Below are positions 1 through 64,000 of a stretch of DNA of 64,000 bases, piece after piece. Position 1 is the first letter of the stretch, and the number at the start of each line of letters is the position of its first letter. A program made the translations under genes and the position numbers. The stretch spans positions 124,001-188,000 of the IMG/VR virus record IMGVR_UViG_3300047548_001122; one strand, written 5' to 3'. The notes under the pieces were generated by a model that saw nothing but the letters and a program-made list of their open reading frames with translations, was not told the DNA's origin and ran no database searches.

Positions 1-672
1 TTATCATTAAGAAATACTTTTACATCTTCTTCTTTTGCTGTTATGGATTCAGGTTGGAAATACCAGTACGACAAATACAATGATGTCTATCGCTGGATTC
101 CATTAAATGGAGATATTGCTGGACTTTGTGCTAGAACAGATATTGAAAGAGATCCTTGGTTCTCACCAGCAGGATTCAACAGAGGTCAAATTAAGAACGT
201 TGTAAAATTATCTTGGAATCCTACAAAAGCGGAAAGAGATTCTTTATATAAAGCTGGAGTTAATCCTATCGTTACATTCCCTGGAGAAGGCACCGTATTA
301 TACGGTGATAAGACCTTGTTGTCAAGACCTTCCGCTTTCGATAGAATCAATGTTCGCCGTCTGTTTATTGTACTTGAAAAATCTATCGCAAGAGCAGCAC
401 GTTCATCATTGTTTGAGTTTAACGACGAATTTACAAGAGCTCAATTTGTAAATCTAGTTGAACCATTCTTGCGTGATGTACAAGGTCGCCGTGGTATCTA
501 CGACTATCGTGTAGTATGTGATACAACAAATAATACACCAGAAGTAATTGATCGTAACGAATTTGTTGGCGACATCTATATTAAACCAGCACGTTCGATC
601 AACTTTATTCAACTTAACTTCGTTGCAGTACGTACAGGCGTATCGTTCAATGAAGTGGTTGGATCATTCTAA
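1..672 (+). CDS. gp18: Tail sheath protein, 3' part (frame open from base 1)
   Basis: WFSPAGFNRG, GDKTLL..SAFDRINVRRLF, FEFND..TR, RNEFVGDIYIKPARSINFIQLNF are gp18 C-terminal motifs; precedes gp19. Confidence 0.97.
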   Translation, partial: LSLRNTFTSSSFAVMDSGWKYQYDKYNDVYRWIPLNGDIAGLCARTDIERDPWFSPAGFNRGQIKNVVKLSWNPTKAERDSLYKAGVNPIVTFPGEGTVLYGDKTLLSRPSAFDRINVRRLFIVLEKSIARAARSSLFEFNDEFTRAQFVNLVEPFLRDVQGRRGIYDYRVVCDTTNNTPEVIDRNEFVGDIYIKPARSINFIQLNFVAVRTGVSFNEVVGSF

Positions 673-678
673 TAAATA
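671..678 (+). promoter_or_regulatory. T4-type late promoter variant (AATAAATA) before gp19
   Basis: One mismatch to TATAAATA, upstream of the AGGAG RBS of gp19. Confidence 0.55.
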
Positions 679-698
679 GAGAGATAGGAGAAATTTAA

Positions 699-1244
699 AT
701 GGCATTTAACATTAACGAATTCCGCTCTCAGATGCAAGGAGATGGGGCAAGACCAAACCTCTTCGAGGTTACTATGCCCTTCCCTTCTTTTTCATCACCA
801 GGAAATGCACAAACAAAGCTTACATTTATGTGTAAAACGGCACAATTACCAGGATCAACTCTTGGTATTGTCCCTGTGCAATATTTTGGTCGTGAATTAA
901 AATTTGCGGGCAATAGAACTTTTGCTGATTGGACAATCACTGTTATTAATGACGAAGATTTTATCATTCGTAATGCATTTGAACGTTGGATGAATGGTAT
1001 TAACAGTCACAGTCTGAACGTTCGTACACCAACTGCACAAACACCATCATCGTATTCTGTAGATGGTGAAGTTAGACAGTTTGCAAAAAATGGTGATGTT
1101 TTGAAGAAGTATAAATTTATTGGTTTATTCCCATCAGATATTACTCCAATTGATGTTGATTGGGGTGCTAATGATACGATTGAAGAATTTTCAGTGACTC
1201 TTACCTATCAGTGGTGGGAATCAGCTGAAGATGCTGTGGTTTGA
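699..1244 (+). CDS. gp19: Tail tube protein
   Basis: GARPNLFEV, LPGSTLG..PVQYFGRELKFAGNRTFADWTITVINDEDF, IEEFSVTLTYQWW; synteny gp18-gp19-gp20. Confidence 0.97.
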   Translation: MAFNINEFRSQMQGDGARPNLFEVTMPFPSFSSPGNAQTKLTFMCKTAQLPGSTLGIVPVQYFGRELKFAGNRTFADWTITVINDEDFIIRNAFERWMNGINSHSLNVRTPTAQTPSSYSVDGEVRQFAKNGDVLKKYKFIGLFPSDITPIDVDWGANDTIEEFSVTLTYQWWESAEDAVV

Positions 1245-1246
1245 TA

Positions 1247-1275
1247 GAGAAAGAGCCTTTGCTCTTTCTCCTTTT
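1247..1275 (+). terminator. Rho-independent terminator-like hairpin after gp19
   Basis: Perfect 10-bp stem GAGAAAGAGC-CTTT-GCTCTTTCTC followed by CTTTT. Confidence 0.7.
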
Positions 1276-1290
1276 ATAGGATTATAAATT

Positions 1291-1935
1291 TTGGCTATAT
1301 ATCTTCTCGTTAAAGAACATGCTTACACAGGTTTAAAATATCTGTGTAAGCATGCTGCATCTTCTTTTTCTGAATGTGAGAAATATAAAGGTTCGGGTAA
1401 ATATTGGAAACGACATTTGAAACAGCATGGAAATCATGTAAATACTACTTGTTTGTTTGTTACTGAAAGTGAAAAAGAATTTCGTGAAGTTGCCAAAAAC
1501 TATTCTTTACAATTTAATGTGACAGAATCTAAAGAATGGGCAAATCTTTGTAATGAAGAAGGACAAGGAGGTAATACCGTTGTTGATAAAAATATTCACG
1601 GTAAAAAAACTAAACAAGGTTTACATAGACCTGAAGTTAGACAAAAACACCTTTGCCATTTAAAAACACATATAAAGAATATTCAACCTTTAGCAGCAAA
1701 AGCTGCAAAACAAAAATTGACTGGTGTTCTTAAAACGGAAGAACATAAAAATAATATGCGTGGAAAAAGACCGCATGTAAATCAAACAGGTTCAAAAAAT
1801 AATTTTGCTAAAAAAATAGAAACTCCATTTGGAATATTTGGTAGTATTCGTGAAGCTTCTCATCAAATTGAAGGACATACATATAAAATGATTTGGAATA
1901 GATTACAAAATGATAAAGAATGGAGATATATCTAA
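1291..1935 (+). CDS. Free-standing GIY-YIG (Seg-like) homing endonuclease, TTG start
   Basis: IYLLVKEH..TGLKYL, KYKGSGKYWKRHLKQHG, EWANL; basic NUMOD-like C-terminus; homologous to 8664..9251. Confidence 0.75.
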   Translation: MAIYLLVKEHAYTGLKYLCKHAASSFSECEKYKGSGKYWKRHLKQHGNHVNTTCLFVTESEKEFREVAKNYSLQFNVTESKEWANLCNEEGQGGNTVVDKNIHGKKTKQGLHRPEVRQKHLCHLKTHIKNIQPLAAKAAKQKLTGVLKTEEHKNNMRGKRPHVNQTGSKNNFAKKIETPFGIFGSIREASHQIEGHTYKMIWNRLQNDKEWRYI

Positions 1936-3596
1936 TGGCAATCCGTTTGTTTGGTTTCACTTTAGGTAAAAAGGACATTGTTCAGGTTGAAAAACCTGAG
2001 CAAGCTTCCTTTACACTCCCAACTCAGGCTTTAGATGATGGTGCCGTTACTATTACTAGTAATGCTTACTATGGCACATATGTTGATCTAGAAGGTTCAA
2101 TACGAAACGAATTAGAACTTATAACTCGTTATCGTGAAATGTCTAATCATCCAGAATTAGAAAAAGCAATTGATGAAATTGTCAACGAAGCAATTACATA
2201 TTCATCTGATAAAAAAGTTGTTGATATTAATGTAGATAAATTAAAAACAACAGATTCAATCAAGAAAAAAATAATAGAAGAATTTGATAAGGTATTAAAC
2301 CTTCTAAACTTTTCTAATTTAGCTTCTGATCTATTCAAAAGATGGTACATCGATGGTAGGATGTACTATCACATTATAGTCAATGAAAAGAATCCTAAAG
2401 AAGGTATTCAAGAATTACGTTATATCGACCCAAGAAAAATTAGAAAAGTTCGTGAAGTAAAAACTGGTAGAGATCCAAAAACTGGAGCAACAATAATTTT
2501 ATCTACTGCCGAATATTATGTTTATAATGATAAAGGTACTACCACTCAAAACTACACTGCATCAACAAGTCCCGGTTTAAGAATATCTACAGATTCAATT
2601 ATCAACATCAATTCTGGTATAATGGATGCAAAAAATACTTTTGTAATTTCATTTTTACACAAAGTAATTAAACCATTAAATCAACTTCGAATGATTGAAG
2701 ATGCTGTAGTTATTTACCGCATTTCTAGAGCACCAGAACGTAGAATTTTTTACATCGACGTTGGCAATTTACCAAAAGGTAAAGCTGAACAATATCTACG
2801 TGATGTTATGGTTAAGTATCGTAATAAAATGGTTTATGATGCTTCGACAGGTGAATTGCGTGATGATCGTAAACACATGTCGATGTTAGAAGATTTCTGG
2901 TTACCTCGCCGTGAAGGTGGTAAAGGAACAGAAATTACTACATTGCCAGCAGGTCAAAATTTAGGTGAGTTGGAAGATGTTAAGTATTTCCAAAAGAAAC
3001 TTCTCAATTCTTTAAATGTACCTCTTTCAAGATTAGATGAACAATCTGGCGGCGGCTTTGCTGGTTTAGGAAGAAGTCAAGAAATTACCCGTGACGAATT
3101 AAAATTTGCAAAATTTATACACAGACTTCGCAATAAATTTTCACAAATATTCACTGATGCCTTAGGATTACAATTAGTATTAAAAGGCATTTGTACATCC
3201 GAGGAATGGAAAGAATTTAAAGAGTTAATTATCTACGACTTTAAGAAAGATAATAACTTTACTGAGTTAAGAGAAGCTGAACTCTTACAAAACAGATTAC
3301 AAATGGTTGGCATGATCGATCCTTATATTGGCAAATATTTTTCACATGAATTTGTGAAAAAGAAAATTCTGCAAATGACGGATGAAGAAATTGATGAGAT
3401 GCAAAAACAAATGGATCAAGAAGATGAACAAGGTTTAGGTGGACCAACAATGGGTCAAGAACAACAAGAACCACCGGTTTCGCCCGATGAATATCCTCCT
3501 GTAGATAATACTGTGGATGATAGAAACTCCGAATCACCAACTCCTGAGTTGGATGCTGAAACGGATAGGTATTCATCAATACTAAATAGACGATAA
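1935..3596 (+). CDS. gp20: Portal vertex protein
   Basis: MAIRLFGF start (TAATG overlap), WYIDGR, NQLRMIEDAVVIYRISRAPERRIFYIDVGNLPKGKAEQY, MLEDFWLPRREGGKGTEITTLP. Confidence 0.98.
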   Translation: MAIRLFGFTLGKKDIVQVEKPEQASFTLPTQALDDGAVTITSNAYYGTYVDLEGSIRNELELITRYREMSNHPELEKAIDEIVNEAITYSSDKKVVDINVDKLKTTDSIKKKIIEEFDKVLNLLNFSNLASDLFKRWYIDGRMYYHIIVNEKNPKEGIQELRYIDPRKIRKVREVKTGRDPKTGATIILSTAEYYVYNDKGTTTQNYTASTSPGLRISTDSIININSGIMDAKNTFVISFLHKVIKPLNQLRMIEDAVVIYRISRAPERRIFYIDVGNLPKGKAEQYLRDVMVKYRNKMVYDASTGELRDDRKHMSMLEDFWLPRREGGKGTEITTLPAGQNLGELEDVKYFQKKLLNSLNVPLSRLDEQSGGGFAGLGRSQEITRDELKFAKFIHRLRNKFSQIFTDALGLQLVLKGICTSEEWKEFKELIIYDFKKDNNFTELREAELLQNRLQMVGMIDPYIGKYFSHEFVKKKILQMTDEEIDEMQKQMDQEDEQGLGGPTMGQEQQEPPVSPDEYPPVDNTVDDRNSESPTPELDAETDRYSSILNRR

Positions 3597-3607
3597 TGGA
3601 GAAAATT

Positions 3608-3805
3608 ATGAATATTTCACAATTTATAGATGACGTTGTAGCTGGCAATGCTTCTGCAGCAAAGGAAACCTTAAATGATATCCTTTCAGCAAAAGCTTTT
3701 GAGAATATTGACAATCAGAAAAAAGAACTTGCAAAGTCTCTTTTTGGTGGTAATCAAGAAGTAGAAGTTCAAGATACCGAAGATCAACTAGAAACAGAAG
3801 AATGA
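3608..3805 (+). CDS. gp67: Small acidic prohead core protein (gp67-like)
   Basis: Position after gp20, size, acidic tail; GGAG RBS before ATG 3608. Confidence 0.7.
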   Translation: MNISQFIDDVVAGNASAAKETLNDILSAKAFENIDNQKKELAKSLFGGNQEVEVQDTEDQLETEE

Positions 3806-4617
3806 AATCTTTAAACGAGTTTAAAAACTTAGTAGAAGAAGAAAAATCAGACTATTCAAAGTTTGATATTTTAGTTCGAGCTGGATTAGCAAATAAAGCT
3901 CAACTACAAAGAATACATCGCATTTTAGATAAGATGCAGGATGATCGTCCTCAGTTTAATAATGCCGATAAAATGATTCTTCAAAATTTGTTTAATAAAA
4001 TGGTAGATTTAATTACCACCAATAAACAAATATTTCAAAGAACAAGGCAAGCTGTTCGTGAAGAAACTGAAGAAATTAATGAAAGTGTAATAGATACTTC
4101 TGATTATAAAATAGGTCCTTCTGGTAGAAAAATAAGAGCTCATCGTATTAAAGTTGGTGATACGGAAGAAAAAGAAGAAGTAAAAGAAGAAACTATTATT
4201 GAAGCAGATTCTAAATCTTCAACAGAGGATCCTCCTGTTGTGTTGATGTTGAAAAGAAAAGCAATTCGAATTTATCCAGATAAAACAAAAGTTGCACTTT
4301 ACTACAGTTCTAAATTAGATAAACACTTTACTGTACCTTATGGTGCAGGTGTTGAATCTGCAATACAGTCTGAAGAAGTTCAATTAGAAGAAGCTGTTAT
4401 GGATTCATTACATAAAATTGTTGCGGGTAAACAAGCACAGTCGGTTAAATTTGCCAATGGTCAAACAAGAAAAGTTGACCACTATACAGCGTCAGCTATT
4501 ACGCAAGTACACAAAGCTGTGAATGATGAAAATAAAAAGAAGTTAGCAGATATGGTACATAAATCACCTGCACACTTTGAAAAAGTTGCAGCATTTGCCT
4601 TCAGTAAAACAAAATGA
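3802..4617 (+). CDS. Putative prohead core/internal head protein
   Basis: In head operon; MKSLNEFKNLVEE N-terminus and internal EEVQLEE / EEINE / TIIE sites resembling gp21 cleavage sites. Confidence 0.6.
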   Translation: MKSLNEFKNLVEEEKSDYSKFDILVRAGLANKAQLQRIHRILDKMQDDRPQFNNADKMILQNLFNKMVDLITTNKQIFQRTRQAVREETEEINESVIDTSDYKIGPSGRKIRAHRIKVGDTEEKEEVKEETIIEADSKSSTEDPPVVLMLKRKAIRIYPDKTKVALYYSSKLDKHFTVPYGAGVESAIQSEEVQLEEAVMDSLHKIVAGKQAQSVKFANGQTRKVDHYTASAITQVHKAVNDENKKKLADMVHKSPAHFEKVAAFAFSKTK

Positions 4618-5060
4618 AATTAATAAATTTAATTTTAGAAGGCAAAGTTATTGAAGCAAGAGAGTGTTTCGAAAACTTAATGCTTCAAAAAATAGAAGAA
4701 AAATTAAAAGAAGAAAAAGAAACAATTAAAGAATTGTTTTTTGAAGATGAAGATTTAGTCGAAGCTGTAAAAAGAAGAAACCCAAACATTATACGTATGG
4801 GTAGAGTACAAAAGATTCGCCGCAGAATACGCAGAAATGCTAAAGGTAAAATTGTTGTACAAAAAAATGTAAAACGTTCTGGTATCAAAGGTTACAGAAT
4901 GTCTGGCACTACTGTAAAAAGAATACCAGCTGTAGAAAGAATTAGAAAAGCACGTTTATTAAAACGTTCTTGGAAAACAACTAGAAGAGCTAAATTACGC
5001 CGTACGTTATTGAAAAGAAAAATGTCAATGCGTAGGCGTGCATCGATAGGATTAAGATAA
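4614..5060 (+). CDS. gp68: Prohead core protein (gp68-like)
   Basis: Very basic C-terminus ending KRKMSMRRRASIGL as in gp68 family; upstream of gp21. Confidence 0.75.
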   Translation: MKLINLILEGKVIEARECFENLMLQKIEEKLKEEKETIKELFFEDEDLVEAVKRRNPNIIRMGRVQKIRRRIRRNAKGKIVVQKNVKRSGIKGYRMSGTTVKRIPAVERIRKARLLKRSWKTTRRAKLRRTLLKRKMSMRRRASIGLR

Positions 5061-5061
5061 A

Positions 5062-5433
5062 ATGCCATACGAAATCGTAAACAACAAAAGAAGTAAATCA
5101 GTAATTCGTGTAGTAGGTAATACAGCTACTACAATTACTCTTGCAAGTTTGTCATCAGGAGCGGATGAAACTGTTACTAATGCTTCTATAACACATGTAA
5201 TGTCACAATCGGACGGCGCGTGGAAAGTTTATAGAGGAGATAATACTAGTGGTGAACTGGTATTGGATTTAACAGGTGCTGGTAATTGCGATTGGCCTTT
5301 GGCTCAATATGATATTGCCATTGCAAATAGTTCATCATCAAATATTCACGTAACAAATTCTGGTGCTGGCGGCACAATTATTTTAGTTGTAAATAAAATT
5401 GCCACTTATTCACCAGCTTTAACAGGAATGTAA
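5062..5433 (+). CDS. Hypothetical virion-associated protein
   Basis: 123-aa ORF tightly packed between gp68 and gp21. Confidence 0.6.
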   Translation: MPYEIVNNKRSKSVIRVVGNTATTITLASLSSGADETVTNASITHVMSQSDGAWKVYRGDNTSGELVLDLTGAGNCDWPLAQYDIAIANSSSSNIHVTNSGAGGTIILVVNKIATYSPALTGM

Positions 5434-5434
5434 A

Positions 5435-6085
5435 ATGAAATTAATTAGAGAAGCCGTAGAAAATGTAAAGTACATCAGTGAAGCCACAGAAAATGGCAAG
5501 AAAAAACTTTACATTGAAGGTACATTTTTAGTTGGTAATGCTGTTAATAAAAATAACAGAATGTATATGATGGATACTCTCCGTAATGAAGTCGAAAGAT
5601 ATAATCAAGACTTTATATCTCAAAATAGAGCTCTAGGAGAATTAGGCCATCCAGATACACCAACAATAAACTTAGAGAGAGTTAGTCATAAGATCGTTTC
5701 TCTTGTAGAAGATGGCAATACTTTTTATGGTAAAGCTTTGATCTTAGATACTCCTTACGGACAAATAGTAAAAAACTTTATTGAAAACGATGTTACTTGT
5801 GGTGTTTCTTCGAGAGCTTTAGGTTCATTAGTTCAAACCAAAGAAGGTTACAATTTGGTTCAAGATGATCTTAGACTTGCAACGGCAGCTGATATTGTTG
5901 CAGACCCTTCTGCGCCAGGTGCTTTCGTCAACGGTATTATGGAAAATAAAGAGTGGATGTTTGTTGATGGAAAGTTCATGGAAAAACAATTTGATGAAGC
6001 CAAAAAACAGATAAAACAAGCCTCAAGAAAAGATATCGAAAAAGTTGCATTAAAACTATTTGAAAATTATATTAGAAAACTTTAA
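5435..6085 (+). CDS. gp21: Prohead protease
   Basis: NKNNRMY, ALGELGHP, GVSSRALGSL, ADIVADPSAPGAFVNGIME. Confidence 0.97.
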   Translation: MKLIREAVENVKYISEATENGKKKLYIEGTFLVGNAVNKNNRMYMMDTLRNEVERYNQDFISQNRALGELGHPDTPTINLERVSHKIVSLVEDGNTFYGKALILDTPYGQIVKNFIENDVTCGVSSRALGSLVQTKEGYNLVQDDLRLATAADIVADPSAPGAFVNGIMENKEWMFVDGKFMEKQFDEAKKQIKQASRKDIEKVALKLFENYIRKL

Positions 6086-6088
6086 ATT

Positions 6089-6096
6089 TATAAATA
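6089..6096 (+). promoter_or_regulatory. T4-type late promoter TATAAATA (gp22-gp23)
   Basis: Exact consensus between gp21 stop and gp22 RBS. Confidence 0.85.
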
Positions 6097-6118
6097 AAGA
6101 ATCATAAGGAGAATCCAA

Positions 6119-7195
6119 ATGGCATCAAACAAACTTATGGAAGCGGCTGCTGAAATTCTTGCGAATAGCAAGAAATCTGCATCAGCTATGCCTCCACAAA
6201 AATTAGATGGTGAAGTGCAAGACCTTGGCGGTCCTACTCCACAGAACGCTAAACCAGATGATAATTCACATAAAATTCATGCTGGTGAAAAAGCGCCTGA
6301 CAATTCTGCAAAGAATAAGAGTACGATTTCTACTAAGCCTTCTGACGCTTCCCCAGATACTCAAAACAAAGCTGGTAAAGCTATGAAAGAGGAAGAAGAA
6401 GTTTCTCAAGATGAAGTTATTGTTGAAGATTCTGAAGAAGAAGTAGTAAGCCTCAAAGAAAAAGTAAAAGAAGATATCAACGCATTATTTGCTGACGATG
6501 AAACTATTTCCGAGGACTTCAAATCTAAAGCAACCACAATTTTTGAAGCTCGTGTCTTAGATCGCGTTTCACAAATTGAAGAAGAAATGGAAGTTAAGTA
6601 TGCAGGTATGTTAGAAGAAGCTGTTGATTCTATCAAAGCAGACTTAACAGAAAAGGTAGATGATTACCTTAACTACGTAGTTGAACAGTGGATGGAAGAA
6701 AATCAAATTGCTATCCAATCTGGCCTACGTTCAGAAATTACTGAAGAATTCATTGTTGGTTTACGTAACCTATTTGCTGAACATTATATTGATGTTCCAG
6801 AAGATAAGGTTGATTTGGTTGACGAACTTGCTGGTAAAGTTGAAGAACTTGAAGATCAGTTAGACGAAGAAATCAAAACTAACATTGAATACAGAAAAGC
6901 AATTCTTGAATCTGTAAAAAGAGAAACAGTTTATGAAGTTTGTAAGGGACTTACCGAAACTCAAGTTGAAAAAATGAAATCACTCGCAGAGAGTGTAGAT
7001 TTTTCCACAGAGGAAGAATTAGTAGAAAAACTTGAGACAATTCGTGAAAACTATTTCCCATCAAATTTCAAAAAAGCTGATGAGACTCAATTACACGAGC
7101 AAGTAACTGACGATGCAGATGAAAAGAAACAAAAGGCATCTTTTGATCCAATCATCAATGCTGTCGTTCAATCGATTTCTAAAACAAAAATTTAA
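6119..7195 (+). CDS. gp22: Prohead core scaffolding protein
   Basis: Acidic coiled coil, FKSKATTIFEA, KVDDYLNYVVEQWMEEN, KLETIRENYF; between gp21 and gp23. Confidence 0.93.
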   Translation: MASNKLMEAAAEILANSKKSASAMPPQKLDGEVQDLGGPTPQNAKPDDNSHKIHAGEKAPDNSAKNKSTISTKPSDASPDTQNKAGKAMKEEEEVSQDEVIVEDSEEEVVSLKEKVKEDINALFADDETISEDFKSKATTIFEARVLDRVSQIEEEMEVKYAGMLEEAVDSIKADLTEKVDDYLNYVVEQWMEENQIAIQSGLRSEITEEFIVGLRNLFAEHYIDVPEDKVDLVDELAGKVEELEDQLDEEIKTNIEYRKAILESVKRETVYEVCKGLTETQVEKMKSLAESVDFSTEEELVEKLETIRENYFPSNFKKADETQLHEQVTDDADEKKQKASFDPIINAVVQSISKTKI

Positions 7196-7213
7196 TAAAA
7201 CAAGGAGTTAAAA

Positions 7214-8554
7214 ATGTATTTAACGGAAGACCTACAAAAGAAATGGGAAGCAGTGTTGGATCACCCAGCTCTACCTGCTATTAAAGACCCATATCGTAAA
7301 GCAGTTACCGCTCTTGTTCTTGAGAACCAAGCACAAGAAATGGTAAAAGCTGGCGGCAACGTACAGCAGCTTACAGAAGCAACACCAACTAACGCAGCTG
7401 GTACAGGTGGTTTCGGTGGCGCCGCTACTGCAACTGGTCCTGTTGCTGGTTTCGACCCAATCCTAATCAGTTTGGTTCGTCGTTCATTACCTAACCTTAT
7501 TGCTTATGATATCTGCGGCGTTCAGCCAATGACTGGTCCTACTGGACTTATCTTCGCAATGAGAACTATGTATGGTACTAACCGTGTTCCAGGTTCTGGC
7601 ACTGAAGCTTTCTACAACGAAGCAAACAGCGCATGGACTGGTACAGGTTCACACGATGCTATTTCTCTTGCTGCTAATACAGCATTAGGTAATGGTAACG
7701 TATTTACAAGCGGTATGGCAACTGGTTCTGCTCTTGCAACAGCTTCTGCTGAAGATTTAACTTTTAACGAAATGGGTTTCTCAATCGAGAAAGTATCTGT
7801 TACTGCTAAGACCCGTGCTCTAAAAGCAGAATACACAATGGAATTAGCACAAGACTTGAAAGCAGTTCATGGTCTTGACGCTGAAACCGAATTAGCAAAT
7901 ATTCTTTCAACAGAAATTCTTGCTGAAATCAACCGTGAAGTTGTTCGTACAGTTTACGCAACTGCTAAGGTTGGCGCTCAAGTTGGTACAACTACTGCTG
8001 GTACTTTTGACCTTGACACCGATTCTAACGGTCGTTGGATGGTTGAAAAGATCAAAGGTCTTGCTTTCCAAGTTGAACGTGAAGCTAACACCATTGCTAA
8101 GACAACTCGTCGTGGCAAAGGTAACATCATGATCTGCTCATCAGATGTTGCTTCAGCTCTTGCAATGGCTGGTATTCTTGACTACAACTCAGCTCTACAA
8201 GGTCAAGTTAATCTAACCGTTGACGATACTGGTAATACTTACGCAGGTACTATCTTCGGTCGTATCAAAGTTTACATCGATCCATATTTCCCAACCGGCG
8301 CAACTTCTGAGTTTGCAGTTGTTGGTTATAAGGGTGCTAACGCTTATGACGCAGGTCTATTCTACTGCCCATACGTTCCTCTACAAATGGTTCGTGCTGT
8401 TGACACTGGTAACTTCCAGCCAAAGATTGGCTTCAAGACTCGTTACGGTCTAGTTGCTAACCCATTCGCTGAAGGTGCTACACAAGGTTCTGGTGCTCTA
8501 ACTGCTAAGACTAACTTGTACTATCGTGCATTTAAGATAGCGAATCTAATGTGA
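7214..8554 (+). CDS. gp23: Major capsid protein
   Basis: GVQPMTGPTGLIFAMR, VTAKTRALKAEYTMELAQDLKAVHGLDAETELANILSTEI, DAGLFYCPYVPL, FQPKIGFKTRYG. Confidence 0.99.
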   Translation: MYLTEDLQKKWEAVLDHPALPAIKDPYRKAVTALVLENQAQEMVKAGGNVQQLTEATPTNAAGTGGFGGAATATGPVAGFDPILISLVRRSLPNLIAYDICGVQPMTGPTGLIFAMRTMYGTNRVPGSGTEAFYNEANSAWTGTGSHDAISLAANTALGNGNVFTSGMATGSALATASAEDLTFNEMGFSIEKVSVTAKTRALKAEYTMELAQDLKAVHGLDAETELANILSTEILAEINREVVRTVYATAKVGAQVGTTTAGTFDLDTDSNGRWMVEKIKGLAFQVEREANTIAKTTRRGKGNIMICSSDVASALAMAGILDYNSALQGQVNLTVDDTGNTYAGTIFGRIKVYIDPYFPTGATSEFAVVGYKGANAYDAGLFYCPYVPLQMVRAVDTGNFQPKIGFKTRYGLVANPFAEGATQGSGALTAKTNLYYRAFKIANLM

Positions 8555-8597
8555 TAAAAATTAACTAACTAATTATAATAAAAAAAGTTAGTGTTTT

Positions 8598-8626
8598 AAA
8601 CGGGAACTTCGGTTCCCGTTTTTTTT
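8598..8626 (+). terminator. Rho-independent terminator with C(UUCG)G tetraloop after gp23
   Basis: CGGGAAC-TTCG-GTTCCCG followed by T8. Confidence 0.92.
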
Positions 8627-8629
8627 CTT

Positions 8630-8637
8630 TATAAATA
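8630..8637 (+). promoter_or_regulatory. Late promoter TATAAATA for endonuclease/gp3
   Basis: Exact consensus immediately after the terminator. Confidence 0.8.
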
Positions 8638-8663
8638 CATATAATTAGCAATAACGATAACAA

Positions 8664-9251
8664 ATGATAACTCTATACATAAAAACTCACAAAAAGACAG
8701 GTCTTAAATATTTTGGAAAAACTACAAAAAAAGACCCACACAAATATACTGGATCAGGTAAATACTGGTTAAGACATTTAAAAACTCATGGTAATGATGT
8801 TTATACCGAAATAGTAGGAACATTTGAAAGTTTAAAAGAATGTACAGAATTTGCAATAAATTTTTCTAGACTACACAATATAGTCGAATCTACTGAATGG
8901 GCAAATCTTAGAATGGAAAATGGAACTGACGGTGCTCCTGTAGGAAATTGTTTTTCTACTGAAACAATTAAAAAAATGAGTGAATCTAAAAAAGGAAAAA
9001 GACCTAGAGAATATTATGTAGAGATTGCTAAGAAAAATGTTGGAAGAAAACAAACAGATTATCAAAAACAAAGAGCAAGAGAAACTATGGAGTCAGCGTG
9101 GGTTGTCACTTCACCAAATGGTGTATCGATGAACATTGTTAATTTAACTAAATTTTGTCGTGAAAATAATTTAGATCAAGGAAATATGGTCAAAGTATCT
9201 AAAGGAATAATAAAAAAACACAAAGGATGGACTTGTTATAAAGTCTCCTAA
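8664..9251 (+). CDS. Free-standing GIY-YIG (Seg-like) homing endonuclease
   Basis: TLYIKTHKKTGLKYFGKT, KYTGSGKYWLRHLKTHG, EWANL, NUMOD3-like ETIKKMSESKKGK, C-terminal NLTKFCRENNL..KHKGW module. Confidence 0.82.
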   Translation: MITLYIKTHKKTGLKYFGKTTKKDPHKYTGSGKYWLRHLKTHGNDVYTEIVGTFESLKECTEFAINFSRLHNIVESTEWANLRMENGTDGAPVGNCFSTETIKKMSESKKGKRPREYYVEIAKKNVGRKQTDYQKQRARETMESAWVVTSPNGVSMNIVNLTKFCRENNLDQGNMVKVSKGIIKKHKGWTCYKVS

Positions 9252-9277
9252 ATAGTACATAACAGAGAGAATCTTTT

Positions 9278-9805
9278 ATGACAGCCATTACTAGAAATCC
9301 TACAAATCCAAATTTTTTACAACCTAATAAGTTTATTTTAACTTTCAGTAGGTTGCCTAATATTCAATATTTTTGTCAGTCAGTTACTTTACCTGGACTG
9401 TCAATGTCTGAGATACCTCAGTTTACACCTTTTGTTGACGTATATTTACCTGGAGAAAAAGTTATATACGACTTACTAAACGTAACTTTTTTGGTAGATG
9501 AAGAAATCACAGCATGGAAAGAAGTACATGATTGGATTAGGGCAATGACTTTTCCTGAAAATTTTGATGAATATAAAAACTTACGTAATTTGAATCCAAA
9601 TAGAGCTCAGTTAAAACCACAATATTCGGATGCCAAGATTGTTGTTTTATCTTCCTCAAATAACCCAACACATGAGTTTGTTTTTTATGATGTTTTCCCA
9701 ACAAGTATAAGTACCATAATTCTTTCTACACAAGAAGATCCCAACTCTATACCTACGGCAGATGCAACCTTTAGATATTCATATTATGATATAAAAACTG
9801 TTTGA
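9278..9805 (+). CDS. gp3: Tail completion / tube terminator protein
   Basis: NFLQPNKF..YFCQSVTLPG, LNVTFLVDEE...WKEVHDWI, DATFRYSYY; gp23-gp3-uvsY synteny. Confidence 0.85.
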   Translation: MTAITRNPTNPNFLQPNKFILTFSRLPNIQYFCQSVTLPGLSMSEIPQFTPFVDVYLPGEKVIYDLLNVTFLVDEEITAWKEVHDWIRAMTFPENFDEYKNLRNLNPNRAQLKPQYSDAKIVVLSSSNNPTHEFVFYDVFPTSISTIILSTQEDPNSIPTADATFRYSYYDIKTV

Positions 9806-9830
9806 CATTATTTTTTAATTATTGTATAAT
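9802..9830 (+). promoter_or_regulatory. Sigma70-type promoter for uvsY-uvsW
   Basis: TTGACA (9802)-17 bp-TATAAT (9825). Confidence 0.88.
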
Positions 9831-9847
9831 GTGACTAGGAGGATATA

Positions 9848-10282
9848 ATGAAACAAGTTGATGAATTATTGGAAATGTGGCGGCAAGATTGTGATATTGA
9901 TCGCACTGAACCAGACAAAGAAATATTAAACATTCCCAAATTACACAGTAAATATTTGAATGTTTTATCGAGACATAGATTGTTGTCAAAGGATGCTGAG
10001 TTCAAATATAATAAAATGAAGAAGTTGAAGTGGGAATATTACACGGGTAAATTGGATGATGACCAACTTGAAGAACATGGTTGGAAACCTTTTCCTTTCA
10101 TACTCAAATCCGACATAACTACATACTTAGACAGTGATGAGGATTTAAACAAATATTTAGCCAACAAAGCTTTACATGATGAAATCGTTGATCTCTGCAC
10201 CATAATACTCAAAGAATTAAACAGTAGAACTTTCCAATTAAGAGACTATATTAGTTGGCAAAAATTTATACAAGGTATTTAA
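9848..10282 (+). CDS. uvsY: Recombination mediator UvsY
   Basis: W..D..ID, IPKLHSKY, K.EYYTGK, YLDSDEDL, FQLRDYISWQKF. Confidence 0.92.
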   Translation: MKQVDELLEMWRQDCDIDRTEPDKEILNIPKLHSKYLNVLSRHRLLSKDAEFKYNKMKKLKWEYYTGKLDDDQLEEHGWKPFPFILKSDITTYLDSDEDLNKYLANKALHDEIVDLCTIILKELNSRTFQLRDYISWQKFIQGI

Positions 10283-11752
10283 TTGACTGATACTATCGTA
10301 CTTCATAAAAAGAATGAAGTTTATATACAATTTGAATGTGAACGCAGTGTAGCTCAAGAACTTTCAGAATATTTTACTTTCTTTGTTCCCGGATATCAAT
10401 TTACTCCCGCATATAAAAACAAATTGTGGGATGGAAAAATACGTCTTGCTGATCTTCGCAATCAATCTATCTACCACGGTCTTGTTCCTTACATAGAGAA
10501 GTTTTGTAAAGAGAGAGATTATAATCTAGAAGTAGATTCAGATGTGGTAAACACGGAAAATTTTTCCTTAGTTGAAGCAGTAGATTTTGTAAGAACATTG
10601 AACTTACCTTTTGAAATACGAGACTATCAATTACAGGCTTTCGTTCAAGCTATAAGAAACAAAAGAATACTTCTATTATCACCAACAGCATCAGGTAAAT
10701 CACTTATAATTTATACGATAGTAAGATACTTACAAAGTCAAGAATTCGAAAGAGGTCTATTGATTGTTCCAACAACTTCTTTAGTTGAACAAATGTATAA
10801 AGACTTTGAAAGTTATGGTTATGATTCTGATGAACATTGTCACCGCCAGTATTCAGGTAAAGAAAAACACACAAATAAATTTTTGACTATCACCACTTGG
10901 CAGTCAATCTATAAAAATGAACCTGAATACTTTGAACAGTTTGATTTTGTCATGGGTGATGAAGCACATCAGTTTAAAGCAAAATCTTTAACAACTATTT
11001 TATCTGGATGTGTCAACTCTAAATATAGAATAGGAACTACAGGTACGTTAGATGGTACTCAGACACATAGACTTGTATTAGAAGGACTATTTGGACCTGT
11101 ATATAAAGCAACTTCTACTTCAGAATTAATTAGTAGAAAAGAGTTAGCTGACTTTAGAATAAAATGTTTGATTTTAAAACACCCAGAAAATGTATGTCAA
11201 GCATCAAAGAAATGGGACTATCAAACTGAAATAGATTATATTGTATTGAATGAACAGAGAAATAAATTTATAAAAAACTTAACATTATCTTTAGAAGGAA
11301 ATACTTTACTATTGTTTCAATTTGTTGAAAAGCATGGTAAAAAACTATATGAAATTATTAAAGAGTCTGCAAAAAATAGACATGTGTTTTTCGTTTTTGG
11401 TGGCACAGATGTTGAAGTACGAGAATCAGTTAGATCAATTACTGAGAAAGAAAGAAATGCAATCATTGTTGCTTCTTACGGCACTTTCAGTACTGGCATT
11501 AATATCCGCAACCTTCATAATATTATATTCGCCTCACCTTCTAAGTCAAGGATTCGTAATTTACAATCGATAGGAAGAGGACTAAGAAAAGGAGAAAACA
11601 AAGAGGAAGCTGTGTTATTCGATATAGCAGATGATATGAGAATAGGTAAACATGCTAATTTTACCTTGAAACATTTCATAGAAAGGTGTAAAATATACGA
11701 TGACGAAAAGTTCAATTACAAATTTTACAATATAGAGTTAAAAGATGAATAA
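10283..11752 (+). CDS. uvsW: SF2 DNA helicase UvsW (TTG start)
   Basis: WDGKIRL, RDYQ, SPTASGKS, DEAH, GTTGT, STGINIRNLHNIIFASPSKSRIRNLQSIGRGLR. Confidence 0.97.
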   Translation: MTDTIVLHKKNEVYIQFECERSVAQELSEYFTFFVPGYQFTPAYKNKLWDGKIRLADLRNQSIYHGLVPYIEKFCKERDYNLEVDSDVVNTENFSLVEAVDFVRTLNLPFEIRDYQLQAFVQAIRNKRILLLSPTASGKSLIIYTIVRYLQSQEFERGLLIVPTTSLVEQMYKDFESYGYDSDEHCHRQYSGKEKHTNKFLTITTWQSIYKNEPEYFEQFDFVMGDEAHQFKAKSLTTILSGCVNSKYRIGTTGTLDGTQTHRLVLEGLFGPVYKATSTSELISRKELADFRIKCLILKHPENVCQASKKWDYQTEIDYIVLNEQRNKFIKNLTLSLEGNTLLLFQFVEKHGKKLYEIIKESAKNRHVFFVFGGTDVEVRESVRSITEKERNAIIVASYGTFSTGINIRNLHNIIFASPSKSRIRNLQSIGRGLRKGENKEEAVLFDIADDMRIGKHANFTLKHFIERCKIYDDEKFNYKFYNIELKDE

Positions 11753-12155
11753 TCAACCAACAATAAAAATAGTAAGACTACAAACAGGTGAAGATATAAT
11801 TTCTTCTATTGTGGAAGATAATGATACTGATATGATTCTTTTGACTAATCCTATGAGAATGATATTGAAAAGGGTACCATCTGAAAAAGGAAGTCAATCT
11901 GTCTTTATGATGATGCCTTGGTTACCTATTGAAGTGATAAAAGAAGATTCTGCTATAATTTATAATTCGGATGTTATCACTATGTTTGATCCTAAGGATT
12001 CTTTGATTGAATATTATCAGAATATGGTAAATGAATCTGTTCTTACTATGTTACATGGTGAAGATGATACAGACTTTGAAGAAGAAGAGTACGAACTCAC
12101 TGAAGAAGAATTAGAAGAGATAGAACGGTATAAAGAAGGAAAGCTATTACATTAA
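11745..12155 (+). CDS. Conserved T4-like hypothetical protein (possible Sm-like fold)
   Basis: IVRLQTGEDII..NPM..PWLP pattern; usual position between uvsW and gp55. Confidence 0.65.
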   Translation: MNNQPTIKIVRLQTGEDIISSIVEDNDTDMILLTNPMRMILKRVPSEKGSQSVFMMMPWLPIEVIKEDSAIIYNSDVITMFDPKDSLIEYYQNMVNESVLTMLHGEDDTDFEEEEYELTEEELEEIERYKEGKLLH

Positions 12156-12175
12156 TCATCTAACGGAACACCGCC

Positions 12176-12204
12176 ACTTTAACATGTGTCAAGCCGTTTG
12201 TCAA
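12176..12204 (-). promoter_or_regulatory. Antisense sigma70-type promoter divergent from gp55
   Basis: Minus strand TTGACA (12204-12199)-17 bp-TAAAGT (12181-12176) with TGn extension. Confidence 0.55.
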
Positions 12205-12223
12205 CACTTTTACAGGCAATATT

Positions 12224-12754
12224 ATGACTAAATCGAATCATTACATCAACAACGCAGATTTCTTAGCATCATTGGTAAAATACCATGAAGAATGTGCGAT
12301 TGCTAAAAAACAAAAAACTGAAGAACCTCCTATTCCAAACTATATTGGAGAATGCTTTCTAAAAATTGCAGAACATCTTTCCAGGAAACCCAATTTTATA
12401 TCATATACTTTCCGTGATGAAATGATCTCAGATGGTGTAGAAAATTGCCTTATGTATTTCCGCAACTTTGATCCGGCAAAGAGTAATAATCCATTTGCTT
12501 ATTTTACTCAAATCATATATTATGCTTTCTTACGCCGAATCATGAAAGAGAAGAAACAGTTATATGTCAAATATAAGGCAACACAACAGTTCGGTATTCT
12601 GGATGAAGGCGAGATGTATGAAGATGAAAACGGCAACATGAAACAATTTGAACTCTACGATAATATTTCCGAATTCATACAAAACTTTGAAGAAAGTAAA
12701 CGAAAGAAAAAAGAAGGCAAAACAAAAGGAATTGATAATTTTGTGGAAGAATAA
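12224..12754 (+). CDS. gp55: Late transcription sigma factor
   Basis: HYINNADFL, YIGECFLKIAEHLSRKPNFISYTFRDEMISDGVENC, NPFAYFTQIIYYAFLRRI.KEKKQ. Confidence 0.97.
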   Translation: MTKSNHYINNADFLASLVKYHEECAIAKKQKTEEPPIPNYIGECFLKIAEHLSRKPNFISYTFRDEMISDGVENCLMYFRNFDPAKSNNPFAYFTQIIYYAFLRRIMKEKKQLYVKYKATQQFGILDEGEMYEDENGNMKQFELYDNISEFIQNFEESKRKKKEGKTKGIDNFVEE

Positions 12755-13356
12755 TGAACAGTCAACTACTACAAAATAATTACATTTTCATACCTAACTT
12801 TATAGAAAAAGAAAGAGCTCAAATTTTAGCTAAAAGGTTTGATACTTTTTGCCAAAAAAATAAATTGGCTGGAGATCCGCAGGCTCCGAACTCTAGTTCT
12901 TTTTATAACTATATTGAATTTGTAGAATTGTTGTGTGAAAAAACCAATCAAGTTAGTGAAATTCTAGGACAAAAAGTTTTACCTACGTATACCTATTCTA
13001 GAGTTTACAAACGAGGTGATGATTTAAAACGGCATAGAGATAGACCTGCTTGCGAAATTAGTTTGACGTTGAATCTGTTTAAACAAAAAGATTGGCCTAT
13101 TTACATACAGAAACCTAATGGTGAAGAAGTTTCAGTTGAAATGGAACAAGGTGATGCTATGATGTATTTGGGTTGCGTATCAGATCATTGGAGACATGAA
13201 ATAGATCAAGATAAGTACATACAAGTATTTCTTCATTATGTCAGAAGTAATGGACCGTATGCTTCTGCTTTTTTTGATAAACACAAACCACAACCTGTAA
13301 AATTAGAATACGAAACAGAACCAGTTAAAAGAAATAACGGATTTTTTATATTGTGA
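12754..13356 (+). CDS. 2OG-Fe(II) oxygenase family protein
   Basis: PTYTYSRVY, HRDRPACEISLTL (HxD), GDAMMYLG..DHWR (distal His), QVFLHYV. Confidence 0.8.
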   Translation: MNSQLLQNNYIFIPNFIEKERAQILAKRFDTFCQKNKLAGDPQAPNSSSFYNYIEFVELLCEKTNQVSEILGQKVLPTYTYSRVYKRGDDLKRHRDRPACEISLTLNLFKQKDWPIYIQKPNGEEVSVEMEQGDAMMYLGCVSDHWRHEIDQDKYIQVFLHYVRSNGPYASAFFDKHKPQPVKLEYETEPVKRNNGFFIL

Positions 13357-13363
13357 TTTAAAC

Positions 13364-14434
13364 ATGAAATTATGTATACTAGGTGATACTCACTTCGGTG
13401 CTCGAGGTGATTCTTTAGACTTCCACAAATATTTCCAAAAATTTTACGACCAAATATTTTTTCCTTATTTGTTAGAGAATAATATTAAAGTCGTTGTTCA
13501 AATGGGCGATTTGTTTGATCGCCGAAAGTTTATCAATTTCAATTCACTTTACCTTTGCAGAAAATACTTTTTCGATAAACTAAGAGATCACGATATACAA
13601 CTATACGCTTTAGTTGGTAATCATGATGTTGCATTTAAAAACACACTTGAGGTAAATTCACCAAACTTATTATTAAAAGAATATGACAATGTATTTTTAA
13701 TTGAAAATTTTTCGACAGAAAAATTCGATGGTGTCGATATTGATATAGTGCCTTGGTTGTGTGCCGACAATGAAGAAGAAATCTTCCAAAAAATAAAAAA
13801 CAGTAAATCACAGATATGTTTTGGGCATTTTGAAATAGATGGTTTCGAAATGGATAGAGGCAATGTTCATCAAGGTGGGCTTGACAGAAAGACATTATTC
13901 AAGTATGATGTAGTATTAAGTGGTCATTTTCACCATAAATCGTCATCAGACAATGTTACCTATGTTGGCACTCCTTATGAAATGACCTGGTCTGATTTTG
14001 ATGACCCAAAAGGGTTTCACATTTTCGATACCGACAATCGTGAATTACAGTTCGTCAAAAACACATTTGTCATGTTCAACAAGATTGTTTATGATGATGC
14101 ACAGACAGATTTTGAATTTTGGAAAAAATACGATTACGATAAATTAAAAGATTCTTATGTAAAAGTAATCGTGTTAAACAAACAGAATCCTTTTTTATTT
14201 GAACATGTTTTAGATAATTTATATAAAGTTGGACTTAGTGATCTTTCTATAGTTGAAGATTTTAGTGAAAACATAATGGGTGATGATAGTGATATTATTG
14301 ACCAAGCTGAAGATACTATGACCATACTTTCTAAGTATATTGATAATTTAGAAATCGATATTGAATCTGATAAATTGAAAACGCTTATGAGAGAACTTTA
14401 CATTGAGGCTTTGAATACTGAGGTGTCTGACTAG
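13364..14434 (+). CDS. gp47: Recombination endonuclease subunit (Mre11/SbcD-like)
   Basis: GDTHFG, GDLFD, GNHD, GHFEI, SGHFH phosphoesterase motifs. Confidence 0.97.
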   Translation: MKLCILGDTHFGARGDSLDFHKYFQKFYDQIFFPYLLENNIKVVVQMGDLFDRRKFINFNSLYLCRKYFFDKLRDHDIQLYALVGNHDVAFKNTLEVNSPNLLLKEYDNVFLIENFSTEKFDGVDIDIVPWLCADNEEEIFQKIKNSKSQICFGHFEIDGFEMDRGNVHQGGLDRKTLFKYDVVLSGHFHHKSSSDNVTYVGTPYEMTWSDFDDPKGFHIFDTDNRELQFVKNTFVMFNKIVYDDAQTDFEFWKKYDYDKLKDSYVKVIVLNKQNPFLFEHVLDNLYKVGLSDLSIVEDFSENIMGDDSDIIDQAEDTMTILSKYIDNLEIDIESDKLKTLMRELYIEALNTEVSD

Positions 14435-16146
14435 TGTTACTCTTTAGAAATATAAAGTGGAAAAACCTGTTAAGCACAGGTAACAACTTCACAGAAATAA
14501 AACTAGACAATCAAAGTAATACACTTATTGTTGGTGAGAACGGTTCAGGTAAATCTACTTTACTTGATGCCTTATGCTTCGCACTTTTCGGAAAAGCATT
14601 TAGAAACATAAACAAACCAAACCTTATCAATTCAATTAACGGTAAAGATTGTGTAGTTGAAGTTACATTTGATACAAATAATAAGTCTTATAAAATTATA
14701 AGAGGTATTAAACCCAACCTTTTTGAAATTTATTGTAATAACGAGTTATTAAATCAAGAGGCTGCGTCTAGAGATTACCAAGATTATCTGGAAAGATTTA
14801 TTCTGAAGATGAATTATAAATCTTTCACGCAGATTGTGATTCTAGGTTCAGCATCATTCACACCCTTCATGCAATTGTCTGCATCTGATCGCAGATCAAT
14901 CATCGAAGATTTGTTAGACATACAGATTTTTTCTACGATGAATAATATCGTAAAAGAAAAAATTTCAAAGAACAAAGAAAACTCTACGATAAAAAAGAAT
15001 GATATTGAATTATATTCACAAGAATATAAATTAAAGAAAGAACACTTAGACAAATTAAATTTAGATACTGATGCTAAGGTGACCGAGTATGAGAATGAAA
15101 TACAAACTAATAATGATGCCTTGGAAACCTTACATGCGGAAGTTACAGGACACACAGCTAGTATTGAGGAATTACAAACTGCCGTTTCGAACAAGTTGGA
15201 CATTGAAACAAAAGTCAAAAAGATATCCAAACTTGAATCGCAGATTGAAAGCAATATCACCAAATTCAACAAAGATATCGATTTTTTCCGACATCATGAT
15301 GATTGTCCAACGTGCAGACAAACCATTGCCGTGGAGATTAAAGAAAAAGAAATCGAGTCACTTACTGGAAGAGTCGAAGAATCTAAGCAAGGCCTTACTG
15401 AACTTGAAACTAAACTCAATGAAGAACAGCAAAAACTTAATGAAATAGTGGAGAAACAAAAAGAAATACAAAGAATTCAGGTTGAAATTGCTACTAAAAA
15501 TGCTTCGATTACGGGCATAAACAAGTATATTAGTAAGTTGCAGTCTTTAATACTTGAACTTAAAAACAATAAAACCAATACACAGAAAGAAGAAGATACT
15601 TTAAAGGAGTTGAAGTCTGCACTAAACAAAATGCAGGAAGAGTTGAAAGAACTTATTGAAGAAAAAACTTATTATGAATTCGCTTCTAATCTTTTAAAAG
15701 ATACTGGTATTAAAACCAAAATTGTAAAACAGTATTTACCAATCATAAACAAATTAGTAAATAAGTATTTGGCTTCTTTAGATTTCTTTGTCAATTTTAA
15801 TTTAGATGAATCGTTTAAAGAAACAATCAAGTCAAGACACCGAGATGAATTTAGTTATCATAATTTTTCTGAAGGTGAAAAACAAAGAATTGATATGGCA
15901 CTAATGTTGACATGGAGAGCGATTGCAAAGTTGAAGAACTCTTCAAACACAAACTTGTTGATATTGGATGAAACGTTTGATTCTTCGTTAGATTCTACTG
16001 GTACAGATGAATTGATGAAACTGTTACACATGTTAGAAGGTGTAAATTTATTTGTTATCTCACATAAAGGCGATATACTACAAGATAAGTTTATAAATGT
16101 AATACGATTTGTGAAAGAGAAGAATTTTTCTAGGATGGTAAAATGA
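14434..16146 (+). CDS. gp46: Recombination ATPase subunit (Rad50/SbcC-like), GTG start
   Basis: GENGSGKST, CPTC zinc hook, FSEGEK signature, LILDE, ISH. Confidence 0.97.
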   Translation: MLLFRNIKWKNLLSTGNNFTEIKLDNQSNTLIVGENGSGKSTLLDALCFALFGKAFRNINKPNLINSINGKDCVVEVTFDTNNKSYKIIRGIKPNLFEIYCNNELLNQEAASRDYQDYLERFILKMNYKSFTQIVILGSASFTPFMQLSASDRRSIIEDLLDIQIFSTMNNIVKEKISKNKENSTIKKNDIELYSQEYKLKKEHLDKLNLDTDAKVTEYENEIQTNNDALETLHAEVTGHTASIEELQTAVSNKLDIETKVKKISKLESQIESNITKFNKDIDFFRHHDDCPTCRQTIAVEIKEKEIESLTGRVEESKQGLTELETKLNEEQQKLNEIVEKQKEIQRIQVEIATKNASITGINKYISKLQSLILELKNNKTNTQKEEDTLKELKSALNKMQEELKELIEEKTYYEFASNLLKDTGIKTKIVKQYLPIINKLVNKYLASLDFFVNFNLDESFKETIKSRHRDEFSYHNFSEGEKQRIDMALMLTWRAIAKLKNSSNTNLLILDETFDSSLDSTGTDELMKLLHMLEGVNLFVISHKGDILQDKFINVIRFVKEKNFSRMVK

Positions 16147-16916
16147 ATTTTCAAGAATATCTAACGTGGTATAGAGATGTCGTGGATAAAGAAGTTGAGG
16201 GATGGTTTTATCCAATCGACATAATTGTTATGTATGGTATATTGAAAGAGATTCAAAGAAATATTTCAGGTGATATTTGTGAGATTGGTGTAGCTTATGG
16301 TAAAAGTGCTATTGCTATTTCCAATTTTAAAAGATCAGAAGATAATTTATATCTCTATGATATTTTTCCCGAAGAAGTTTTTTCCAAATGTTTACTTAAC
16401 ATTAAAAAGTTTGGTACAGATGATAATTTAGTTTGGAGAATAGAAGATACTACCAATCTAGAACACAGTCAAAAACTTTTTGATAAACGTTTAAGATTCC
16501 TACACATAGATGGATGCCATGAACACTCTGCCGTATTAAGTGATTTACAGTTTTTTAGTCACTACATGGTAGATCAAGGAATAATAGTGCTTGACGATTT
16601 CAATGATTACGAGTATCCTGGTGTCAACAGTGCTGCCATAGAATTTAGTTTGGCAAAATATAATGTTAAAAACTGGAGAGTGTTTGCTATTGGTGATAAT
16701 AAGGCTTACATGTGTCAAAAAAAATATGTAACTACTTATCAATCTCTGTTAGCAATGTTTATGAAAAATGCATTACAAACAATGAACGTTCCTTTTCCTT
16801 TACCTTTAGCACTTCGAGAGATGCTTGATGTAAATGTTTTAATGTGTGATTCCCGTGAAGATTGGGAATATAAAAGGATTATAGAAAATATAAATGATAA
16901 ACCTAGAATAGGATAA
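16143..16916 (+). CDS. Class I SAM-dependent methyltransferase (Methyltransf_24-like)
   Basis: ICEIGVAYGKS, FLHIDGCHEH..V.SDL, GIIVLDDF. Confidence 0.8.
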   Translation: MNFQEYLTWYRDVVDKEVEGWFYPIDIIVMYGILKEIQRNISGDICEIGVAYGKSAIAISNFKRSEDNLYLYDIFPEEVFSKCLLNIKKFGTDDNLVWRIEDTTNLEHSQKLFDKRLRFLHIDGCHEHSAVLSDLQFFSHYMVDQGIIVLDDFNDYEYPGVNSAAIEFSLAKYNVKNWRVFAIGDNKAYMCQKKYVTTYQSLLAMFMKNALQTMNVPFPLPLALREMLDVNVLMCDSREDWEYKRIIENINDKPRIG

Positions 16917-16920
16917 AGTT

Positions 16921-17505
16921 ATGAGTGAAATTTTAACACTTGATACTTCCGAAGGCATAACCAAATTTAAGGAAGAAAAACCTCAACTATTAGTTGTATA
17001 TTCTGATAAGCATCCAATGTTGAATGAAGTGATGCCTGAATATACTGAACCTCTACCAAATAAAGATATGTATGATTTGGTAAAGAATATGAAAGAAACC
17101 ATGAAGATTTATGGTGGTGTAGGACTTTCAGCTAATCAGTGTGGCATAAGAAAAAGAGTTTTTGTTATGGGTACAGATCAATTTCAAATTGCATGTATCA
17201 ATCCTAAAGTCTTAGAGGTGTCTGAAGAAAAAGAAAAACAAATAGAAGGATGTTTGTCTTTCCCTGCAATGTTTATGAAAGTCGAAAGACCAAAATCAGT
17301 TTTTGCTGAATATACTGATGAGAATGGAGAAGTTCATAGAGAATGGTTTCAAGGATTAACTGCACGTTGTTTTTTACATGAAACCGATCACATGAATGGA
17401 ATAAAATATACAAAATATGTTGGTCCAGTGGCCATTCGTATGGCTCAACAAAAACAGTTGAAAAAAATTAAAACTGTTAAAAGAAGAATGAAAAATGGCG
17501 TATAG
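16921..17505 (+). CDS. def: Peptide deformylase
   Basis: GVGLSANQCG, EGCLS, HETDH. Confidence 0.95.
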   Translation: MSEILTLDTSEGITKFKEEKPQLLVVYSDKHPMLNEVMPEYTEPLPNKDMYDLVKNMKETMKIYGGVGLSANQCGIRKRVFVMGTDQFQIACINPKVLEVSEEKEKQIEGCLSFPAMFMKVERPKSVFAEYTDENGEVHREWFQGLTARCFLHETDHMNGIKYTKYVGPVAIRMAQQKQLKKIKTVKRRMKNGV

Positions 17506-18772
17506 TTTTGATCCTAAAGATGATGTTGAAACTCAGTGGCAAAAGTGGCAAGACTCGGGTATTGAATATCAAAATATAGATGTCGATCAGTTACGTGAGA
17601 AAACCATAAAAGAACTTACGTATGTGTCTGGCATGGATGTTAAAGAATACACACTGTTTCAAAAGTGGTGTGAGGTTCAAGAAAAATATCCTACGATGTT
17701 GGTCAACGACCTATGGGAAGGCGAAAAGAAAGTTCTCATAGATGATGAACAAAGAAGGTCGATTGAAGAGATTAAAAATAATTTTTGGGTACCTAGTACA
17801 CCTGAAGATTATCTAAACTTACAACCAGAATTAATTTACACAAATAAAGAAGATAATCTACCAGAGTTATGGAACACTATACGAACATTTTCTTCCACAA
17901 TGAAGAACAACTCGAATATTGGACGTAATTTAAACTTTATTGTTCGTGACAAAGTAACTAAAAAATATCTTGGTGTTATCTGCATTAGTTCCGACTTCTT
18001 AGATTTGACACCAAGAGATAACTTTATTGGCTGGTCCAGAGAATTAAAAACTCAAGGTGGTATGATTAATCATACAGCTATAGGATCAACAATCGTTCCT
18101 TTACAACCTTTGGGTTATAATTATGTGGGTGGCAAATTACTTGCTCTATTGTGTTTGTCTGATCCTGTACAACAGTTATGGGAAAAACTTTACGGAGATA
18201 AATTAGTATCTGTAACTACTACATCATTATATGGTAAAACAAAAGCCGGTGGATTATCACAATACGATAATTTGGATCATTGGTTGCCGATGGGTTTTAC
18301 TTCTGGCTCTGTTTCATTTGAACCTTTGACCGATACTAGATACATGATACGTGAATGGTTGAAAACAAATCATACCAGAAAATATTTTGAGTGGTATGTT
18401 GCAAAGAAACCTTCTGGACAACCACATAAAAGAGATCATAAAAATCGATCTTTAAATTTTACATACACACAGTTAAGCATACCAAAAGAATTGATTCGTT
18501 CTGAACATGCAAGAGGAATTTATTTTTCACCGTTATATGATAAGTCTTGTGAATTTTTACGTGGTGACCATGACGGTAAAAATATGAATAAGTTATTTGA
18601 CACCAGTGTTGAATCGTTGGTTGATATCTGGAAAACTAAACACGCTAAACCGAGAATCAAACAATTGGTAAAAAAAGATAAAGTATCTTATGATACCTTG
18701 TTCTATGATGATTTGTGCTACTTAACTTGGGAAGAAACAAAAGAAAAATACCTTCCACAAGTTGGTCGGTAA
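17495..18772 (+). CDS. DruA/DUF4338-like protein, paralog A (Mom-like GNAT fold inferred)
   Basis: GRNLNFIVRD..YLGVI, PRDNFIGW, IVPLQPLGYNYVGGKLLAL, VTTTSLYG..SQYDNL match the DruA pattern as I recall it. Confidence 0.65.
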   Translation: MAYSFDPKDDVETQWQKWQDSGIEYQNIDVDQLREKTIKELTYVSGMDVKEYTLFQKWCEVQEKYPTMLVNDLWEGEKKVLIDDEQRRSIEEIKNNFWVPSTPEDYLNLQPELIYTNKEDNLPELWNTIRTFSSTMKNNSNIGRNLNFIVRDKVTKKYLGVICISSDFLDLTPRDNFIGWSRELKTQGGMINHTAIGSTIVPLQPLGYNYVGGKLLALLCLSDPVQQLWEKLYGDKLVSVTTTSLYGKTKAGGLSQYDNLDHWLPMGFTSGSVSFEPLTDTRYMIREWLKTNHTRKYFEWYVAKKPSGQPHKRDHKNRSLNFTYTQLSIPKELIRSEHARGIYFSPLYDKSCEFLRGDHDGKNMNKLFDTSVESLVDIWKTKHAKPRIKQLVKKDKVSYDTLFYDDLCYLTWEETKEKYLPQVGR

Positions 18773-18787
18773 TAATAAAAAAGATGC

Positions 18788-18816
18788 TTGACAATTGAAG
18801 AAAGTTCCTATATAAT
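18788..18816 (+). promoter_or_regulatory. Sigma70-type promoter for the tRNA-like RNA
   Basis: TTGACA (18788)-17 bp-TATAAT (18811); no ORF between it and the next promoter. Confidence 0.88.
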
Positions 18817-18828
18817 TGTATCTGAAAT

Positions 18829-18891
18829 GCGGAGAGTCCGAGACAACCTGCCCCCGCAGGTAGAGAGGTTTAACTCCTCTTATCCGCTCCA
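18829..18891 (+). ncRNA. 63-nt mini tRNA-Gly-like RNA with encoded CCA
   Basis: Acceptor GCGGAGA/TATCCGC + T73 + CCA; T-arm AGAGG-TTTAACT-CCTCT; anticodon-like arm ACCTG-CCCCCG-CAGGT; D-arm reduced to GTC-CGA-GAC. Confidence 0.75.
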
Positions 18892-18896
18892 CCCAC

Positions 18897-18963
18897 GTTA
18901 TCAAATTAGCAACAGTTGTTAAAAAGACAACGGCTTGACTTTTCCTTTTTCCTGTGTTATAAT
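18897..18963 (+). promoter_or_regulatory. Extended -10 sigma70 promoter with upstream tandem palindromes (vWA gene)
   Basis: TTGACT (18935)-17 bp-TGnTATAAT (18958); GTTRT-N7-RCAAC at 18897 and 18915. Confidence 0.8.
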
Positions 18964-18991
18964 ATACCTATACGATAGAAAAGGTATCTAA

Positions 18992-21256
18992 ATGACAACT
19001 TTTACCGCAGAGACTAAATCGCAATTGGCAAAACTCCTTGCCACCGAAAACTTGCGAATTGAACACCAAAAGATTCGTACAGCCCGATTCGATCCAAAGA
19101 ATCGGGTTTTATATTGTCCTATTTGGAAAAATATGTCAGGAGCTCTTTATGATCTTTTGATGGGTCATGAAGTAGGTCACGCTTTGTACACTCCTGCTCA
19201 AGGTTGGCATGATGCGGTTTGCGAAAAGGGTAAAAACTATAAAGCATTTTTGAATGTTATTGAAGATGCTCGAATCGAAAAGAAAATCAAACGGAAATAT
19301 CCTGGTATTCGCAGGTCTTTTGTTACTGCCTATAATGAATTGATGGAAAGAAATTTCTTTGAGATTAAAGGTAAAGACATCAATAAAATGTCCTTCATTA
19401 ATCGATTGAACCTTTTCACAAAATCTTCTGGAACTATTGATATTTCTTTTACTGGTTTTGAAGAAAAACTTGTAGAAGAAGTTATGCGTTGTGAAACTTG
19501 GGATGATGTAATTCGTGTCACTGGTCTTGTTTGGGATTATTCCAAAGATGAACAGTTCGAAATGATGCAAGATTTTGATTTCGATAATTTGGAATTCGAT
19601 GAGGATGGTGAATACGAATTCGAATATGAATTGGAAGAATCTGAAGAAGGTTTCGATTCTGATGATTCGAAGAAAAATGGAAAATCATCTACTCAATCTG
19701 AAGAAAATGGTGAAGAAGGTGAGGGTTCGGGAAATTCTAATAAATTCGACACCGAATCAAATGAAGAGAGTGAAGGAGAAAGTGAATCTTTTTCGATAGT
19801 TCGTAATAAAGAATCTGCTTTAACTAACAAAGATATGTTTCAACCATTCTGTGAAACTGATGATGCGTTTCGTATGAATGAAAATACTCTGCTTGATGAA
19901 AAATGTAAAGAGTATATCTATCTTACTTTGCCTACTCCTGTTTTGAAAAATATTATTACGCCAGCTTCTCGCGTACAAAAACTTTTGGCCGATCATTACT
20001 CTAATCATTTTAACAGAAATGAATTGTTCAATAATTTCAAACGAAAAAATGAACGATACATTTCTTTGCTTGCCAAAGAATTCGAAATGAAGAAGGCGGC
20101 TTCTTGTTACGCAAAAGCTAAAACTTCAAATACAGGAGATATTGACGTATCGAAATTGTACAAATACAAAATTGATGATTCTATTTTCAAAAAGATGATG
20201 AGAATACCAAAAGGTAAATCTCACGGTTTGATTTTGCTTTTGGATAAATCAGGTTCAATGTCAAACAATATGAAAGGTTCTATTGAACAAATTCTAGTTT
20301 TGGCTATGTTCTGTAGAAAAGTAAATATTCCTTTTTCAGTTTACGGATTTGGGAATAATTCTACCGGTTATTGTATCGATAAGGAAGTTGATAACCTCGG
20401 TCGTGATGAAGAGTTTTTCAAACACAAAATTGGTGATGTTTATATGAATGCTGTATTCCTTAGAGAGTACATTAATTCTAGAATGAGTAATGTTGAATTC
20501 AACAATGCTTTGAAAAATATGGTTTGTTTGATGAATGGATTCTCACATAGGTATGGTAGAGATTATCCTCCTGTCGAATGTTTGTCGAATACACCTTTGA
20601 CTGAAGCTATTGTTGCTACCGAAGCAATCACTCAAGAATTTAGAAAAGTAAATAATCTTGATATTGTAAATCTGGTGATTGTACACGATGGTGATGCAGA
20701 TAGCATTTCTCATTATAATACTGGTCGAGATGAAGAAGGATATTCTTTGACTGGAAGATTTTCAACAAGTTATTTTAATGTTCTACTTCGTGACAATAAG
20801 ATTCATTTTGAAGATAAGTTGGAACACGATAGTTTAAATTCTGCTGTTTTGAAATGGTATAAACAAAAAACTGGTGCAAATGTTTTTGGTTTTTTTGTAA
20901 CCGATGATAATGCCAGTAGCATGAACGGTGCTATTTGTAAAAATTTCTACACTGAAAATGAAACTAAAAACTTCTATGATAGAATTGAAAATTATCATGA
21001 AAGAAAAGAAGCTGCAACAGTTCTAGTCAAAAAACTTAAAAAAGAAAAGTTTCTATTGTCGAAAAAACCAGGGTTTAAAAGCTTTTTCATTGTACCTGGG
21101 GGTAGCAATTTGCAGATTGATGATGGCGAACTTGAAATTGATGATACCAAAAAAATTACGGCAACAAAATTGACTAATGCCTTTTTGAAGTATAATAAAA
21201 AACGGCAAGTTAACCGTATTTTGGTTTCCAAATTTATTGACGGTATTGCAGTTTGA
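18992..21256 (+). CDS. CobT-like protein: HEXXH metallopeptidase-like N-domain + vWA domain
   Basis: HEVGHALYT, NVIEDARIE, acidic linker, MIDAS LLDKSGSM, NTPL, HDGD. Confidence 0.8.
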   Translation: MTTFTAETKSQLAKLLATENLRIEHQKIRTARFDPKNRVLYCPIWKNMSGALYDLLMGHEVGHALYTPAQGWHDAVCEKGKNYKAFLNVIEDARIEKKIKRKYPGIRRSFVTAYNELMERNFFEIKGKDINKMSFINRLNLFTKSSGTIDISFTGFEEKLVEEVMRCETWDDVIRVTGLVWDYSKDEQFEMMQDFDFDNLEFDEDGEYEFEYELEESEEGFDSDDSKKNGKSSTQSEENGEEGEGSGNSNKFDTESNEESEGESESFSIVRNKESALTNKDMFQPFCETDDAFRMNENTLLDEKCKEYIYLTLPTPVLKNIITPASRVQKLLADHYSNHFNRNELFNNFKRKNERYISLLAKEFEMKKAASCYAKAKTSNTGDIDVSKLYKYKIDDSIFKKMMRIPKGKSHGLILLLDKSGSMSNNMKGSIEQILVLAMFCRKVNIPFSVYGFGNNSTGYCIDKEVDNLGRDEEFFKHKIGDVYMNAVFLREYINSRMSNVEFNNALKNMVCLMNGFSHRYGRDYPPVECLSNTPLTEAIVATEAITQEFRKVNNLDIVNLVIVHDGDADSISHYNTGRDEEGYSLTGRFSTSYFNVLLRDNKIHFEDKLEHDSLNSAVLKWYKQKTGANVFGFFVTDDNASSMNGAICKNFYTENETKNFYDRIENYHERKEAATVLVKKLKKEKFLLSKKPGFKSFFIVPGGSNLQIDDGELEIDDTKKITATKLTNAFLKYNKKRQVNRILVSKFIDGIAV

Positions 21257-21257
21257 T

Positions 21258-21308
21258 GTTGTGCCGAAACAACACTGGGCTTGACTTTTTAGTTCAGTGT
21301 GTTATAAT
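21258..21308 (+). promoter_or_regulatory. Sigma70-type promoter for AAA gene with upstream palindrome
   Basis: GTTGT-N6-ACAAC then TTGACT (21281)-16 bp-TATAAT (21303); shares GGCTTGACTTTT...TGTGTTATAAT with the 18935 promoter. Confidence 0.7.
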
Positions 21309-21346
21309 GTTTGTATAAATTGATTGATCCTAACGGAGATTATATT

Positions 21347-22537
21347 ATGAGTGGTCGTAACGAAAAACGTCAAAAGTTTCTAAATGCTTTGGTATCAACA
21401 GGTGCCAAAACCGTAACGCTTGATGAAATTAAATCGATTGCAGAAGATTTGAATATTGGTGTTCCCTATTGGTATATCAATGAAGAAGAAAATCGTGTAA
21501 AGCGTGGTGTGTACAAAGTACCATCAATCAAAAATACTACTACAGTTGAAACTGTAGATATGCAAGCTCAAGTTATTCCTATGACAAAAACTGAAAATAA
21601 ATCTGCAAATAGGATTTCTTCTATTGTAACTGATCTTGAAATTGAAAACCTTGTACCCACAAAATACAAGAACTATGTTCCTTTCGGAAATTTTGAAGAT
21701 ATTGTTTCAATCATTCAATCAGAAAGTTTCTATCCAATCTTTATCACAGGTCAATCAGGTAATGGTAAAACAATGTCTGTTGAACAGGCTTGTGCCAAAC
21801 TTGGTCGAAAGTTTGTGTGTGTTTCGATGACACCTGAAACTGATGAAAGTGATTTGTTTGGTAACTTTATTCTTATCAATGGTCAAATGGAATGGCGTGA
21901 TGGTCCTGTAACTGTTGCGGCTCGTCAAGGTGCAGTTCTGTGTATCGATGAAGTTGACTATGGTGCTCAGAATCTTTCCTCTTTGCAGCGTGTACTTGAG
22001 GGTAAACCGTTTCTTCTAAAAAAGAAAAATGAACTAATTGTTCCTGCAAAAGGTTTTACCGTTGTTGCTACTGCTAATACAAAAGGTAAAGGTTCGGAAG
22101 ATGGTCGTTATATGTTTACTAACGTATTGAATGAAGCTTTCCTTGAACGTTTCTTGAATACTATGGAACAAGATTGGCCTCCAGTTAAAGTCGAACGTAA
22201 GATCATCGAAAAAGAATTGGAATCTTCGGGTCGTGCAGACAAAGAGTTTGCTGAAAAACTTGTAACGTGGGCTGATATCATTCGTAAAACCTTCATTGAA
22301 GGTGGTTGTGATGAAGTGATTTCAACTCGCCGCCTTGTGCATATCGCAAAAACTTATGGTGTTTTTGGTGATAAGATGAAGGCAATCAATTTGTGTTTGA
22401 ATCGTTTTGATGAAGATACCAAAATTTCTTTTGGTGATCTTTATACGAAAGTTGATGCGGGTGCTAATACCCAAACTATTATGGCACAAACAATTGAAGA
22501 TGTTGCACCTACGGTAAATGATGAAATTCCTTTCTAA
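21347..22537 (+). CDS. MoxR/CobS-like AAA+ ATPase
   Basis: GQSGNGKT, LCIDEVD, ATANTKGKG, NVLNEAFLERF, ISTRRLVHI; GGAG RBS before ATG 21347. Confidence 0.88.
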   Translation: MSGRNEKRQKFLNALVSTGAKTVTLDEIKSIAEDLNIGVPYWYINEEENRVKRGVYKVPSIKNTTTVETVDMQAQVIPMTKTENKSANRISSIVTDLEIENLVPTKYKNYVPFGNFEDIVSIIQSESFYPIFITGQSGNGKTMSVEQACAKLGRKFVCVSMTPETDESDLFGNFILINGQMEWRDGPVTVAARQGAVLCIDEVDYGAQNLSSLQRVLEGKPFLLKKKNELIVPAKGFTVVATANTKGKGSEDGRYMFTNVLNEAFLERFLNTMEQDWPPVKVERKIIEKELESSGRADKEFAEKLVTWADIIRKTFIEGGCDEVISTRRLVHIAKTYGVFGDKMKAINLCLNRFDEDTKISFGDLYTKVDAGANTQTIMAQTIEDVAPTVNDEIPF

Positions 22538-22553
22538 TTTGCCTGTAAAACAC

Positions 22554-22582
22554 TTGACACTACACACAGAGTATAGTATAAT
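22554..22582 (+). promoter_or_regulatory. Sigma70-type promoter
   Basis: TTGACA (22554)-17 bp-TATAAT (22577). Confidence 0.88.
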
Positions 22583-22591
22583 ATCAACATA

Positions 22592-22636
22592 ATTTGAGAG
22601 AACGGTTGCCTCTCAAATGATTTTTTAAAAGCAACC
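22592..22636 (+). promoter_or_regulatory. Pseudoknot-capable 5' leader
   Basis: 9-bp stem ATTTGAGAG/CTCTCAAAT; loop GGTTGC (22604-09) complementary to GCAACC (22631-36). Confidence 0.6.
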
Positions 22637-22662
22637 TGTATTAAAATATGGAGTATTTTGTT

Positions 22663-22935
22663 ATGTCAGTTAAATCTAAAATCCTTGCTTACCTTTCTAA
22701 AGAAGATGGTTACAACACTTTGACGCCTGCTAAGATGCAGTCAATGTTTGGTGTTTCCAATCCTTCCGCAACAATCAATGATCTCCGCAATGAAGGTCAT
22801 GCTATTTACTTGAATAGCCGTTACAACAGCAACGGAGAAAAAGTTTTCTTCTACCGTCTTGGTACTCCTACCAAGCGTATGGTCGCTGAAGGTATTGCAG
22901 CAATTCGTGCTCAAGGAGAGCGCGCATTTGCCTGA
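22663..22935 (+). CDS. Small winged helix-turn-helix protein
   Basis: KILAYLS..LTPAKMQSMFGVSNPSATINDLRNEGHAI..FYRLG; GGAG RBS at 22650. Confidence 0.65.
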   Translation: MSVKSKILAYLSKEDGYNTLTPAKMQSMFGVSNPSATINDLRNEGHAIYLNSRYNSNGEKVFFYRLGTPTKRMVAEGIAAIRAQGERAFA

Positions 22936-22966
22936 TATTTCTAAATAAAGTTTAGAAATCTCACAT

Positions 22967-22999
22967 AGAGAGGATATATATTTGTATCCTCTCTTTTTT
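22967..22999 (+). terminator. Rho-independent terminator
   Basis: AGAGAGGATA-N8-TATCCTCTCT followed by T run. Confidence 0.75.
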
Positions 23000-23018
23000 A
23001 TTATACAATGGGTAAACT

Positions 23019-23834
23019 ATGGAAATACAAATCAAACTTGAAGAATTGAAAAAGAATAAATTATTTGTTGCTACACCAATGTATGGTGGTATGAATCATG
23101 GCCTTTATGCAAAATCTTGCCTTGATTTGCAAACATTGATGATTCGATATGGCATTGACATTAAATTTTCCTTTCTCTTCAACGAATCTTTAATCACCAG
23201 AGCTCGAAATTATTTGACGGATGAATTCCTCCGTTCAGATTGTACACACATGTTGTTTTTGGATTCGGACATTCACTTCAACCCACAAGATGTTTTAGCA
23301 CTAATGGCTCTCGACAAAGATGTTATCGGAGGTCCTTATCCTAAAAAATCTATTAACTGGGGTAATATCGCTCATGCAGCACGTAAACACACTGAACTTG
23401 ATCCTAGAGAATTAGAAAATGTTGTTGGTGAATATGTGTTTAATGTTGTAAAAGGAACTCAACACTTCCAAGTTACTGAACCACTACAGGTTTTGGAAAT
23501 TGGAACTGGCTTCATGATGATTAAACGTCATGTGTTTGAAAAACTTGAGAAGGCATATCCACAACTTCGTTATAAACCAGATCATATTGGCCAAGCACAC
23601 TTTGATGGTTCACGATACATTCATGCATACTTTGATACTATCATTGACACTGTAGATTCAGCAACAGGTGGCGGATCAGATCGTTATCTAAGTGAAGATT
23701 ATATGTTCTGTCAATTGTGGCGTAAAATTGGCGGAGAAATTTATCTATGTCCTTGGATGAAAACACAACACATCGGCACATATGCATTTACAGGAAATAT
23801 GCCTAAGGTTGCTGAACTAACTGGAAAATTGTGA
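23019..23834 (+). CDS. GT-A-fold glycosyltransferase-like protein
   Basis: LFVATPMYGG, ESLITRARN, HMLFLDSDI (DxD), LSEDYMFC. Confidence 0.65.
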   Translation: MEIQIKLEELKKNKLFVATPMYGGMNHGLYAKSCLDLQTLMIRYGIDIKFSFLFNESLITRARNYLTDEFLRSDCTHMLFLDSDIHFNPQDVLALMALDKDVIGGPYPKKSINWGNIAHAARKHTELDPRELENVVGEYVFNVVKGTQHFQVTEPLQVLEIGTGFMMIKRHVFEKLEKAYPQLRYKPDHIGQAHFDGSRYIHAYFDTIIDTVDSATGGGSDRYLSEDYMFCQLWRKIGGEIYLCPWMKTQHIGTYAFTGNMPKVAELTGKL

Positions 23835-24169
23835 TGGCAATAACAAAGGAAGTGGCAAAAAGCCAAACTGCAACGACCGGTGGCCGCAAGTTTGATGGTG
23901 GTAAACTACAATATGGTTTACTACCACCACTTGCACTAAAGGCCACGGTTGACGTATTAACCTTTGGTGCGGAAAAATACGAACCTGATAATTGGAAATA
24001 TGTGCCAGATTCCAAGCGCAGGTATTTCGATGCATTACAAAGGCATATTTGGGCATGGAAAGAAGGTGAGAAAGATGATCCTGAATCTGGTAAACACCAC
24101 TTAGCACATGCGCTTTGTTGCCTCATGTTTCTATATGAACATGATATAATGTATTCTGTTGATGAATAA
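23834..24169 (+). CDS. dATP/dGTP diphosphohydrolase-like (DUF5664-type)
   Basis: GRKFDGGKLQYGLLP, LTFGAEKY..DNW, ALQRH..AW..GE..DPESGKHHLAHA. Confidence 0.82.
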   Translation: MAITKEVAKSQTATTGGRKFDGGKLQYGLLPPLALKATVDVLTFGAEKYEPDNWKYVPDSKRRYFDALQRHIWAWKEGEKDDPESGKHHLAHALCCLMFLYEHDIMYSVDE

Positions 24170-24189
24170 ACTTAATTATGGAGTAGACA

Positions 24190-24873
24190 ATGAAACTTTC
24201 AAATGATACAATCAGTGTACTAAAAAACTTTGCAACAATCAATCAAGGTATTTATTTTAAACAAGGTAAAACAATTAAAACTGTTTCACCCCAAAAGAAT
24301 ATTATGGCTGAAGTTACGGTCGATGAGGAATTTCCAATCGACTTCGGTGTATATGATCTGAATAATTTTCTTTCAGTTATTTCACTACACAAAGATGATA
24401 CAACTCTTTCCTTTAAAGACAAGAACATTTTGATCTCTGGTCTAAAAGGCAGAAGTGAAATCAAATATCGTTTTTGTGAACCGCATATGATTGTTGTTCC
24501 ACCAGAAAAGAATGTTGTTGTTCCCGATCCTGAAATCAAGTTCACATTGAACTCTGATGATTTCGATTGGATTATGCGAACAGCTGCTGTACTTTCTTCA
24601 CCACATGTTGCTGTTGAATCTGACGGTGAGAAAGTGTGTGTTACAACTTTTGATTTGCAAAATGATTCTGCACACACAAATTCTATTGAAATTGCAGAAG
24701 GCACTGGCAATAAGTATAGAATGATCTTTAGAACAGAGAATCTTAAAATTATTTCTGGTTCTTATGACGTTTCTATTTCTTCAAAGGGAATCTCACATTT
24801 CAAAAACAAGAATAGAAATATTCAATATTGGATTACAACCGAAACTGGTTCCAAATTTGAAAAAGTAAACTAA
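24190..24873 (+). CDS. gp45: Sliding clamp
   Basis: MKLSNDTISVLKNFATINQGI, FGVYDLNNFLSVISL, ENLKII.GSYDV. Confidence 0.95.
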   Translation: MKLSNDTISVLKNFATINQGIYFKQGKTIKTVSPQKNIMAEVTVDEEFPIDFGVYDLNNFLSVISLHKDDTTLSFKDKNILISGLKGRSEIKYRFCEPHMIVVPPEKNVVVPDPEIKFTLNSDDFDWIMRTAAVLSSPHVAVESDGEKVCVTTFDLQNDSAHTNSIEIAEGTGNKYRMIFRTENLKIISGSYDVSISSKGISHFKNKNRNIQYWITTETGSKFEKVN

Positions 24874-24916
24874 TTAATACTTGCTTTTTTTATTATGATT
24901 TATGTGAAAGGTAGTT

Positions 24917-25849
24917 ATGGAACAAGTATTGTGGACGGAACGGTATCGCCCAAACACGGTCGAGGATTGTATTCTCCCCGACCGTTTAAAAAAACCATTT
25001 CAAGAATACGTCAATCAGAAAACTATTCCGAACCTACTATTGAGTGGTGGAGCAGGAGTAGGCAAAACGACCGTAGCCAAAGCAATGTGCAAAGAGATCG
25101 GTTGCGACTACATGATAATCAATGGTTCTGATGAATCGGGTATTGATACATTTAGAACGAAGATAAAACATTATGCCTCAGCAATGTCTTTTGCTGGCGG
25201 CAGAAAAGTTATTATCATTGATGAAGCCGATTATCTAAACCCAAACTCAACCCAACCAGCATTGCGAAATGCTATCGAAGAGTTTGCTGGTAATTGTTCG
25301 TTCATTTTTACATGTAATTACAAAACTCGCATTATAGAACCACTACACAGTCGTTGTGCTGTGATTGATTTTGGTTTGAAGAATGGTGAGAAGGTAAAAC
25401 TCGCTTCTCTTTTTCATAAGAGAATTGAGTCGATTTTGCAAAGTGAAAAAGTTGAGTTTGATAAGTCAGTTGTTGCCGAATTAATCAAAAAACACTTTCC
25501 AGATTTTCGTCGTGTTATAAATGAACTGCAACGTTATTCACAGTTTGGTAAAATCGATACTGGTATTCTTGCACAGATCGGTGATGTTTCAACTAAAGAG
25601 TTGGTGAAACATATATCCTCCAAAGATTTCGGCGCGATTCGTAAATGGGTTGCGACCACAGAAATTGATGGTAATACATTGTTCAGAAAAATCTATGATG
25701 CAATGTATGATGTTTTGAAACCTACGTCGATACCTAAAGCAGTTCTAATTTTGGCTGACTATCAATACAAACAAGCATTCGTTGCAGATCAGGAAATTAA
25801 TATGGTCGCTTGTTTAACTGAATTGATGGTCGAATGTGAGTTTGCATGA
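24917..25849 (+). CDS. gp44: Clamp loader ATPase subunit
   Basis: LWTERYRP, GGAGVGKTT, IIIDEAD, SRC, FPDFRR. Confidence 0.97.
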   Translation: MEQVLWTERYRPNTVEDCILPDRLKKPFQEYVNQKTIPNLLLSGGAGVGKTTVAKAMCKEIGCDYMIINGSDESGIDTFRTKIKHYASAMSFAGGRKVIIIDEADYLNPNSTQPALRNAIEEFAGNCSFIFTCNYKTRIIEPLHSRCAVIDFGLKNGEKVKLASLFHKRIESILQSEKVEFDKSVVAELIKKHFPDFRRVINELQRYSQFGKIDTGILAQIGDVSTKELVKHISSKDFGAIRKWVATTEIDGNTLFRKIYDAMYDVLKPTSIPKAVLILADYQYKQAFVADQEINMVACLTELMVECEFA

Positions 25850-26130
25850 ATGGAGAAACAAATGCTGTTTTCAAATGGATACGTGATGACTTTAATTCCT
25901 ATCCTTCTCGCTTTGCTGCCGAGTTTATTGCTTGGGTTATTAGCATCGGGTGTAGTCTTACTATGGCACTTACCGTACCGAATCCTCCCCTTCTGGTTTT
26001 ATATCCTTTTTGGATTACTGGTTGTGTTATCTATGCTTGGGCTGCTTATAGCAGGAGATCGTTTGGTATGCTTGCGAACTATTTGTTGATTGTTACAATC
26101 GATACTATTGGTTTGATAAGGATGTTATAA
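25846..26130 (+). CDS. Small membrane protein
   Basis: About three hydrophobic segments; ATGA overlap with gp44. Confidence 0.6.
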   Translation: MNGETNAVFKWIRDDFNSYPSRFAAEFIAWVISIGCSLTMALTVPNPPLLVLYPFWITGCVIYAWAAYSRRSFGMLANYLLIVTIDTIGLIRML

Positions 26131-26131
26131 T

Positions 26132-27298
26132 ATGGAAGATACTGATTTTAATTCTTTTTCCAATAAACTTAGAAGAATTGGAAGAAAGTTTAAGTATAAA
26201 CGAAAACACAATCAAAGAAAACAAGGTGAAAGAAAACATATGGACAGAAATTTTAGTGATGGTCTAAATTGTAATGATGATGATATTGTCACACTTGCAG
26301 GTGTAGAAGATCGTTCTGAATTCTTTTTGAGTGGTGTATCGTTAAACGACCATTACATTTCTAAAATTGTGAATGAGAGAACTCGTCTAAAGAAAAGTAC
26401 AATTACATTCAGAGAATCGTTTATTTCCGATCATAAATCTTGGACAAAATTTTCAAGAGAAACGTATAAAGATTTACAAATCATTGAATTTAGTTCCGAT
26501 GCTGGAATGATTATTGACAATTTGAGTGTATGTTTTATTGATTATTCGGTTAATTCAAACGCTGTAGATGTTAAAGTTTATGGTGATAAAGAATTTGTGG
26601 AGTTTCATCATAAACTTTTACATAAGAATTTTAATACTTCTAAATCTAACATAGAATGGATGTATTCTGGTGATGGAAGTTCAGTGAGTATTCCACTATC
26701 ATCGGAAAAATTACCAGTAACAGAAATGTATCCTTTTCTAAAAGATGAAACTGTAGAAGAATATTATGATAGATATATGAACTCTTCTGCTTCGATTTTG
26801 CTTTTGATTGGACCACCAGGTACCGGTAAAACAACTTTCATTAGAGGTCTGTTGCACTATACTGGTAAAAACGCACTTGTTACTTATGATGAAAAACTTC
26901 TAGAAAAAGATTATGTGTTTGCTAGATTTCTGGAAGATGATGCCAACTTTATGATTATTGAAGATGCTGATAATTTTATCATCTCAAGAAAAGAAGGTAA
27001 TACGATGATGCATCGATTCTTGAATGTTGGTGACGGTCTTGTTGGTGTAAAAGGTAAAAAATTAATTTTCTCTACGAATCTACCTTCTATTGATGATATT
27101 GATTCTGCTTTGATTCGTCCTGGCCGTTGCTTTGATATTCTTCATTTCGATAACTATACTGAAGAACAGGCTAAGAACATTTCTAAAAAACTCAATATTG
27201 AATTGGTTAAGAAAGATAATGGAACTTATTCTTTGGCGGAAGTATTTCATAATGAAATTAAAGCACCAAAAAATACGAAAAAAATGGGTTTTTATTGA
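26132..27298 (+). CDS. AAA+ ATPase (BCS1/FtsH-like AAA module)
   Basis: GPPGTGKTT, IIEDAD, IFSTN, DSALIRPGRCF. Confidence 0.85.
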   Translation: MEDTDFNSFSNKLRRIGRKFKYKRKHNQRKQGERKHMDRNFSDGLNCNDDDIVTLAGVEDRSEFFLSGVSLNDHYISKIVNERTRLKKSTITFRESFISDHKSWTKFSRETYKDLQIIEFSSDAGMIIDNLSVCFIDYSVNSNAVDVKVYGDKEFVEFHHKLLHKNFNTSKSNIEWMYSGDGSSVSIPLSSEKLPVTEMYPFLKDETVEEYYDRYMNSSASILLLIGPPGTGKTTFIRGLLHYTGKNALVTYDEKLLEKDYVFARFLEDDANFMIIEDADNFIISRKEGNTMMHRFLNVGDGLVGVKGKKLIFSTNLPSIDDIDSALIRPGRCFDILHFDNYTEEQAKNISKKLNIELVKKDNGTYSLAEVFHNEIKAPKNTKKMGFY

Positions 27299-27681
27299 TG
27301 AGTCCCTTTGATTATGTTAATCAGATTCTACAGGGTAAGAAGAATCTGATTGTGGATGAAATTACTGAGAAAGACTATTCTCCGTTTCTGACAAACCGCA
27401 GTCTATCCTACCATATGGACTGTCTTATGTTTGCGAATGAGATGAACACCCGCCATTTTGTTGACAAAAAACTTCAGAATGATTTTTTACTAAATACCAT
27501 ACGGTCAAGAAAAAGACCGTTTGCGAAGTGGGCTAAGTCTGAAAAAAGCGAAGATATAGAATGTATTAAACATTACTTCAATGTATCAGATTCTAAGGCT
27601 TTAGAAATCTCCCGTCTACTAAGCAAAGAACAAATCCAAGCCCTAAAACAAAAAATAGAAACCGGTGGATTGAGGAAATAA
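27295..27681 (+). CDS. gp62: Clamp loader small subunit
   Basis: SPFDYVN, YSPFLTNRSLSY..D...ANEMN; precedes regA. Confidence 0.9.
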   Translation: MMSPFDYVNQILQGKKNLIVDEITEKDYSPFLTNRSLSYHMDCLMFANEMNTRHFVDKKLQNDFLLNTIRSRKRPFAKWAKSEKSEDIECIKHYFNVSDSKALEISRLLSKEQIQALKQKIETGGLRK

Positions 27682-27682
27682 A

Positions 27683-28084
27683 ATGGTAGATATTAATAAA
27701 TTCGTAGAAGTTCAATTGGTAGAACAAGATGATTTTCTAAAGGTCAGAGAAACCTTAACCAGAATTGGTGTATCGTCAAGAAAAGAGAGAATTCTTTATC
27801 AGTCATGTCATATCTTGCACAAGCAAGGTAAATATTATATTGTACATTTTAAAGAATTGTTTGCTCTTGATGGTAAACCTTCAAATATTACAGAGAATGA
27901 TATACAAAGACGTAATGCTATCGCCAACCTTTTAGAAGAATGGGGATTAGTAAAAATCATGAACAAGAAAGTTATGGAAGATAACTTAGCACCAATACAT
28001 CAAATTAAAATTATTTCCTTCAAGGAAAAAGATGATTGGGAATTAATACCAAAATACAATATAGGTAAAAAAGAAAAGATTTAA
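27683..28084 (+). CDS. regA: Translational repressor RegA
   Basis: DDFLKVRETLTRIG, LYQSCHILHKQGKYYIVHFKELFALDG. Confidence 0.97.
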   Translation: MVDINKFVEVQLVEQDDFLKVRETLTRIGVSSRKERILYQSCHILHKQGKYYIVHFKELFALDGKPSNITENDIQRRNAIANLLEEWGLVKIMNKKVMEDNLAPIHQIKIISFKEKDDWELIPKYNIGKKEKI

Positions 28085-28093
28085 GAAAAAGTC

Positions 28094-28122
28094 TTGACAT
28101 AATATAAATATTGTTGTATAAT
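28094..28122 (+). promoter_or_regulatory. Composite sigma70 + late promoter
   Basis: TTGACA (28094)-17 bp-TATAAT (28117) with TATAAATA (28103-28110) inside the spacer. Confidence 0.8.
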
Positions 28123-28146
28123 TGTGAAAAACGTTATGGTGTTATC

Positions 28147-28329
28147 ATGAAAGAAAAAAAGATTCGACTGATAAATAAATATACAAAAGAGATTGTATAT
28201 ACAAGGGATTACGATAATGTAGTTAAAGAGGGTGTGAATGAATTCATACAAGTCTTTAATGAAAGTAATCCCCAAAGAACTTATCTTGTCAATAGAGAAG
28301 CCTTTACTATTGACAAGAATAAGTCGTGA
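28147..28329 (+). CDS. Small hypothetical protein
   Basis: 60-aa ORF downstream of the composite promoter. Confidence 0.5.
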   Translation: MKEKKIRLINKYTKEIVYTRDYDNVVKEGVNEFIQVFNESNPQRTYLVNREAFTIDKNKS

Positions 28330-28380
28330 TGCCTTCGGGGTCACGAAATTTTAACTTGCTTAATTAAGGAGAAAAATATG
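28324..28380 (+). promoter_or_regulatory. ROSE-like RNA thermometer leader of hsp20
   Basis: C(UUCG)G hairpin 28324-46, then CTTGCTT/AAGGAG hairpin pairing the SD with a bulged G. Confidence 0.6.
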
Positions 28381-28869
28381 ACACGTATTTCATTTGGACC
28401 TTTGTTCCATCAAACTCTTGGCTTTGAAAATTTCATTCGTGATGTTGAAAAACTTCTAGACACAGAAGTTAAGCCAACAACCTTTCCACCACATAACATT
28501 ATCAAAGTAGATGAGAATCGTTATATCGTGGAACTTGCTGTTGCTGGTTTTTCAAAAGATGAAATTGAAATTACAAGGCAAGATGGTTCGTTGAAGATTG
28601 TTGGTAATAAAAATCATGAAGATATGGGACAAGCACAATATCTATATCATGGAATTGCTGCACGTTCATTCACAAAAACAATTACGATTGCTGATACTGT
28701 AGAAGTTCACAGTTCAGAATTCAAAGATGGTGTTCTGCGTATTGGTCTTATTAATGTTATTCCAGAAAGTAAGAAACCAAAACGTATTGAAATTGGTAGT
28801 GAGTTGAAATTCTTTGAGCCACAATTGTTGCAAGAAGAAGTTTCCACTAAAACTAAAAAAGCAGCTTAA
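28378..28869 (+). CDS. hsp20: Small heat shock protein (IbpA-like)
   Basis: FPPHNII, ELAVAGF, YLYHGIAARSF, DGVLRI..PKRIEI. Confidence 0.95.
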   Translation: MTRISFGPLFHQTLGFENFIRDVEKLLDTEVKPTTFPPHNIIKVDENRYIVELAVAGFSKDEIEITRQDGSLKIVGNKNHEDMGQAQYLYHGIAARSFTKTITIADTVEVHSSEFKDGVLRIGLINVIPESKKPKRIEIGSELKFFEPQLLQEEVSTKTKKAA

Positions 28870-28872
28870 ATT

Positions 28873-28893
28873 ATGGGGGCTCTGCCCCCATTT
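28873..28893 (+). terminator. Hairpin after hsp20
   Basis: ATGGGGGC-TCT-GCCCCCAT followed by a short T run. Confidence 0.6.
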
Positions 28894-28909
28894 ATGGAGA
28901 AAATAATAT

Positions 28910-29098
28910 ATGATGAGAAAAGATCATAGCTTTCGTTTACCGAAAGAAGTCAAACGCTTGTTGTCTACTATGCCAAGTGCAGATTCGCACAAATACAAAA
29001 ACCTAATGATTGAAGCAATCATCACAGGATCAAAAGAAGTTCCCAGAGAAAAGAAAAAAAATAGGAATAAATCAGTAGTTGAAATAGAATCTGAATAA
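28910..29098 (+). CDS. Small hypothetical protein
   Basis: GGAG RBS, 62 aa, TAATG coupling to next gene. Confidence 0.55.
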   Translation: MMRKDHSFRLPKEVKRLLSTMPSADSHKYKNLMIEAIITGSKEVPREKKKNRNKSVVEIESE

Positions 29099-29529
29099 TG
29101 AAACCAAAATTCCTTTCAGCTCACATGAAAGTTGCTGAAGTGTATTCGGAGCTTTCTTCAGCTAAGAGATTAAAGGTTGGTGCTGTAATTGTAAAAAACG
29201 ATACAATTATAGGTATTGGTTATAACGGAACACCTTCAGGTTGGAATAACAATTGTGAATCACATATAATAAATGATGCCGGTGATTACGATTTGAAAAC
29301 TAAACCAGAAGTGATTCACGCCGAATCAAATGCTATTTCCAAAGTTGCAAAATCTACAAACTCAACTGAAGGTTCATATATGTTTGTAACTCATGCACCT
29401 TGTTTGGAATGTGCAAAACTAATACACCAATCTGGAATTACTAGAGTATATTATAAAAATACTTATAGAAATGATGATGGTGTAAAATTTTTAGAAAAAT
29501 GCGGTGTTAAGATATTGAATATACAATGA
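29098..29529 (+). CDS. cd: dCMP deaminase
   Basis: KVGAVIV..GYNG, HAESNAI, THAPCLECAK. Confidence 0.93.
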   Translation: MKPKFLSAHMKVAEVYSELSSAKRLKVGAVIVKNDTIIGIGYNGTPSGWNNNCESHIINDAGDYDLKTKPEVIHAESNAISKVAKSTNSTEGSYMFVTHAPCLECAKLIHQSGITRVYYKNTYRNDDGVKFLEKCGVKILNIQ

Positions 29530-29543
29530 AAGAATAAAAAAAA

Positions 29544-29993
29544 ATGTTATGCTTACCTGATGATATGATAGGTAAACCAGTAGGATTTACCTGTTCAACC
29601 TTTGATCTACTTCATGCGGGACATATATTGATGCTTGCTGAATGTAAACAAATCTGCGATTATTTGATTGTTGGTTTACAAACTGACCCAACAATTGACC
29701 GACCAACAGTAAAAAATAAACCAATACAATCTGTAGTTGAGAGATACGTACAACTCTCTGCCGTCAAATTTGTTGATGAAATTATAGTTTATGAAACTGA
29801 AAAAGATTTAGAAGATTTGTTGATGTTTCTACCTATAACGATTCGAATTTGTGGTGTAGAATATAAAGATAAACCTTTAACTGGTCTAGATATTTGTGAA
29901 AGTAGAGGAATAAAAACATACTATAATTCCAGAAGCCATAGGTTTAGTTCAACTGAATTACGTAAGAGAGTTTATGAAAAGGAAAAATCATGA
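29544..29993 (+). CDS. Cytidylyltransferase (TagD/RfaE-like)
   Basis: STFDLLHAGH (HIGH), LIVGLQTD, ERY..L.AVKFVDE, SSTELR. Confidence 0.88.
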   Translation: MLCLPDDMIGKPVGFTCSTFDLLHAGHILMLAECKQICDYLIVGLQTDPTIDRPTVKNKPIQSVVERYVQLSAVKFVDEIIVYETEKDLEDLLMFLPITIRICGVEYKDKPLTGLDICESRGIKTYYNSRSHRFSSTELRKRVYEKEKS

Positions 29994-30361
29994 GTAAAGT
30001 GTTTACGGATGTGGCAACATTCATGTCTGCTGCTGGGCAATCTATCAATCAAGATAATTCACAACAGGCAGAATTGTATTTGAAACTTATTGAGGAAGAA
30101 TACGAAAAGGAATTTAAAGAAGCAAGGCAATTAAATGATGATGTATTGACAATCGATGCATGTTTTGATACAATATGGGTTATCGTTGGTTATATGCTGT
30201 CGAGAGGTTGGGATTGTGAAAGAATATGGGACGAAGGTGCTCTAAGTAATCTCAAAAAGATTGATAGGGCAACACAAAAAGTTTTGAAGCGAGAAGATGG
30301 TAAAGTTTTGAAACCTGAAGGATGGCAACCTCCTGATTTTAGTAAATTTGTTAAAAAATGA
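29990..30361 (+). CDS. MazG-like / all-alpha NTP pyrophosphohydrolase
   Basis: LIEEEY.E, DACFD, SNLKK, REDGKVLKPEGW. Confidence 0.75.
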   Translation: MSKVFTDVATFMSAAGQSINQDNSQQAELYLKLIEEEYEKEFKEARQLNDDVLTIDACFDTIWVIVGYMLSRGWDCERIWDEGALSNLKKIDRATQKVLKREDGKVLKPEGWQPPDFSKFVKK

Positions 30362-30375
30362 AAGGCATCAATATA

Positions 30376-30597
30376 ATGAATGAAGTAATTAAAAAACTCG
30401 TAGAAACAAATAAAAACATTACTAAAGCTTACAAGTATGATTTGTTTTACCGCGACTATGATGACATGGTAGAACTAATTGGTCTTGTTGATGACCCAAC
30501 TTATGACATGAAAGATTTTGAAGGTAGGGAAATGTTATTCCCTAAACGTTGGTTAACTCTAGAAGTATATGATTCGAAAATGGAGATTTCAGTATAA
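30376..30597 (+). CDS. Hypothetical protein
   Basis: Packed ORF, TAATG coupling. Confidence 0.55.
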   Translation: MNEVIKKLVETNKNITKAYKYDLFYRDYDDMVELIGLVDDPTYDMKDFEGREMLFPKRWLTLEVYDSKMEISV

Positions 30598-30902
30598 TGG
30601 CTATTAAACTAATTACATTTAAAACCAATCAAACACTTATCGGTTCAGTAACCGATAATGATGACTTTGAAACAGTCACCATTCGTGAACCAGTACAAGT
30701 AGTTGTTGTACCTCCACGGTCACAAACCGACCAAGGTGGAATTGCTTTTTCTCCTTATCTGGAATACAGTAGTGAATTTAAAACGGGAATCAAACTCAAT
30801 AAGTCTGATATTTTGTGTATCAATACTCCACTGGTTGAATTGGAAAATCAATACAATCAAATTTTCGGTTCAGGAATTCAAATCGCATCAACACTCGTTT
30901 AA
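30597..30902 (+). CDS. Hypothetical protein (possible Sm-like fold)
   Basis: KLITFKTNQTLIG..IAFSPYL pattern; directly upstream of gp43. Confidence 0.6.
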   Translation: MAIKLITFKTNQTLIGSVTDNDDFETVTIREPVQVVVVPPRSQTDQGGIAFSPYLEYSSEFKTGIKLNKSDILCINTPLVELENQYNQIFGSGIQIASTLV

Positions 30903-33458
30903 ATGAAAAAATATTACACCAACGTTTCGACATACGGAAATAATATTCTATTTCGAGGTGTAAAAGACGGTCGGAGAGTTAAGATGAAAATCCAATACTC
31001 TCCGACTTTGTTTTTACCGACAAATAAAACTACTGAATGGAAAAATCTATTTGGTGAGAGTCTTGAACCAAAAAGGTTTGAGACTATTCGTGATACTAGA
31101 GATTTTATCAAACGTTATGATGAGGTGTCAAATTTTAAAATTTATGGTAATTCAAGTTTTGAATATGCTTTTATTGCTGACACACAACCAGGAATGATCG
31201 ACTGGAATATTAATGACTTAAAAGTTTCTATTATTGATATTGAGGTCGGATCAGAAAATGGTTTTCCTGACCCATACAAAGCAACAGAGCCAATTACAGC
31301 TATTGCTATTCGTGATTTGAATGGTGACATGGTGGTTTATGGTTGTGGTGACTATGATAAAGAAAAAGATGAAACGAACAAAGATAAGAATGTTAAGTAT
31401 GTGAAGTGTCGTGATGAATATACTCTTTGTAAAACTTTTCTTGATGATTGGGAGAAAGATTATCCTGATGTAATTTCTGGTTGGAATATTAAGTTCTTTG
31501 ATATTCCATATTTGGTCAATCGTTTCAATCGTATTCTTGGTGAAGAAGTTACTAAAAAACTTTCACCTTGGAATAATGTTTACGGCCGAGAAAAAATCAT
31601 ACGTGGTAAAAATATGACTTCGTATGATTTAACTGGTGTAGCTACACTAGATTATATTGAATTGTATAAGTGGTATGCGCCTGGCGGTAAATCGCAAGAG
31701 TCTTATCGATTGGATAATATTGCTCACGTAGAACTAGGTAAGAAAAAGATTGATTACTCAGAATATGATAATCTACACCAACTATATCGTTTAAACTATC
31801 AAAAGTTTATTGAGTATAACATCGTTGACGTTGAACTTGTTTTTGAACTAGAGAGTAAATTAAAACTCATTGAACTTGGTTTGACTCTTGCTTACGATAC
31901 GAAAACTAATTACGAAGATATTTTTGCTCAAACTAGAATGTGGGATTCAATGATATATTCTTATTTGTTTGAGAAAAATATTATCGTACCACCCAAGATT
32001 ATAAAAAATAAAACAGAGGCTTTTGAAGGTGCTTATGTTAAAGAACCTCAAGTTGGTATGCATAATTATGTGGCAAGTTTCGACTTGAATAGTCTATATC
32101 CTCATTTGATGATGCAATATAATATTTCACCAGAAACACTGATTAATCATGAAGATTACACAGATGACATGCGTGAAATTCTAGGTCAAGTTATTAATGT
32201 TGATCGAATGATTGACAGAAAGATCGACACTAGAAAACTAAAAGATGTTACGATAACACCTAATGGCCAATTCTTCAGAACAGACATTCAAGGTTTTCTT
32301 CCTAAAATGTTGGAAGAAATGTACGAAGATCGGAAGAAGTTTAAGAAATTAATGTTGAAGTCTAAACAAGATTATGAAAATGAAACTGATGAATTTAAGA
32401 AATACGAAATTAAAAAACTTATTGCCAGATACGACAACCTACAGTTGGCTAAAAAGGTATCACTTAATAGTGCTTACGGTGCTTTGGGTTCTCAATATTT
32501 TAGGTTTTATGATTTGCGTATGGCCTTGGGTGTCACCACTGCTGGTCAACTAAGTATTCGTTGGATCGAAAAAGCATTAAATGAATACTTAAATAAATTA
32601 TTAAAATCAGAAAATGAAGATTATGTTATCGCCTCTGATACAGACTCGATTTATCTCCGTCTTGGTGAGCTTGTTGATTCGGTCTTTAAAGACAAATCGA
32701 ATTCTAATGCAATCATCGCCTTCATGGATAAAGTCTGTGAACAGAAAATACAACCTTTTATTGATAAGAGTTATCAAGAACTTGCTTCGTATGTTAACGC
32801 ATACTCACAAAAAATGCAAATGAAACGTGAAGGTCTTTCTGATAAAGGTATTTGGACAGCAAAGAAAAGATATATTCTAAACGTGTACAACAATGAGGGT
32901 GTTCAATACAAAGAACCTCAAATCAAAGTTATGGGTTTGGAAATGGTAAAGTCATCGACTCCTGCTGCTATACGAGAAAAGATGAAAGAAGTAATTCAGT
33001 TAATGATGAAGGGTAGTGAAAGTGATGTTCAAGAATTTATTTTGAACTTCCGGGAAGAGTTTAAGAAACTGCCTCCTGAAGATATATCTTTTCCCCGCGG
33101 ATTAAATGGGTTGACAGATTACGCTGATTCTGTTATGATGTATAAGAAAGGCACACCTATACATGTACGTGGTGCAATTCTTTATAACCATTATTTGAAA
33201 AAGTATGAACTTCTGAAAAAGTATCCTTTAATTCAAGAAGGTGAAAAACTAAAGTTTACTTATTTGAAAGTACCTAATCATTTTAAAGAGGATGTCATTT
33301 CGTATCCAGGTAGATTACCTAAAGAGTTTAACTTGAGTGAATATATTGATTATGAAACTCAGTTTAGTAAGGCTTTCGTTGAACCTGTTAAAGTTATACT
33401 TGATTGTATGGGATGGCAAGTTGAGAAACAAAATTCTATAGAGAGTTTTTTTGGATAG
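30903..33458 (+). CDS. gp43: Family B DNA polymerase
   Basis: DIEV, GWNIKFFDIPY, SFDLNSLYPH, KVSLNSAYG, ASDTDSIY, KKRY; uninterrupted. Confidence 0.99.
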   Translation: MKKYYTNVSTYGNNILFRGVKDGRRVKMKIQYSPTLFLPTNKTTEWKNLFGESLEPKRFETIRDTRDFIKRYDEVSNFKIYGNSSFEYAFIADTQPGMIDWNINDLKVSIIDIEVGSENGFPDPYKATEPITAIAIRDLNGDMVVYGCGDYDKEKDETNKDKNVKYVKCRDEYTLCKTFLDDWEKDYPDVISGWNIKFFDIPYLVNRFNRILGEEVTKKLSPWNNVYGREKIIRGKNMTSYDLTGVATLDYIELYKWYAPGGKSQESYRLDNIAHVELGKKKIDYSEYDNLHQLYRLNYQKFIEYNIVDVELVFELESKLKLIELGLTLAYDTKTNYEDIFAQTRMWDSMIYSYLFEKNIIVPPKIIKNKTEAFEGAYVKEPQVGMHNYVASFDLNSLYPHLMMQYNISPETLINHEDYTDDMREILGQVINVDRMIDRKIDTRKLKDVTITPNGQFFRTDIQGFLPKMLEEMYEDRKKFKKLMLKSKQDYENETDEFKKYEIKKLIARYDNLQLAKKVSLNSAYGALGSQYFRFYDLRMALGVTTAGQLSIRWIEKALNEYLNKLLKSENEDYVIASDTDSIYLRLGELVDSVFKDKSNSNAIIAFMDKVCEQKIQPFIDKSYQELASYVNAYSQKMQMKREGLSDKGIWTAKKRYILNVYNNEGVQYKEPQIKVMGLEMVKSSTPAAIREKMKEVIQLMMKGSESDVQEFILNFREEFKKLPPEDISFPRGLNGLTDYADSVMMYKKGTPIHVRGAILYNHYLKKYELLKKYPLIQEGEKLKFTYLKVPNHFKEDVISYPGRLPKEFNLSEYIDYETQFSKAFVEPVKVILDCMGWQVEKQNSIESFFG

Positions 33459-33461
33459 ATT

Positions 33462-34277
33462 ATGTTACAAGTGATATTTCCTTTTGTTACTGCGGTGGCT
33501 TTATCGGCCATCGCAGCTTATTATTCCGTTATAGGTTTAGCACAAATATTTCCTGGTTCTTTTTGGCCAATCATTATCATGGGGTCTGTATTAGAACTGT
33601 CCAAGTTAGTGACAGTTTCATGGTTATACAACAATTGGACAGATACAATTGGAGTTATGAAATACTATTTTTTGGTATCTATAATTCTTTTAATGACTAT
33701 TACCTCAATGGGTATTTTTGGTTACCTTTCAAAGGCTCATTTGGAAACAAATATAATTGTAGGTGCTAATAGTGTTCAAATCAAAACATTAGAACAACAA
33801 GAAAAGATAGTAAAAGAAAGACTCGATTACCTATTAAAAAGAGCTGGCGATCCTGCAACTGCATCTAAAAAGATAGATAAACAAATACAAGAAACGCAAC
33901 AAGAATTAAAAGAAATAAATGAAAAGAAGTTGCCTCTATTAACTGAAGAGAATAAACTAACGGCAGAAATAGGCCCAATTAAATATATTGCCGAGGCTTT
34001 ATACACAAAAGATGATCCAAACTTTATAGATAAAGCTGTACGTTTCGTAATACTAATCATCATAGTTGTTTTTGATCCACTGGCAGTTCTTCTTTTGATC
34101 GCTTCAAATCAATCGTATAGAAAATACAAAGTGAAAAATGAACCAGAGGAAAATAAAAAAACACCCAAGAAGAAAAAGGTTGACAACTCTACAGCACCTA
34201 GTGTAGAATTGTTTGCGAAAGAAGATTCAGAATTAATACCTAAATCAAAGATTGCTAATATTGGAGAAATACAATGA
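33462..34277 (+). CDS. Membrane protein with coiled coil
   Basis: N-terminal TM segments, central coiled coil, C-terminal TM (VVFDPLAVLLLIA). Confidence 0.65.
   Translation: MLQVIFPFVTAVALSAIAAYYSVIGLAQIFPGSFWPIIIMGSVLELSKLVTVSWLYNNWTDTIGVMKYYFLVSIILLMTITSMGIFGYLSKAHLETNIIVGANSVQIKTLEQQEKIVKERLDYLLKRAGDPATASKKIDKQIQETQQELKEINEKKLPLLTEENKLTAEIGPIKYIAEALYTKDDPNFIDKAVRFVILIIIVVFDPLAVLLLIASNQSYRKYKVKNEPEENKKTPKKKKVDNSTAPSVELFAKEDSELIPKSKIANIGEIQ
34180..34209 (+). promoter_or_regulatory. Possible internal sigma70 promoter for uvsX
   Basis: TTGACA-18 bp-TAGAAT, 65 nt upstream of uvsX. Confidence 0.4.
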
Positions 34278-35329
34278 GTTTAATGGAAAAGTTAAAAAAA
34301 GGTTCGACTATCAAGGAAACATCAATACTTGCTAAGTCCGAATTCTTTACAGAAAAAGATATGATTCGAACCGATGTGCCTATGGTAAACGTTGCATTAT
34401 CAGGTTCACTAGATGGTGGCCTAACACCAGGTTTAACTATGTTTGCTGGACCATCAAAACACTTTAAGACAGCGTTTGCTCTTTTAATGGCTTCGGCTTA
34501 CTTGAAGAAATATAGTGATGCTGTCGTTTTGTTCTACGATTCAGAATTTGGTACTCCTCAAAAATACTTTGAAACTTTTGGTATCGATACTGATAGAGTT
34601 CTACATACACCAATTACAGATGTTGAAGAATTAAAGCACGACATTATGAATCAAATGCAAAACATCTCAAAAGGTGAACGTGTAATTATTATTCTAGATT
34701 CCATTGGTAACTTAGCATCGAAGAAAGAGATTGAAGATTCTCTTGAGGGCAAATCTGTTGCTGATATGACTAGAGCTAAACAGATGAAATCTTTGTTTAG
34801 AATGATTACTCCACACCTAACAATTAAAGACATACCAATGATTGTTGTCAACCACACTTATAAAGAAATTGGTATGTTTCCGAAAGATATTGTTGGTGGT
34901 GGTACAGGTTCTTATTACTCAGCAGATACAATTTGGATTCTTGGTCGTCAACAAGAAAAAACCGGAACAGAAATTACCGGTTATAACTTTATCATCAACA
35001 TTGAAAAGTCGAGATATGTTCGTGAGAAGTCCAAGATTCCAATTACAGTAGCTTTCGACGGTGGTATTCAAAAGTATTCTGGTCTACTAGACATTGCATT
35101 AGAAGGAAGTTTTGTTGTTAAACCTGCAAATGGCTGGTATGCAAAAGTAGATCAAGAAACTGGTGAAGTATTAAACAAAGTTCGATTTGATGATACACAA
35201 ACAAAAGAATTTTGGAGTGATATTTTAACTAATGAAAAATTTAAAGAATATGTAAGGAAACGTTATGAAATTGCTTATGGAAATATTATGCAAGATATTC
35301 CCATGGATGAAGAAACAACAGAGTCCTAA
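34274..35329 (+). CDS. uvsX: RecA-like recombinase UvsX
   Basis: AGPSKHFKT, FYDSEFG, DSIGNLASKKE, NHTY, GGG. Confidence 0.97.
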   Translation: MSLMEKLKKGSTIKETSILAKSEFFTEKDMIRTDVPMVNVALSGSLDGGLTPGLTMFAGPSKHFKTAFALLMASAYLKKYSDAVVLFYDSEFGTPQKYFETFGIDTDRVLHTPITDVEELKHDIMNQMQNISKGERVIIILDSIGNLASKKEIEDSLEGKSVADMTRAKQMKSLFRMITPHLTIKDIPMIVVNHTYKEIGMFPKDIVGGGTGSYYSADTIWILGRQQEKTGTEITGYNFIINIEKSRYVREKSKIPITVAFDGGIQKYSGLLDIALEGSFVVKPANGWYAKVDQETGEVLNKVRFDDTQTKEFWSDILTNEKFKEYVRKRYEIAYGNIMQDIPMDEETTES

Positions 35330-35621
35330 GTATTCCATAGATTATAGGGATGAAAATACCTATTTTACCATACTTGATGGTAAATATCAAAACGTCACCG
35401 TAACTTACTCGCAAACCCAATTCTTTGAAGATGAGGGTTTTGCGAGGTTAAAATTCAATTATAATGTCATAGATTCTTCAACATTTGCCTTAGAACAGTT
35501 GACAGACGATCAAGAATTTGTTATAATGTTAGGTGATATCTTACAAGACTACATTCTAGTGAAGGCAAAAAATCTTGAAACAGTTAGAGACAGTAATTCT
35601 GAAGAACTTGATTTTCAATGA
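35265..35621 (+). CDS. Hypothetical protein at the T4 gp40 position
   Basis: Overlaps uvsX end and gp41 start; AAGGA RBS; identity with gp40 not established. Confidence 0.5.
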   Translation: MKLLMEILCKIFPWMKKQQSPKYSIDYRDENTYFTILDGKYQNVTVTYSQTQFFEDEGFARLKFNYNVIDSSTFALEQLTDDQEFVIMLGDILQDYILVKAKNLETVRDSNSEELDFQ

Positions 35622-36981
35622 AGAGTATACCCGTAAAGTATTTCCTTTCATAAAACACGAATATTTTTCAGATAACGTACACAAAAAATTCTTCAATGAA
35701 GTAAAACGTTTTATTGAAGAATATAAAACTCCTCCTACCTACGAATCACTACTCATCGATTTTACCGAATCTAAAAGATTAACACAAACCGAAGTGAACG
35801 GTTGTGTTGATTTGTTGCGTGAACTAAATTCAAATAAGAATGAAAGTTCCGAAATGGAATGGCTGATTGACCAAACAGAAAAGTTTTGTCAAGATAAAGC
35901 AATCTATAATGCAATCATGAATTCGGTCAGTATTCTTGACCAAAGTGGTGAAGATAAGAAATCTAAAGGTGAGATACCTAAACTTCTCAGTGATGCATTG
36001 GCCGTATCTTTTGATAATCATATTGGTCATGATTATGTAAATGATTTTGATGCACGGTATGATTTCTATCACAAACAAGAAACGCGGATTCAATTTGACC
36101 TTGATATCTTTAATAGGATTACCAAAGGTGGTCTTCCAATTAAAACTCTGAATATCGCACTTGCTGGCACAGGCGTTGGTAAATCTTTGTTCATGTGTCA
36201 CGTTGCCGCATCTTGTATATCACAAGGTAAAAATGTTTTGTATATTACACTTGAGATGGCCGAAGAAAAGATTGCAGAACGTATAGATGCTAATCTTTTG
36301 AATGTAGACTTGAATGAGTTATATACTTTGACTAAAGATGATTATGGTCGAAAGTTTAATCACCTGAAAACCAAACTCAATGGTAAATTAATCATCAAAG
36401 AATATCCGACTGCATCGGCATCAACACTTCATTTCAGAGCTTTGTTGAATGAATTGCAATTGAAGAAGAATTTTAAACCTGATATTGTGTTTATCGATTA
36501 TCTGAATATTTGTTCATCATCTCGTATTAAACCTGGTGCGAACGTGAATAGTTATTCTTATATCAAAGCAATTGCAGAAGAACTTCGTGGTCTTGCAGTT
36601 GAATTTGCTGTGCCTGTTGTTTCTGCTACACAGACAACTAGAAGTGGTTTTACAAATACTGATCCTGGTCTAGAAGATACTTCAGAATCTTTTGGTCTGC
36701 CAGCAACAGCAGACTTTATGTTTGCTTTGATTAGTACTGAAGAACTTGAACAGTTGAATCAGATTATGGTGAAACAGTTGAAGAATCGTTACGGTGATCC
36801 AAATCATTTCAAACGATTCGTTGTAGGTATTGATAGAGCTAAGATGAAATTGTATGATGCTGAACCTGATGCACAGAATGATATTTCAGATTCAGGTCAA
36901 CCAAATGATACACCTCCATTAAATACATTTGGTAATCGTGAGAGTAAATTTAACAAAAACTTTGGCGGAATTAAAGTATGA
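35575..36981 (+). CDS. gp41: Replicative DnaB-like helicase (TTG start)
   Basis: AGTGVGKS, ITLEMAEE, IDYLNI, SATQTTR, SESFGLPATAD, QLKNRY. Confidence 0.97.
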   Translation: MKQLETVILKNLIFNEEYTRKVFPFIKHEYFSDNVHKKFFNEVKRFIEEYKTPPTYESLLIDFTESKRLTQTEVNGCVDLLRELNSNKNESSEMEWLIDQTEKFCQDKAIYNAIMNSVSILDQSGEDKKSKGEIPKLLSDALAVSFDNHIGHDYVNDFDARYDFYHKQETRIQFDLDIFNRITKGGLPIKTLNIALAGTGVGKSLFMCHVAASCISQGKNVLYITLEMAEEKIAERIDANLLNVDLNELYTLTKDDYGRKFNHLKTKLNGKLIIKEYPTASASTLHFRALLNELQLKKNFKPDIVFIDYLNICSSSRIKPGANVNSYSYIKAIAEELRGLAVEFAVPVVSATQTTRSGFTNTDPGLEDTSESFGLPATADFMFALISTEELEQLNQIMVKQLKNRYGDPNHFKRFVVGIDRAKMKLYDAEPDAQNDISDSGQPNDTPPLNTFGNRESKFNKNFGGIKV

Positions 36982-38093
36982 GTTTGAATAAAGATCAAGC
37001 AATTTATTGTGCGAATGTATTCTCAAACTATTTCGATAGATTCGAAAGAATAGATGAATACATGCGTGAACAAAAGTTGTCATCTATGTCAGAGAGGTCA
37101 CCAACACTTTTTGGTATGGGACCTGAAGATGATTTGTTTTCAGACTTCACGGTTTCACCAGAAAAAATGAACTTTGAAGTTGTCGAACTTTCGCAAGAAA
37201 AGTGGGACATTTATTTGAATATGATTTCTTCTCATTCAAACATGACAAGTATTCCTGGTCGCTGCTTGAGATTGGCTGTACTAGAAACTACAACCAATAA
37301 ATGGTGTGGTTTTATTAGACTAGGTTCGCCAGTAATTAATTGTAAACCTAGAAATGAAATGTTGGGTCAAGTGTTCACTCAAACTGAAGGTGGCGCACAG
37401 TTATTTAATCGATGCGCTATCATGGGTTTTGTTATTGTACCTGCACAGCCATTTGGTTATAATTACCTTGGTGGTAAATTGATGGCTGCGATTTGTACTA
37501 CACATGAAGTACGTGAAATGTTGAACAAGAAATATAACATGACAACTTGTTTGTTTGAAACAACCAGTTTATACGGTTCAACTAAGGCTGTATCACAATA
37601 TGATGGCATGAAACCTTATATTCGATACAAAGGTTTGACAGATAGTGATTTTCTTCCTATGTTACATGGTAAAACATACACCGATCTAAAAGAATATATG
37701 GAAGAAATTATTGGTGAACCACTCGCACCAGAAGGTGCTTCTAGTCGTAAACTAAAGATATCAAATGCCATGGTGTCACATATCAATACTGCTTTGAAGG
37801 GTACACCAGAAGGTGCCAAGTTTAAAAAGACCATAGAAAATGCAAAGAATCTGAACGAACAAAAGCGTTACTATGTTTCAGATTATGGGTTTAGTAACAT
37901 GGTTGACTTTGTTAATGGAAAAACAACTAAACTGATTGCTGGTGAAAACTATGAAAAGTTTCATTTGAAAAACATAATTGAGTGGTGGAGAAAGAAAGCC
38001 ATTAACAGATTTGAAACGTTAAAGACTGAGAATAGACTTAGGACAGAGATCGAAGTCTGGACAGGCGAAAAAGAGATTGACATTATTCGGTAG
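36978..38093 (+). CDS. DruA/DUF4338-like protein, paralog B
   Basis: PGRCLRLAV..KWCGFIRLGSP, IVPAQPFGYNYLGGKLMA, ETTSLYG..SQYD shared with 17495..18772. Confidence 0.65.
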   Translation: MSLNKDQAIYCANVFSNYFDRFERIDEYMREQKLSSMSERSPTLFGMGPEDDLFSDFTVSPEKMNFEVVELSQEKWDIYLNMISSHSNMTSIPGRCLRLAVLETTTNKWCGFIRLGSPVINCKPRNEMLGQVFTQTEGGAQLFNRCAIMGFVIVPAQPFGYNYLGGKLMAAICTTHEVREMLNKKYNMTTCLFETTSLYGSTKAVSQYDGMKPYIRYKGLTDSDFLPMLHGKTYTDLKEYMEEIIGEPLAPEGASSRKLKISNAMVSHINTALKGTPEGAKFKKTIENAKNLNEQKRYYVSDYGFSNMVDFVNGKTTKLIAGENYEKFHLKNIIEWWRKKAINRFETLKTENRLRTEIEVWTGEKEIDIIR

Positions 38094-38102
38094 TCCTGAT
38101 AG

Positions 38103-38127
38103 GATAAATACTCCATTATAAGTGGAG
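38103..38127 (+). promoter_or_regulatory. Late promoter variant plus SD-sequestering hairpin
   Basis: GATAAATA followed by CTCCATT-ATA-AGTGGAG hairpin containing the GGAG RBS. Confidence 0.6.
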
Positions 38128-38133
38128 ATTTAA

Positions 38134-39318
38134 ATGGCAGGCAATGCAATAGAAACCGCGAAACAAGAAAACGGATCAAAAGTTTATTTCGAATTAGTAA
38201 TAGAAAACGGAAAAGACCCGGACAAAGATTTTGCTGTTTTAGCGACAGCTGTAAAAAAAGTATATTCTAATGTAAATAATGAGTGGATGGAATCTTATGC
38301 GAAACAGGCACGAGCCTTGAAAGAATATATTGGTAGAAATAAGGGTTATGAGTACTCCCGTGATGATGGGTTTATGCCATTTATTGAAAACATTGCGAAA
38401 CAAAAATGTGGTGTTTCAGTTAAAGATCGTTGGGACCCTGCTGACATTTACATGGTAAAAAAATCCAAAAGAAAAGAAATTGAAGCCAAAATAAAACAGA
38501 TAACATCCACTCCAGATAAAGATACAAACCTATTGGCATTAAATGATTACATGAGAGAACTGATGCAATCTCTTGATATGTTACCAGTTTCATTAAAAGC
38601 TATTAAAAAATCCACAACAAAGGCTAAAGCTGAACCTGCGAACATAGGAGCTAAAGGTAAAAAAGTTTCTTTTGAAGTTGTTCCAGGTTCAGTAAAATGT
38701 TTATTAGATTTTGGACATAAAACTCCAAACGAATTCGATACGGGTGAATTTGCATTTGATTTTAAAGTTGGTGATGAAGAGATTCACGGACAAGCTCGTA
38801 ACTTTCAGTATTCAAAAGCAAGAAACTTAGTTCAAACGGATTTGACACCAAAAGGTCGGTCTGGTGGTGCAAAACTTGGTAAAGTATCTTCTGAAGCATT
38901 AGATACTTTTTTAAAAAAAATTAATTTGCCAAGACCAGCATCTGCTGCCAAAGATCCAAATATTGATTTGCCTGGTGAATGGAAAAAAGAAAATATTGAT
39001 TATTGGATAAAGTATATAGAAAATCTAAAGAGTGAAAAGATTGCTGGCCGACCTATTGATTTAGGTGGACTGAAAGTAAAAAATGGTAATAAAGAAACTG
39101 TGGGTGCAGAAGAAGTAATCAAAAATGCTATTATATCTGAAAATAAAACAAGAAGTTCTGCTGGTCGTTTTTCATCCAAGTTGATTGGATTAAGATGGGC
39201 TTATACATGGGCTTTAATAGAAAAAAAAGGAAAGATGGATGAATGGTTACAAACTTTATATTATGGTGCTAAAAAAGAATTTGGTGGTAAAAACGGACCA
39301 TTTTTAAAAATATACTAA
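38134..39318 (+). CDS. Putative PD-(D/E)XK-like nuclease
   Basis: KDRWDPADIYMV ... PVSLK pattern. Confidence 0.5.
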   Translation: MAGNAIETAKQENGSKVYFELVIENGKDPDKDFAVLATAVKKVYSNVNNEWMESYAKQARALKEYIGRNKGYEYSRDDGFMPFIENIAKQKCGVSVKDRWDPADIYMVKKSKRKEIEAKIKQITSTPDKDTNLLALNDYMRELMQSLDMLPVSLKAIKKSTTKAKAEPANIGAKGKKVSFEVVPGSVKCLLDFGHKTPNEFDTGEFAFDFKVGDEEIHGQARNFQYSKARNLVQTDLTPKGRSGGAKLGKVSSEALDTFLKKINLPRPASAAKDPNIDLPGEWKKENIDYWIKYIENLKSEKIAGRPIDLGGLKVKNGNKETVGAEEVIKNAIISENKTRSSAGRFSSKLIGLRWAYTWALIEKKGKMDEWLQTLYYGAKKEFGGKNGPFLKIY

Positions 39319-39319
39319 T

Positions 39320-40549
39320 ATGAAATTTTTAGACTTTTTAGTAGAAGCCAAAAATGAAGGCGCAAATCTACACCTAGAACATCTAGAAGATAATATATTT
39401 AATTTTGGTGTAAATGGTACTCGACAATCAATTGATTTTTTAAGATCATTAAGAGATATGTTAGCAGGTCATTCACAATCAAAAGTAAATATTACAACAA
39501 AATGGGATGGAGCTCCAGCTGTTATATGTGGAATAAATCCTGAAAACGGAAAGTTTTTTGTTGGAACAAAATCTGTTTTCAACAAAGATGGTAAATTAAA
39601 TTACACCGATGATGATATTGATAAGAATCATCCTGGTGGGGGATTAAATGAGAAATTAAAAATAGCATTGGCCTTTTTACCAAAACTTGGCATCAAAGGT
39701 ATATTACAAGGTGATTTGTTATTTACCAAAGGTGATATACAATCAGAAACAATTGACGGACAAAAATATATAAAGTTTCAACCAAATACTATTGTGTATG
39801 CGGTGCCAACCGATTCAGTTATGGCTAAAAAAATGTTAGCCTCTCAAATGGGAATAGTTTTTCATACTTCTTATTCAGGAAGAACGATAGATACATTGAA
39901 AGCCTCCTTCAATATTGACATTGGAAATTTAACACAAACTAAAGACGTTTGGTTCCGAGATGCTTCTTTTGTTGATGCGTCTGGTACTGCAACATTCACC
40001 GATAAAGAAACTCAAGCAATAACCTCTCTATTATCTCAAGCAGGTAGAGTTTTTCAAACCATAAATCCTGTCGTGTTAAATAGAATATCCTCTGGAATAT
40101 TTAAAGAACAAATTAAGACATTCAATAATACAAAGATTAGATCAGGACAAAAAATAACAAATACTGGCCAACATGTTTCAGAATTAATTAAATATATTGA
40201 AGATAAACTAAACAAAGAAATACTTGTTGCAAAAAAAGAAGATACAAAGAAGAAAAGAATTGCCGAAAAGAATGAAGTGATGAGGTTCTATAGAGGAAGT
40301 GCCAATCAATTAAAATCTGTTTTTGATTTGATGAACTTAATAGTTGATGCTAAGTTAATGATAATAAGAAAATTGGAATCAATCAAATCTTCAGTAGATA
40401 CCTTTGTTAGAACAGAAGATGGTTATAGAGTTACTGGTCCAGAAGGGTTTGTGGCAGTAGATAGAATAAGTGGTGGTGCATTGAAGTTAGTTGATCGACT
40501 AGAATTTAGTCAGACCAACTTTAATGCCGCAAAAAATTGGAGCAAATAA
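39320..40549 (+). CDS. Polynucleotide ligase-like nucleotidyltransferase (DUF6267-like), putative internal protein
   Basis: TKWDG (motif I), QGDLLF (III), PEGFV (IV), KLV (V); MKFLDFLVE N-terminus. Confidence 0.6.
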   Translation: MKFLDFLVEAKNEGANLHLEHLEDNIFNFGVNGTRQSIDFLRSLRDMLAGHSQSKVNITTKWDGAPAVICGINPENGKFFVGTKSVFNKDGKLNYTDDDIDKNHPGGGLNEKLKIALAFLPKLGIKGILQGDLLFTKGDIQSETIDGQKYIKFQPNTIVYAVPTDSVMAKKMLASQMGIVFHTSYSGRTIDTLKASFNIDIGNLTQTKDVWFRDASFVDASGTATFTDKETQAITSLLSQAGRVFQTINPVVLNRISSGIFKEQIKTFNNTKIRSGQKITNTGQHVSELIKYIEDKLNKEILVAKKEDTKKKRIAEKNEVMRFYRGSANQLKSVFDLMNLIVDAKLMIIRKLESIKSSVDTFVRTEDGYRVTGPEGFVAVDRISGGALKLVDRLEFSQTNFNAAKNWSK

Positions 40550-40821
40550 TGGCATACGACTTAAATAAAATATTACAAGAATATGGAGATGATGATTTCG
40601 GTTTCTCCGCTGTTTCTGAAGAAGAGTATAATGCTGTAATCAATGAGAAAGCTGATACAGCGGAAGAGTTTCAAGCAAGATTACAACAAGTTGAGAAATT
40701 AGTTTTACCATTCTTCACAAAACTTTTACAAACATCCGATAAAGAATACATATATTGGCCAAACAGAAAAAAATTAGTTGAAGATCAGATACAAAAGATA
40801 CTTAAATTAACAAGAGGTTAA
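40549..40821 (+). CDS. Hypothetical protein
   Basis: TAATG coupled; DDDFGFSAV, YIYWPNR. Confidence 0.6.
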   Translation: MAYDLNKILQEYGDDDFGFSAVSEEEYNAVINEKADTAEEFQARLQQVEKLVLPFFTKLLQTSDKEYIYWPNRKKLVEDQIQKILKLTRG

Positions 40822-40822
40822 T

Positions 40823-41212
40823 ATGGCATATTCAACTCAAGTATTAGATCATTACGAAAATCCTAGAAACGTAGGTAAATTTGATATAGGTGATGAAAGT
40901 GTTGGCACAGGATTAGTAGGTGCTCCAGCTTGTGGTGACGTTTTGAAATTGCAGATAAAAGTAGAAGATAATATTATCACTGATGCGAAATTTAAAACAT
41001 ATGGTTGCGGTAGTGCTATTGCTTCGTCATCATTAGTAACTGAATGGGTCAAAGGAAAAACACTTGAAGAAGCGGGTGCAATTAAGAACACTGAAATTGC
41101 AGAAGAGTTAGCTCTACCACCAGTAAAGATACATTGTTCAATCTTAGCTGAAGATGCTATTAAAGCAGCAATCAAAGACTATCAAGATAAAAACTTAACA
41201 AAGGCTGCATAA
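40823..41212 (+). CDS. iscU: Fe-S cluster scaffold IscU
   Basis: DHYENPRNVG, GAPACGDV, FKTYGCGSAIASSS, LPPVKIHCS (three Cys + His). Confidence 0.97.
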   Translation: MAYSTQVLDHYENPRNVGKFDIGDESVGTGLVGAPACGDVLKLQIKVEDNIITDAKFKTYGCGSAIASSSLVTEWVKGKTLEEAGAIKNTEIAEELALPPVKIHCSILAEDAIKAAIKDYQDKNLTKAA

Positions 41213-41484
41213 TGTTAAAACAAATAAATGGTCGTTGGGCTTTAGTTTCGAAAAAAACTCAAAGACCTCTTGCCTATTATAAAGGCGAAGGTAAACCATC
41301 GGATGAGTGGGTAAAGAAGCAAGAAGCAAGAATTCAGATGTTCAAATCTATGAATGAACAACAAGAATTTGTTTCAAAGGCAGGCGCAGGAGAATGGGGT
41401 AGACCCGAAACCACAAGAAAATATATAGAAGATACACCAGGACAAAAAGTTCAAAGATTTAAGAAATATATAAAGAATATATAA
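41212..41484 (+). CDS. Hypothetical basic protein
   Basis: TAATG coupled to iscU. Confidence 0.55.
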   Translation: MLKQINGRWALVSKKTQRPLAYYKGEGKPSDEWVKKQEARIQMFKSMNEQQEFVSKAGAGEWGRPETTRKYIEDTPGQKVQRFKKYIKNI

Positions 41485-41503
41485 TTATTTTATGGAGTAG
41501 AGA

Positions 41504-42337
41504 ATGAAAGATTTGATTATAGGATGTTCCACCAACTACGATTGGTCTAAGTTAAAATATTGGATCAATTCTATCAATGCATCAGGATTTGAAGGTGATA
41601 AAATCCTGATTCTAATGAACTGTGATGCTGAAACAGTTAAAAAAATTACAGAAGCAGGTTTCGGTGTAATTGGATTCAATCAAGATGAACAAGGTAATTT
41701 GAGTTATAGTTCTTCAATGCCTGTCCACACCGAAAGATTTTTACACATCTACAATTATTTAAAAGACAGAGACTATCGTTATGTAATCACAACCGATGTT
41801 AAAGATGTTGTCTTTCAAAAAAATCCTATCGAATATCTTGAAGCGGAATGTATTTCTAAAAATCTAATTTTTGCTTCCGAAAGTATCAAGTATAAAGACG
41901 AACCTTGGGGTGACCAAAACCTAAAAGAAACTTTTGGTCCATACATCTACGAACAGTTTAAGAACAATGAAATCTTCAACGTTGGTGTTTTGGCTGGTCA
42001 CGGCTACGCTATTCGTGATTTAGCTTTGAACATTTTTGTCGCTAGTTTAAATCGTCCTATTCCAATTTGTGACCAATCTACGTTTAATTTCCTCATTAGT
42101 CAAAACCCTTACACCTCATTGAGTAAGTATTGTTTCTCTGAAGATGGTTGGGCTGCACAACTAGGAACAACAGGTGATCCATCAAAATCTGCACAATTCG
42201 ATCCTTTGTTACTCGAAGAGAAACCAAAATTTGATGGTAATATTGTAACTACATCAAAAGGTAAAGAATTCTATATTGTACACCAATATGATAGAGTTCC
42301 AGAAATGAAAAAGGTCATTGAGGAAAAATTTGCATGA
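41504..42337 (+). CDS. GT-A-like glycosyltransferase
   Basis: YVITTDVKDVVFQ (DxxD), FNVGVLAG, DQSTFN, HQYDR. Confidence 0.6.
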   Translation: MKDLIIGCSTNYDWSKLKYWINSINASGFEGDKILILMNCDAETVKKITEAGFGVIGFNQDEQGNLSYSSSMPVHTERFLHIYNYLKDRDYRYVITTDVKDVVFQKNPIEYLEAECISKNLIFASESIKYKDEPWGDQNLKETFGPYIYEQFKNNEIFNVGVLAGHGYAIRDLALNIFVASLNRPIPICDQSTFNFLISQNPYTSLSKYCFSEDGWAAQLGTTGDPSKSAQFDPLLLEEKPKFDGNIVTTSKGKEFYIVHQYDRVPEMKKVIEEKFA

Positions 42338-43290
42338 AACGTCTATTGTTTGTAGTTCATCGTTATGCTCCTTATCCTGGCGGTTCTGAAAATTATGTCA
42401 GAGATATGGCCGAAGAATGTGTTCGGAGAGGACATGATGTTTCTGTTTTCACTGGCGAACACAAAGGCGATTTGAATGGAGTAAAAGTTACATCAGACGT
42501 AAATATTCTAGGTCAAAAGTTTGATCTCATTATCGTTCATGGCGGCGACGTTGGCTTACAAAATTTAGTATTGATGAACGCAGAAAGAATACCTTCACCA
42601 ATACTATTCATGATTATAAAACCATCCGAAAGTCCTGTTTATATTCATGCGATGAACACCGTAAAATACCTAGGATGTTCTGCACCAGAGGATTATGAAT
42701 TATTGAAAAAACATAATCACATGAATAAGTGTGTTAGAGTTATTCATGGTATAGATGAAAAGATATCAGTTGGTATGACAGGTTTTAGAGAGAAGTATGG
42801 TATAGAAACAAAATATATGTTTTTATCGTGTGGAGGTTTCTGGCCAAATAAAGCAATGAATGAACTCGCACAAATATTCAATGATATTGGAAGAGATGAT
42901 GCTACGCTAGTATTAACAGGTTATGATAACAGACATAACATTCGTCCAATTGATACGAAATATGTTAAGACATTTATGATAGAAGATAGAGAAGATGTTT
43001 TGTCGGCCATTCGTGATGCAGATTTATACATTATGCATTCCTTCAGTGAAGGGTTTGGTTTAGTTCTTCTAGAGTCTATGTTAAATAAAACTCCTTGGGC
43101 TTCTAGAAAAATTGCTGGTGCTAATTTAATGAGTGAGTTTGGATTTACATACGAAAATGACCATCAACTTAGAGAATATATTTTAGATTTTGATGGTAAT
43201 AAAGATGCACAAATAGAAAATGCATATGAGTATGTAACATTAAATCATATGATAAAAAATACAGTTGATGATATTATGAGGTTAGTATGA
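42334..43290 (+). CDS. GT4 (GT-B) glycosyltransferase
   Basis: YPGGSE, ADLYIMHSFSEGFGLVLLESM (EX7E). Confidence 0.85.
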   Translation: MKRLLFVVHRYAPYPGGSENYVRDMAEECVRRGHDVSVFTGEHKGDLNGVKVTSDVNILGQKFDLIIVHGGDVGLQNLVLMNAERIPSPILFMIIKPSESPVYIHAMNTVKYLGCSAPEDYELLKKHNHMNKCVRVIHGIDEKISVGMTGFREKYGIETKYMFLSCGGFWPNKAMNELAQIFNDIGRDDATLVLTGYDNRHNIRPIDTKYVKTFMIEDREDVLSAIRDADLYIMHSFSEGFGLVLLESMLNKTPWASRKIAGANLMSEFGFTYENDHQLREYILDFDGNKDAQIENAYEYVTLNHMIKNTVDDIMRLV

Positions 43291-43922
43291 ATTTTACTTT
43301 TGGTATTCTTACAAAATACGATGATGAAGAAAAACTAAAAGAAGTTATAGACTCGATACACAATCTAAACATTCCGGAAAATGGTGGTGATTATCAAGTT
43401 TTGGTAATAGGCGAAAAGAAAGTAGAAGGATCAAAATATGAGAGGTACATTTATTTTGATGAAACTGCCAAACCAGCCTGGATAACCAAAAAGAAAAATT
43501 TATTGGCTCGTGCCGCAAATTTTCAAAACATTGTTTTAATGCACGATTACTTTGTTTTTGATAAAGATTGGTATAAAAACTTTTTAGAGTTTGGAAATGA
43601 TTGGGACATTTGTTCTTGTCCACAATATCTAATAAACGGTAAACGACATTTTACCGATTGGGTTTGTTGGGATTCACCTTTATTTCCGAGATATACTTCA
43701 TTACATTATGATGATTGGTCACATGTGAATTACATGTATCAATCTGGCGGTTTCGTTGTTGCAAAAACACAGTTGATTATTGATAATCCATTCAATGAAC
43801 AATTAGGTTGGGGTCAAGCTGACGATGTTGAATGGTCTCTCCGAGTGAGACATAGATACAAGTATGTTTGTAATGGAAAAAGTATAGTGAGACATAATAA
43901 GGTACATCGTGATGCGAAATAA
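43287..43922 (+). CDS. GT-A-like glycosyltransferase
   Basis: ITKKKN..A, IVLMHDY, WGQADDVEWS. Confidence 0.65.
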   Translation: MNFTFGILTKYDDEEKLKEVIDSIHNLNIPENGGDYQVLVIGEKKVEGSKYERYIYFDETAKPAWITKKKNLLARAANFQNIVLMHDYFVFDKDWYKNFLEFGNDWDICSCPQYLINGKRHFTDWVCWDSPLFPRYTSLHYDDWSHVNYMYQSGGFVVAKTQLIIDNPFNEQLGWGQADDVEWSLRVRHRYKYVCNGKSIVRHNKVHRDAK

Positions 43923-45282
43923 ATTAATTATATTTGACTTAGATGGTGTTTTGATTGAATCTAGAGAATTGCATTATCACGCTCTTAATGATGCATTAAG
44001 AAAAGTCGATGAACGTTATGTAATTGACCGAGAAGAACACCTCAGTGTTTATGATGGTTTAAACACCACTAGAAAACTTGAAATGTTGACCGAAAGAAAA
44101 GGTCTGCCTACGAGTTTCTACGATCAAGTATGGCAAGATAAACAGTCAGCAACTTTTGAATTAATCAAACAGTTTCCAAAAAATCCAACCTTAATAGAAT
44201 TTTTCAGTAGTCTAAAATCGCAAGGTATAAAAGTTGCCGTTGCAAGTAACTCTATACGTGAAACGGTAAAGCTTGCTTTAATATCTATAGGTGTGTTAGA
44301 ATATGTAGATTACTTTGTAAGTAATGAGGATGTTAGGAGACCCAAGCCATATCCAGAGATGTATTGGCAATGCATGACCGTTTTAAATGCATTGCCAAAA
44401 ACTACAGTTATCTTTGAAGATAGTCACATTGGTAGAGAGGGTGCTTTAAATTCTGGAGCTCACTTAATTCCATTAAAAGATTCTTTTGATTTGACCAAAG
44501 ACAAAATAGACGATGCGCTTGATATATTAAATGGAATTAAAAAAACAAATATACCATGGAGAAATAAAAAAATGAATGTATTGATACCAATGGCAGGCGC
44601 AGGTAGTAGATTTGCTGCAGCAGGTTATACTTTTCCAAAACCTCTAATCGAAGTTCGTGGAAAACCAATGATTCAGGTTGTTGTGGAAAATCTTAATGTT
44701 GAAGCGCACTTCATTTTCATTGTACAAAAAGAACACTACGAAAAGTATAATCTAAAACAATTGTTGAATCTTATTGCTCCAGGTTGCGACATAATCCAGG
44801 TTGACGGTATAACAGAAGGTGCTGCGTGTACAACATTACTCGCAAAAGAACTTATTAATAACGGTGAACCTCTATTGATGGCAAACTCGGATCAATTTGT
44901 TGAGTGGAATTCCAATGAGTGTTTATATGCATTTACTGCTGATACTATCGATGGTGGTATAGTTACTTTTGAAGCCACGCATCCAAAGTGGTCTTTTGCT
45001 AAATTGGATGAAAATGGTTTTGTTTCAGAAGTTGCGGAGAAAAAACCAATCTCGAATATTGCAACGGTAGGAATATATTATTGGAAACAAGGTAGCGATT
45101 ATGTTAAGTATGCTGAACAGATGATACAGAAAAACATTCGTGTCAATAATGAATTCTATGTTTGTCCAGTATTTAATGAAGCAATTGCCGATGGTAAAAA
45201 GATAAGAACCAAACATATCGAAAGAATGTGGGGAATAGGAACACCAGAAGATTTAAATTACTTTTTGGAGAACCATAAATGA
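43909..45282 (+). CDS. HAD phosphatase fused to sugar nucleotidyltransferase
   Basis: FDLDGVL, VASNS, KPYPE, FEDS; then IPMAGAGSRF...PKPLI, ANSDQ, GTPEDL. Confidence 0.88.
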   Translation: MMRNKLIIFDLDGVLIESRELHYHALNDALRKVDERYVIDREEHLSVYDGLNTTRKLEMLTERKGLPTSFYDQVWQDKQSATFELIKQFPKNPTLIEFFSSLKSQGIKVAVASNSIRETVKLALISIGVLEYVDYFVSNEDVRRPKPYPEMYWQCMTVLNALPKTTVIFEDSHIGREGALNSGAHLIPLKDSFDLTKDKIDDALDILNGIKKTNIPWRNKKMNVLIPMAGAGSRFAAAGYTFPKPLIEVRGKPMIQVVVENLNVEAHFIFIVQKEHYEKYNLKQLLNLIAPGCDIIQVDGITEGAACTTLLAKELINNGEPLLMANSDQFVEWNSNECLYAFTADTIDGGIVTFEATHPKWSFAKLDENGFVSEVAEKKPISNIATVGIYYWKQGSDYVKYAEQMIQKNIRVNNEFYVCPVFNEAIADGKKIRTKHIERMWGIGTPEDLNYFLENHK

Positions 45283-46007
45283 GAGTTGCTGTCGTATTGA
45301 CCGGACACCTAAGGTGCTGGAAACAAGTGTTTCCGAATTTTAAAGAAAAAGTAATTGATCGATATAACCCAGATATATTCATTCATACTTGGGATGAAGA
45401 AGGCTGGTGGATACCTGGTGATAAACAAAATGAAAAAGGTTTCTTTGAGGGTACACCTGAGATTGTAGATCAAGAAGTGATTGATGCTTACAAACCTTTA
45501 TACTTTGTAAAAGAATATTGGGACGATTTTAATCAACACTTCGAACAGTGTGGAACTTATTTTAAAAACTTCGCACACAGACCAAAAAATATACTTTCGA
45601 TGTATTATAAAATGCATCAAGGATTTTCTTTGGTTGAAAAACATCTGGCACAACTACAGGGAAATTATGATCTAGTCATTCGTATGCGACCAGACATGGT
45701 TTTTCATGAGGATCTTCCTGATTTTAATATGGGAACTTTCTATACTATTGCTCACAGAAATCATCTAGGTCAAGGAACTGGAGATTTGATGCAAGTTGGT
45801 AGTGTGGGACAAATGTTATTCTTTACAAAAATTATTTGTTTTATTTCTGAATTATATAAACAAACAGACTTATTATGTCCTCATGTTATAACTGAACAAC
45901 ATATAACAAATTTAAGATTGAACTGGAAAGAATTTAATATCAACAAAACTTTAATGCATACGCCGAAGGGTGCTTATGTAGAAATGGATAAAATAAATGC
46001 TGAATGA
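45279..46007 (+). CDS. Glycosyltransferase-like hypothetical protein
   Basis: VAVVLTGHLR, FIHTWD, YDLVIRMRPD. Confidence 0.55.
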   Translation: MRVAVVLTGHLRCWKQVFPNFKEKVIDRYNPDIFIHTWDEEGWWIPGDKQNEKGFFEGTPEIVDQEVIDAYKPLYFVKEYWDDFNQHFEQCGTYFKNFAHRPKNILSMYYKMHQGFSLVEKHLAQLQGNYDLVIRMRPDMVFHEDLPDFNMGTFYTIAHRNHLGQGTGDLMQVGSVGQMLFFTKIICFISELYKQTDLLCPHVITEQHITNLRLNWKEFNINKTLMHTPKGAYVEMDKINAE

Positions 46008-46671
46008 AATTTTAAAATTAGATGATGGTCCAATTAAGTATGAGCCAAGTGGCCGTGGACATATTAAGATGGTGGGACATTCTGTGCCATACAGTATTAT
46101 GCAAAAAGAATTTGATTTTTTACATAATATCATTGTAGAAAATAATTTACAAAGAGGTTTCGAATTAGCCACAGCATTCGGTATTTCCGGTACAGCAATA
46201 GGCACAGCTTTCAAAAAAACAGGTGGAAAGTTTGTAACCATGGATGCGTATATTGAAGAGAAGTATGATAACGCAGGAACGTATGAACATTTCCAAAAAG
46301 AAGTTTATGAAAAGTCTGATGGATATAAAAGTGTAAATTATCTCATAGATAAATTTGAATTAAGAGATACGATGTTTGCTGAAATTGGTTGGTCTCCAGA
46401 CGATGTTGACAGTATAGTTGGAAAACATTTCACGGAAAAATTAGATTTTGTATTTTTGGATGCTGGACATTTTGGCGACCAGATGATTAAAGATATTAAA
46501 GAAATAAATAAACACTTAGATGAAAAATTTGTTTTTGTGTTCCACGATATTTACCCTTGGAGTTGCACACAAGAAGTTCATAATCTGTGTATAGAATTGT
46601 TTGGAAAAGATATTGATATTAAACTTCCTTATCCGGAAGGAGAAAATTTAGGCATAATTTCATGTTTATAA
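45997..46671 (+). CDS. Class I SAM-dependent methyltransferase (Methyltransf_24-like)
   Basis: FELATAFGISG, DFVFLDAGH, VFHDI. Confidence 0.72.
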   Translation: MLNEILKLDDGPIKYEPSGRGHIKMVGHSVPYSIMQKEFDFLHNIIVENNLQRGFELATAFGISGTAIGTAFKKTGGKFVTMDAYIEEKYDNAGTYEHFQKEVYEKSDGYKSVNYLIDKFELRDTMFAEIGWSPDDVDSIVGKHFTEKLDFVFLDAGHFGDQMIKDIKEINKHLDEKFVFVFHDIYPWSCTQEVHNLCIELFGKDIDIKLPYPEGENLGIISCL

Positions 46672-47126
46672 TTTCACATAGAGCTAATTTAAACGGTCCA
46701 GACCCATCAATCGAAAATAAACCTGAATCAATTGTTCACGCTATCGATCAGGGATTTTCGGTTGAGGTTGATCTTCGAATGAAAGATCAAAAACTATATT
46801 TTGGACATGATGAAGCTCAATATGAAACTGATATTAATTTTTTAAAGAAGTACAAACAATATCTATGGATTCATTGTAAAGAAATGGAAACCATGGAGTT
46901 TTGTCTTGAACAGGCTCTACACTGTTTCTGGCATAACGATGATGATTATACACTGACAAATTACAGATATGTCTGGGCATACCCCGGAAAAGAACCTGTC
47001 GGCAAACTAACGATAATGGTGATGCCAGAAAGGCACTGGAGTCCAGAAGAAACCCTATCAAAAAAACCATTTGGAGTATGCACAGACTACCCTTATGCGT
47101 ATCAAGATATTATAAATAAGAGATAA
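46662..47126 (+). CDS. PLC/GDPD-like phosphodiesterase
   Basis: ISHRAN..G, EN, VEVDL, FGHD, WIHCK, GVCTDY. Confidence 0.7.
   Translation: MFIISHRANLNGPDPSIENKPESIVHAIDQGFSVEVDLRMKDQKLYFGHDEAQYETDINFLKKYKQYLWIHCKEMETMEFCLEQALHCFWHNDDDYTLTNYRYVWAYPGKEPVGKLTIMVMPERHWSPEETLSKKPFGVCTDYPYAYQDIINKR
47111..47118 (+). promoter_or_regulatory. Late promoter TATAAATA for the internal-protein cluster
   Basis: Exact consensus 34 nt upstream of ATG 47152. Confidence 0.8.
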
Positions 47127-47151
47127 AATAACACTGCTGTAGAGGCGGAGA

Positions 47152-49896
47152 ATGAAATTTAAAGACTTTCTAACAGAAAAGAAAGAAGTACATGCCGTAA
47201 TGGCCTTTGGGAGAATGAATCCCATAACTTCTGGCCACGAAAAATTAGTCAACGCTGTCAAAAAAGTTGCTGCCAAAGTTGGCGGTTCACATATTATCGC
47301 ACTATCACATTCTCAAGACCCAAAGAAAAATCCTCTCACAGCCGCACAAAAAGTCAAATACGCCAAAGGTGCATTTCCTGGCACAAATTTTGTTGCTGCA
47401 TCTAAAGACGCACCTACATTCTTTGAACACGCCGAAAAACTATACAAACAAGGTGTAACACATTTACATATGATTGGTGGTTCTGATCGCGTAGAAGAAT
47501 ATAACAAATTACTTCACAAATATAATGGCACACATAAAGGTGCTCGTTTCAATTTTAAAACCATCGAAGTACATTCTGCTGGTGAACGTGATCCTGATGC
47601 AGATGGCGTCGAAGGAATTTCTGCAAGTAAGATGCGTGAGGCAGCAAGTAAAGGAGACTTTAATACTTTTAAGAAAGGTGCTCCGTCAACAATGTCAGTC
47701 GATCTAATGAAACAAATGTATAAAGATGTACGCAAAGGTATGAACCTTAAAGAAAGTATTAATGAAGAATTTGAAGAACTTTTGATTGAAGGTGTTCACG
47801 ACAAAGGTATTTTTAAAGCTGTATTTTTAGCAGGTGGTCCAGGTTCAGGTAAAGATTATGTATTGAGTAATACACTTGATGGTCATGGTTTAACTGAAAT
47901 CAATTCTGATAAGGCTTTAGAATTTTTAATGGACAAAAAAGGTCTCGATAAAAGAATGCCTGCAAGTGAAACGGAAGCTAGAGATAAAGTTAGAGCTAAA
48001 GCAAAAAATGTTACAGAGCTTCGTCAAAGACTTGCATTACAAGGAAGAAATGGACTAATCATTAATGGTACTGGTGATGATGTTGAAAAAGTAACAAGAA
48101 TCAAATCTAAGTTGGAAGAATTAGGTTACGACACTTCAATGATTTTAGTGAATACGAATGATGAAGTATCTGCTCAAAGAAATATTGAACGTGGTCAAAG
48201 AGGTGGTCGCACAGTACCAGAAACCATTCGTAAAGAAAAATGGGACAATGTTCAAAATGCTCGTACTGAATATGCAAAACTTTTTTCTAATAATTATATG
48301 GAGTTTGATAACTCCGAAGATTTGAGACAAGCTCCTCCTGATGTTGTTAAAAGTAAAAAAATGGAGATGATGCAACTGTTTAAAAACGTACAACAGTTTG
48401 TTGCACAACCTCCTCAATCACCTGCTGCACAAGAGTGGGTAGCAAATGAATTAGAACAAAAAGATACTCTTAAACCACCAAAAAATGGTGTTGAACAAGT
48501 TGTACCACATGGTTCGAGTGCAGCAGAAGAAGCCAGAAAATTAGGATTACAATATTATGGTTTCGGTAGATATGGTAAAAACGGAAAAACTACACACCGT
48601 TCCATTCATGATAAACTTGTACAAGTTACTGATAAAAAACCAGAACAACCTAAACTACCTACACCTGGTTCTTCACCAATTTCAAACAAAAAAAATGTTT
48701 CAGAAGAAATTAATATTGATGAAGAATTTAACGAAATGCTTGATTCTTTAGATGAAGATTTACGTAAATGGTTTGACCCAAAACATCCAGAAGGTGGTTG
48801 GAAAAGAATTAACTCTAAAGGTGAAGCTATAGGTCCTTGCGCTCGTGAACCAGGTGAACCAAAACCAAAATGCATGTCAAACGAAAAGAGAGCTAAGTTG
48901 AGTAAACAAGAAAGAGCTTCTGCTGTTGCTGCAAAACGCAAACATGATCCTATTGCAGATAGATCGGGTAAAGGTGGTAAACCAGTAAACGTTTCCAATT
49001 TTGGAAAAGGTAAATTGTCTGAATCTGTAACAGTTTCAATTACTGGTGATACTGTTGATGAAGTTAAAGATTTCTTCAACACAATGGGATCAAATTTAAA
49101 TACAACTACAGAACAATATGCATTATCAGATTCCAAAAAAGAATTGATAACTCTGGGTAAATTTACTCAACCATTTGGTGAGAAAATGGAAAATACCACC
49201 ATTACAAATGATATGGTTGAAAATATGCTTGAACAGAAAGAACCTAATTTACTCAAAGACAAGAGTGGTAAAGTTAGGGTATTCATGTTAAGATCGGTAG
49301 CGGCTAAAGAAGCTCATACAAGTCAAGGTACAGTTTTAAAGTATAAAAACGGTTATGTCGTTAAACTAAAAGAGGAGATTGAAGATGTTGAAGTTTATAA
49401 AGGAACTATTCGGAATTGGATTGAAGAATCCAGAAAAACATGGATTGGAGGGAGCAACCAGAGCACCCAACGAGGACTTCTCACAGAGAGTGGAACAATA
49501 TCAAACGGAAGTTCCGAAGGTAGAGGAACCGAAAGTAGAAGAATTGAAAGTGGAGAAACCAAAGAAGAAACAACCATCCAAGAAGCCTGCGAAAATAACT
49601 CCACAACCGCAACCAAAAAAATCACCCTCGCAGAAATCAAACAGAGGCAGAAAGCCAAACACCAAAAACAAATCGACGAAATAGATCGAGGTATTGAACC
49701 TGGCATATCAATGGCTGGTGCTGGCGAAGGCATCGGCCGTGATATGGGTGAAAAAATTAAAAAAAGGTCACATAAAGTTACTGTTGTTGAATTAACTGGT
49801 GATGAAACAACAGCATCTATTGGTGACCAAAAAGAAGATGAGTTAAAGAAAAAAGGTATCTCACTAACTACATTTAAAAAGAGAAACTACATATGA
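47152..49896 (+). CDS. Modular putative internal head protein: HIGH nucleotidyltransferase + Zeta/AAA_33-like P-loop kinase + small modules
   Basis: MKFKDFLTE; FGRMNPITSGH; LIE|GVHDKG..AGGPGSGKD..GGRTVPE; EEINIDEE and SLDE|DLRKWF linkers. Confidence 0.7.
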   Translation: MKFKDFLTEKKEVHAVMAFGRMNPITSGHEKLVNAVKKVAAKVGGSHIIALSHSQDPKKNPLTAAQKVKYAKGAFPGTNFVAASKDAPTFFEHAEKLYKQGVTHLHMIGGSDRVEEYNKLLHKYNGTHKGARFNFKTIEVHSAGERDPDADGVEGISASKMREAASKGDFNTFKKGAPSTMSVDLMKQMYKDVRKGMNLKESINEEFEELLIEGVHDKGIFKAVFLAGGPGSGKDYVLSNTLDGHGLTEINSDKALEFLMDKKGLDKRMPASETEARDKVRAKAKNVTELRQRLALQGRNGLIINGTGDDVEKVTRIKSKLEELGYDTSMILVNTNDEVSAQRNIERGQRGGRTVPETIRKEKWDNVQNARTEYAKLFSNNYMEFDNSEDLRQAPPDVVKSKKMEMMQLFKNVQQFVAQPPQSPAAQEWVANELEQKDTLKPPKNGVEQVVPHGSSAAEEARKLGLQYYGFGRYGKNGKTTHRSIHDKLVQVTDKKPEQPKLPTPGSSPISNKKNVSEEINIDEEFNEMLDSLDEDLRKWFDPKHPEGGWKRINSKGEAIGPCAREPGEPKPKCMSNEKRAKLSKQERASAVAAKRKHDPIADRSGKGGKPVNVSNFGKGKLSESVTVSITGDTVDEVKDFFNTMGSNLNTTTEQYALSDSKKELITLGKFTQPFGEKMENTTITNDMVENMLEQKEPNLLKDKSGKVRVFMLRSVAAKEAHTSQGTVLKYKNGYVVKLKEEIEDVEVYKGTIRNWIEESRKTWIGGSNQSTQRGLLTESGTISNGSSEGRGTESRRIESGETKEETTIQEACENNSTTATKKITLAEIKQRQKAKHQKQIDEIDRGIEPGISMAGAGEGIGRDMGEKIKKRSHKVTVVELTGDETTASIGDQKEDELKKKGISLTTFKKRNYI
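49385..49684 (+). CDS. Nested out-of-frame gene, small Lys/Pro-rich protein
   Basis: GAGGAG 7 nt before ATG; MLKFIKELFGIG amphipathic start and KKQPSKKPAK tail; wholly inside 47152..49896. Confidence 0.55.
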   Translation: MLKFIKELFGIGLKNPEKHGLEGATRAPNEDFSQRVEQYQTEVPKVEEPKVEELKVEKPKKKQPSKKPAKITPQPQPKKSPSQKSNRGRKPNTKNKSTK

Positions 49897-50420
49897 AGTC
49901 ATTTACTCAATTCATAAACGAAGAAGTTGAAATTCTGGATGAAATGCCTGGTGCCAATATGGACACCAGAGCGGTTCATCAACATCTGAAAAAACAAGGA
50001 TGGAAATTAACCAGAAGTTCTGGCAATCATGATGTGTTTACTCATCCAGATGCTAAACATCACATTCCCGTTCCTCGTCACAAACAATTGAAAGCTCCTT
50101 TAGTTCGTGGTATCTTAAAACAAGCTAAAGTAAATGAAGAAGTTGAATTGGATGAAACTGCTGCATGGCAACGTAAAGAAGGTAAAAATCCTGAAGGTGG
50201 ATTAAACCGTAAAGGTATCGAATCGTATCGCCGTGAAAATCCTGGTTCTAAACTATCGATGGCTGTAACTACTCCTCCATCAAAACTAAAACCAGGTTCA
50301 AAGGCTGCAAAGAGAAGAAAATCCTTTTGTGCAAGAATGGGTGGTATGCCTGGTCCAATGAAGGATGAAAAAGGTCGTCCAACAAGAAAAGCATTATCTT
50401 TGCGTAAATGGAACTGCTAA
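49893..50420 (+). CDS. Putative internal protein: HicA-like RNase module + C-terminal basic module
   Basis: MKSFTQFINE; HLKKQGWKLTRSSGNHDVFTHP..IPVPRH..LVRGILKQA; EEVELDE linker; RRKSFCARM. Confidence 0.75.
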   Translation: MKSFTQFINEEVEILDEMPGANMDTRAVHQHLKKQGWKLTRSSGNHDVFTHPDAKHHIPVPRHKQLKAPLVRGILKQAKVNEEVELDETAAWQRKEGKNPEGGLNRKGIESYRRENPGSKLSMAVTTPPSKLKPGSKAAKRRKSFCARMGGMPGPMKDEKGRPTRKALSLRKWNC

Positions 50421-51719
50421 ATGGCACAGTTTAGAACCGACAAAAACATTATCGATTCGGGTCAAGTATTTACTCGATATGAGATAATGATGTTATCTGA
50501 TAGGCTGACACCATCTGGTACAGCCACAGATGCGTTCGGTCGTTTACGTGTTGCTGAACCACATACTCTTTTTGATTCACAACATCAAGACGTTGAAAAT
50601 GATAAATGGGATACACTCATTACAGGTTCGGGCACCAAAACACATTTACCAAATGAATCTGTAATTGCTTTAGAAATTGGTACTGCAAATAACGATGGTA
50701 TTATTCGTGAAACACTAAGAACAATGCCATACCAACCAGGCAAATCATTGTTGATTATGAGCACATTTGCTATGGGACAACCAAAAGCGAACGTTGTTCA
50801 GAGAGTAGGATATTATGGAGCAAATAACGGAATTTATTTTGAAAACGATTCTGGAAATAACTATGTTGTATTAAGAAGTTCTGTTACAGGAAATGTTGTA
50901 GAAACTAGAGTTGCACAAACAAATTGGAATGTGGATAAATTTGATGGTACGGGATATTCGAGTCAGGGAACAGGACCAGAACACGTTGATGGAATAAATG
51001 TAAACAAATCAAATCTTTTTTGGATTGATATTGAATGGCTAGGCGTTGGTGATGTTCGATGTGGTTTTTTGAATGACGGCCTATTAAAAACTGCACACAT
51101 ATTTCATAACGACAATAAAAACAATACAACTTATATGCGTAGTGCAATTCAACCATTGCGATATGAAATATTTAACAAAGGTGTTACAACATCAAATACG
51201 CTGATGCGTCAAATTTGTTCTACAGTCATATCCGAAGGTGGTTATACACAAATTAATCAATCAAGGTCAGCATCAAATCCTTTGGCTGGTAAAAACTTAA
51301 CTGTTAGTATTAATAACCCAATGGTAAGCCTTCGGTTAAAAAATGGTAGAACAAATGCTGTCGTTGTACCTGTTGCAATTGATATGTATGGATTACAAGC
51401 AACAGCATTTAAATATAGAGTGTATGAGAATGTCACAAGTTTAACCGGTCCATCATGGGTTACAACCGACGCCGCAAGTGCAGTTGAGTATGATATATCG
51501 GCAACGGCAATGACTGGTGGAACTTTACTTAAAGAAGGTATTTTCAAAGGATTAGAAGTTGCAAAAGAAGTTAATTTGTTACAACTATTAGATGGTGTTA
51601 TACAACTAACAAGAAAAATAAATGCAAACACTGGCGACATATTCACGGTTGCAATAGAACCAACAACAAACAACGATGATGCTATCGTAGCATTATCATG
51701 GCAAGAACACATTAATTAA
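50421..51719 (+). CDS. Putative virion structural protein (beta-rich)
   Basis: DAFGRLRV..PHTLFDS, YQPGKS, WLGVG.VRCGF; late cluster. Confidence 0.55.
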   Translation: MAQFRTDKNIIDSGQVFTRYEIMMLSDRLTPSGTATDAFGRLRVAEPHTLFDSQHQDVENDKWDTLITGSGTKTHLPNESVIALEIGTANNDGIIRETLRTMPYQPGKSLLIMSTFAMGQPKANVVQRVGYYGANNGIYFENDSGNNYVVLRSSVTGNVVETRVAQTNWNVDKFDGTGYSSQGTGPEHVDGINVNKSNLFWIDIEWLGVGDVRCGFLNDGLLKTAHIFHNDNKNNTTYMRSAIQPLRYEIFNKGVTTSNTLMRQICSTVISEGGYTQINQSRSASNPLAGKNLTVSINNPMVSLRLKNGRTNAVVVPVAIDMYGLQATAFKYRVYENVTSLTGPSWVTTDAASAVEYDISATAMTGGTLLKEGIFKGLEVAKEVNLLQLLDGVIQLTRKINANTGDIFTVAIEPTTNNDDAIVALSWQEHIN

Positions 51720-51734
51720 AAATAGGAGACTCAA

Positions 51735-53141
51735 ATGTTTCAAGACAAACTAACAAGAGAAATTGCTGCAGCTGCTGCACAAATCAAAACAGAACCACCA
51801 AAGAATGAAGTTAATTCTGAGTCTGTTGAGGGTGCAGTCGTTTCTGTTATGACGAATGAAGAACTAAAAGGCAATCAACACAAGATTGATGCTAACAAAA
51901 ACGGCAAAGTTGATGCACATGACTTTAAACTTCTTCGTGCCAAGAAAGGTAAAACGGTAGAAGAAGGCATTAAAGGTGCTGGTATAGGTGCTGCTGTAGG
52001 TTCTGTTGCTGGTGGACCGATTGGTGCAGCAGTTGGTGGTGCTTTGGGGCATGTAGCAGGTGAAGTTCTATCAAGTGCTAAGAATAAAACAAAAGCTATG
52101 TATCGTATTGCAAAAGGTCCTTCGATGGCCGACAGCAAAATAAAGAAAGAAGAAGTTGAAGAACTCGATGAATTGTTTGGAAAAGGTAAATTACCAGCAA
52201 TTGCAGCATATCACAAAGAAAAAGGTGCTGAAGCTAAAGGTAAGATGGAAACAATTAGAAGTGGTAACACTAAACTTCCTGTTCCAAAATCTACATCTGC
52301 TAAAATCTTTTCTAAAGATGCTGAAGCTAAATATCATTCAACTCAGGAGAAAAGAGCAAAATCTTTGATGAAAAAAGAAGAAGTTGAATCCGTTGAAGAG
52401 GGATTTGGTGATCTAGTTAAAGGTATTAAACGTGTCGTTGCCGGTAAAAAGAGTCCTAGTGCCGTAAGAGATGCACACTTAGCAAAATCTGCTTTTAGTA
52501 CAGATCCGAAAGTTAAAGAGCGTGAAGGTCGCCGTTACGATAAAGTGGATAACTTCATGATGAAAAAAGAAGAAACGGAATTGGATGAAGCCTTTCCAAC
52601 TGTAGCTGATGCTAGAAAACGTATGGCTGCAAAAGAAAGTGGTTTCGAGAAAAAGAAAATTTCTACTGGTACAGTTTACTCACGTAAGTATAAGGCAGAA
52701 CCAGAAGAGAATGATGAAGCGCCAAAGAAAAAGGCCAAGACCATGAAAGAAATGTTGAGTATCTATTCAGCAGGTGGCGCCGAAGCTTTGGTAGAAAATC
52801 TCATGATCGAAGAACCATCACAAGATGAATATAAAAAGGAAGTTGAAACTGCTCAGGCAAAAGCTGACGGTAAAATTCGTAACGATAAAGGTATAGCTAA
52901 AGCAGCATCACAGGGTGTAAAGATGGAAGAAGTTGAAATTGAAGTTCTTGATGCAGATGAAATCAATGGAGTTCAGATTGACAATATTGAAGAGCGCCAC
53001 ATGACTGATGCTGAAATGGATAAACGTGAAGAAATCGTTAAGTCAATGAAAAAAGGTATTCAAGGTTTCAAAGATCGTTATGGCGATAAAGCAAAAAATG
53101 TAATGTATGCTACTGCAACCAAATTGTCCAAAAAGGATTAA
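51735..53141 (+). CDS. Modular putative internal head protein
   Basis: Repeated KKEEVEELDE / KKEEVESVEE / KKEETELDE linkers separating basic modules. Confidence 0.6.
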   Translation: MFQDKLTREIAAAAAQIKTEPPKNEVNSESVEGAVVSVMTNEELKGNQHKIDANKNGKVDAHDFKLLRAKKGKTVEEGIKGAGIGAAVGSVAGGPIGAAVGGALGHVAGEVLSSAKNKTKAMYRIAKGPSMADSKIKKEEVEELDELFGKGKLPAIAAYHKEKGAEAKGKMETIRSGNTKLPVPKSTSAKIFSKDAEAKYHSTQEKRAKSLMKKEEVESVEEGFGDLVKGIKRVVAGKKSPSAVRDAHLAKSAFSTDPKVKEREGRRYDKVDNFMMKKEETELDEAFPTVADARKRMAAKESGFEKKKISTGTVYSRKYKAEPEENDEAPKKKAKTMKEMLSIYSAGGAEALVENLMIEEPSQDEYKKEVETAQAKADGKIRNDKGIAKAASQGVKMEEVEIEVLDADEINGVQIDNIEERHMTDAEMDKREEIVKSMKKGIQGFKDRYGDKAKNVMYATATKLSKKD

Positions 53142-53143
53142 AC

Positions 53144-54571
53144 ATGAAGAAGATGTCTGACGTTTTCAAATCCATTCGTTTTGCCAAAATGGACCCAAAA
53201 CACGATAAGCCCGAAATTGGTGGTTCGAAAGATGACGAGGAACATTATACTGTTGGTGAAAAGGAATATGAACAACAGGTAAAACATGTAAAAAAGCGTG
53301 CTATGCAAGAAGAAAAGAAAGACAAATATGATGAAGGTGAATATGACCGAGAAGGCGATATGGCTAAATCTGATCTTCGTTCTATCATTGCAAATGCAAA
53401 AAGATTGCATGATATGATCGAAGATTCGGCTAACCTTCCTGAATGGGTGCAGTCTAAAATTACTGTTGCTGAAGATTATATTTCTACAGTTGCTAATTAT
53501 ATGACATCAGAAATGAGTGAAGGGGTATCTGATAAGTTGTACAAATCTCATCAAGATTTGCGTAAGAAGAGTGGGTTACCTCATCCCGATTACTACAAAG
53601 CATTAGGTAAATCTTATGACATTGAAGATGATAAAGAACGCCTTACACATCAATCTGAATTAAAGAAAAAATATGGTGTGAAAGAAGAGGTTGAACTTGA
53701 AGAGTCCTCTAAATTTGCAAAAATTTTTGATAAGAGAGTCAAACAAAGAGAACTCAATAAATTACCTAAAGAACCAAAAGGTGAATATGAACGTAAAGTG
53801 GACAAGTATTTGAAGAAGAAATATAACAAAGAAGAAGTTGAACTTCAAGAAGGTCGTCCATCACAACGCCATCCATTAGAGGGTCATGAGTATCACAAAA
53901 AGTCTAATGAAGAATTGATTGGTATTGCTAAAGATGCACATGCGGCTGCTGAAGCAATGAAGGGTCACAGTACCAGAGCAGAAAACAAATATCGTGACCA
54001 AGCAAATGATTCTGCAACAGTACGTTATTTCCGACAAAAGAGTGGTATGCCTGACTGGTACAAAAAGAAGTATGGTCATGTCAAAGAAGGAGTAGAACTT
54101 GAAGAGGGTTTACAACAAACTCTTAGAAAAGTTGTTCCTGGTTATGCAAAGAAACAAATAAACGATAAAATGGACCGTGAAAAGTTTGGTAGAAGAGATG
54201 TGGATAAAGACGAGAATTATTATCGTTATAAAAAAGTCCTCGACAAATTAAAAAAAGAAGATGTTGAACAATTAGAAGAAAAGAATGTTCCAACTTCTCC
54301 AGAAAAATGGGCTCAAGCCAAAGCACAAGCAAAGGCCAAGTTTGACGTTTATCCTTCTGCCTATGCAAATGGTTGGGCTGCAAAGAAATATAAAGCAATG
54401 GGTGGTGGTTGGAAATCAGTCAGTGAAGAATCTATTTTAGAGTCTCGTAAGGCTGAAATTGTCAAAAAGATAGTTAAGAGTAAAAAAACTAATAGTGATG
54501 ATAAATTTGAACCTAACCCTATCATGTCGAAAGATGAAGATAGGGGCAGAGATAACATAAATAACAAGTAA
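53144..54571 (+). CDS. Modular putative internal head protein
   Basis: Repeated KEEVELEE / KEEVELQE / KEGVELEE / KEDVEQLEE linkers. Confidence 0.6.
   Translation: MKKMSDVFKSIRFAKMDPKHDKPEIGGSKDDEEHYTVGEKEYEQQVKHVKKRAMQEEKKDKYDEGEYDREGDMAKSDLRSIIANAKRLHDMIEDSANLPEWVQSKITVAEDYISTVANYMTSEMSEGVSDKLYKSHQDLRKKSGLPHPDYYKALGKSYDIEDDKERLTHQSELKKKYGVKEEVELEESSKFAKIFDKRVKQRELNKLPKEPKGEYERKVDKYLKKKYNKEEVELQEGRPSQRHPLEGHEYHKKSNEELIGIAKDAHAAAEAMKGHSTRAENKYRDQANDSATVRYFRQKSGMPDWYKKKYGHVKEGVELEEGLQQTLRKVVPGYAKKQINDKMDREKFGRRDVDKDENYYRYKKVLDKLKKEDVEQLEEKNVPTSPEKWAQAKAQAKAKFDVYPSAYANGWAAKKYKAMGGGWKSVSEESILESRKAEIVKKIVKSKKTNSDDKFEPNPIMSKDEDRGRDNINNK
54556..54563 (+). promoter_or_regulatory. Late promoter variant CATAAATA
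   Basis: One mismatch to consensus, upstream of AGGAG RBS of 54596. Confidence 0.5.
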
Positions 54572-54595
54572 AAACAATTTTTAGGAGAAATAAAA

Positions 54596-54934
54596 ATGCC
54601 TTTATTTTCAGCAACAGATGCAAACACCGGTGCCCCAAAATGGGCAGTAGCTAGTGGTCTTGGTGTGTCTGCAAATGGATTTACATTATATGCAAACACC
54701 ACTTCTGGTGCATACGTAAGTGGCGCAGCAGTTGGTGTTTTTGGTGTTAACGCAACAGAAATCGGTCTAGCAAATAATGCCTTAAATAAACCAGCACATA
54801 CTGGTTGGGTATTAAGAACGCAAGGTACTGGTGGTCGTGCAGGTCGTATTCAAACTGAAGTTCTTGTAGCCGGCGGTATGAGTGCTGACACTTCAGCAAC
54901 AGCTAACGACAACGTTGTTTACGCCAATACCTAA
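54596..54934 (+). CDS. Putative small virion protein
   Basis: AGGAG RBS; HTGWVLRTQGTGGRAGRIQTEVLVA. Confidence 0.55.
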   Translation: MPLFSATDANTGAPKWAVASGLGVSANGFTLYANTTSGAYVSGAAVGVFGVNATEIGLANNALNKPAHTGWVLRTQGTGGRAGRIQTEVLVAGGMSADTSATANDNVVYANT

Positions 54935-55353
54935 TGAGATACGAGGACGATAGCATCGAATCTGCTTCGACACCTAAAACCATTCAGGCAGGTCAAGCAA
55001 TCGATGCACATGAACCATCAGGTGAGGATTCAATCTCAGCATTGAATCCGAACGTGATTACTGAAATCAATTTCAGACTCAGAAATGAACTGAATGAAAT
55101 ATTACTCAATGCCGATCAAGGTATTCAAAAAATAAGAAAGACCTTGCATCGGTATGGGTTTGATTTACCTGCTATTTACGAGGCAGATAGAGAAGGTGAT
55201 GAACTAGTCATTGAATTAAATCAATTTGGATTCGATGATATAGAGAGTAATATATACATTTTGTATTATATGACTGATAAAGGAGTTTATGAGTTTTATG
55301 CTGAAATTGGTGATGACGAACGTATGGATGAACTATTGTCCGACGGTATTTAA
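54934..55353 (+). CDS. Acidic hypothetical protein
   Basis: TAATG coupled ORF. Confidence 0.55.
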   Translation: MRYEDDSIESASTPKTIQAGQAIDAHEPSGEDSISALNPNVITEINFRLRNELNEILLNADQGIQKIRKTLHRYGFDLPAIYEADREGDELVIELNQFGFDDIESNIYILYYMTDKGVYEFYAEIGDDERMDELLSDGI

Positions 55354-55364
55354 AAAGAAAAATA

Positions 55365-55757
55365 ATGGTTTTTGATAATTTGACTAGTGAAAATATAATG
55401 CTTTATGCAATGAAGATTTATGATAGACCAGATTGCATCATGAGTGAGTTTAAAGAAGATATGAAACGATTCAACTATTTAAAAAGGTTGTTTCGTAGGT
55501 ATAGAAAAATAGGTGAAATAAAAGAACGTTTAGTTCTGAATCACTTGGTTGTTCTTTATAACGTTTTTGGTGCTGAAGCAATGACCAGAATGTTATTTTT
55601 TAAAATGTCAAAAGATGACCTACCAATAGTAAAAACATATCTTTTATTTTTAAGTTGTATGCCAGAAATTGTAAAGGGTATAAAAGGACAAGATATACTT
55701 TCTTCCGATATACCTGTTGATTTAAAGATAGCTGAAGTTTTAAGAGAAATAAAATGA
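55365..55757 (+). CDS. Conserved T4-like hypothetical protein
   Basis: EF.EDMKRFNYLKRL, RLVLNHLVVLYNVFG. Confidence 0.65.
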   Translation: MVFDNLTSENIMLYAMKIYDRPDCIMSEFKEDMKRFNYLKRLFRRYRKIGEIKERLVLNHLVVLYNVFGAEAMTRMLFFKMSKDDLPIVKTYLLFLSCMPEIVKGIKGQDILSSDIPVDLKIAEVLREIK

Positions 55758-55981
55758 CCAACGAATTTAAAAAACAATGTGGTGAAGGAATGTATTGGTG
55801 CAACACTGATAAAAAGTGTAAACCAATACAGGAAGATATGCCCACAAATAATGCTGGAGGTGGTGCTGTTGCAGGCATTGGTGTTGGTCCACAAGGTGAA
55901 CCTGGTATAAACAAAAAGAAAAAAAGAAATTTAATCCCTTTAATGGCCTTTATGAGAAGAAAAGCAAATGTGGCTTCTTAG
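55754..55981 (+). CDS. Small hypothetical protein
   Basis: ATGA coupled; CGEGMYWC, EDMPTNNAGGG. Confidence 0.5.
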   Translation: MTNEFKKQCGEGMYWCNTDKKCKPIQEDMPTNNAGGGAVAGIGVGPQGEPGINKKKKRNLIPLMAFMRRKANVAS

Positions 55982-56483
55982 TTTTTTATCGACAGAGTTT
56001 TTGGAGTATGTTGTTAATTCAGTATTGATTTTGGGTATTGTTGGTACTATCGTAGGATTTTTTGGCGGCAAAATACCTTTTGTCGGGTCTTATTTAAATA
56101 TTATTAAATATGTTTCTATTGTTCTATTCTGCATTGGTTTATATTGGAAAGGTGGAATGAGTGTAGAAAAAGAATGGCGTCAAAGAGTTGAAGAGATGGA
56201 AGCAAAAGTAAGAGCTGCCGAAGAAAAGTCAAAAGAAGTAAACACTGAAATAGAAACGAAAGTAGTTCAAAAAACTAAAGTAATCAGAGAAAAGGGTAAG
56301 ATACAGATTGAATATATCAATCGTTTAGTTGAAGGTAAAACGGTTGAAATCGTAAAAGATATGAGTGCAGAAGAAAGAGCAGTTTTTGAAGCAAAACAAA
56401 AAGAATTATTAGATTCAATCAAAAATTGTCCAATACCTAGAATTATTATAGAAGAACATAATAAAGCGACAGAATCAAAATGA
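55968..56483 (+). CDS. i-spanin (Rz)-like membrane protein
   Basis: N-terminal TM segments, periplasmic coiled coil, C-terminal Cys; precedes a lipoprotein. Confidence 0.65.
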   Translation: MWLLSFLSTEFLEYVVNSVLILGIVGTIVGFFGGKIPFVGSYLNIIKYVSIVLFCIGLYWKGGMSVEKEWRQRVEEMEAKVRAAEEKSKEVNTEIETKVVQKTKVIREKGKIQIEYINRLVEGKTVEIVKDMSAEERAVFEAKQKELLDSIKNCPIPRIIIEEHNKATESK

Positions 56484-56746
56484 AATCATACACTATTTTA
56501 TTAAGTTTATTACTTGTTGGTTGTTCGACAACTGTACCTGTCGTAGCAAAGTTTCCAGAAGCACCAAAATCTTTAACAGAAAATTGTTCACCGTTGAAAA
56601 AAATAGACGGTGAAACTGTTTCTATTGTAGATTTGCACAAAGTTGTGGTTGAAAATTACACCACACATCATGAATGTGCCATAAAGGTAGAATCTTGGAA
56701 TGAATGGTATATTAAACAGAAACAAATATTTGAGGAAATAAAATGA
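56480..56746 (+). CDS. o-spanin (Rz1)-like lipoprotein
   Basis: Lipobox LLVG|C, Pro-rich FPEAP, two further Cys; ATGA overlap with i-spanin. Confidence 0.7.
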   Translation: MKSYTILLSLLLVGCSTTVPVVAKFPEAPKSLTENCSPLKKIDGETVSIVDLHKVVVENYTTHHECAIKVESWNEWYIKQKQIFEEIK

Positions 56747-57096
56747 AATATTTAATGATTGCAGTATTATCAATTTCTTTAATGGGTTGTACTACTATTA
56801 AAAAATATTGGCCAAGAGATCATGACCCCGTTATGTTTAGTCAGTTAGTTGAAATTGATAGAATGGTTGAAATGGTAGATTGTGAAAATCCTGATTGGCG
56901 TATGGCTGAAAATTTAAGTTCACATTTATCCAGATATACTGAATGGCGTCAAGACCCACAAGCGGAAAATATTAAAGGTTTACATTCTCATACTGTTCGT
57001 ATGAGTAAAGGTGGCAGTAAAACGTTTTGTGAACTCGGTAAAAAAACTGCTGCACAAAGAATACAAGCAGCTAAAAGTGCATGGGAGGGAAGATAA
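56743..57096 (+). CDS. Lipoprotein
   Basis: Lipobox SLMG|C. Confidence 0.65.
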   Translation: MKYLMIAVLSISLMGCTTIKKYWPRDHDPVMFSQLVEIDRMVEMVDCENPDWRMAENLSSHLSRYTEWRQDPQAENIKGLHSHTVRMSKGGSKTFCELGKKTAAQRIQAAKSAWEGR

Positions 57097-57284
57097 TGCA
57101 TCCATTAGAACAAGAAATACAAGCTCTTAATGAAGCTTATGAAAACGGTGATATAGACCGAAATGAAAGAGATTATTTGTTGCTCGAAATCAGAGATATT
57201 AGAGCAGCACAAGAATGTGCAGGTGACGAACAATTAGCAAGACAAATATTTCAAGCCTGCAATATAGCAATGGCAGTACTTTAA
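57096..57284 (+). CDS. Small hypothetical protein
   Basis: TAATG coupled, 62 aa. Confidence 0.5.
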   Translation: MHPLEQEIQALNEAYENGDIDRNERDYLLLEIRDIRAAQECAGDEQLARQIFQACNIAMAVL

Positions 57285-57288
57285 AATT

Positions 57289-57336
57289 ATGCAACAGGAA
57301 TCTTGTCCTATTTGTGGTGGCAAACATAAAAAATAA
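57289..57336 (+). CDS. 15-aa micro-ORF MQQESCPICGGKHKK
   Basis: Fills the gap between 57284 stop and endolysin RBS; CxxC..H motif. Confidence 0.35.
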   Translation: MQQESCPICGGKHKK

Positions 57337-57350
57337 AGGATGAATTATCT

Positions 57351-57968
57351 ATGGAATTAACTAAAGAACAATTAAAACAATTATTACCAAAAAACCCATA
57401 CATTAATCAATGGCACCATGCACTAAGTCAGTTATTACCTGACTATGAAATCAATACTCCACAAAGAATTGCATCATTCATTGCACAATGCGCTCATGAA
57501 TCTGGTAATTTTATTTTTCTTACAGAAAATCTAAACTATAAAGCAGAAAGTCTAATGAAGGTATTTCCAAAATACTTCAAAGATATAACTACTGCAAAAG
57601 CTTATGAAAAGAAACCGGAAAAGATTGCAAACAAAATTTATGCCAATCGCATGGGTAACGGCGACGAAACTAGTGGCGATGGTTGGCGTTATCGTGGACG
57701 TGGACTAATTCAATTGACTGGTAAAACAAATTATCAGTGGTTTGCTGCATCACTTGAAATTTCACCAGAAGAAGCCGCAGAATATACACAAACATTTGAA
57801 GGTGCTGCACAGTCAGCATGTTGGTTCTGGGAAACTAATAAGTTAAACAATGAAGCTGACAAAGGTGATATTAAAGTAATGACTCGTAAAATCAATGGTG
57901 GTTTCATTGGACTAGAAGATCGTATTAAACACTATAATCACGCTCTTCATGTTTTAGGAGTGCATTAA
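57351..57968 (+). CDS. GH19 endolysin
   Basis: FIAQCAHESG, ENLNY, DGWRYRGRGLIQLTGKTNY, TRKINGG. Confidence 0.93.
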   Translation: MELTKEQLKQLLPKNPYINQWHHALSQLLPDYEINTPQRIASFIAQCAHESGNFIFLTENLNYKAESLMKVFPKYFKDITTAKAYEKKPEKIANKIYANRMGNGDETSGDGWRYRGRGLIQLTGKTNYQWFAASLEISPEEAAEYTQTFEGAAQSACWFWETNKLNNEADKGDIKVMTRKINGGFIGLEDRIKHYNHALHVLGVH

Positions 57969-58210
57969 TGAAATATCTAGCAATTTTATTTTTACCACTA
58001 TTGGTGGCATGTCAAGAAAATTATCGTTATCCTTGCCAGGACCCCGATAATTGGGAAAAGAAAGAATGTCAAAAACCTTATTGTAGCGCAAACGGAACTT
58101 GTCCTGAAGATTTAACTCCATATGAAAAAGATAAAGTTGGAGGATTACCAGGAAATACAAATATAACACAGCCTGCACAACAGATGCCAAAAAAAGGAGA
58201 ATGTAAATGA
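57968..58210 (+). CDS. Small lipoprotein
   Basis: Lipobox LLVA|C, RYPCQDP..EC..PYC...GTCP. Confidence 0.65.
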   Translation: MKYLAILFLPLLVACQENYRYPCQDPDNWEKKECQKPYCSANGTCPEDLTPYEKDKVGGLPGNTNITQPAQQMPKKGECK

Positions 58211-58686
58211 TTAACGAATTATGGTCAGGAGAAAGATACACAACTGAAGAATTAAATGCTCGTTTGAAATTTTTTATTGGTATTGTTTTGGGCTTGACTT
58301 TATTTGGTATTGTTTTCGTTGTTCTCTACAGTCTTATTTTCGTAACTCAGCCAATGAATGGTATGAGTCCTGTTGATAACAAGTTCTTTGAATTGATTAT
58401 TCCAATTGCTACATTTTTAACAGGTACACTGTCAGGCATCATGTTGGCGGGTGACGATAAAGAATTAAGAGCAAAGGCTATTGATGCTGCAAACAAACCT
58501 TATACACCACCTCCATCACCACCATCAGTAACACCAAAAGTTGGTTCATCGTTTACACCAAGCGCTGCACCAGTTTCAAGTTCTTTTGATACTGTGATGA
58601 ACAGTGTACCTTCATTTGTCGCAAGTGAAGTTTCAGGATTTGGTGGTAAACCAGCACCATCACAACCAGAACATCCGGAGAAATAA
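58207..58686 (+). CDS. Two-TM membrane protein (holin/antiholin candidate)
   Basis: Two TM helices then Pro/Ser-rich tail. Confidence 0.5.
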   Translation: MINELWSGERYTTEELNARLKFFIGIVLGLTLFGIVFVVLYSLIFVTQPMNGMSPVDNKFFELIIPIATFLTGTLSGIMLAGDDKELRAKAIDAANKPYTPPPSPPSVTPKVGSSFTPSAAPVSSSFDTVMNSVPSFVASEVSGFGGKPAPSQPEHPEK

Positions 58687-58910
58687 TGAACTTTTTCACC
58701 AAAATGCTCTCAGGAGAAGGTGAAAATAATCCAAGTAGTAAGAGAGTAATTACGTTTTTAGCTTTCTTATTACTTGCTGTTGGATTTATTGCAGAAATGT
58801 TTTTTGAAAAAAAAGTAAACCCTACTACATATGAATACATGATGTATATTGTCATAGGTGGTTTAGGGTTTACTGCATCTGAAAAATTTACTAAAAAGGA
58901 TACAAAATGA
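58686..58910 (+). CDS. Two-TM holin candidate
   Basis: SSKRV..hydrophobic helix..hydrophobic helix..EKF basic tail; 74 aa. Confidence 0.5.
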   Translation: MNFFTKMLSGEGENNPSSKRVITFLAFLLLAVGFIAEMFFEKKVNPTTYEYMMYIVIGGLGFTASEKFTKKDTK

Positions 58911-59095
58911 AAAGATTACTAACTATTGCTTTACTAGCATTGATGCCTTTAGCCTATGCGGATTGTCATGCTGCCGAAGAAAAAAAAGTTTGCGTTAAAG
59001 AGTTCGATAACAAAACTAAAAAAGAAAAAGAAGTTTGCAAAACTATCAAAGTTCATAAGAAACTTGAAGGCACAAAGATTCCTGATAAAAAATAA
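58907..59095 (+). CDS. Small secreted protein
   Basis: Signal peptide ending AYA, three Cys, basic. Confidence 0.5.
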   Translation: MKRLLTIALLALMPLAYADCHAAEEKKVCVKEFDNKTKKEKEVCKTIKVHKKLEGTKIPDKK

Positions 59096-59105
59096 AGGTT
59101 AAGTA

Positions 59106-59846
59106 ATGCCACTCACTAGAATAACTACCGAAAATATCTCCAATACTGCTATTGGGATACAGGATTTAAATGCGGATACAGTAAATTCGTTAATGTCTAC
59201 TTCCAATTCTGCGTTAAGTATTGCCACTAGTGCTAATTCCAATACTGGCGTTGTATCTGGAACATATGGAGGTATAGCTATAAATCCAATAATAGTGACA
59301 GATTCTAGAGGAAAAATAACTTCCGCTACAAATGGTGTTGGTTTTTTACTTTATAGGTTAAATGATAATATTGTTGGTAGTAATGCTACAGGAAATCAAA
59401 AAGTTTTTGATAAGGCTGTAACATTAGAGGGTAGTACACAATATGAAATAGAAGCTCAATACGCATTTTCCAAAACATCTGGCACCACTAGTCATAACTT
59501 TCAAATAGGATTTGGTGGAACAGCAACACTTAATAACATAGCATATCATACTTCCTTTAAATATAATACTGGTAGTTTTACTTCAGCTCCAACAACAGAC
59601 AGTTTGCACTCATTTATACAAGTTCCAACTCAAACTACAATTTTATCAGGATTAACTTCTGCTGCTGCATACATAGTAATCTCAATTAGAGGAACAGTTT
59701 CAATAAATGAAGCGGGAACTTTTCAACCAAATTATAGTTTGACTACTGCTCCAGGCGGAGCTTACACTGTTGCTTTAGGAAGTTATATTAAACTCACTAA
59801 AATAGGATCCGCTGGTTCTGATGTTGTTATTGGAACTTGGGCATAA
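59106..59846 (+). CDS. Tail fibre-associated structural protein
   Basis: SGTYGG..IVTDSRGKITSA fibre-type motif; Thr/Ser/Gly-rich beta domain. Confidence 0.55.
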   Translation: MPLTRITTENISNTAIGIQDLNADTVNSLMSTSNSALSIATSANSNTGVVSGTYGGIAINPIIVTDSRGKITSATNGVGFLLYRLNDNIVGSNATGNQKVFDKAVTLEGSTQYEIEAQYAFSKTSGTTSHNFQIGFGGTATLNNIAYHTSFKYNTGSFTSAPTTDSLHSFIQVPTQTTILSGLTSAAAYIVISIRGTVSINEAGTFQPNYSLTTAPGGAYTVALGSYIKLTKIGSAGSDVVIGTWA

Positions 59847-59860
59847 TTAATAGGGAAAAA

Positions 59861-60226
59861 ATGGCACATTTTGCACAATTGAATGAAGAAAATAAAGTTA
59901 TTCAAGTTATCGTAGTTCACAATAATGAACTAATGCTTGATGGTGAAGAAAACGAAACAAAAGGAATTTTGTTTTGTAAATCTCTATTTGGTGAAGAAAC
60001 TAAATGGAAACAAACGAGTTATAATGGAACTTTTAGAAAAAATTATGCTGGAATAGATTACACATATGATGCGGTCAAAGATGCTTTTATCCCACCAAAA
60101 CCATATAATTCTTGGTCACTAAACGAAACAACATGTTTGTGGGAAGCACCTACACCATATCCTACTGATGGCCAACCTTATATTTGGAATGAAGAAACAA
60201 CCAGCTGGGTACTAGTTGCAGAATGA
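59861..60226 (+). CDS. Tail-fibre-associated hypothetical protein
   Basis: MAHFAQL, WKQTSYN..RKNYAGI, FIPPKPY.SW..W.APTPYP. Confidence 0.6.
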   Translation: MAHFAQLNEENKVIQVIVVHNNELMLDGEENETKGILFCKSLFGEETKWKQTSYNGTFRKNYAGIDYTYDAVKDAFIPPKPYNSWSLNETTCLWEAPTPYPTDGQPYIWNEETTSWVLVAE

Positions 60227-60591
60227 CAACATACATAAACAGCGGTAACATAGAACAAACAGCAGTCGATGAATTTGTTAAACCAAAAATAACATCGATC
60301 ACTGTTACAAATAGTAGCTATGTTGCCACTGGAGCTAACACCGTATCAACAAGTGGTGGATACGTACAAATAGTCGGATCAAGTTTTAGTAGTCCGATGC
60401 AAGTGTTTTTGGACCCAATAGGAACAAATAGAGTAGAAACTACAACATCAGCAACAGCAGTAACGTATGTAAGTTCCACAACAATTAATGTGCAACTACC
60501 AGCAAAAGCAGCAGGAAATTATACATGTTTTATTGTGAGAACATCAGATGGTCAATTCGCAACAAAAATTAACGGCATAAGATACGCATAA
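60223..60591 (+). CDS. Single IPT/TIG (Ig-like) domain protein
   Basis: PKITSI..GGYVQIVGSSF..TYVSSTTINVQLPA. Confidence 0.7.
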   Translation: MTTYINSGNIEQTAVDEFVKPKITSITVTNSSYVATGANTVSTSGGYVQIVGSSFSSPMQVFLDPIGTNRVETTTSATAVTYVSSTTINVQLPAKAAGNYTCFIVRTSDGQFATKINGIRYA

Positions 60592-60594
60592 AAA

Positions 60595-63500
60595 ATGACA
60601 CAAAAAATATCCTCAGTAAACATTGAAGCTGCGACACTGGCATCTTTTTCTGGACCAACAATTGCAAATGTTTCTATTGCGAATTCAACATATACAATAT
60701 TAGATGATACAGCAGTTTCAAATGCTGGAGGTTATGTCGTCATCACTGGTAGTAACTTTCAATCAGGCGCTCAAGTTTTATTTGGAAGCACTTCAGCATG
60801 TACGGTTACTTTTGTAGATTCGACTCAACTGAATGTTCAAGTTCCCGCATTAACATCTGGTAGTTATGTGGTGTATGTACAAAATGGTGATGGTTCAACA
60901 GCAATTAAATTAAATGGTATTACATCAAGTCCAATACCAGTTTGGTCAACAGATAGTACTTTAACACAACAAGATTCTGGCGCAGTAATTAGTATTTCTT
61001 TGGCAGCACCATCCGATTCAAATGTTACATATTCTCTTGCACAAGGAAGTTCTTTACCAAGTGGAACCACACTAGCAGCAAATGGATTGTTTAGTGGTAC
61101 AGTTACAATAGAAAATGAAACGACTTACAATTTTACGGTTAATGCAATCGATGATGAAAATCAAGATGCTTCGAGGTCGTTTAGTATCACAATTGCAACT
61201 GGAGACCCATACTACTATCTCACAACTCTACATTTATCCGGCGAAACACCCGCAAATAATTGGTTAACTGATGTAAGTACAAATAATTTTGCATTAACTG
61301 TAAATGGTGATGCAAAGCCAACATCATTTAGTCCATATGAAACCAATTGGGGCGTTTACTTCGATGGATCGGATGATTATGTTTATGCAGCAGCAAACGC
61401 TGCCTTTGATTTACCTGGAGATTTCACAATCGAATGTTGGGCTAATTTTAGCAATTTAGGAGGAAACAGATTACTAATTGATACTTATATTGCTGGAGAT
61501 AATGCATCTTATCAGTTATACTGGAGAACCACAGGAAGTTCAATCGTATTTTATACTCCTGGTGATGGCGTCATTTTACAGGATCCATCATCCTCAACAG
61601 TTGTGATAAACAAGTGGTATCATATTGCTGTTGTAAGAAGTGGTACAACAGCAAAACTTTATATTGATGGTCAAGAAAAAGCGTCAGCAACACTGACTAG
61701 AGATTTAACACATGGAAATGATCTTGCGTTAGGTATTCAGAAAACTTCACTTACTAATGATTTAACTGGATATATTTCTAACGTTCGTATTGTAAAAGGT
61801 ACGGCGGTCTATACCTCAAACTTCACACCATCAACATCACCATTAACAGCAATATCAGGTACAACTTTCTTGGCATGTCAATCCAATAGATTTGTTGACA
61901 ATAGCACTAATAACCTTCCTCTTATTGTTAGTGGCACAGTAAATACAACTAGTTATGGTCCATTTACAGAAACAGATTTAGTAACTGGTAGTGCATATTT
62001 TGATGGTTCTGGAGATTATTTAACTGCTTCTGCTAACTCCAGTTTAGCTATGGGAACAGGAGATTTTACAGTAGAATTTTGGATCAATCTTAATGTATCT
62101 CAATCATCAGATGTTATTACTTTATCCCCCGGCGGTTGGTCGATTATTCTGTTCTCGGGAGATTTGTATTTTCAAACAGGTCGCGGCGGCGGAAGTTTAA
62201 ATAATTATTTCACTGTAGGAACATATATTCCATATAAATCTTGGGGACACGTTGCATATGTTAGGTCTGGTGGTACTGGAAGATTTTATGCGAATGGTGT
62301 AGCGGTGGGAACGCCTGTTGCCGACTCTACGAATTATTCTTCAACACAAACTTCTGTTTTAATAGGCGGAGGTGCAAGTCCTGCTTACGGAGCATTAGCA
62401 GGTTATATTTCAAACATTCGCATAGTAAAAGGTGTTGCTTTATATACCGGCAACTTTACACCTCCTGTAAACACTTTAGTTCTAACTGGATCATCACCTT
62501 ACTCCAATACAACAAACGTAAACACTACATTTAGTTCATCTAACACCAGTCTGCTAACACTACAAAACAGATTTGGTGAAAACAATAATCGTTTTGTTGA
62601 TACATCTGGAACCAATAATATTATTACAAGAGTTGGCAATTCAACACAAGGTACATTTAGTCCGTTCAGTAAAACTGGTTGGAGTAATTATTTTGATGGT
62701 ACAGGAGATTATGTTACATTTTCTAACTCATCACAATTTGCATTTGGCACAGGACCATTTACCATTGAATTTTGGATTAATGCTCCTTTAAATAATGATA
62801 AGTTTATTTTAGGAGGAAGAACCGCAATCGGAACGATGCATATTACTACTGGAGGTTTTAGTAGTACCGCTGGAGTTTTAAGATATGTTGGTTCGTCAAC
62901 GATTGTAAGCTCGAATGTTATCACTGACAATACATGGCACCATTGTGCAATAGTTCGAGATGGAAGTAATAACATTACATTATACGTGGATGGCGTATCT
63001 GTTGGAACTGGAACTGATACTACAAACTATACTACTACTAGTGGAGAATGGAAAATTGGATCAAATGATAATTTTGCCGGTAGTAATTTACTAACAGGTT
63101 ATTTGTCCAATATGCGTATCATAAAAGGTACCGCACTTTATACATCCACATTCACACCATCAACAACTTCACTAACAGCAATTGCAAACACTAGTCTATT
63201 AACGTGTCAATCAAATCAATTTGCTGATAGTAGCAACAACAATTTAACTTTAACTGTCAATGGTAATCCTAGCGTTCAACCATTCAGTGCATTTAAACCA
63301 ACTTCTGAATGGTCATTAAGTACAGTTGGTGGTAGTATGTATTTTGATGGGTCTGGAGATTATTTGTCGTGTCCAAACAATGCAAATTTAAATCCAAACA
63401 CTAATGATTTTATTATGGAAGCTTGGGTTTACATTACTGGAACAACAGGGTCGAATCAAGGATTTAATGGAAAAGGAACAGCGGGTACCGATGGATACAG

Positions 63501-64000
63501 TTTTTACATAACAAATTCTCTTGTTCTGTCTTTCATATGGAATGGAACAGGAGGAGCAACAATCACAGCTGGAACATTAAAATTGAACAATTGGCATCAT
63601 GTAGCTGTAGTTAGAAACAGTGATGTCATTCGACTATATTTGGATGGCGTTGGTGCAGGTAGTTCTACTAGTTGCACCACAGATATAACCACCACCGGTA
63701 TAAAATATATTGGACAAGCAAGAGGTGCCAATGTAATGAAAGGATACATGTCGGGTTATCGAATGATAAAAGGTAATTTGCCAGCTGGTTATGATGCAAC
63801 ATCTAGCACCATCACTGTTCCGCCAGCGCCACCAGAAGTAGTTAAATCATCTTCTCTAATACTTGGTGGAACTAATGGTGGCATTATAGATTATACAACA
63901 AAAAATAATTATGAAACTGTAGGTAATGTACAGCTGAGAAATAACATTGTAAAGTATGGAAATAGTTCAATGTATTTTGATGGAAATGGAGATTTTCTTT
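60595..64000 (+). CDS. Large adhesin/tail fibre: IPT/TIG + Ig-like + at least four LamG (ConA-like) repeats; 3' truncated, absent from ORF track
   Basis: ATG 60595, frame read open where checked through 64000; YFDGxxDY repeats near 61351, 61990, 62683, 63334, 63967; FTIECW, WYHIAVVR, GYISNVRIVKG. Confidence 0.85.
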   Translation, partial: MTQKISSVNIEAATLASFSGPTIANVSIANSTYTILDDTAVSNAGGYVVITGSNFQSGAQVLFGSTSACTVTFVDSTQLNVQVPALTSGSYVVYVQNGDGSTAIKLNGITSSPIPVWSTDSTLTQQDSGAVISISLAAPSDSNVTYSLAQGSSLPSGTTLAANGLFSGTVTIENETTYNFTVNAIDDENQDASRSFSITIATGDPYYYLTTLHLSGETPANNWLTDVSTNNFALTVNGDAKPTSFSPYETNWGVYFDGSDDYVYAAANAAFDLPGDFTIECWANFSNLGGNRLLIDTYIAGDNASYQLYWRTTGSSIVFYTPGDGVILQDPSSSTVVINKWYHIAVVRSGTTAKLYIDGQEKASATLTRDLTHGNDLALGIQKTSLTNDLTGYISNVRIVKGTAVYTSNFTPSTSPLTAISGTTFLACQSNRFVDNSTNNLPLIVSGTVNTTSYGPFTETDLVTGSAYFDGSGDYLTASANSSLAMGTGDFTVEFWINLNVSQSSDVITLSPGGWSIILFSGDLYFQTGRGGGSLNNYFTVGTYIPYKSWGHVAYVRSGGTGRFYANGVAVGTPVADSTNYSSTQTSVLIGGGASPAYGALAGYISNIRIVKGVALYTGNFTPPVNTLVLTGSSPYSNTTNVNTTFSSSNTSLLTLQNRFGENNNRFVDTSGTNNIITRVGNSTQGTFSPFSKTGWSNYFDGTGDYVTFSNSSQFAFGTGPFTIEFWINAPLNNDKFILGGRTAIGTMHITTGGFSSTAGVLRYVGSSTIVSSNVITDNTWHHCAIVRDGSNNITLYVDGVSVGTGTDTTNYTTTSGEWKIGSNDNFAGSNLLTGYLSNMRIIKGTALYTSTFTPSTTSLTAIANTSLLTCQSNQFADSSNNNLTLTVNGNPSVQPFSAFKPTSEWSLSTVGGSMYFDGSGDYLSCPNNANLNPNTNDFIMEAWVYITGTTGSNQGFNGKGTAGTDGYSFYITNSLVLSFIWNGTGGATITAGTLKLNNWHHVAVVRNSDVIRLYLDGVGAGSSTSCTTDITTTGIKYIGQARGANVMKGYMSGYRMIKGNLPAGYDATSSTITVPPAPPEVVKSSSLILGGTNGGIIDYTTKNNYETVGNVQLRNNIVKYGNSSMYFDGNGDFL

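What the first reader, a model, noticed from the sequence alone, without database searches (positions are those of the whole stretch)
51735..54571. Beads-on-a-string proteins punctuated by a repeated KEEVELxE cleavage motif
Seen: at least seven K(K)EEVE(x)LxE-type linkers across two genes, each separating 40-60-aa basic modules. The same linker occurs in 3802, 47152 and 49893. Established: gp21 cleaves after (L/I/V)xE. Inference: a polyprotein cassette strategy where swappable peptides (DNA-condensing or anti-defence, like T4 IPI) are delivered via the capsid.
Basis: partly seen in the sequence, partly recalled or inferred. Interest (0 to 1): 0.65.

Follow-up and report, generated by a model that had tools for sequence, protein, structure and literature searches.

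The report
Cleavable polyproteins of phage head cargo
Two neighbouring genes of a T4-like aquatic phage encode strings of unrelated small basic protein modules joined by one repeated acidic linker that ends in the cutting site of the phage's own head protease, which suggests that the phage makes its injected "internal proteins" as cut-apart, reshufflable polyproteins.

Summary
ORFs A (51735-53141) and B (53144-54571) carry 7 strict K-E-E-V-E-(x)-[LIV]-x-E linkers, against 0.011 expected. In the whole 214-kb phage genome the motif occurs in only four ORFs. The genome is a T4-like myovirus with portal, gp21-type prohead protease, scaffold and capsid genes in the same window.

In 225 unique homologues from IMG/VR there are 424 such linkers (consensus KKEEVEQ[LI]DE). 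Whole modules come and go between homologues. Conserved modules always begin directly after [LIVM]-x-E. The same module start is preceded either by an internal linker or by an N-terminal decapeptide (M-K-S-F-K-x-F-I-x-E) that closely resembles the T4 capsid targeting sequence, which gp21 cuts at that position.

The gene cluster follows a perfect T4 late promoter. Related cluster proteins are in published cyanophage virion proteomes.

Best reading (about 0.6): A and B are polyprotein precursors of internal or ejected proteins, cut by the prohead protease. Cleavage, packaging and function remain untested, and A and B themselves lack the targeting leader.

This is a new variant of the T4 internal-protein and polyvalent-protein themes.

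The parts
51735..53141 (+). ORF A, 468 aa. It has a conserved N-terminal module (EF-hand-like loop), variable middle beads (a glycine-zipper bead and three or more orphan basic beads) and a conserved C-terminal helical-hairpin module.
53144..54571 (+). ORF B, 475 aa: five segments separated by four linkers. Modules B1b, B3 and B5 are widely conserved; B2 and B4 are rare.
52146..52172 (+). Linker A-1, KEEVEELDE. The predicted cut is after the last E (aa 146).
52374..52400 (+). Linker A-2, KEEVESVEE (cut after aa 222).
52566..52589 (+). Linker A-3, KEETELDE (cut after aa 285). The next module starts AFPT, as it does in all 27 contexts found in relatives.
52920..52961 (+). Degenerate linker in A (KMEEVEIEVLDADE). 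It has no clean [LIV]xE in the usual register.
53681..53704 (+). Linker B-1, KEEVELEE (cut after aa 187).
53828..53851 (+). Linker B-2, KEEVELQE (cut after aa 236). The next module starts GRPSQRHP. In relatives this same start follows either an internal linker or a CTS-like N-terminal leader.
54083..54106 (+). Linker B-3, KEGVELEE (cut after aa 321).
54254..54280 (+). Linker B-4, KEDVEQLEE (cut after aa 379). The next module starts KNVPT, as it does in all 48 contexts found in relatives.
51888..51923 (+). Invariant EF-hand/dockerin-like loop D-x-N-x-N-G-K-V-D-x-x-D in the N-terminal module of A.
   Evidence: sub-threshold Pfam hits; invariant columns; pLDDT 83-87
51966..52067 (+). Glycine-zipper bead of A. 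It is present in only some homologues.
   Evidence: 24.3 bits against a cut-off of 25
49893..50420 (+). Neighbouring bead protein of 175 aa: CTS-like leader MKSFTQFINE, then a linker, a HicA toxin domain, a second linker and DUF6321.
47152..49896 (+). First gene of the cluster, 914 aa. It has a CTS-like leader MKFKDFLTE, then cytidylyltransferase, Zeta-toxin/AAA kinase and further modules joined by looser acidic linkers.
47111..47118 (+). TATAAATA, the T4 late-promoter consensus, 33 nt before the 47152 start codon. It is one of only four copies in the window, all on the + strand; another sits directly before the scaffold gene.
50421..51719 (+). phrog_1645 'virion structural protein', conserved in cyanomyoviruses. 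It lies between 49893 and A.
5435..6085 (+). gp21-type prohead core protease (Peptidase_S77), the proposed enzyme that cuts the linkers.
3802..4617 (+). 271-aa protein between the portal gene and the prohead core/protease genes. It has a CTS-like start MKSLNEF..LVE and three acidic [LI]xE junctions. Its last module recurs in Methylophilales phage Melnitz.

Best explanation
A and B are late-expressed polyprotein precursors within the internal-protein (head cargo) locus of a T4-like myovirus.

Each bead is an independent, mostly alpha-helical and mostly basic small module. Beads are joined by a conserved acidic linker, K-K-E-E-V-E-x-[LI]-[DE]-E. The last three residues of the linker form the T4-type prohead protease site.

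Proposed mechanism: during head maturation the phage's gp21 homologue cuts after the final Glu of every linker. This mirrors how T4 gp21 removes the 10-residue capsid targeting sequence from IPI-III. The cuts release a set of small proteins that stay in the head with the DNA and enter the host at infection. Because every joint has the same sequence, beads can be gained, lost or exchanged between genes and phages without disturbing processing.

Shown here:
- the motif and its enrichment;
- the module mosaicism;
- the exact junction rule;
- the equivalence of internal linker and CTS-like leader;
- the presence of the protease;
- the late promoter and the conserved synteny.

Inferred:
- cleavage;
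- packaging of A and B;
- injection;
- effector roles.
For: 1. The motif is far beyond chance. There are 7 copies against 0.011 expected, and only 4 ORFs in the genome carry it.

2. The motif is conserved in relatives. 225 unique homologues carry 424 linkers with consensus KKKKEEVEQ[LI]DE. Anchoring only on KEE[VTI]E, 136 of 145 unique 12-mers continue with [LIVM]xE.

3. Selection acts on the amino acids. Leu, Ile, Val, Gln and distal Glu codons vary about as much as background.

4. The proteins are mosaics. Whole beads are present or absent between homologues, while the end modules of A are fixed. The HicA bead sits in the B-type gene in most relatives but in 49893 here.

5. There is a strict junction rule. 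Module starts GRPSQRHP (58/58), KNVPT (48/48), the HicA start (30/30) and AFPTVAD (27/27) always directly follow [LIVM]xE.

6. Leader and linker are interchangeable. GRPSQRHP follows an internal junction 49 times (24 with the acidic linker motif) and a CTS-like N-terminal decapeptide such as MKSFKTFIAE 9 times. The CWPG module follows such a leader 25 times.

7. The leader is strongly enriched. Leaders with consensus M-K-S-F-K-Q-F-[LI]-T-E open 163 of 1544 unique ORFs in the loci, against 0.8 expected. The T4 CTS is MKTYQEFIAE. In T4, residues 4 and 7 target, residues 8 and 10 direct processing, and gp21 cuts after E10 (PMC9026906).

8. The enzyme is present. A gp21 homologue lies in the window (118 bits to PF03420; aligns to T4 gp21 chain 5JBL). 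The capsid protein has an L-T-E|A site at the expected propeptide position.

9. Expression is probably late. A perfect late promoter precedes 47152, and the genes are tightly packed through B.

10. Related proteins are found in virions. The cytidylyltransferase T4-GC190 is in cyanomyovirus virion proteomes (PMC3037559). S-CREM2 virions contain gp154, gp155, gp156 and the multi-module gp160, which shares modules with 47152 and weakly with B5.

11. The structure models fit beads on a string. AlphaFold confidence dips coincide with the B linkers, with low segments at 182-184, 227-242, 311-325 and 372-380.

12. Some beads exist as free genes in head-gene blocks. In the non-T4 phage DSL-LC04, the DUF6321 and B5-like modules are free-standing small genes inside the head gene block.
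Against: - A and B in this window do not start with a CTS-like leader, so their route into the prohead is unexplained.
- No proteomic or N-terminal data exist for A-type or B-type proteins.
- Bare [LIV]xE sites are not enriched. T4 gp21 is not known to need the upstream KKEEVE part, so that half of the motif has no assigned role.
- After cleavage each bead would keep an acidic tail. This lowers its net charge by about 4-7 units and weakens a pure DNA-condensing role.
- The MSA-based test of indel borders is only moderately enriched. Both borders fall within 10 aa of a linker in 0.10-0.19 of cases against 0.02-0.03 at random.
- The similarity of the proteome-detected S-CREM2 gp160 to B5 is weak (E = 5e-4 in a single pairwise comparison).
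Confidence: 0.6

Rival explanations
1. The linkers are uncleaved, flexible acidic spacers. A and B act as intact multi-domain (polyvalent) proteins, either in the virion or in the infected cell.
For: - Polyvalent proteins with many domains are common in phages and can be delivered unprocessed (PMC5512222).
- AlphaFold shows the linkers as low-confidence or helical connectors without any special fold.
- A and B lack the targeting leader.
Against: - A mere spacer does not explain near-invariant hydrophobic P3 and Glu P1 at a fixed distance from the module start.
- It does not explain why the same module start is alternatively preceded by a T4-CTS-like leader ending in the same tripeptide.
- It does not explain why the motif is confined to four ORFs of a genome that encodes a Glu-specific prohead protease.
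Confidence: 0.17
2. The linker is conserved mainly as a DNA-level microhomology that promotes recombinational cassette shuffling, an intragenic analogue of the PeSL motifs of T4-like phages. Any protease-site resemblance would be incidental.
For: - The first 9 nt (AAA GAA GAA) are nearly invariant, 30 of 31 unique DNAs.
- The linkers are the only direct DNA repeats in the region.
- Modules are indeed gained and lost at the linkers.
- PeSL-mediated shuffling and shuffling within the IP locus are known in T4-like phages (PMC4122927).
Against: - Synonymous codons of Val, Gln, Leu/Ile and the last Glu vary about as background, and Leu and Ile are interchanged.
- AAA and GAA are the preferred codons anyway.
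- The junction rule is defined at the amino-acid level and also holds for divergent linkers with no DNA similarity.
- This role is compatible with the best explanation as a secondary benefit.
Confidence: 0.06
3. The polyproteins are cleaved in the prohead, but their products are assembly or core material. They would be scaffold-like filler and charge-balancing peptides, like the fragments of T4 gp22, gp67 and gp68, and not injected effectors.
For: - The phage's own scaffold protein and the 3802 protein in the head gene block contain similar acidic EEV..[LIV]xE stretches.
- The products are small, and T4 keeps core-derived internal peptides in its head (my own recollection of the T4 literature; Black, Showe and Steven 1994 as cited in PMC5694885).
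- Most A and B beads have no recognisable enzymatic domain.
Against: - The same bead system carries a HicA toxin domain, a Zeta-type kinase, a cytidylyltransferase and a glycine zipper. These make sense as host-directed activities.
- Bead content is hypervariable between close relatives, as in the T-even IP locus. That is unlike essential assembly parts.
- There is no PHROG or Pfam similarity to scaffold proteins.
Confidence: 0.12
4. The junctions are cut by a different protease, either a host enzyme or another phage enzyme, outside the head.
For: None specific. The upstream KKEEVE half of the motif is not part of the known minimal gp21 determinant.
Against: - No other protease domain was found in the cluster proteins scanned.
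- The P3 hydrophobic / P1 Glu rule is that of T4-type prohead proteases.
- The leader equivalence ties the junction to the CTS system.
Confidence: 0.03

Closest known systems
T4 internal proteins IPI, IPII, IPIII with the capsid targeting sequence (CTS), and the hypervariable IP locus of T-even phages
   Same: - Both occur in a T4-like phage with a gp21-type protease.
- Both involve small, mostly basic proteins.
- Both use a roughly 10-residue leader, M-K-x-[FY]-x-x-F-[IL]-x-E, cut after Glu. This leader is present on neighbours 49893 and 47152 and on many relatives of the same modules.
- Content varies strongly between related phages.
   Different: - T4 IPs are separate genes, each with its own leader.
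- Here several unrelated modules are concatenated in one ORF and separated by a reiterated internal linker.
- A and B themselves lack the leader.
- There is no sequence similarity to IPI-III.
Polyvalent proteins of phages and conjugative elements (Iyer, Burroughs, Anand, de Souza, Aravind 2017, PMC5512222)
   Same: - Many unrelated domains occur in one polypeptide encoded next to virion genes.
- They are predicted to be packaged and delivered with the DNA.
- Zeta-toxin-like kinase domains occur in both.
- Domain content is mosaic.
   Different: - In that paper, release is attributed to embedded peptidase domains (MPTase) or does not occur.
- Here no peptidase is embedded. Release would be in trans, by the prohead protease at a repeated short linker.
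- The beads of A and B are much smaller (about 40-80 aa) and mostly orphan.
T4 prohead core proteins gp22, gp67 and gp68, which gp21 cuts at several sites into small peptides
   Same: Both would be multiply cleaved precursors inside the prohead, cut at [LI]xE sites in acidic surroundings.
   Different: - Core proteins are assembly factors, and most of their fragments leave the head.
- A and B are not homologous to them.
- The pieces of A and B are conserved, independently mobile modules.
Inner-body and ejection proteins of giant phages phiKZ, 201phi2-1 and SPN3US, processed by gp175/gp245
   Same: A T4-related prohead protease cuts many head-internal proteins after Glu at a three-residue motif. 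Some have several sites per protein.
   Different: - The giant-phage motif is [ASG]-x-E.
- Processing there removes propeptides and does not separate an array of beads.
- No reiterated extended linker has been described.
PeSL promoter-terminator cassettes that mediate modular shuffling in T4-like genomes (PMC4122927)
   Same: A short conserved sequence flanks variable units and could act as a recombination joint.
   Different: PeSLs are intergenic regulatory DNA motifs. The linker here lies inside an ORF and is conserved at the protein level.

Membership tests
T4-type internal proteins (CTS-targeted head cargo) | Encoded by a phage with a gp21-type (Peptidase_S77) prohead protease | tested here: met
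   PF03420 hit of 118 bits at window 5486-5944; phrog_207; alignment to T4 gp21 chain 5JBL. At the two positions where that chain has Ala, the window protein has His and Ser. From memory, these are the catalytic His85 and Ser140 of T4 gp21.
T4-type internal proteins (CTS-targeted head cargo) | N-terminal leader of about 10 residues resembling MKTYQEFIAE and ending [LI]-x-E | tested here: not met
   A starts MFQDKLTRE and B starts MKKMSDVFKS, so neither has the pattern or a cut site in register. The feature is met by neighbours 49893 and 47152 and by some B-type homologues in relatives.
T4-type internal proteins (CTS-targeted head cargo) | Mature products are small and basic | tested here: met
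   Predicted internal beads are 49-85 aa with pI 8.9-9.7. The terminal segments are larger, and two of them are near-neutral or acidic.
T4-type internal proteins (CTS-targeted head cargo) | Physically present in the head and injected with the DNA | not testable with these tools
   Only indirect evidence exists: virion proteomes of related cyanophages contain cluster proteins.
T4-type internal proteins (CTS-targeted head cargo) | Hypervariable content between related phages | tested here: met
   Module presence, absence and order differ among 225 unique homologues. Segments cut at the linkers fall into 118 clusters, 73 of them singletons.
Polyvalent proteins (Iyer et al. 2017) | Two or more distinct conflict-related domains in one polypeptide | tested here: inconclusive
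   47152 (cytidylyltransferase plus Zeta-toxin/AAA) and 49893 (HicA plus DUF6321) qualify. The A and B beads are orphans apart from a sub-threshold glycine zipper and an EF-hand-like loop. B-type homologues in most relatives carry a HicA bead.
Polyvalent proteins (Iyer et al. 2017) | Genomic association with virion or packaging genes | tested here: met
   The order 47152 > 49893 > virion structural protein > A > B > 54596 is conserved in dozens of loci, and a late promoter precedes it.
Polyvalent proteins (Iyer et al. 2017) | Embedded peptidase domain (for example MPTase) where processing occurs | tested here: not met
   No peptidase family was found in A, B, 47152 or 49893 with Pfam or PHROGs.
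T4 prohead scaffold/core proteins (gp22, gp67, gp68) | Sequence homology to scaffold or core families | tested here: not met
   A and B give no scaffold or core hits. The true scaffold (phrog_237) and a prohead core protein (phrog_1064) lie elsewhere in the window.
Protease-processed viral polyprotein (operational class) | Reiterated, sequence-defined junctions matching the specificity of a protease encoded by the same virus | tested here: met
   See for the junctions, and for the protease. T4-type specificity comes from the literature.
Protease-processed viral polyprotein (operational class) | Demonstrated cleavage at the junctions | not testable with these tools
   The complex prediction of gp21 with a linker segment gave no answer, which counts neither for nor against.

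The most novel reading that the evidence does not exclude
An aquatic lineage of T4-like phages has turned its internal-protein arsenal into combinatorial polyproteins. One short acidic linker would serve two roles: the prohead-protease cut site and the universal joint for recombinational bead exchange. One late operon would then load the head with a stoichiometric, rapidly reshufflable cocktail of ten or more small host-directed proteins. These would include a HicA RNase, a Zeta-type kinase, a glycine-zipper peptide and many orphan beads. The T4-like CTS leader and the internal linker would be two forms of the same processing signal.
Probability: 0.35. Interest if true: 0.8.

Novelty: new variant of a known kind. 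Interest (0 to 1): 0.68.

Why it matters
If the linkers are cut in the prohead, four things follow.

- The T4 internal-protein paradigm would extend from single leader-tagged genes to polyprotein arrays.
- It would explain why cytidylyltransferases and neighbouring hypothetical proteins keep turning up in marine myovirus virion proteomes.
- Dozens of orphan module families would be flagged as candidate injected effectors or anti-defence proteins that can be screened one bead at a time.
- It would supply a natural, compact, portable linker for loading several cargo proteins into T4-type heads, which is relevant to the T4 expression-packaging-processing technology.

It would also give a concrete case of a protein-level signal that defines the exchange units of modular evolution.

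Tried and rejected
- **Foldseek.** The AlphaFold model of B was searched against the PDB and gave no match at E <= 0.001. The models themselves are low confidence (mean pLDDT 57 and 60), so no fold-based function is claimed.
- **ESM Atlas.** The search with bead B3 found only a viral hypothetical cluster and generic helical hairpins. An earlier attempt did not complete.
- **Complex prediction.** The job with the gp21 homologue and a 61-aa linker-containing piece of B returned 'no answer'. It is evidence neither for nor against.
- **Pfam on single beads.** At E <= 1, only sub-threshold EF-hand/dockerin and glycine-zipper hits appeared.
- **Internal paralogy of the beads.** Rejected. Self-comparison finds only the linkers.
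- **MSA-based test of indel borders.** It shows enrichment but is noisy, because MAFFT handles mosaic proteins poorly. The anchor-based junction test is preferred.
- **Single-linkage clustering of linker-cut segments.** It over-merged the largest families, so the cluster numbers are only rough.
- **Sigma-70 promoter and terminator scans of 46.5-58 kb.** Results are at chance level.
- **DUF6321 in the literature.** No paper holds the term.
- **Searches not run.** No sequencing-read tools and no alternative genetic code were used.
Full report
**Context**

The window is bases 124001-188000 of a 214,237-bp IMG/VR virus record with direct terminal repeats. It is a T4-like myovirus. The window holds these head genes:
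- portal (1920-3596);
- a prohead core protein (4614-5060);
- a gp21-type prohead protease (5435-6085; PF03420, 118 bits);
- scaffold (6119-7195);
- major capsid protein (7214-8554).

The capsid protein is about 63% identical to those of Kyanoviridae cyanophages. All large ORFs are on the + strand, and G+C is about 34%.

The protease aligns with T4 gp21 chain 5JBL. At the two positions where that chain has Ala, the window protein has His and Ser. From memory, these are the catalytic residues of T4 gp21. The capsid protein has L-T-E|A at the expected end of its propeptide.

**The observation**

The finding's coordinates are exactly two adjacent ORFs: A (51735-53141, 468 aa) and B (53144-54571, 475 aa).

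- The motif E[EDGT][VT]E.{0,1}[LIV].E occurs 3 times in A and 4 times in B, with one further degenerate copy in A.
- Residue shuffling gives 0.011 copies on average and never more than one.
- In the whole genome, only four of 719 ORFs carry the motif: A, B, 49893 and 3802.
- The bare tripeptide [LIV]xE is not enriched, so the extended motif is the signal.
- The beads between linkers are 49-85 aa and basic. The end segments are larger.
- The beads are unrelated to each other. The only repeated element is the linker, at both DNA and protein level.
That protein has acidic junctions ending [LI]xE but not the KEEVE form.

**Relatives**

Scans of IMG/VR returned about 160 loci. The gene order 47152 > 49893 > (virion structural protein 50421) > A > B > 54596 > 55365 recurs in dozens of them.

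In 225 unique homologues there are 424 linkers, with consensus K-K-K-K-E-E-V-E-Q-[LI]-D-E. When only the upstream half KEE[VTI]E is used as anchor, 136 of 145 unique 12-mers continue with [LIVM]xE at offset 0 or 1. The two halves are therefore coupled.

Synonymous codons in the linker vary roughly as background, except for the first AAA GAA GAA, which are the preferred codons anyway. Leu and Ile interchange. Selection is thus mainly on the peptide.

**Mosaicism**

Alignment of A with eight homologues shows whole beads present or absent, while the linker persists at every joint.
- The glycine-zipper bead is present in four of nine sequences.
- Another bead common in relatives is missing from the window.
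- The N-terminal module, with an invariant EF-hand-like loop, and the C-terminal helical hairpin are fixed.

B-type proteins of most relatives carry a HicA bead as their second module. In the window the HicA bead is in 49893 instead.

Cutting all homologues at the linkers gives 654 segments in about 118 clusters, 73 of them singletons. This clustering is rough.

A direct MSA-based test of indel borders is enriched but noisy.

**The junction rule and the leader**

This is the strongest result. Conserved module starts always lie directly after [LIVM]xE:
- GRPSQRHP, 58 of 58 unique contexts;
- KNVPT, 48 of 48;
- the HicA start, 30 of 30;
- AFPTVAD, 27 of 27.

For GRPSQRHP, the preceding sequence is an internal junction in 49 contexts. 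In the other 9 it is an N-terminal decapeptide such as MKSFKTFIAE. For the CWPG module, 25 contexts have such a leader.

These leaders have consensus M-K-S-F-K-Q-F-[LI]-T-E. They open 163 of 1544 unique ORFs in the loci, against 0.8 expected. In the window they open 49893, 47152 (one residue shorter), 3802 and the DUF6267 protein at 39320.

The T4 capsid targeting sequence is MKTYQEFIAE. In T4 (PMC9026906):
- its first ten residues suffice for head targeting;
- residues 4 and 7 matter for targeting and residues 8 and 10 for processing;
- gp21 cuts after residue 10.

The internal linker keeps the processing positions (hydrophobic at -3, Glu at -1) but not the aromatic targeting positions. Leader and linker are therefore two alternative left borders of the same modules, ending at the same residue.

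**Expression and virion association**

TATAAATA, the T4 late-promoter consensus, occurs only four times in the window, all on the + strand. One copy is directly before the scaffold gene and one is 33 nt before the 47152 start. Genes from 47152 to B overlap or are separated by at most 15 nt, which suggests one late transcript. Generic promoter and terminator scans add nothing.

Published virion proteomics supports the association:
- The cyanophage core cytidylyltransferase T4-GC190 is a virion protein (PMC3037559).
- S-CREM2 virions contain the cytidylyltransferase gp154 (which starts MKNFSSFLTE), gp155, gp156 and gp160 (PMC10665884).
- gp160 is itself a multi-module protein. It shares a module with 47152 (E = 2e-11) and, weakly, the B5 motif.

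Modules of A and B also occur in other proteins of the same region in Synechococcus phages. In the non-T4 phage DSL-LC04, DUF6321 and a B5-like protein are free-standing small genes inside the head gene block. The last module of 3802 recurs in the equivalent region of Methylophilales phage Melnitz.

**Structure**

AlphaFold models are low confidence overall (57 and 60). They show short helical units with confidence dips at the B linkers, a confident EF-hand-like segment, and a confident C-terminal hairpin in A. Foldseek and the Atlas gave no functional lead. The protease-substrate complex job gave no answer.

**Interpretation**

The most economical reading is that the cluster 47152-B (and probably 3802 and 39320) is the internal-protein locus of this lineage. 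A and B would then be polyprotein precursors cut by the gp21 homologue at each linker, releasing small proteins that travel with the DNA.

What is shown:
- the motif and its conservation;
- the mosaic evolution of the beads;
- the exact junction rule;
- the equivalence of leader and linker;
- the presence of the enzyme;
- the late promoter and synteny.

What is inferred:
- cleavage;
- packaging of A and B, which lack the leader;
- injection;
- function.

The upstream KKEEVE half has no assigned role. It could be an extended recognition element, an accessibility element, a charge-masking tail for the basic bead, or a recombination joint.

Rival readings, with my confidence in each:
- uncleaved spacers, 0.17;
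- cleaved core or filler material and not effectors, 0.12;
- a DNA-level recombination signal as the main cause, 0.06;
- another protease, 0.03.

**Comparison with known systems**

The system works like the T4 CTS/internal-protein system and like the polyvalent proteins of Iyer et al. 2017. It differs from both. Unrelated small modules are concatenated and separated by a reiterated, trans-cleaved linker, whereas T4 uses one leader per gene and polyvalent proteins use an embedded peptidase.

My literature searches found no description of such linkers. That is not proof that none exists. I rate this a new variant of a known kind, with interest of about 0.68.

**Limits**

- No reads tools were used.
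- No alternative genetic code was used.

Noticed in passing
window 39320-40549: A DUF6267 protein (Pfam 380 bits) starts MKFLDFLVE, the same CTS-like leader as 47152. It is probably another head-packaged protein.
   Followed up: partly
window 36978-38093: A phage ORF has a DruA (Druantia defence protein) domain hit at E = 7e-10. A defence-system domain inside a lytic T4-like phage is unusual.
   Followed up: no
window 40823-41212: A full-length NifU_N Fe-S cluster scaffold gene (176 bits) lies in the phage, apparently an auxiliary metabolic gene.
   Followed up: no
window 8664-9251: An HNH/homing endonuclease gene sits directly downstream of the major capsid gene and is preceded by a TATAAATA late promoter at 8630.
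   Followed up: no
window 42334-45282: A GT4 glycosyltransferase (with a weak 'GT4-conflict' hit) and a fusion of a HAD hydrolase with a nucleotidyl transferase lie just upstream of the cargo cluster. They may be related to DNA or surface sugar modification.
   Followed up: no
window 51888-51923 (A residues 52-63): An invariant EF-hand/dockerin-like calcium-binding loop, D-x-N-x-N-G-K-V-D-x-x-D, occurs in the conserved N-terminal module of all 42 aligned A-type proteins. Pfam hits are below threshold. The AlphaFold model has pLDDT 83-87 here.
   Followed up: partly
L165:1967-2689 (phage DSL-LC04, OR003939): In a 61.5-kb non-T4 phage, DUF6321 (94 aa) and a B5-like protein (62 aa) are free-standing genes between the capsid/cement genes and the adaptor gene. 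The same beads therefore exist as single small genes in a head-gene block elsewhere.
   Followed up: partly
L164:2109-6736 (Synechococcus phage S-CREM2): The virion-proteome proteins gp154 (starts MKNFSSFLTE) and gp160 (multi-module, acidic [LIV]xE junctions) look like the same leader-and-bead system in a cultured cyanophage with published MS data. This would be a ready test bed.
   Followed up: partly
window 6089, 8630, 28103, 47111: TATAAATA occurs only four times in 64 kb (7.7 expected by chance on both strands). All four copies are on the coding strand and in front of genes, consistent with genuine T4-type late promoters that are counter-selected elsewhere.
   Followed up: partly
window 3802-4617: A 271-aa protein between the portal gene and the prohead core genes has a CTS-like start and three acidic [LI]xE junctions. 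Its last module (from residue 192 on) is homologous to part of a 172-aa protein of Methylophilales phage Melnitz, which lies in the region before the primase gene.
   Followed up: partly
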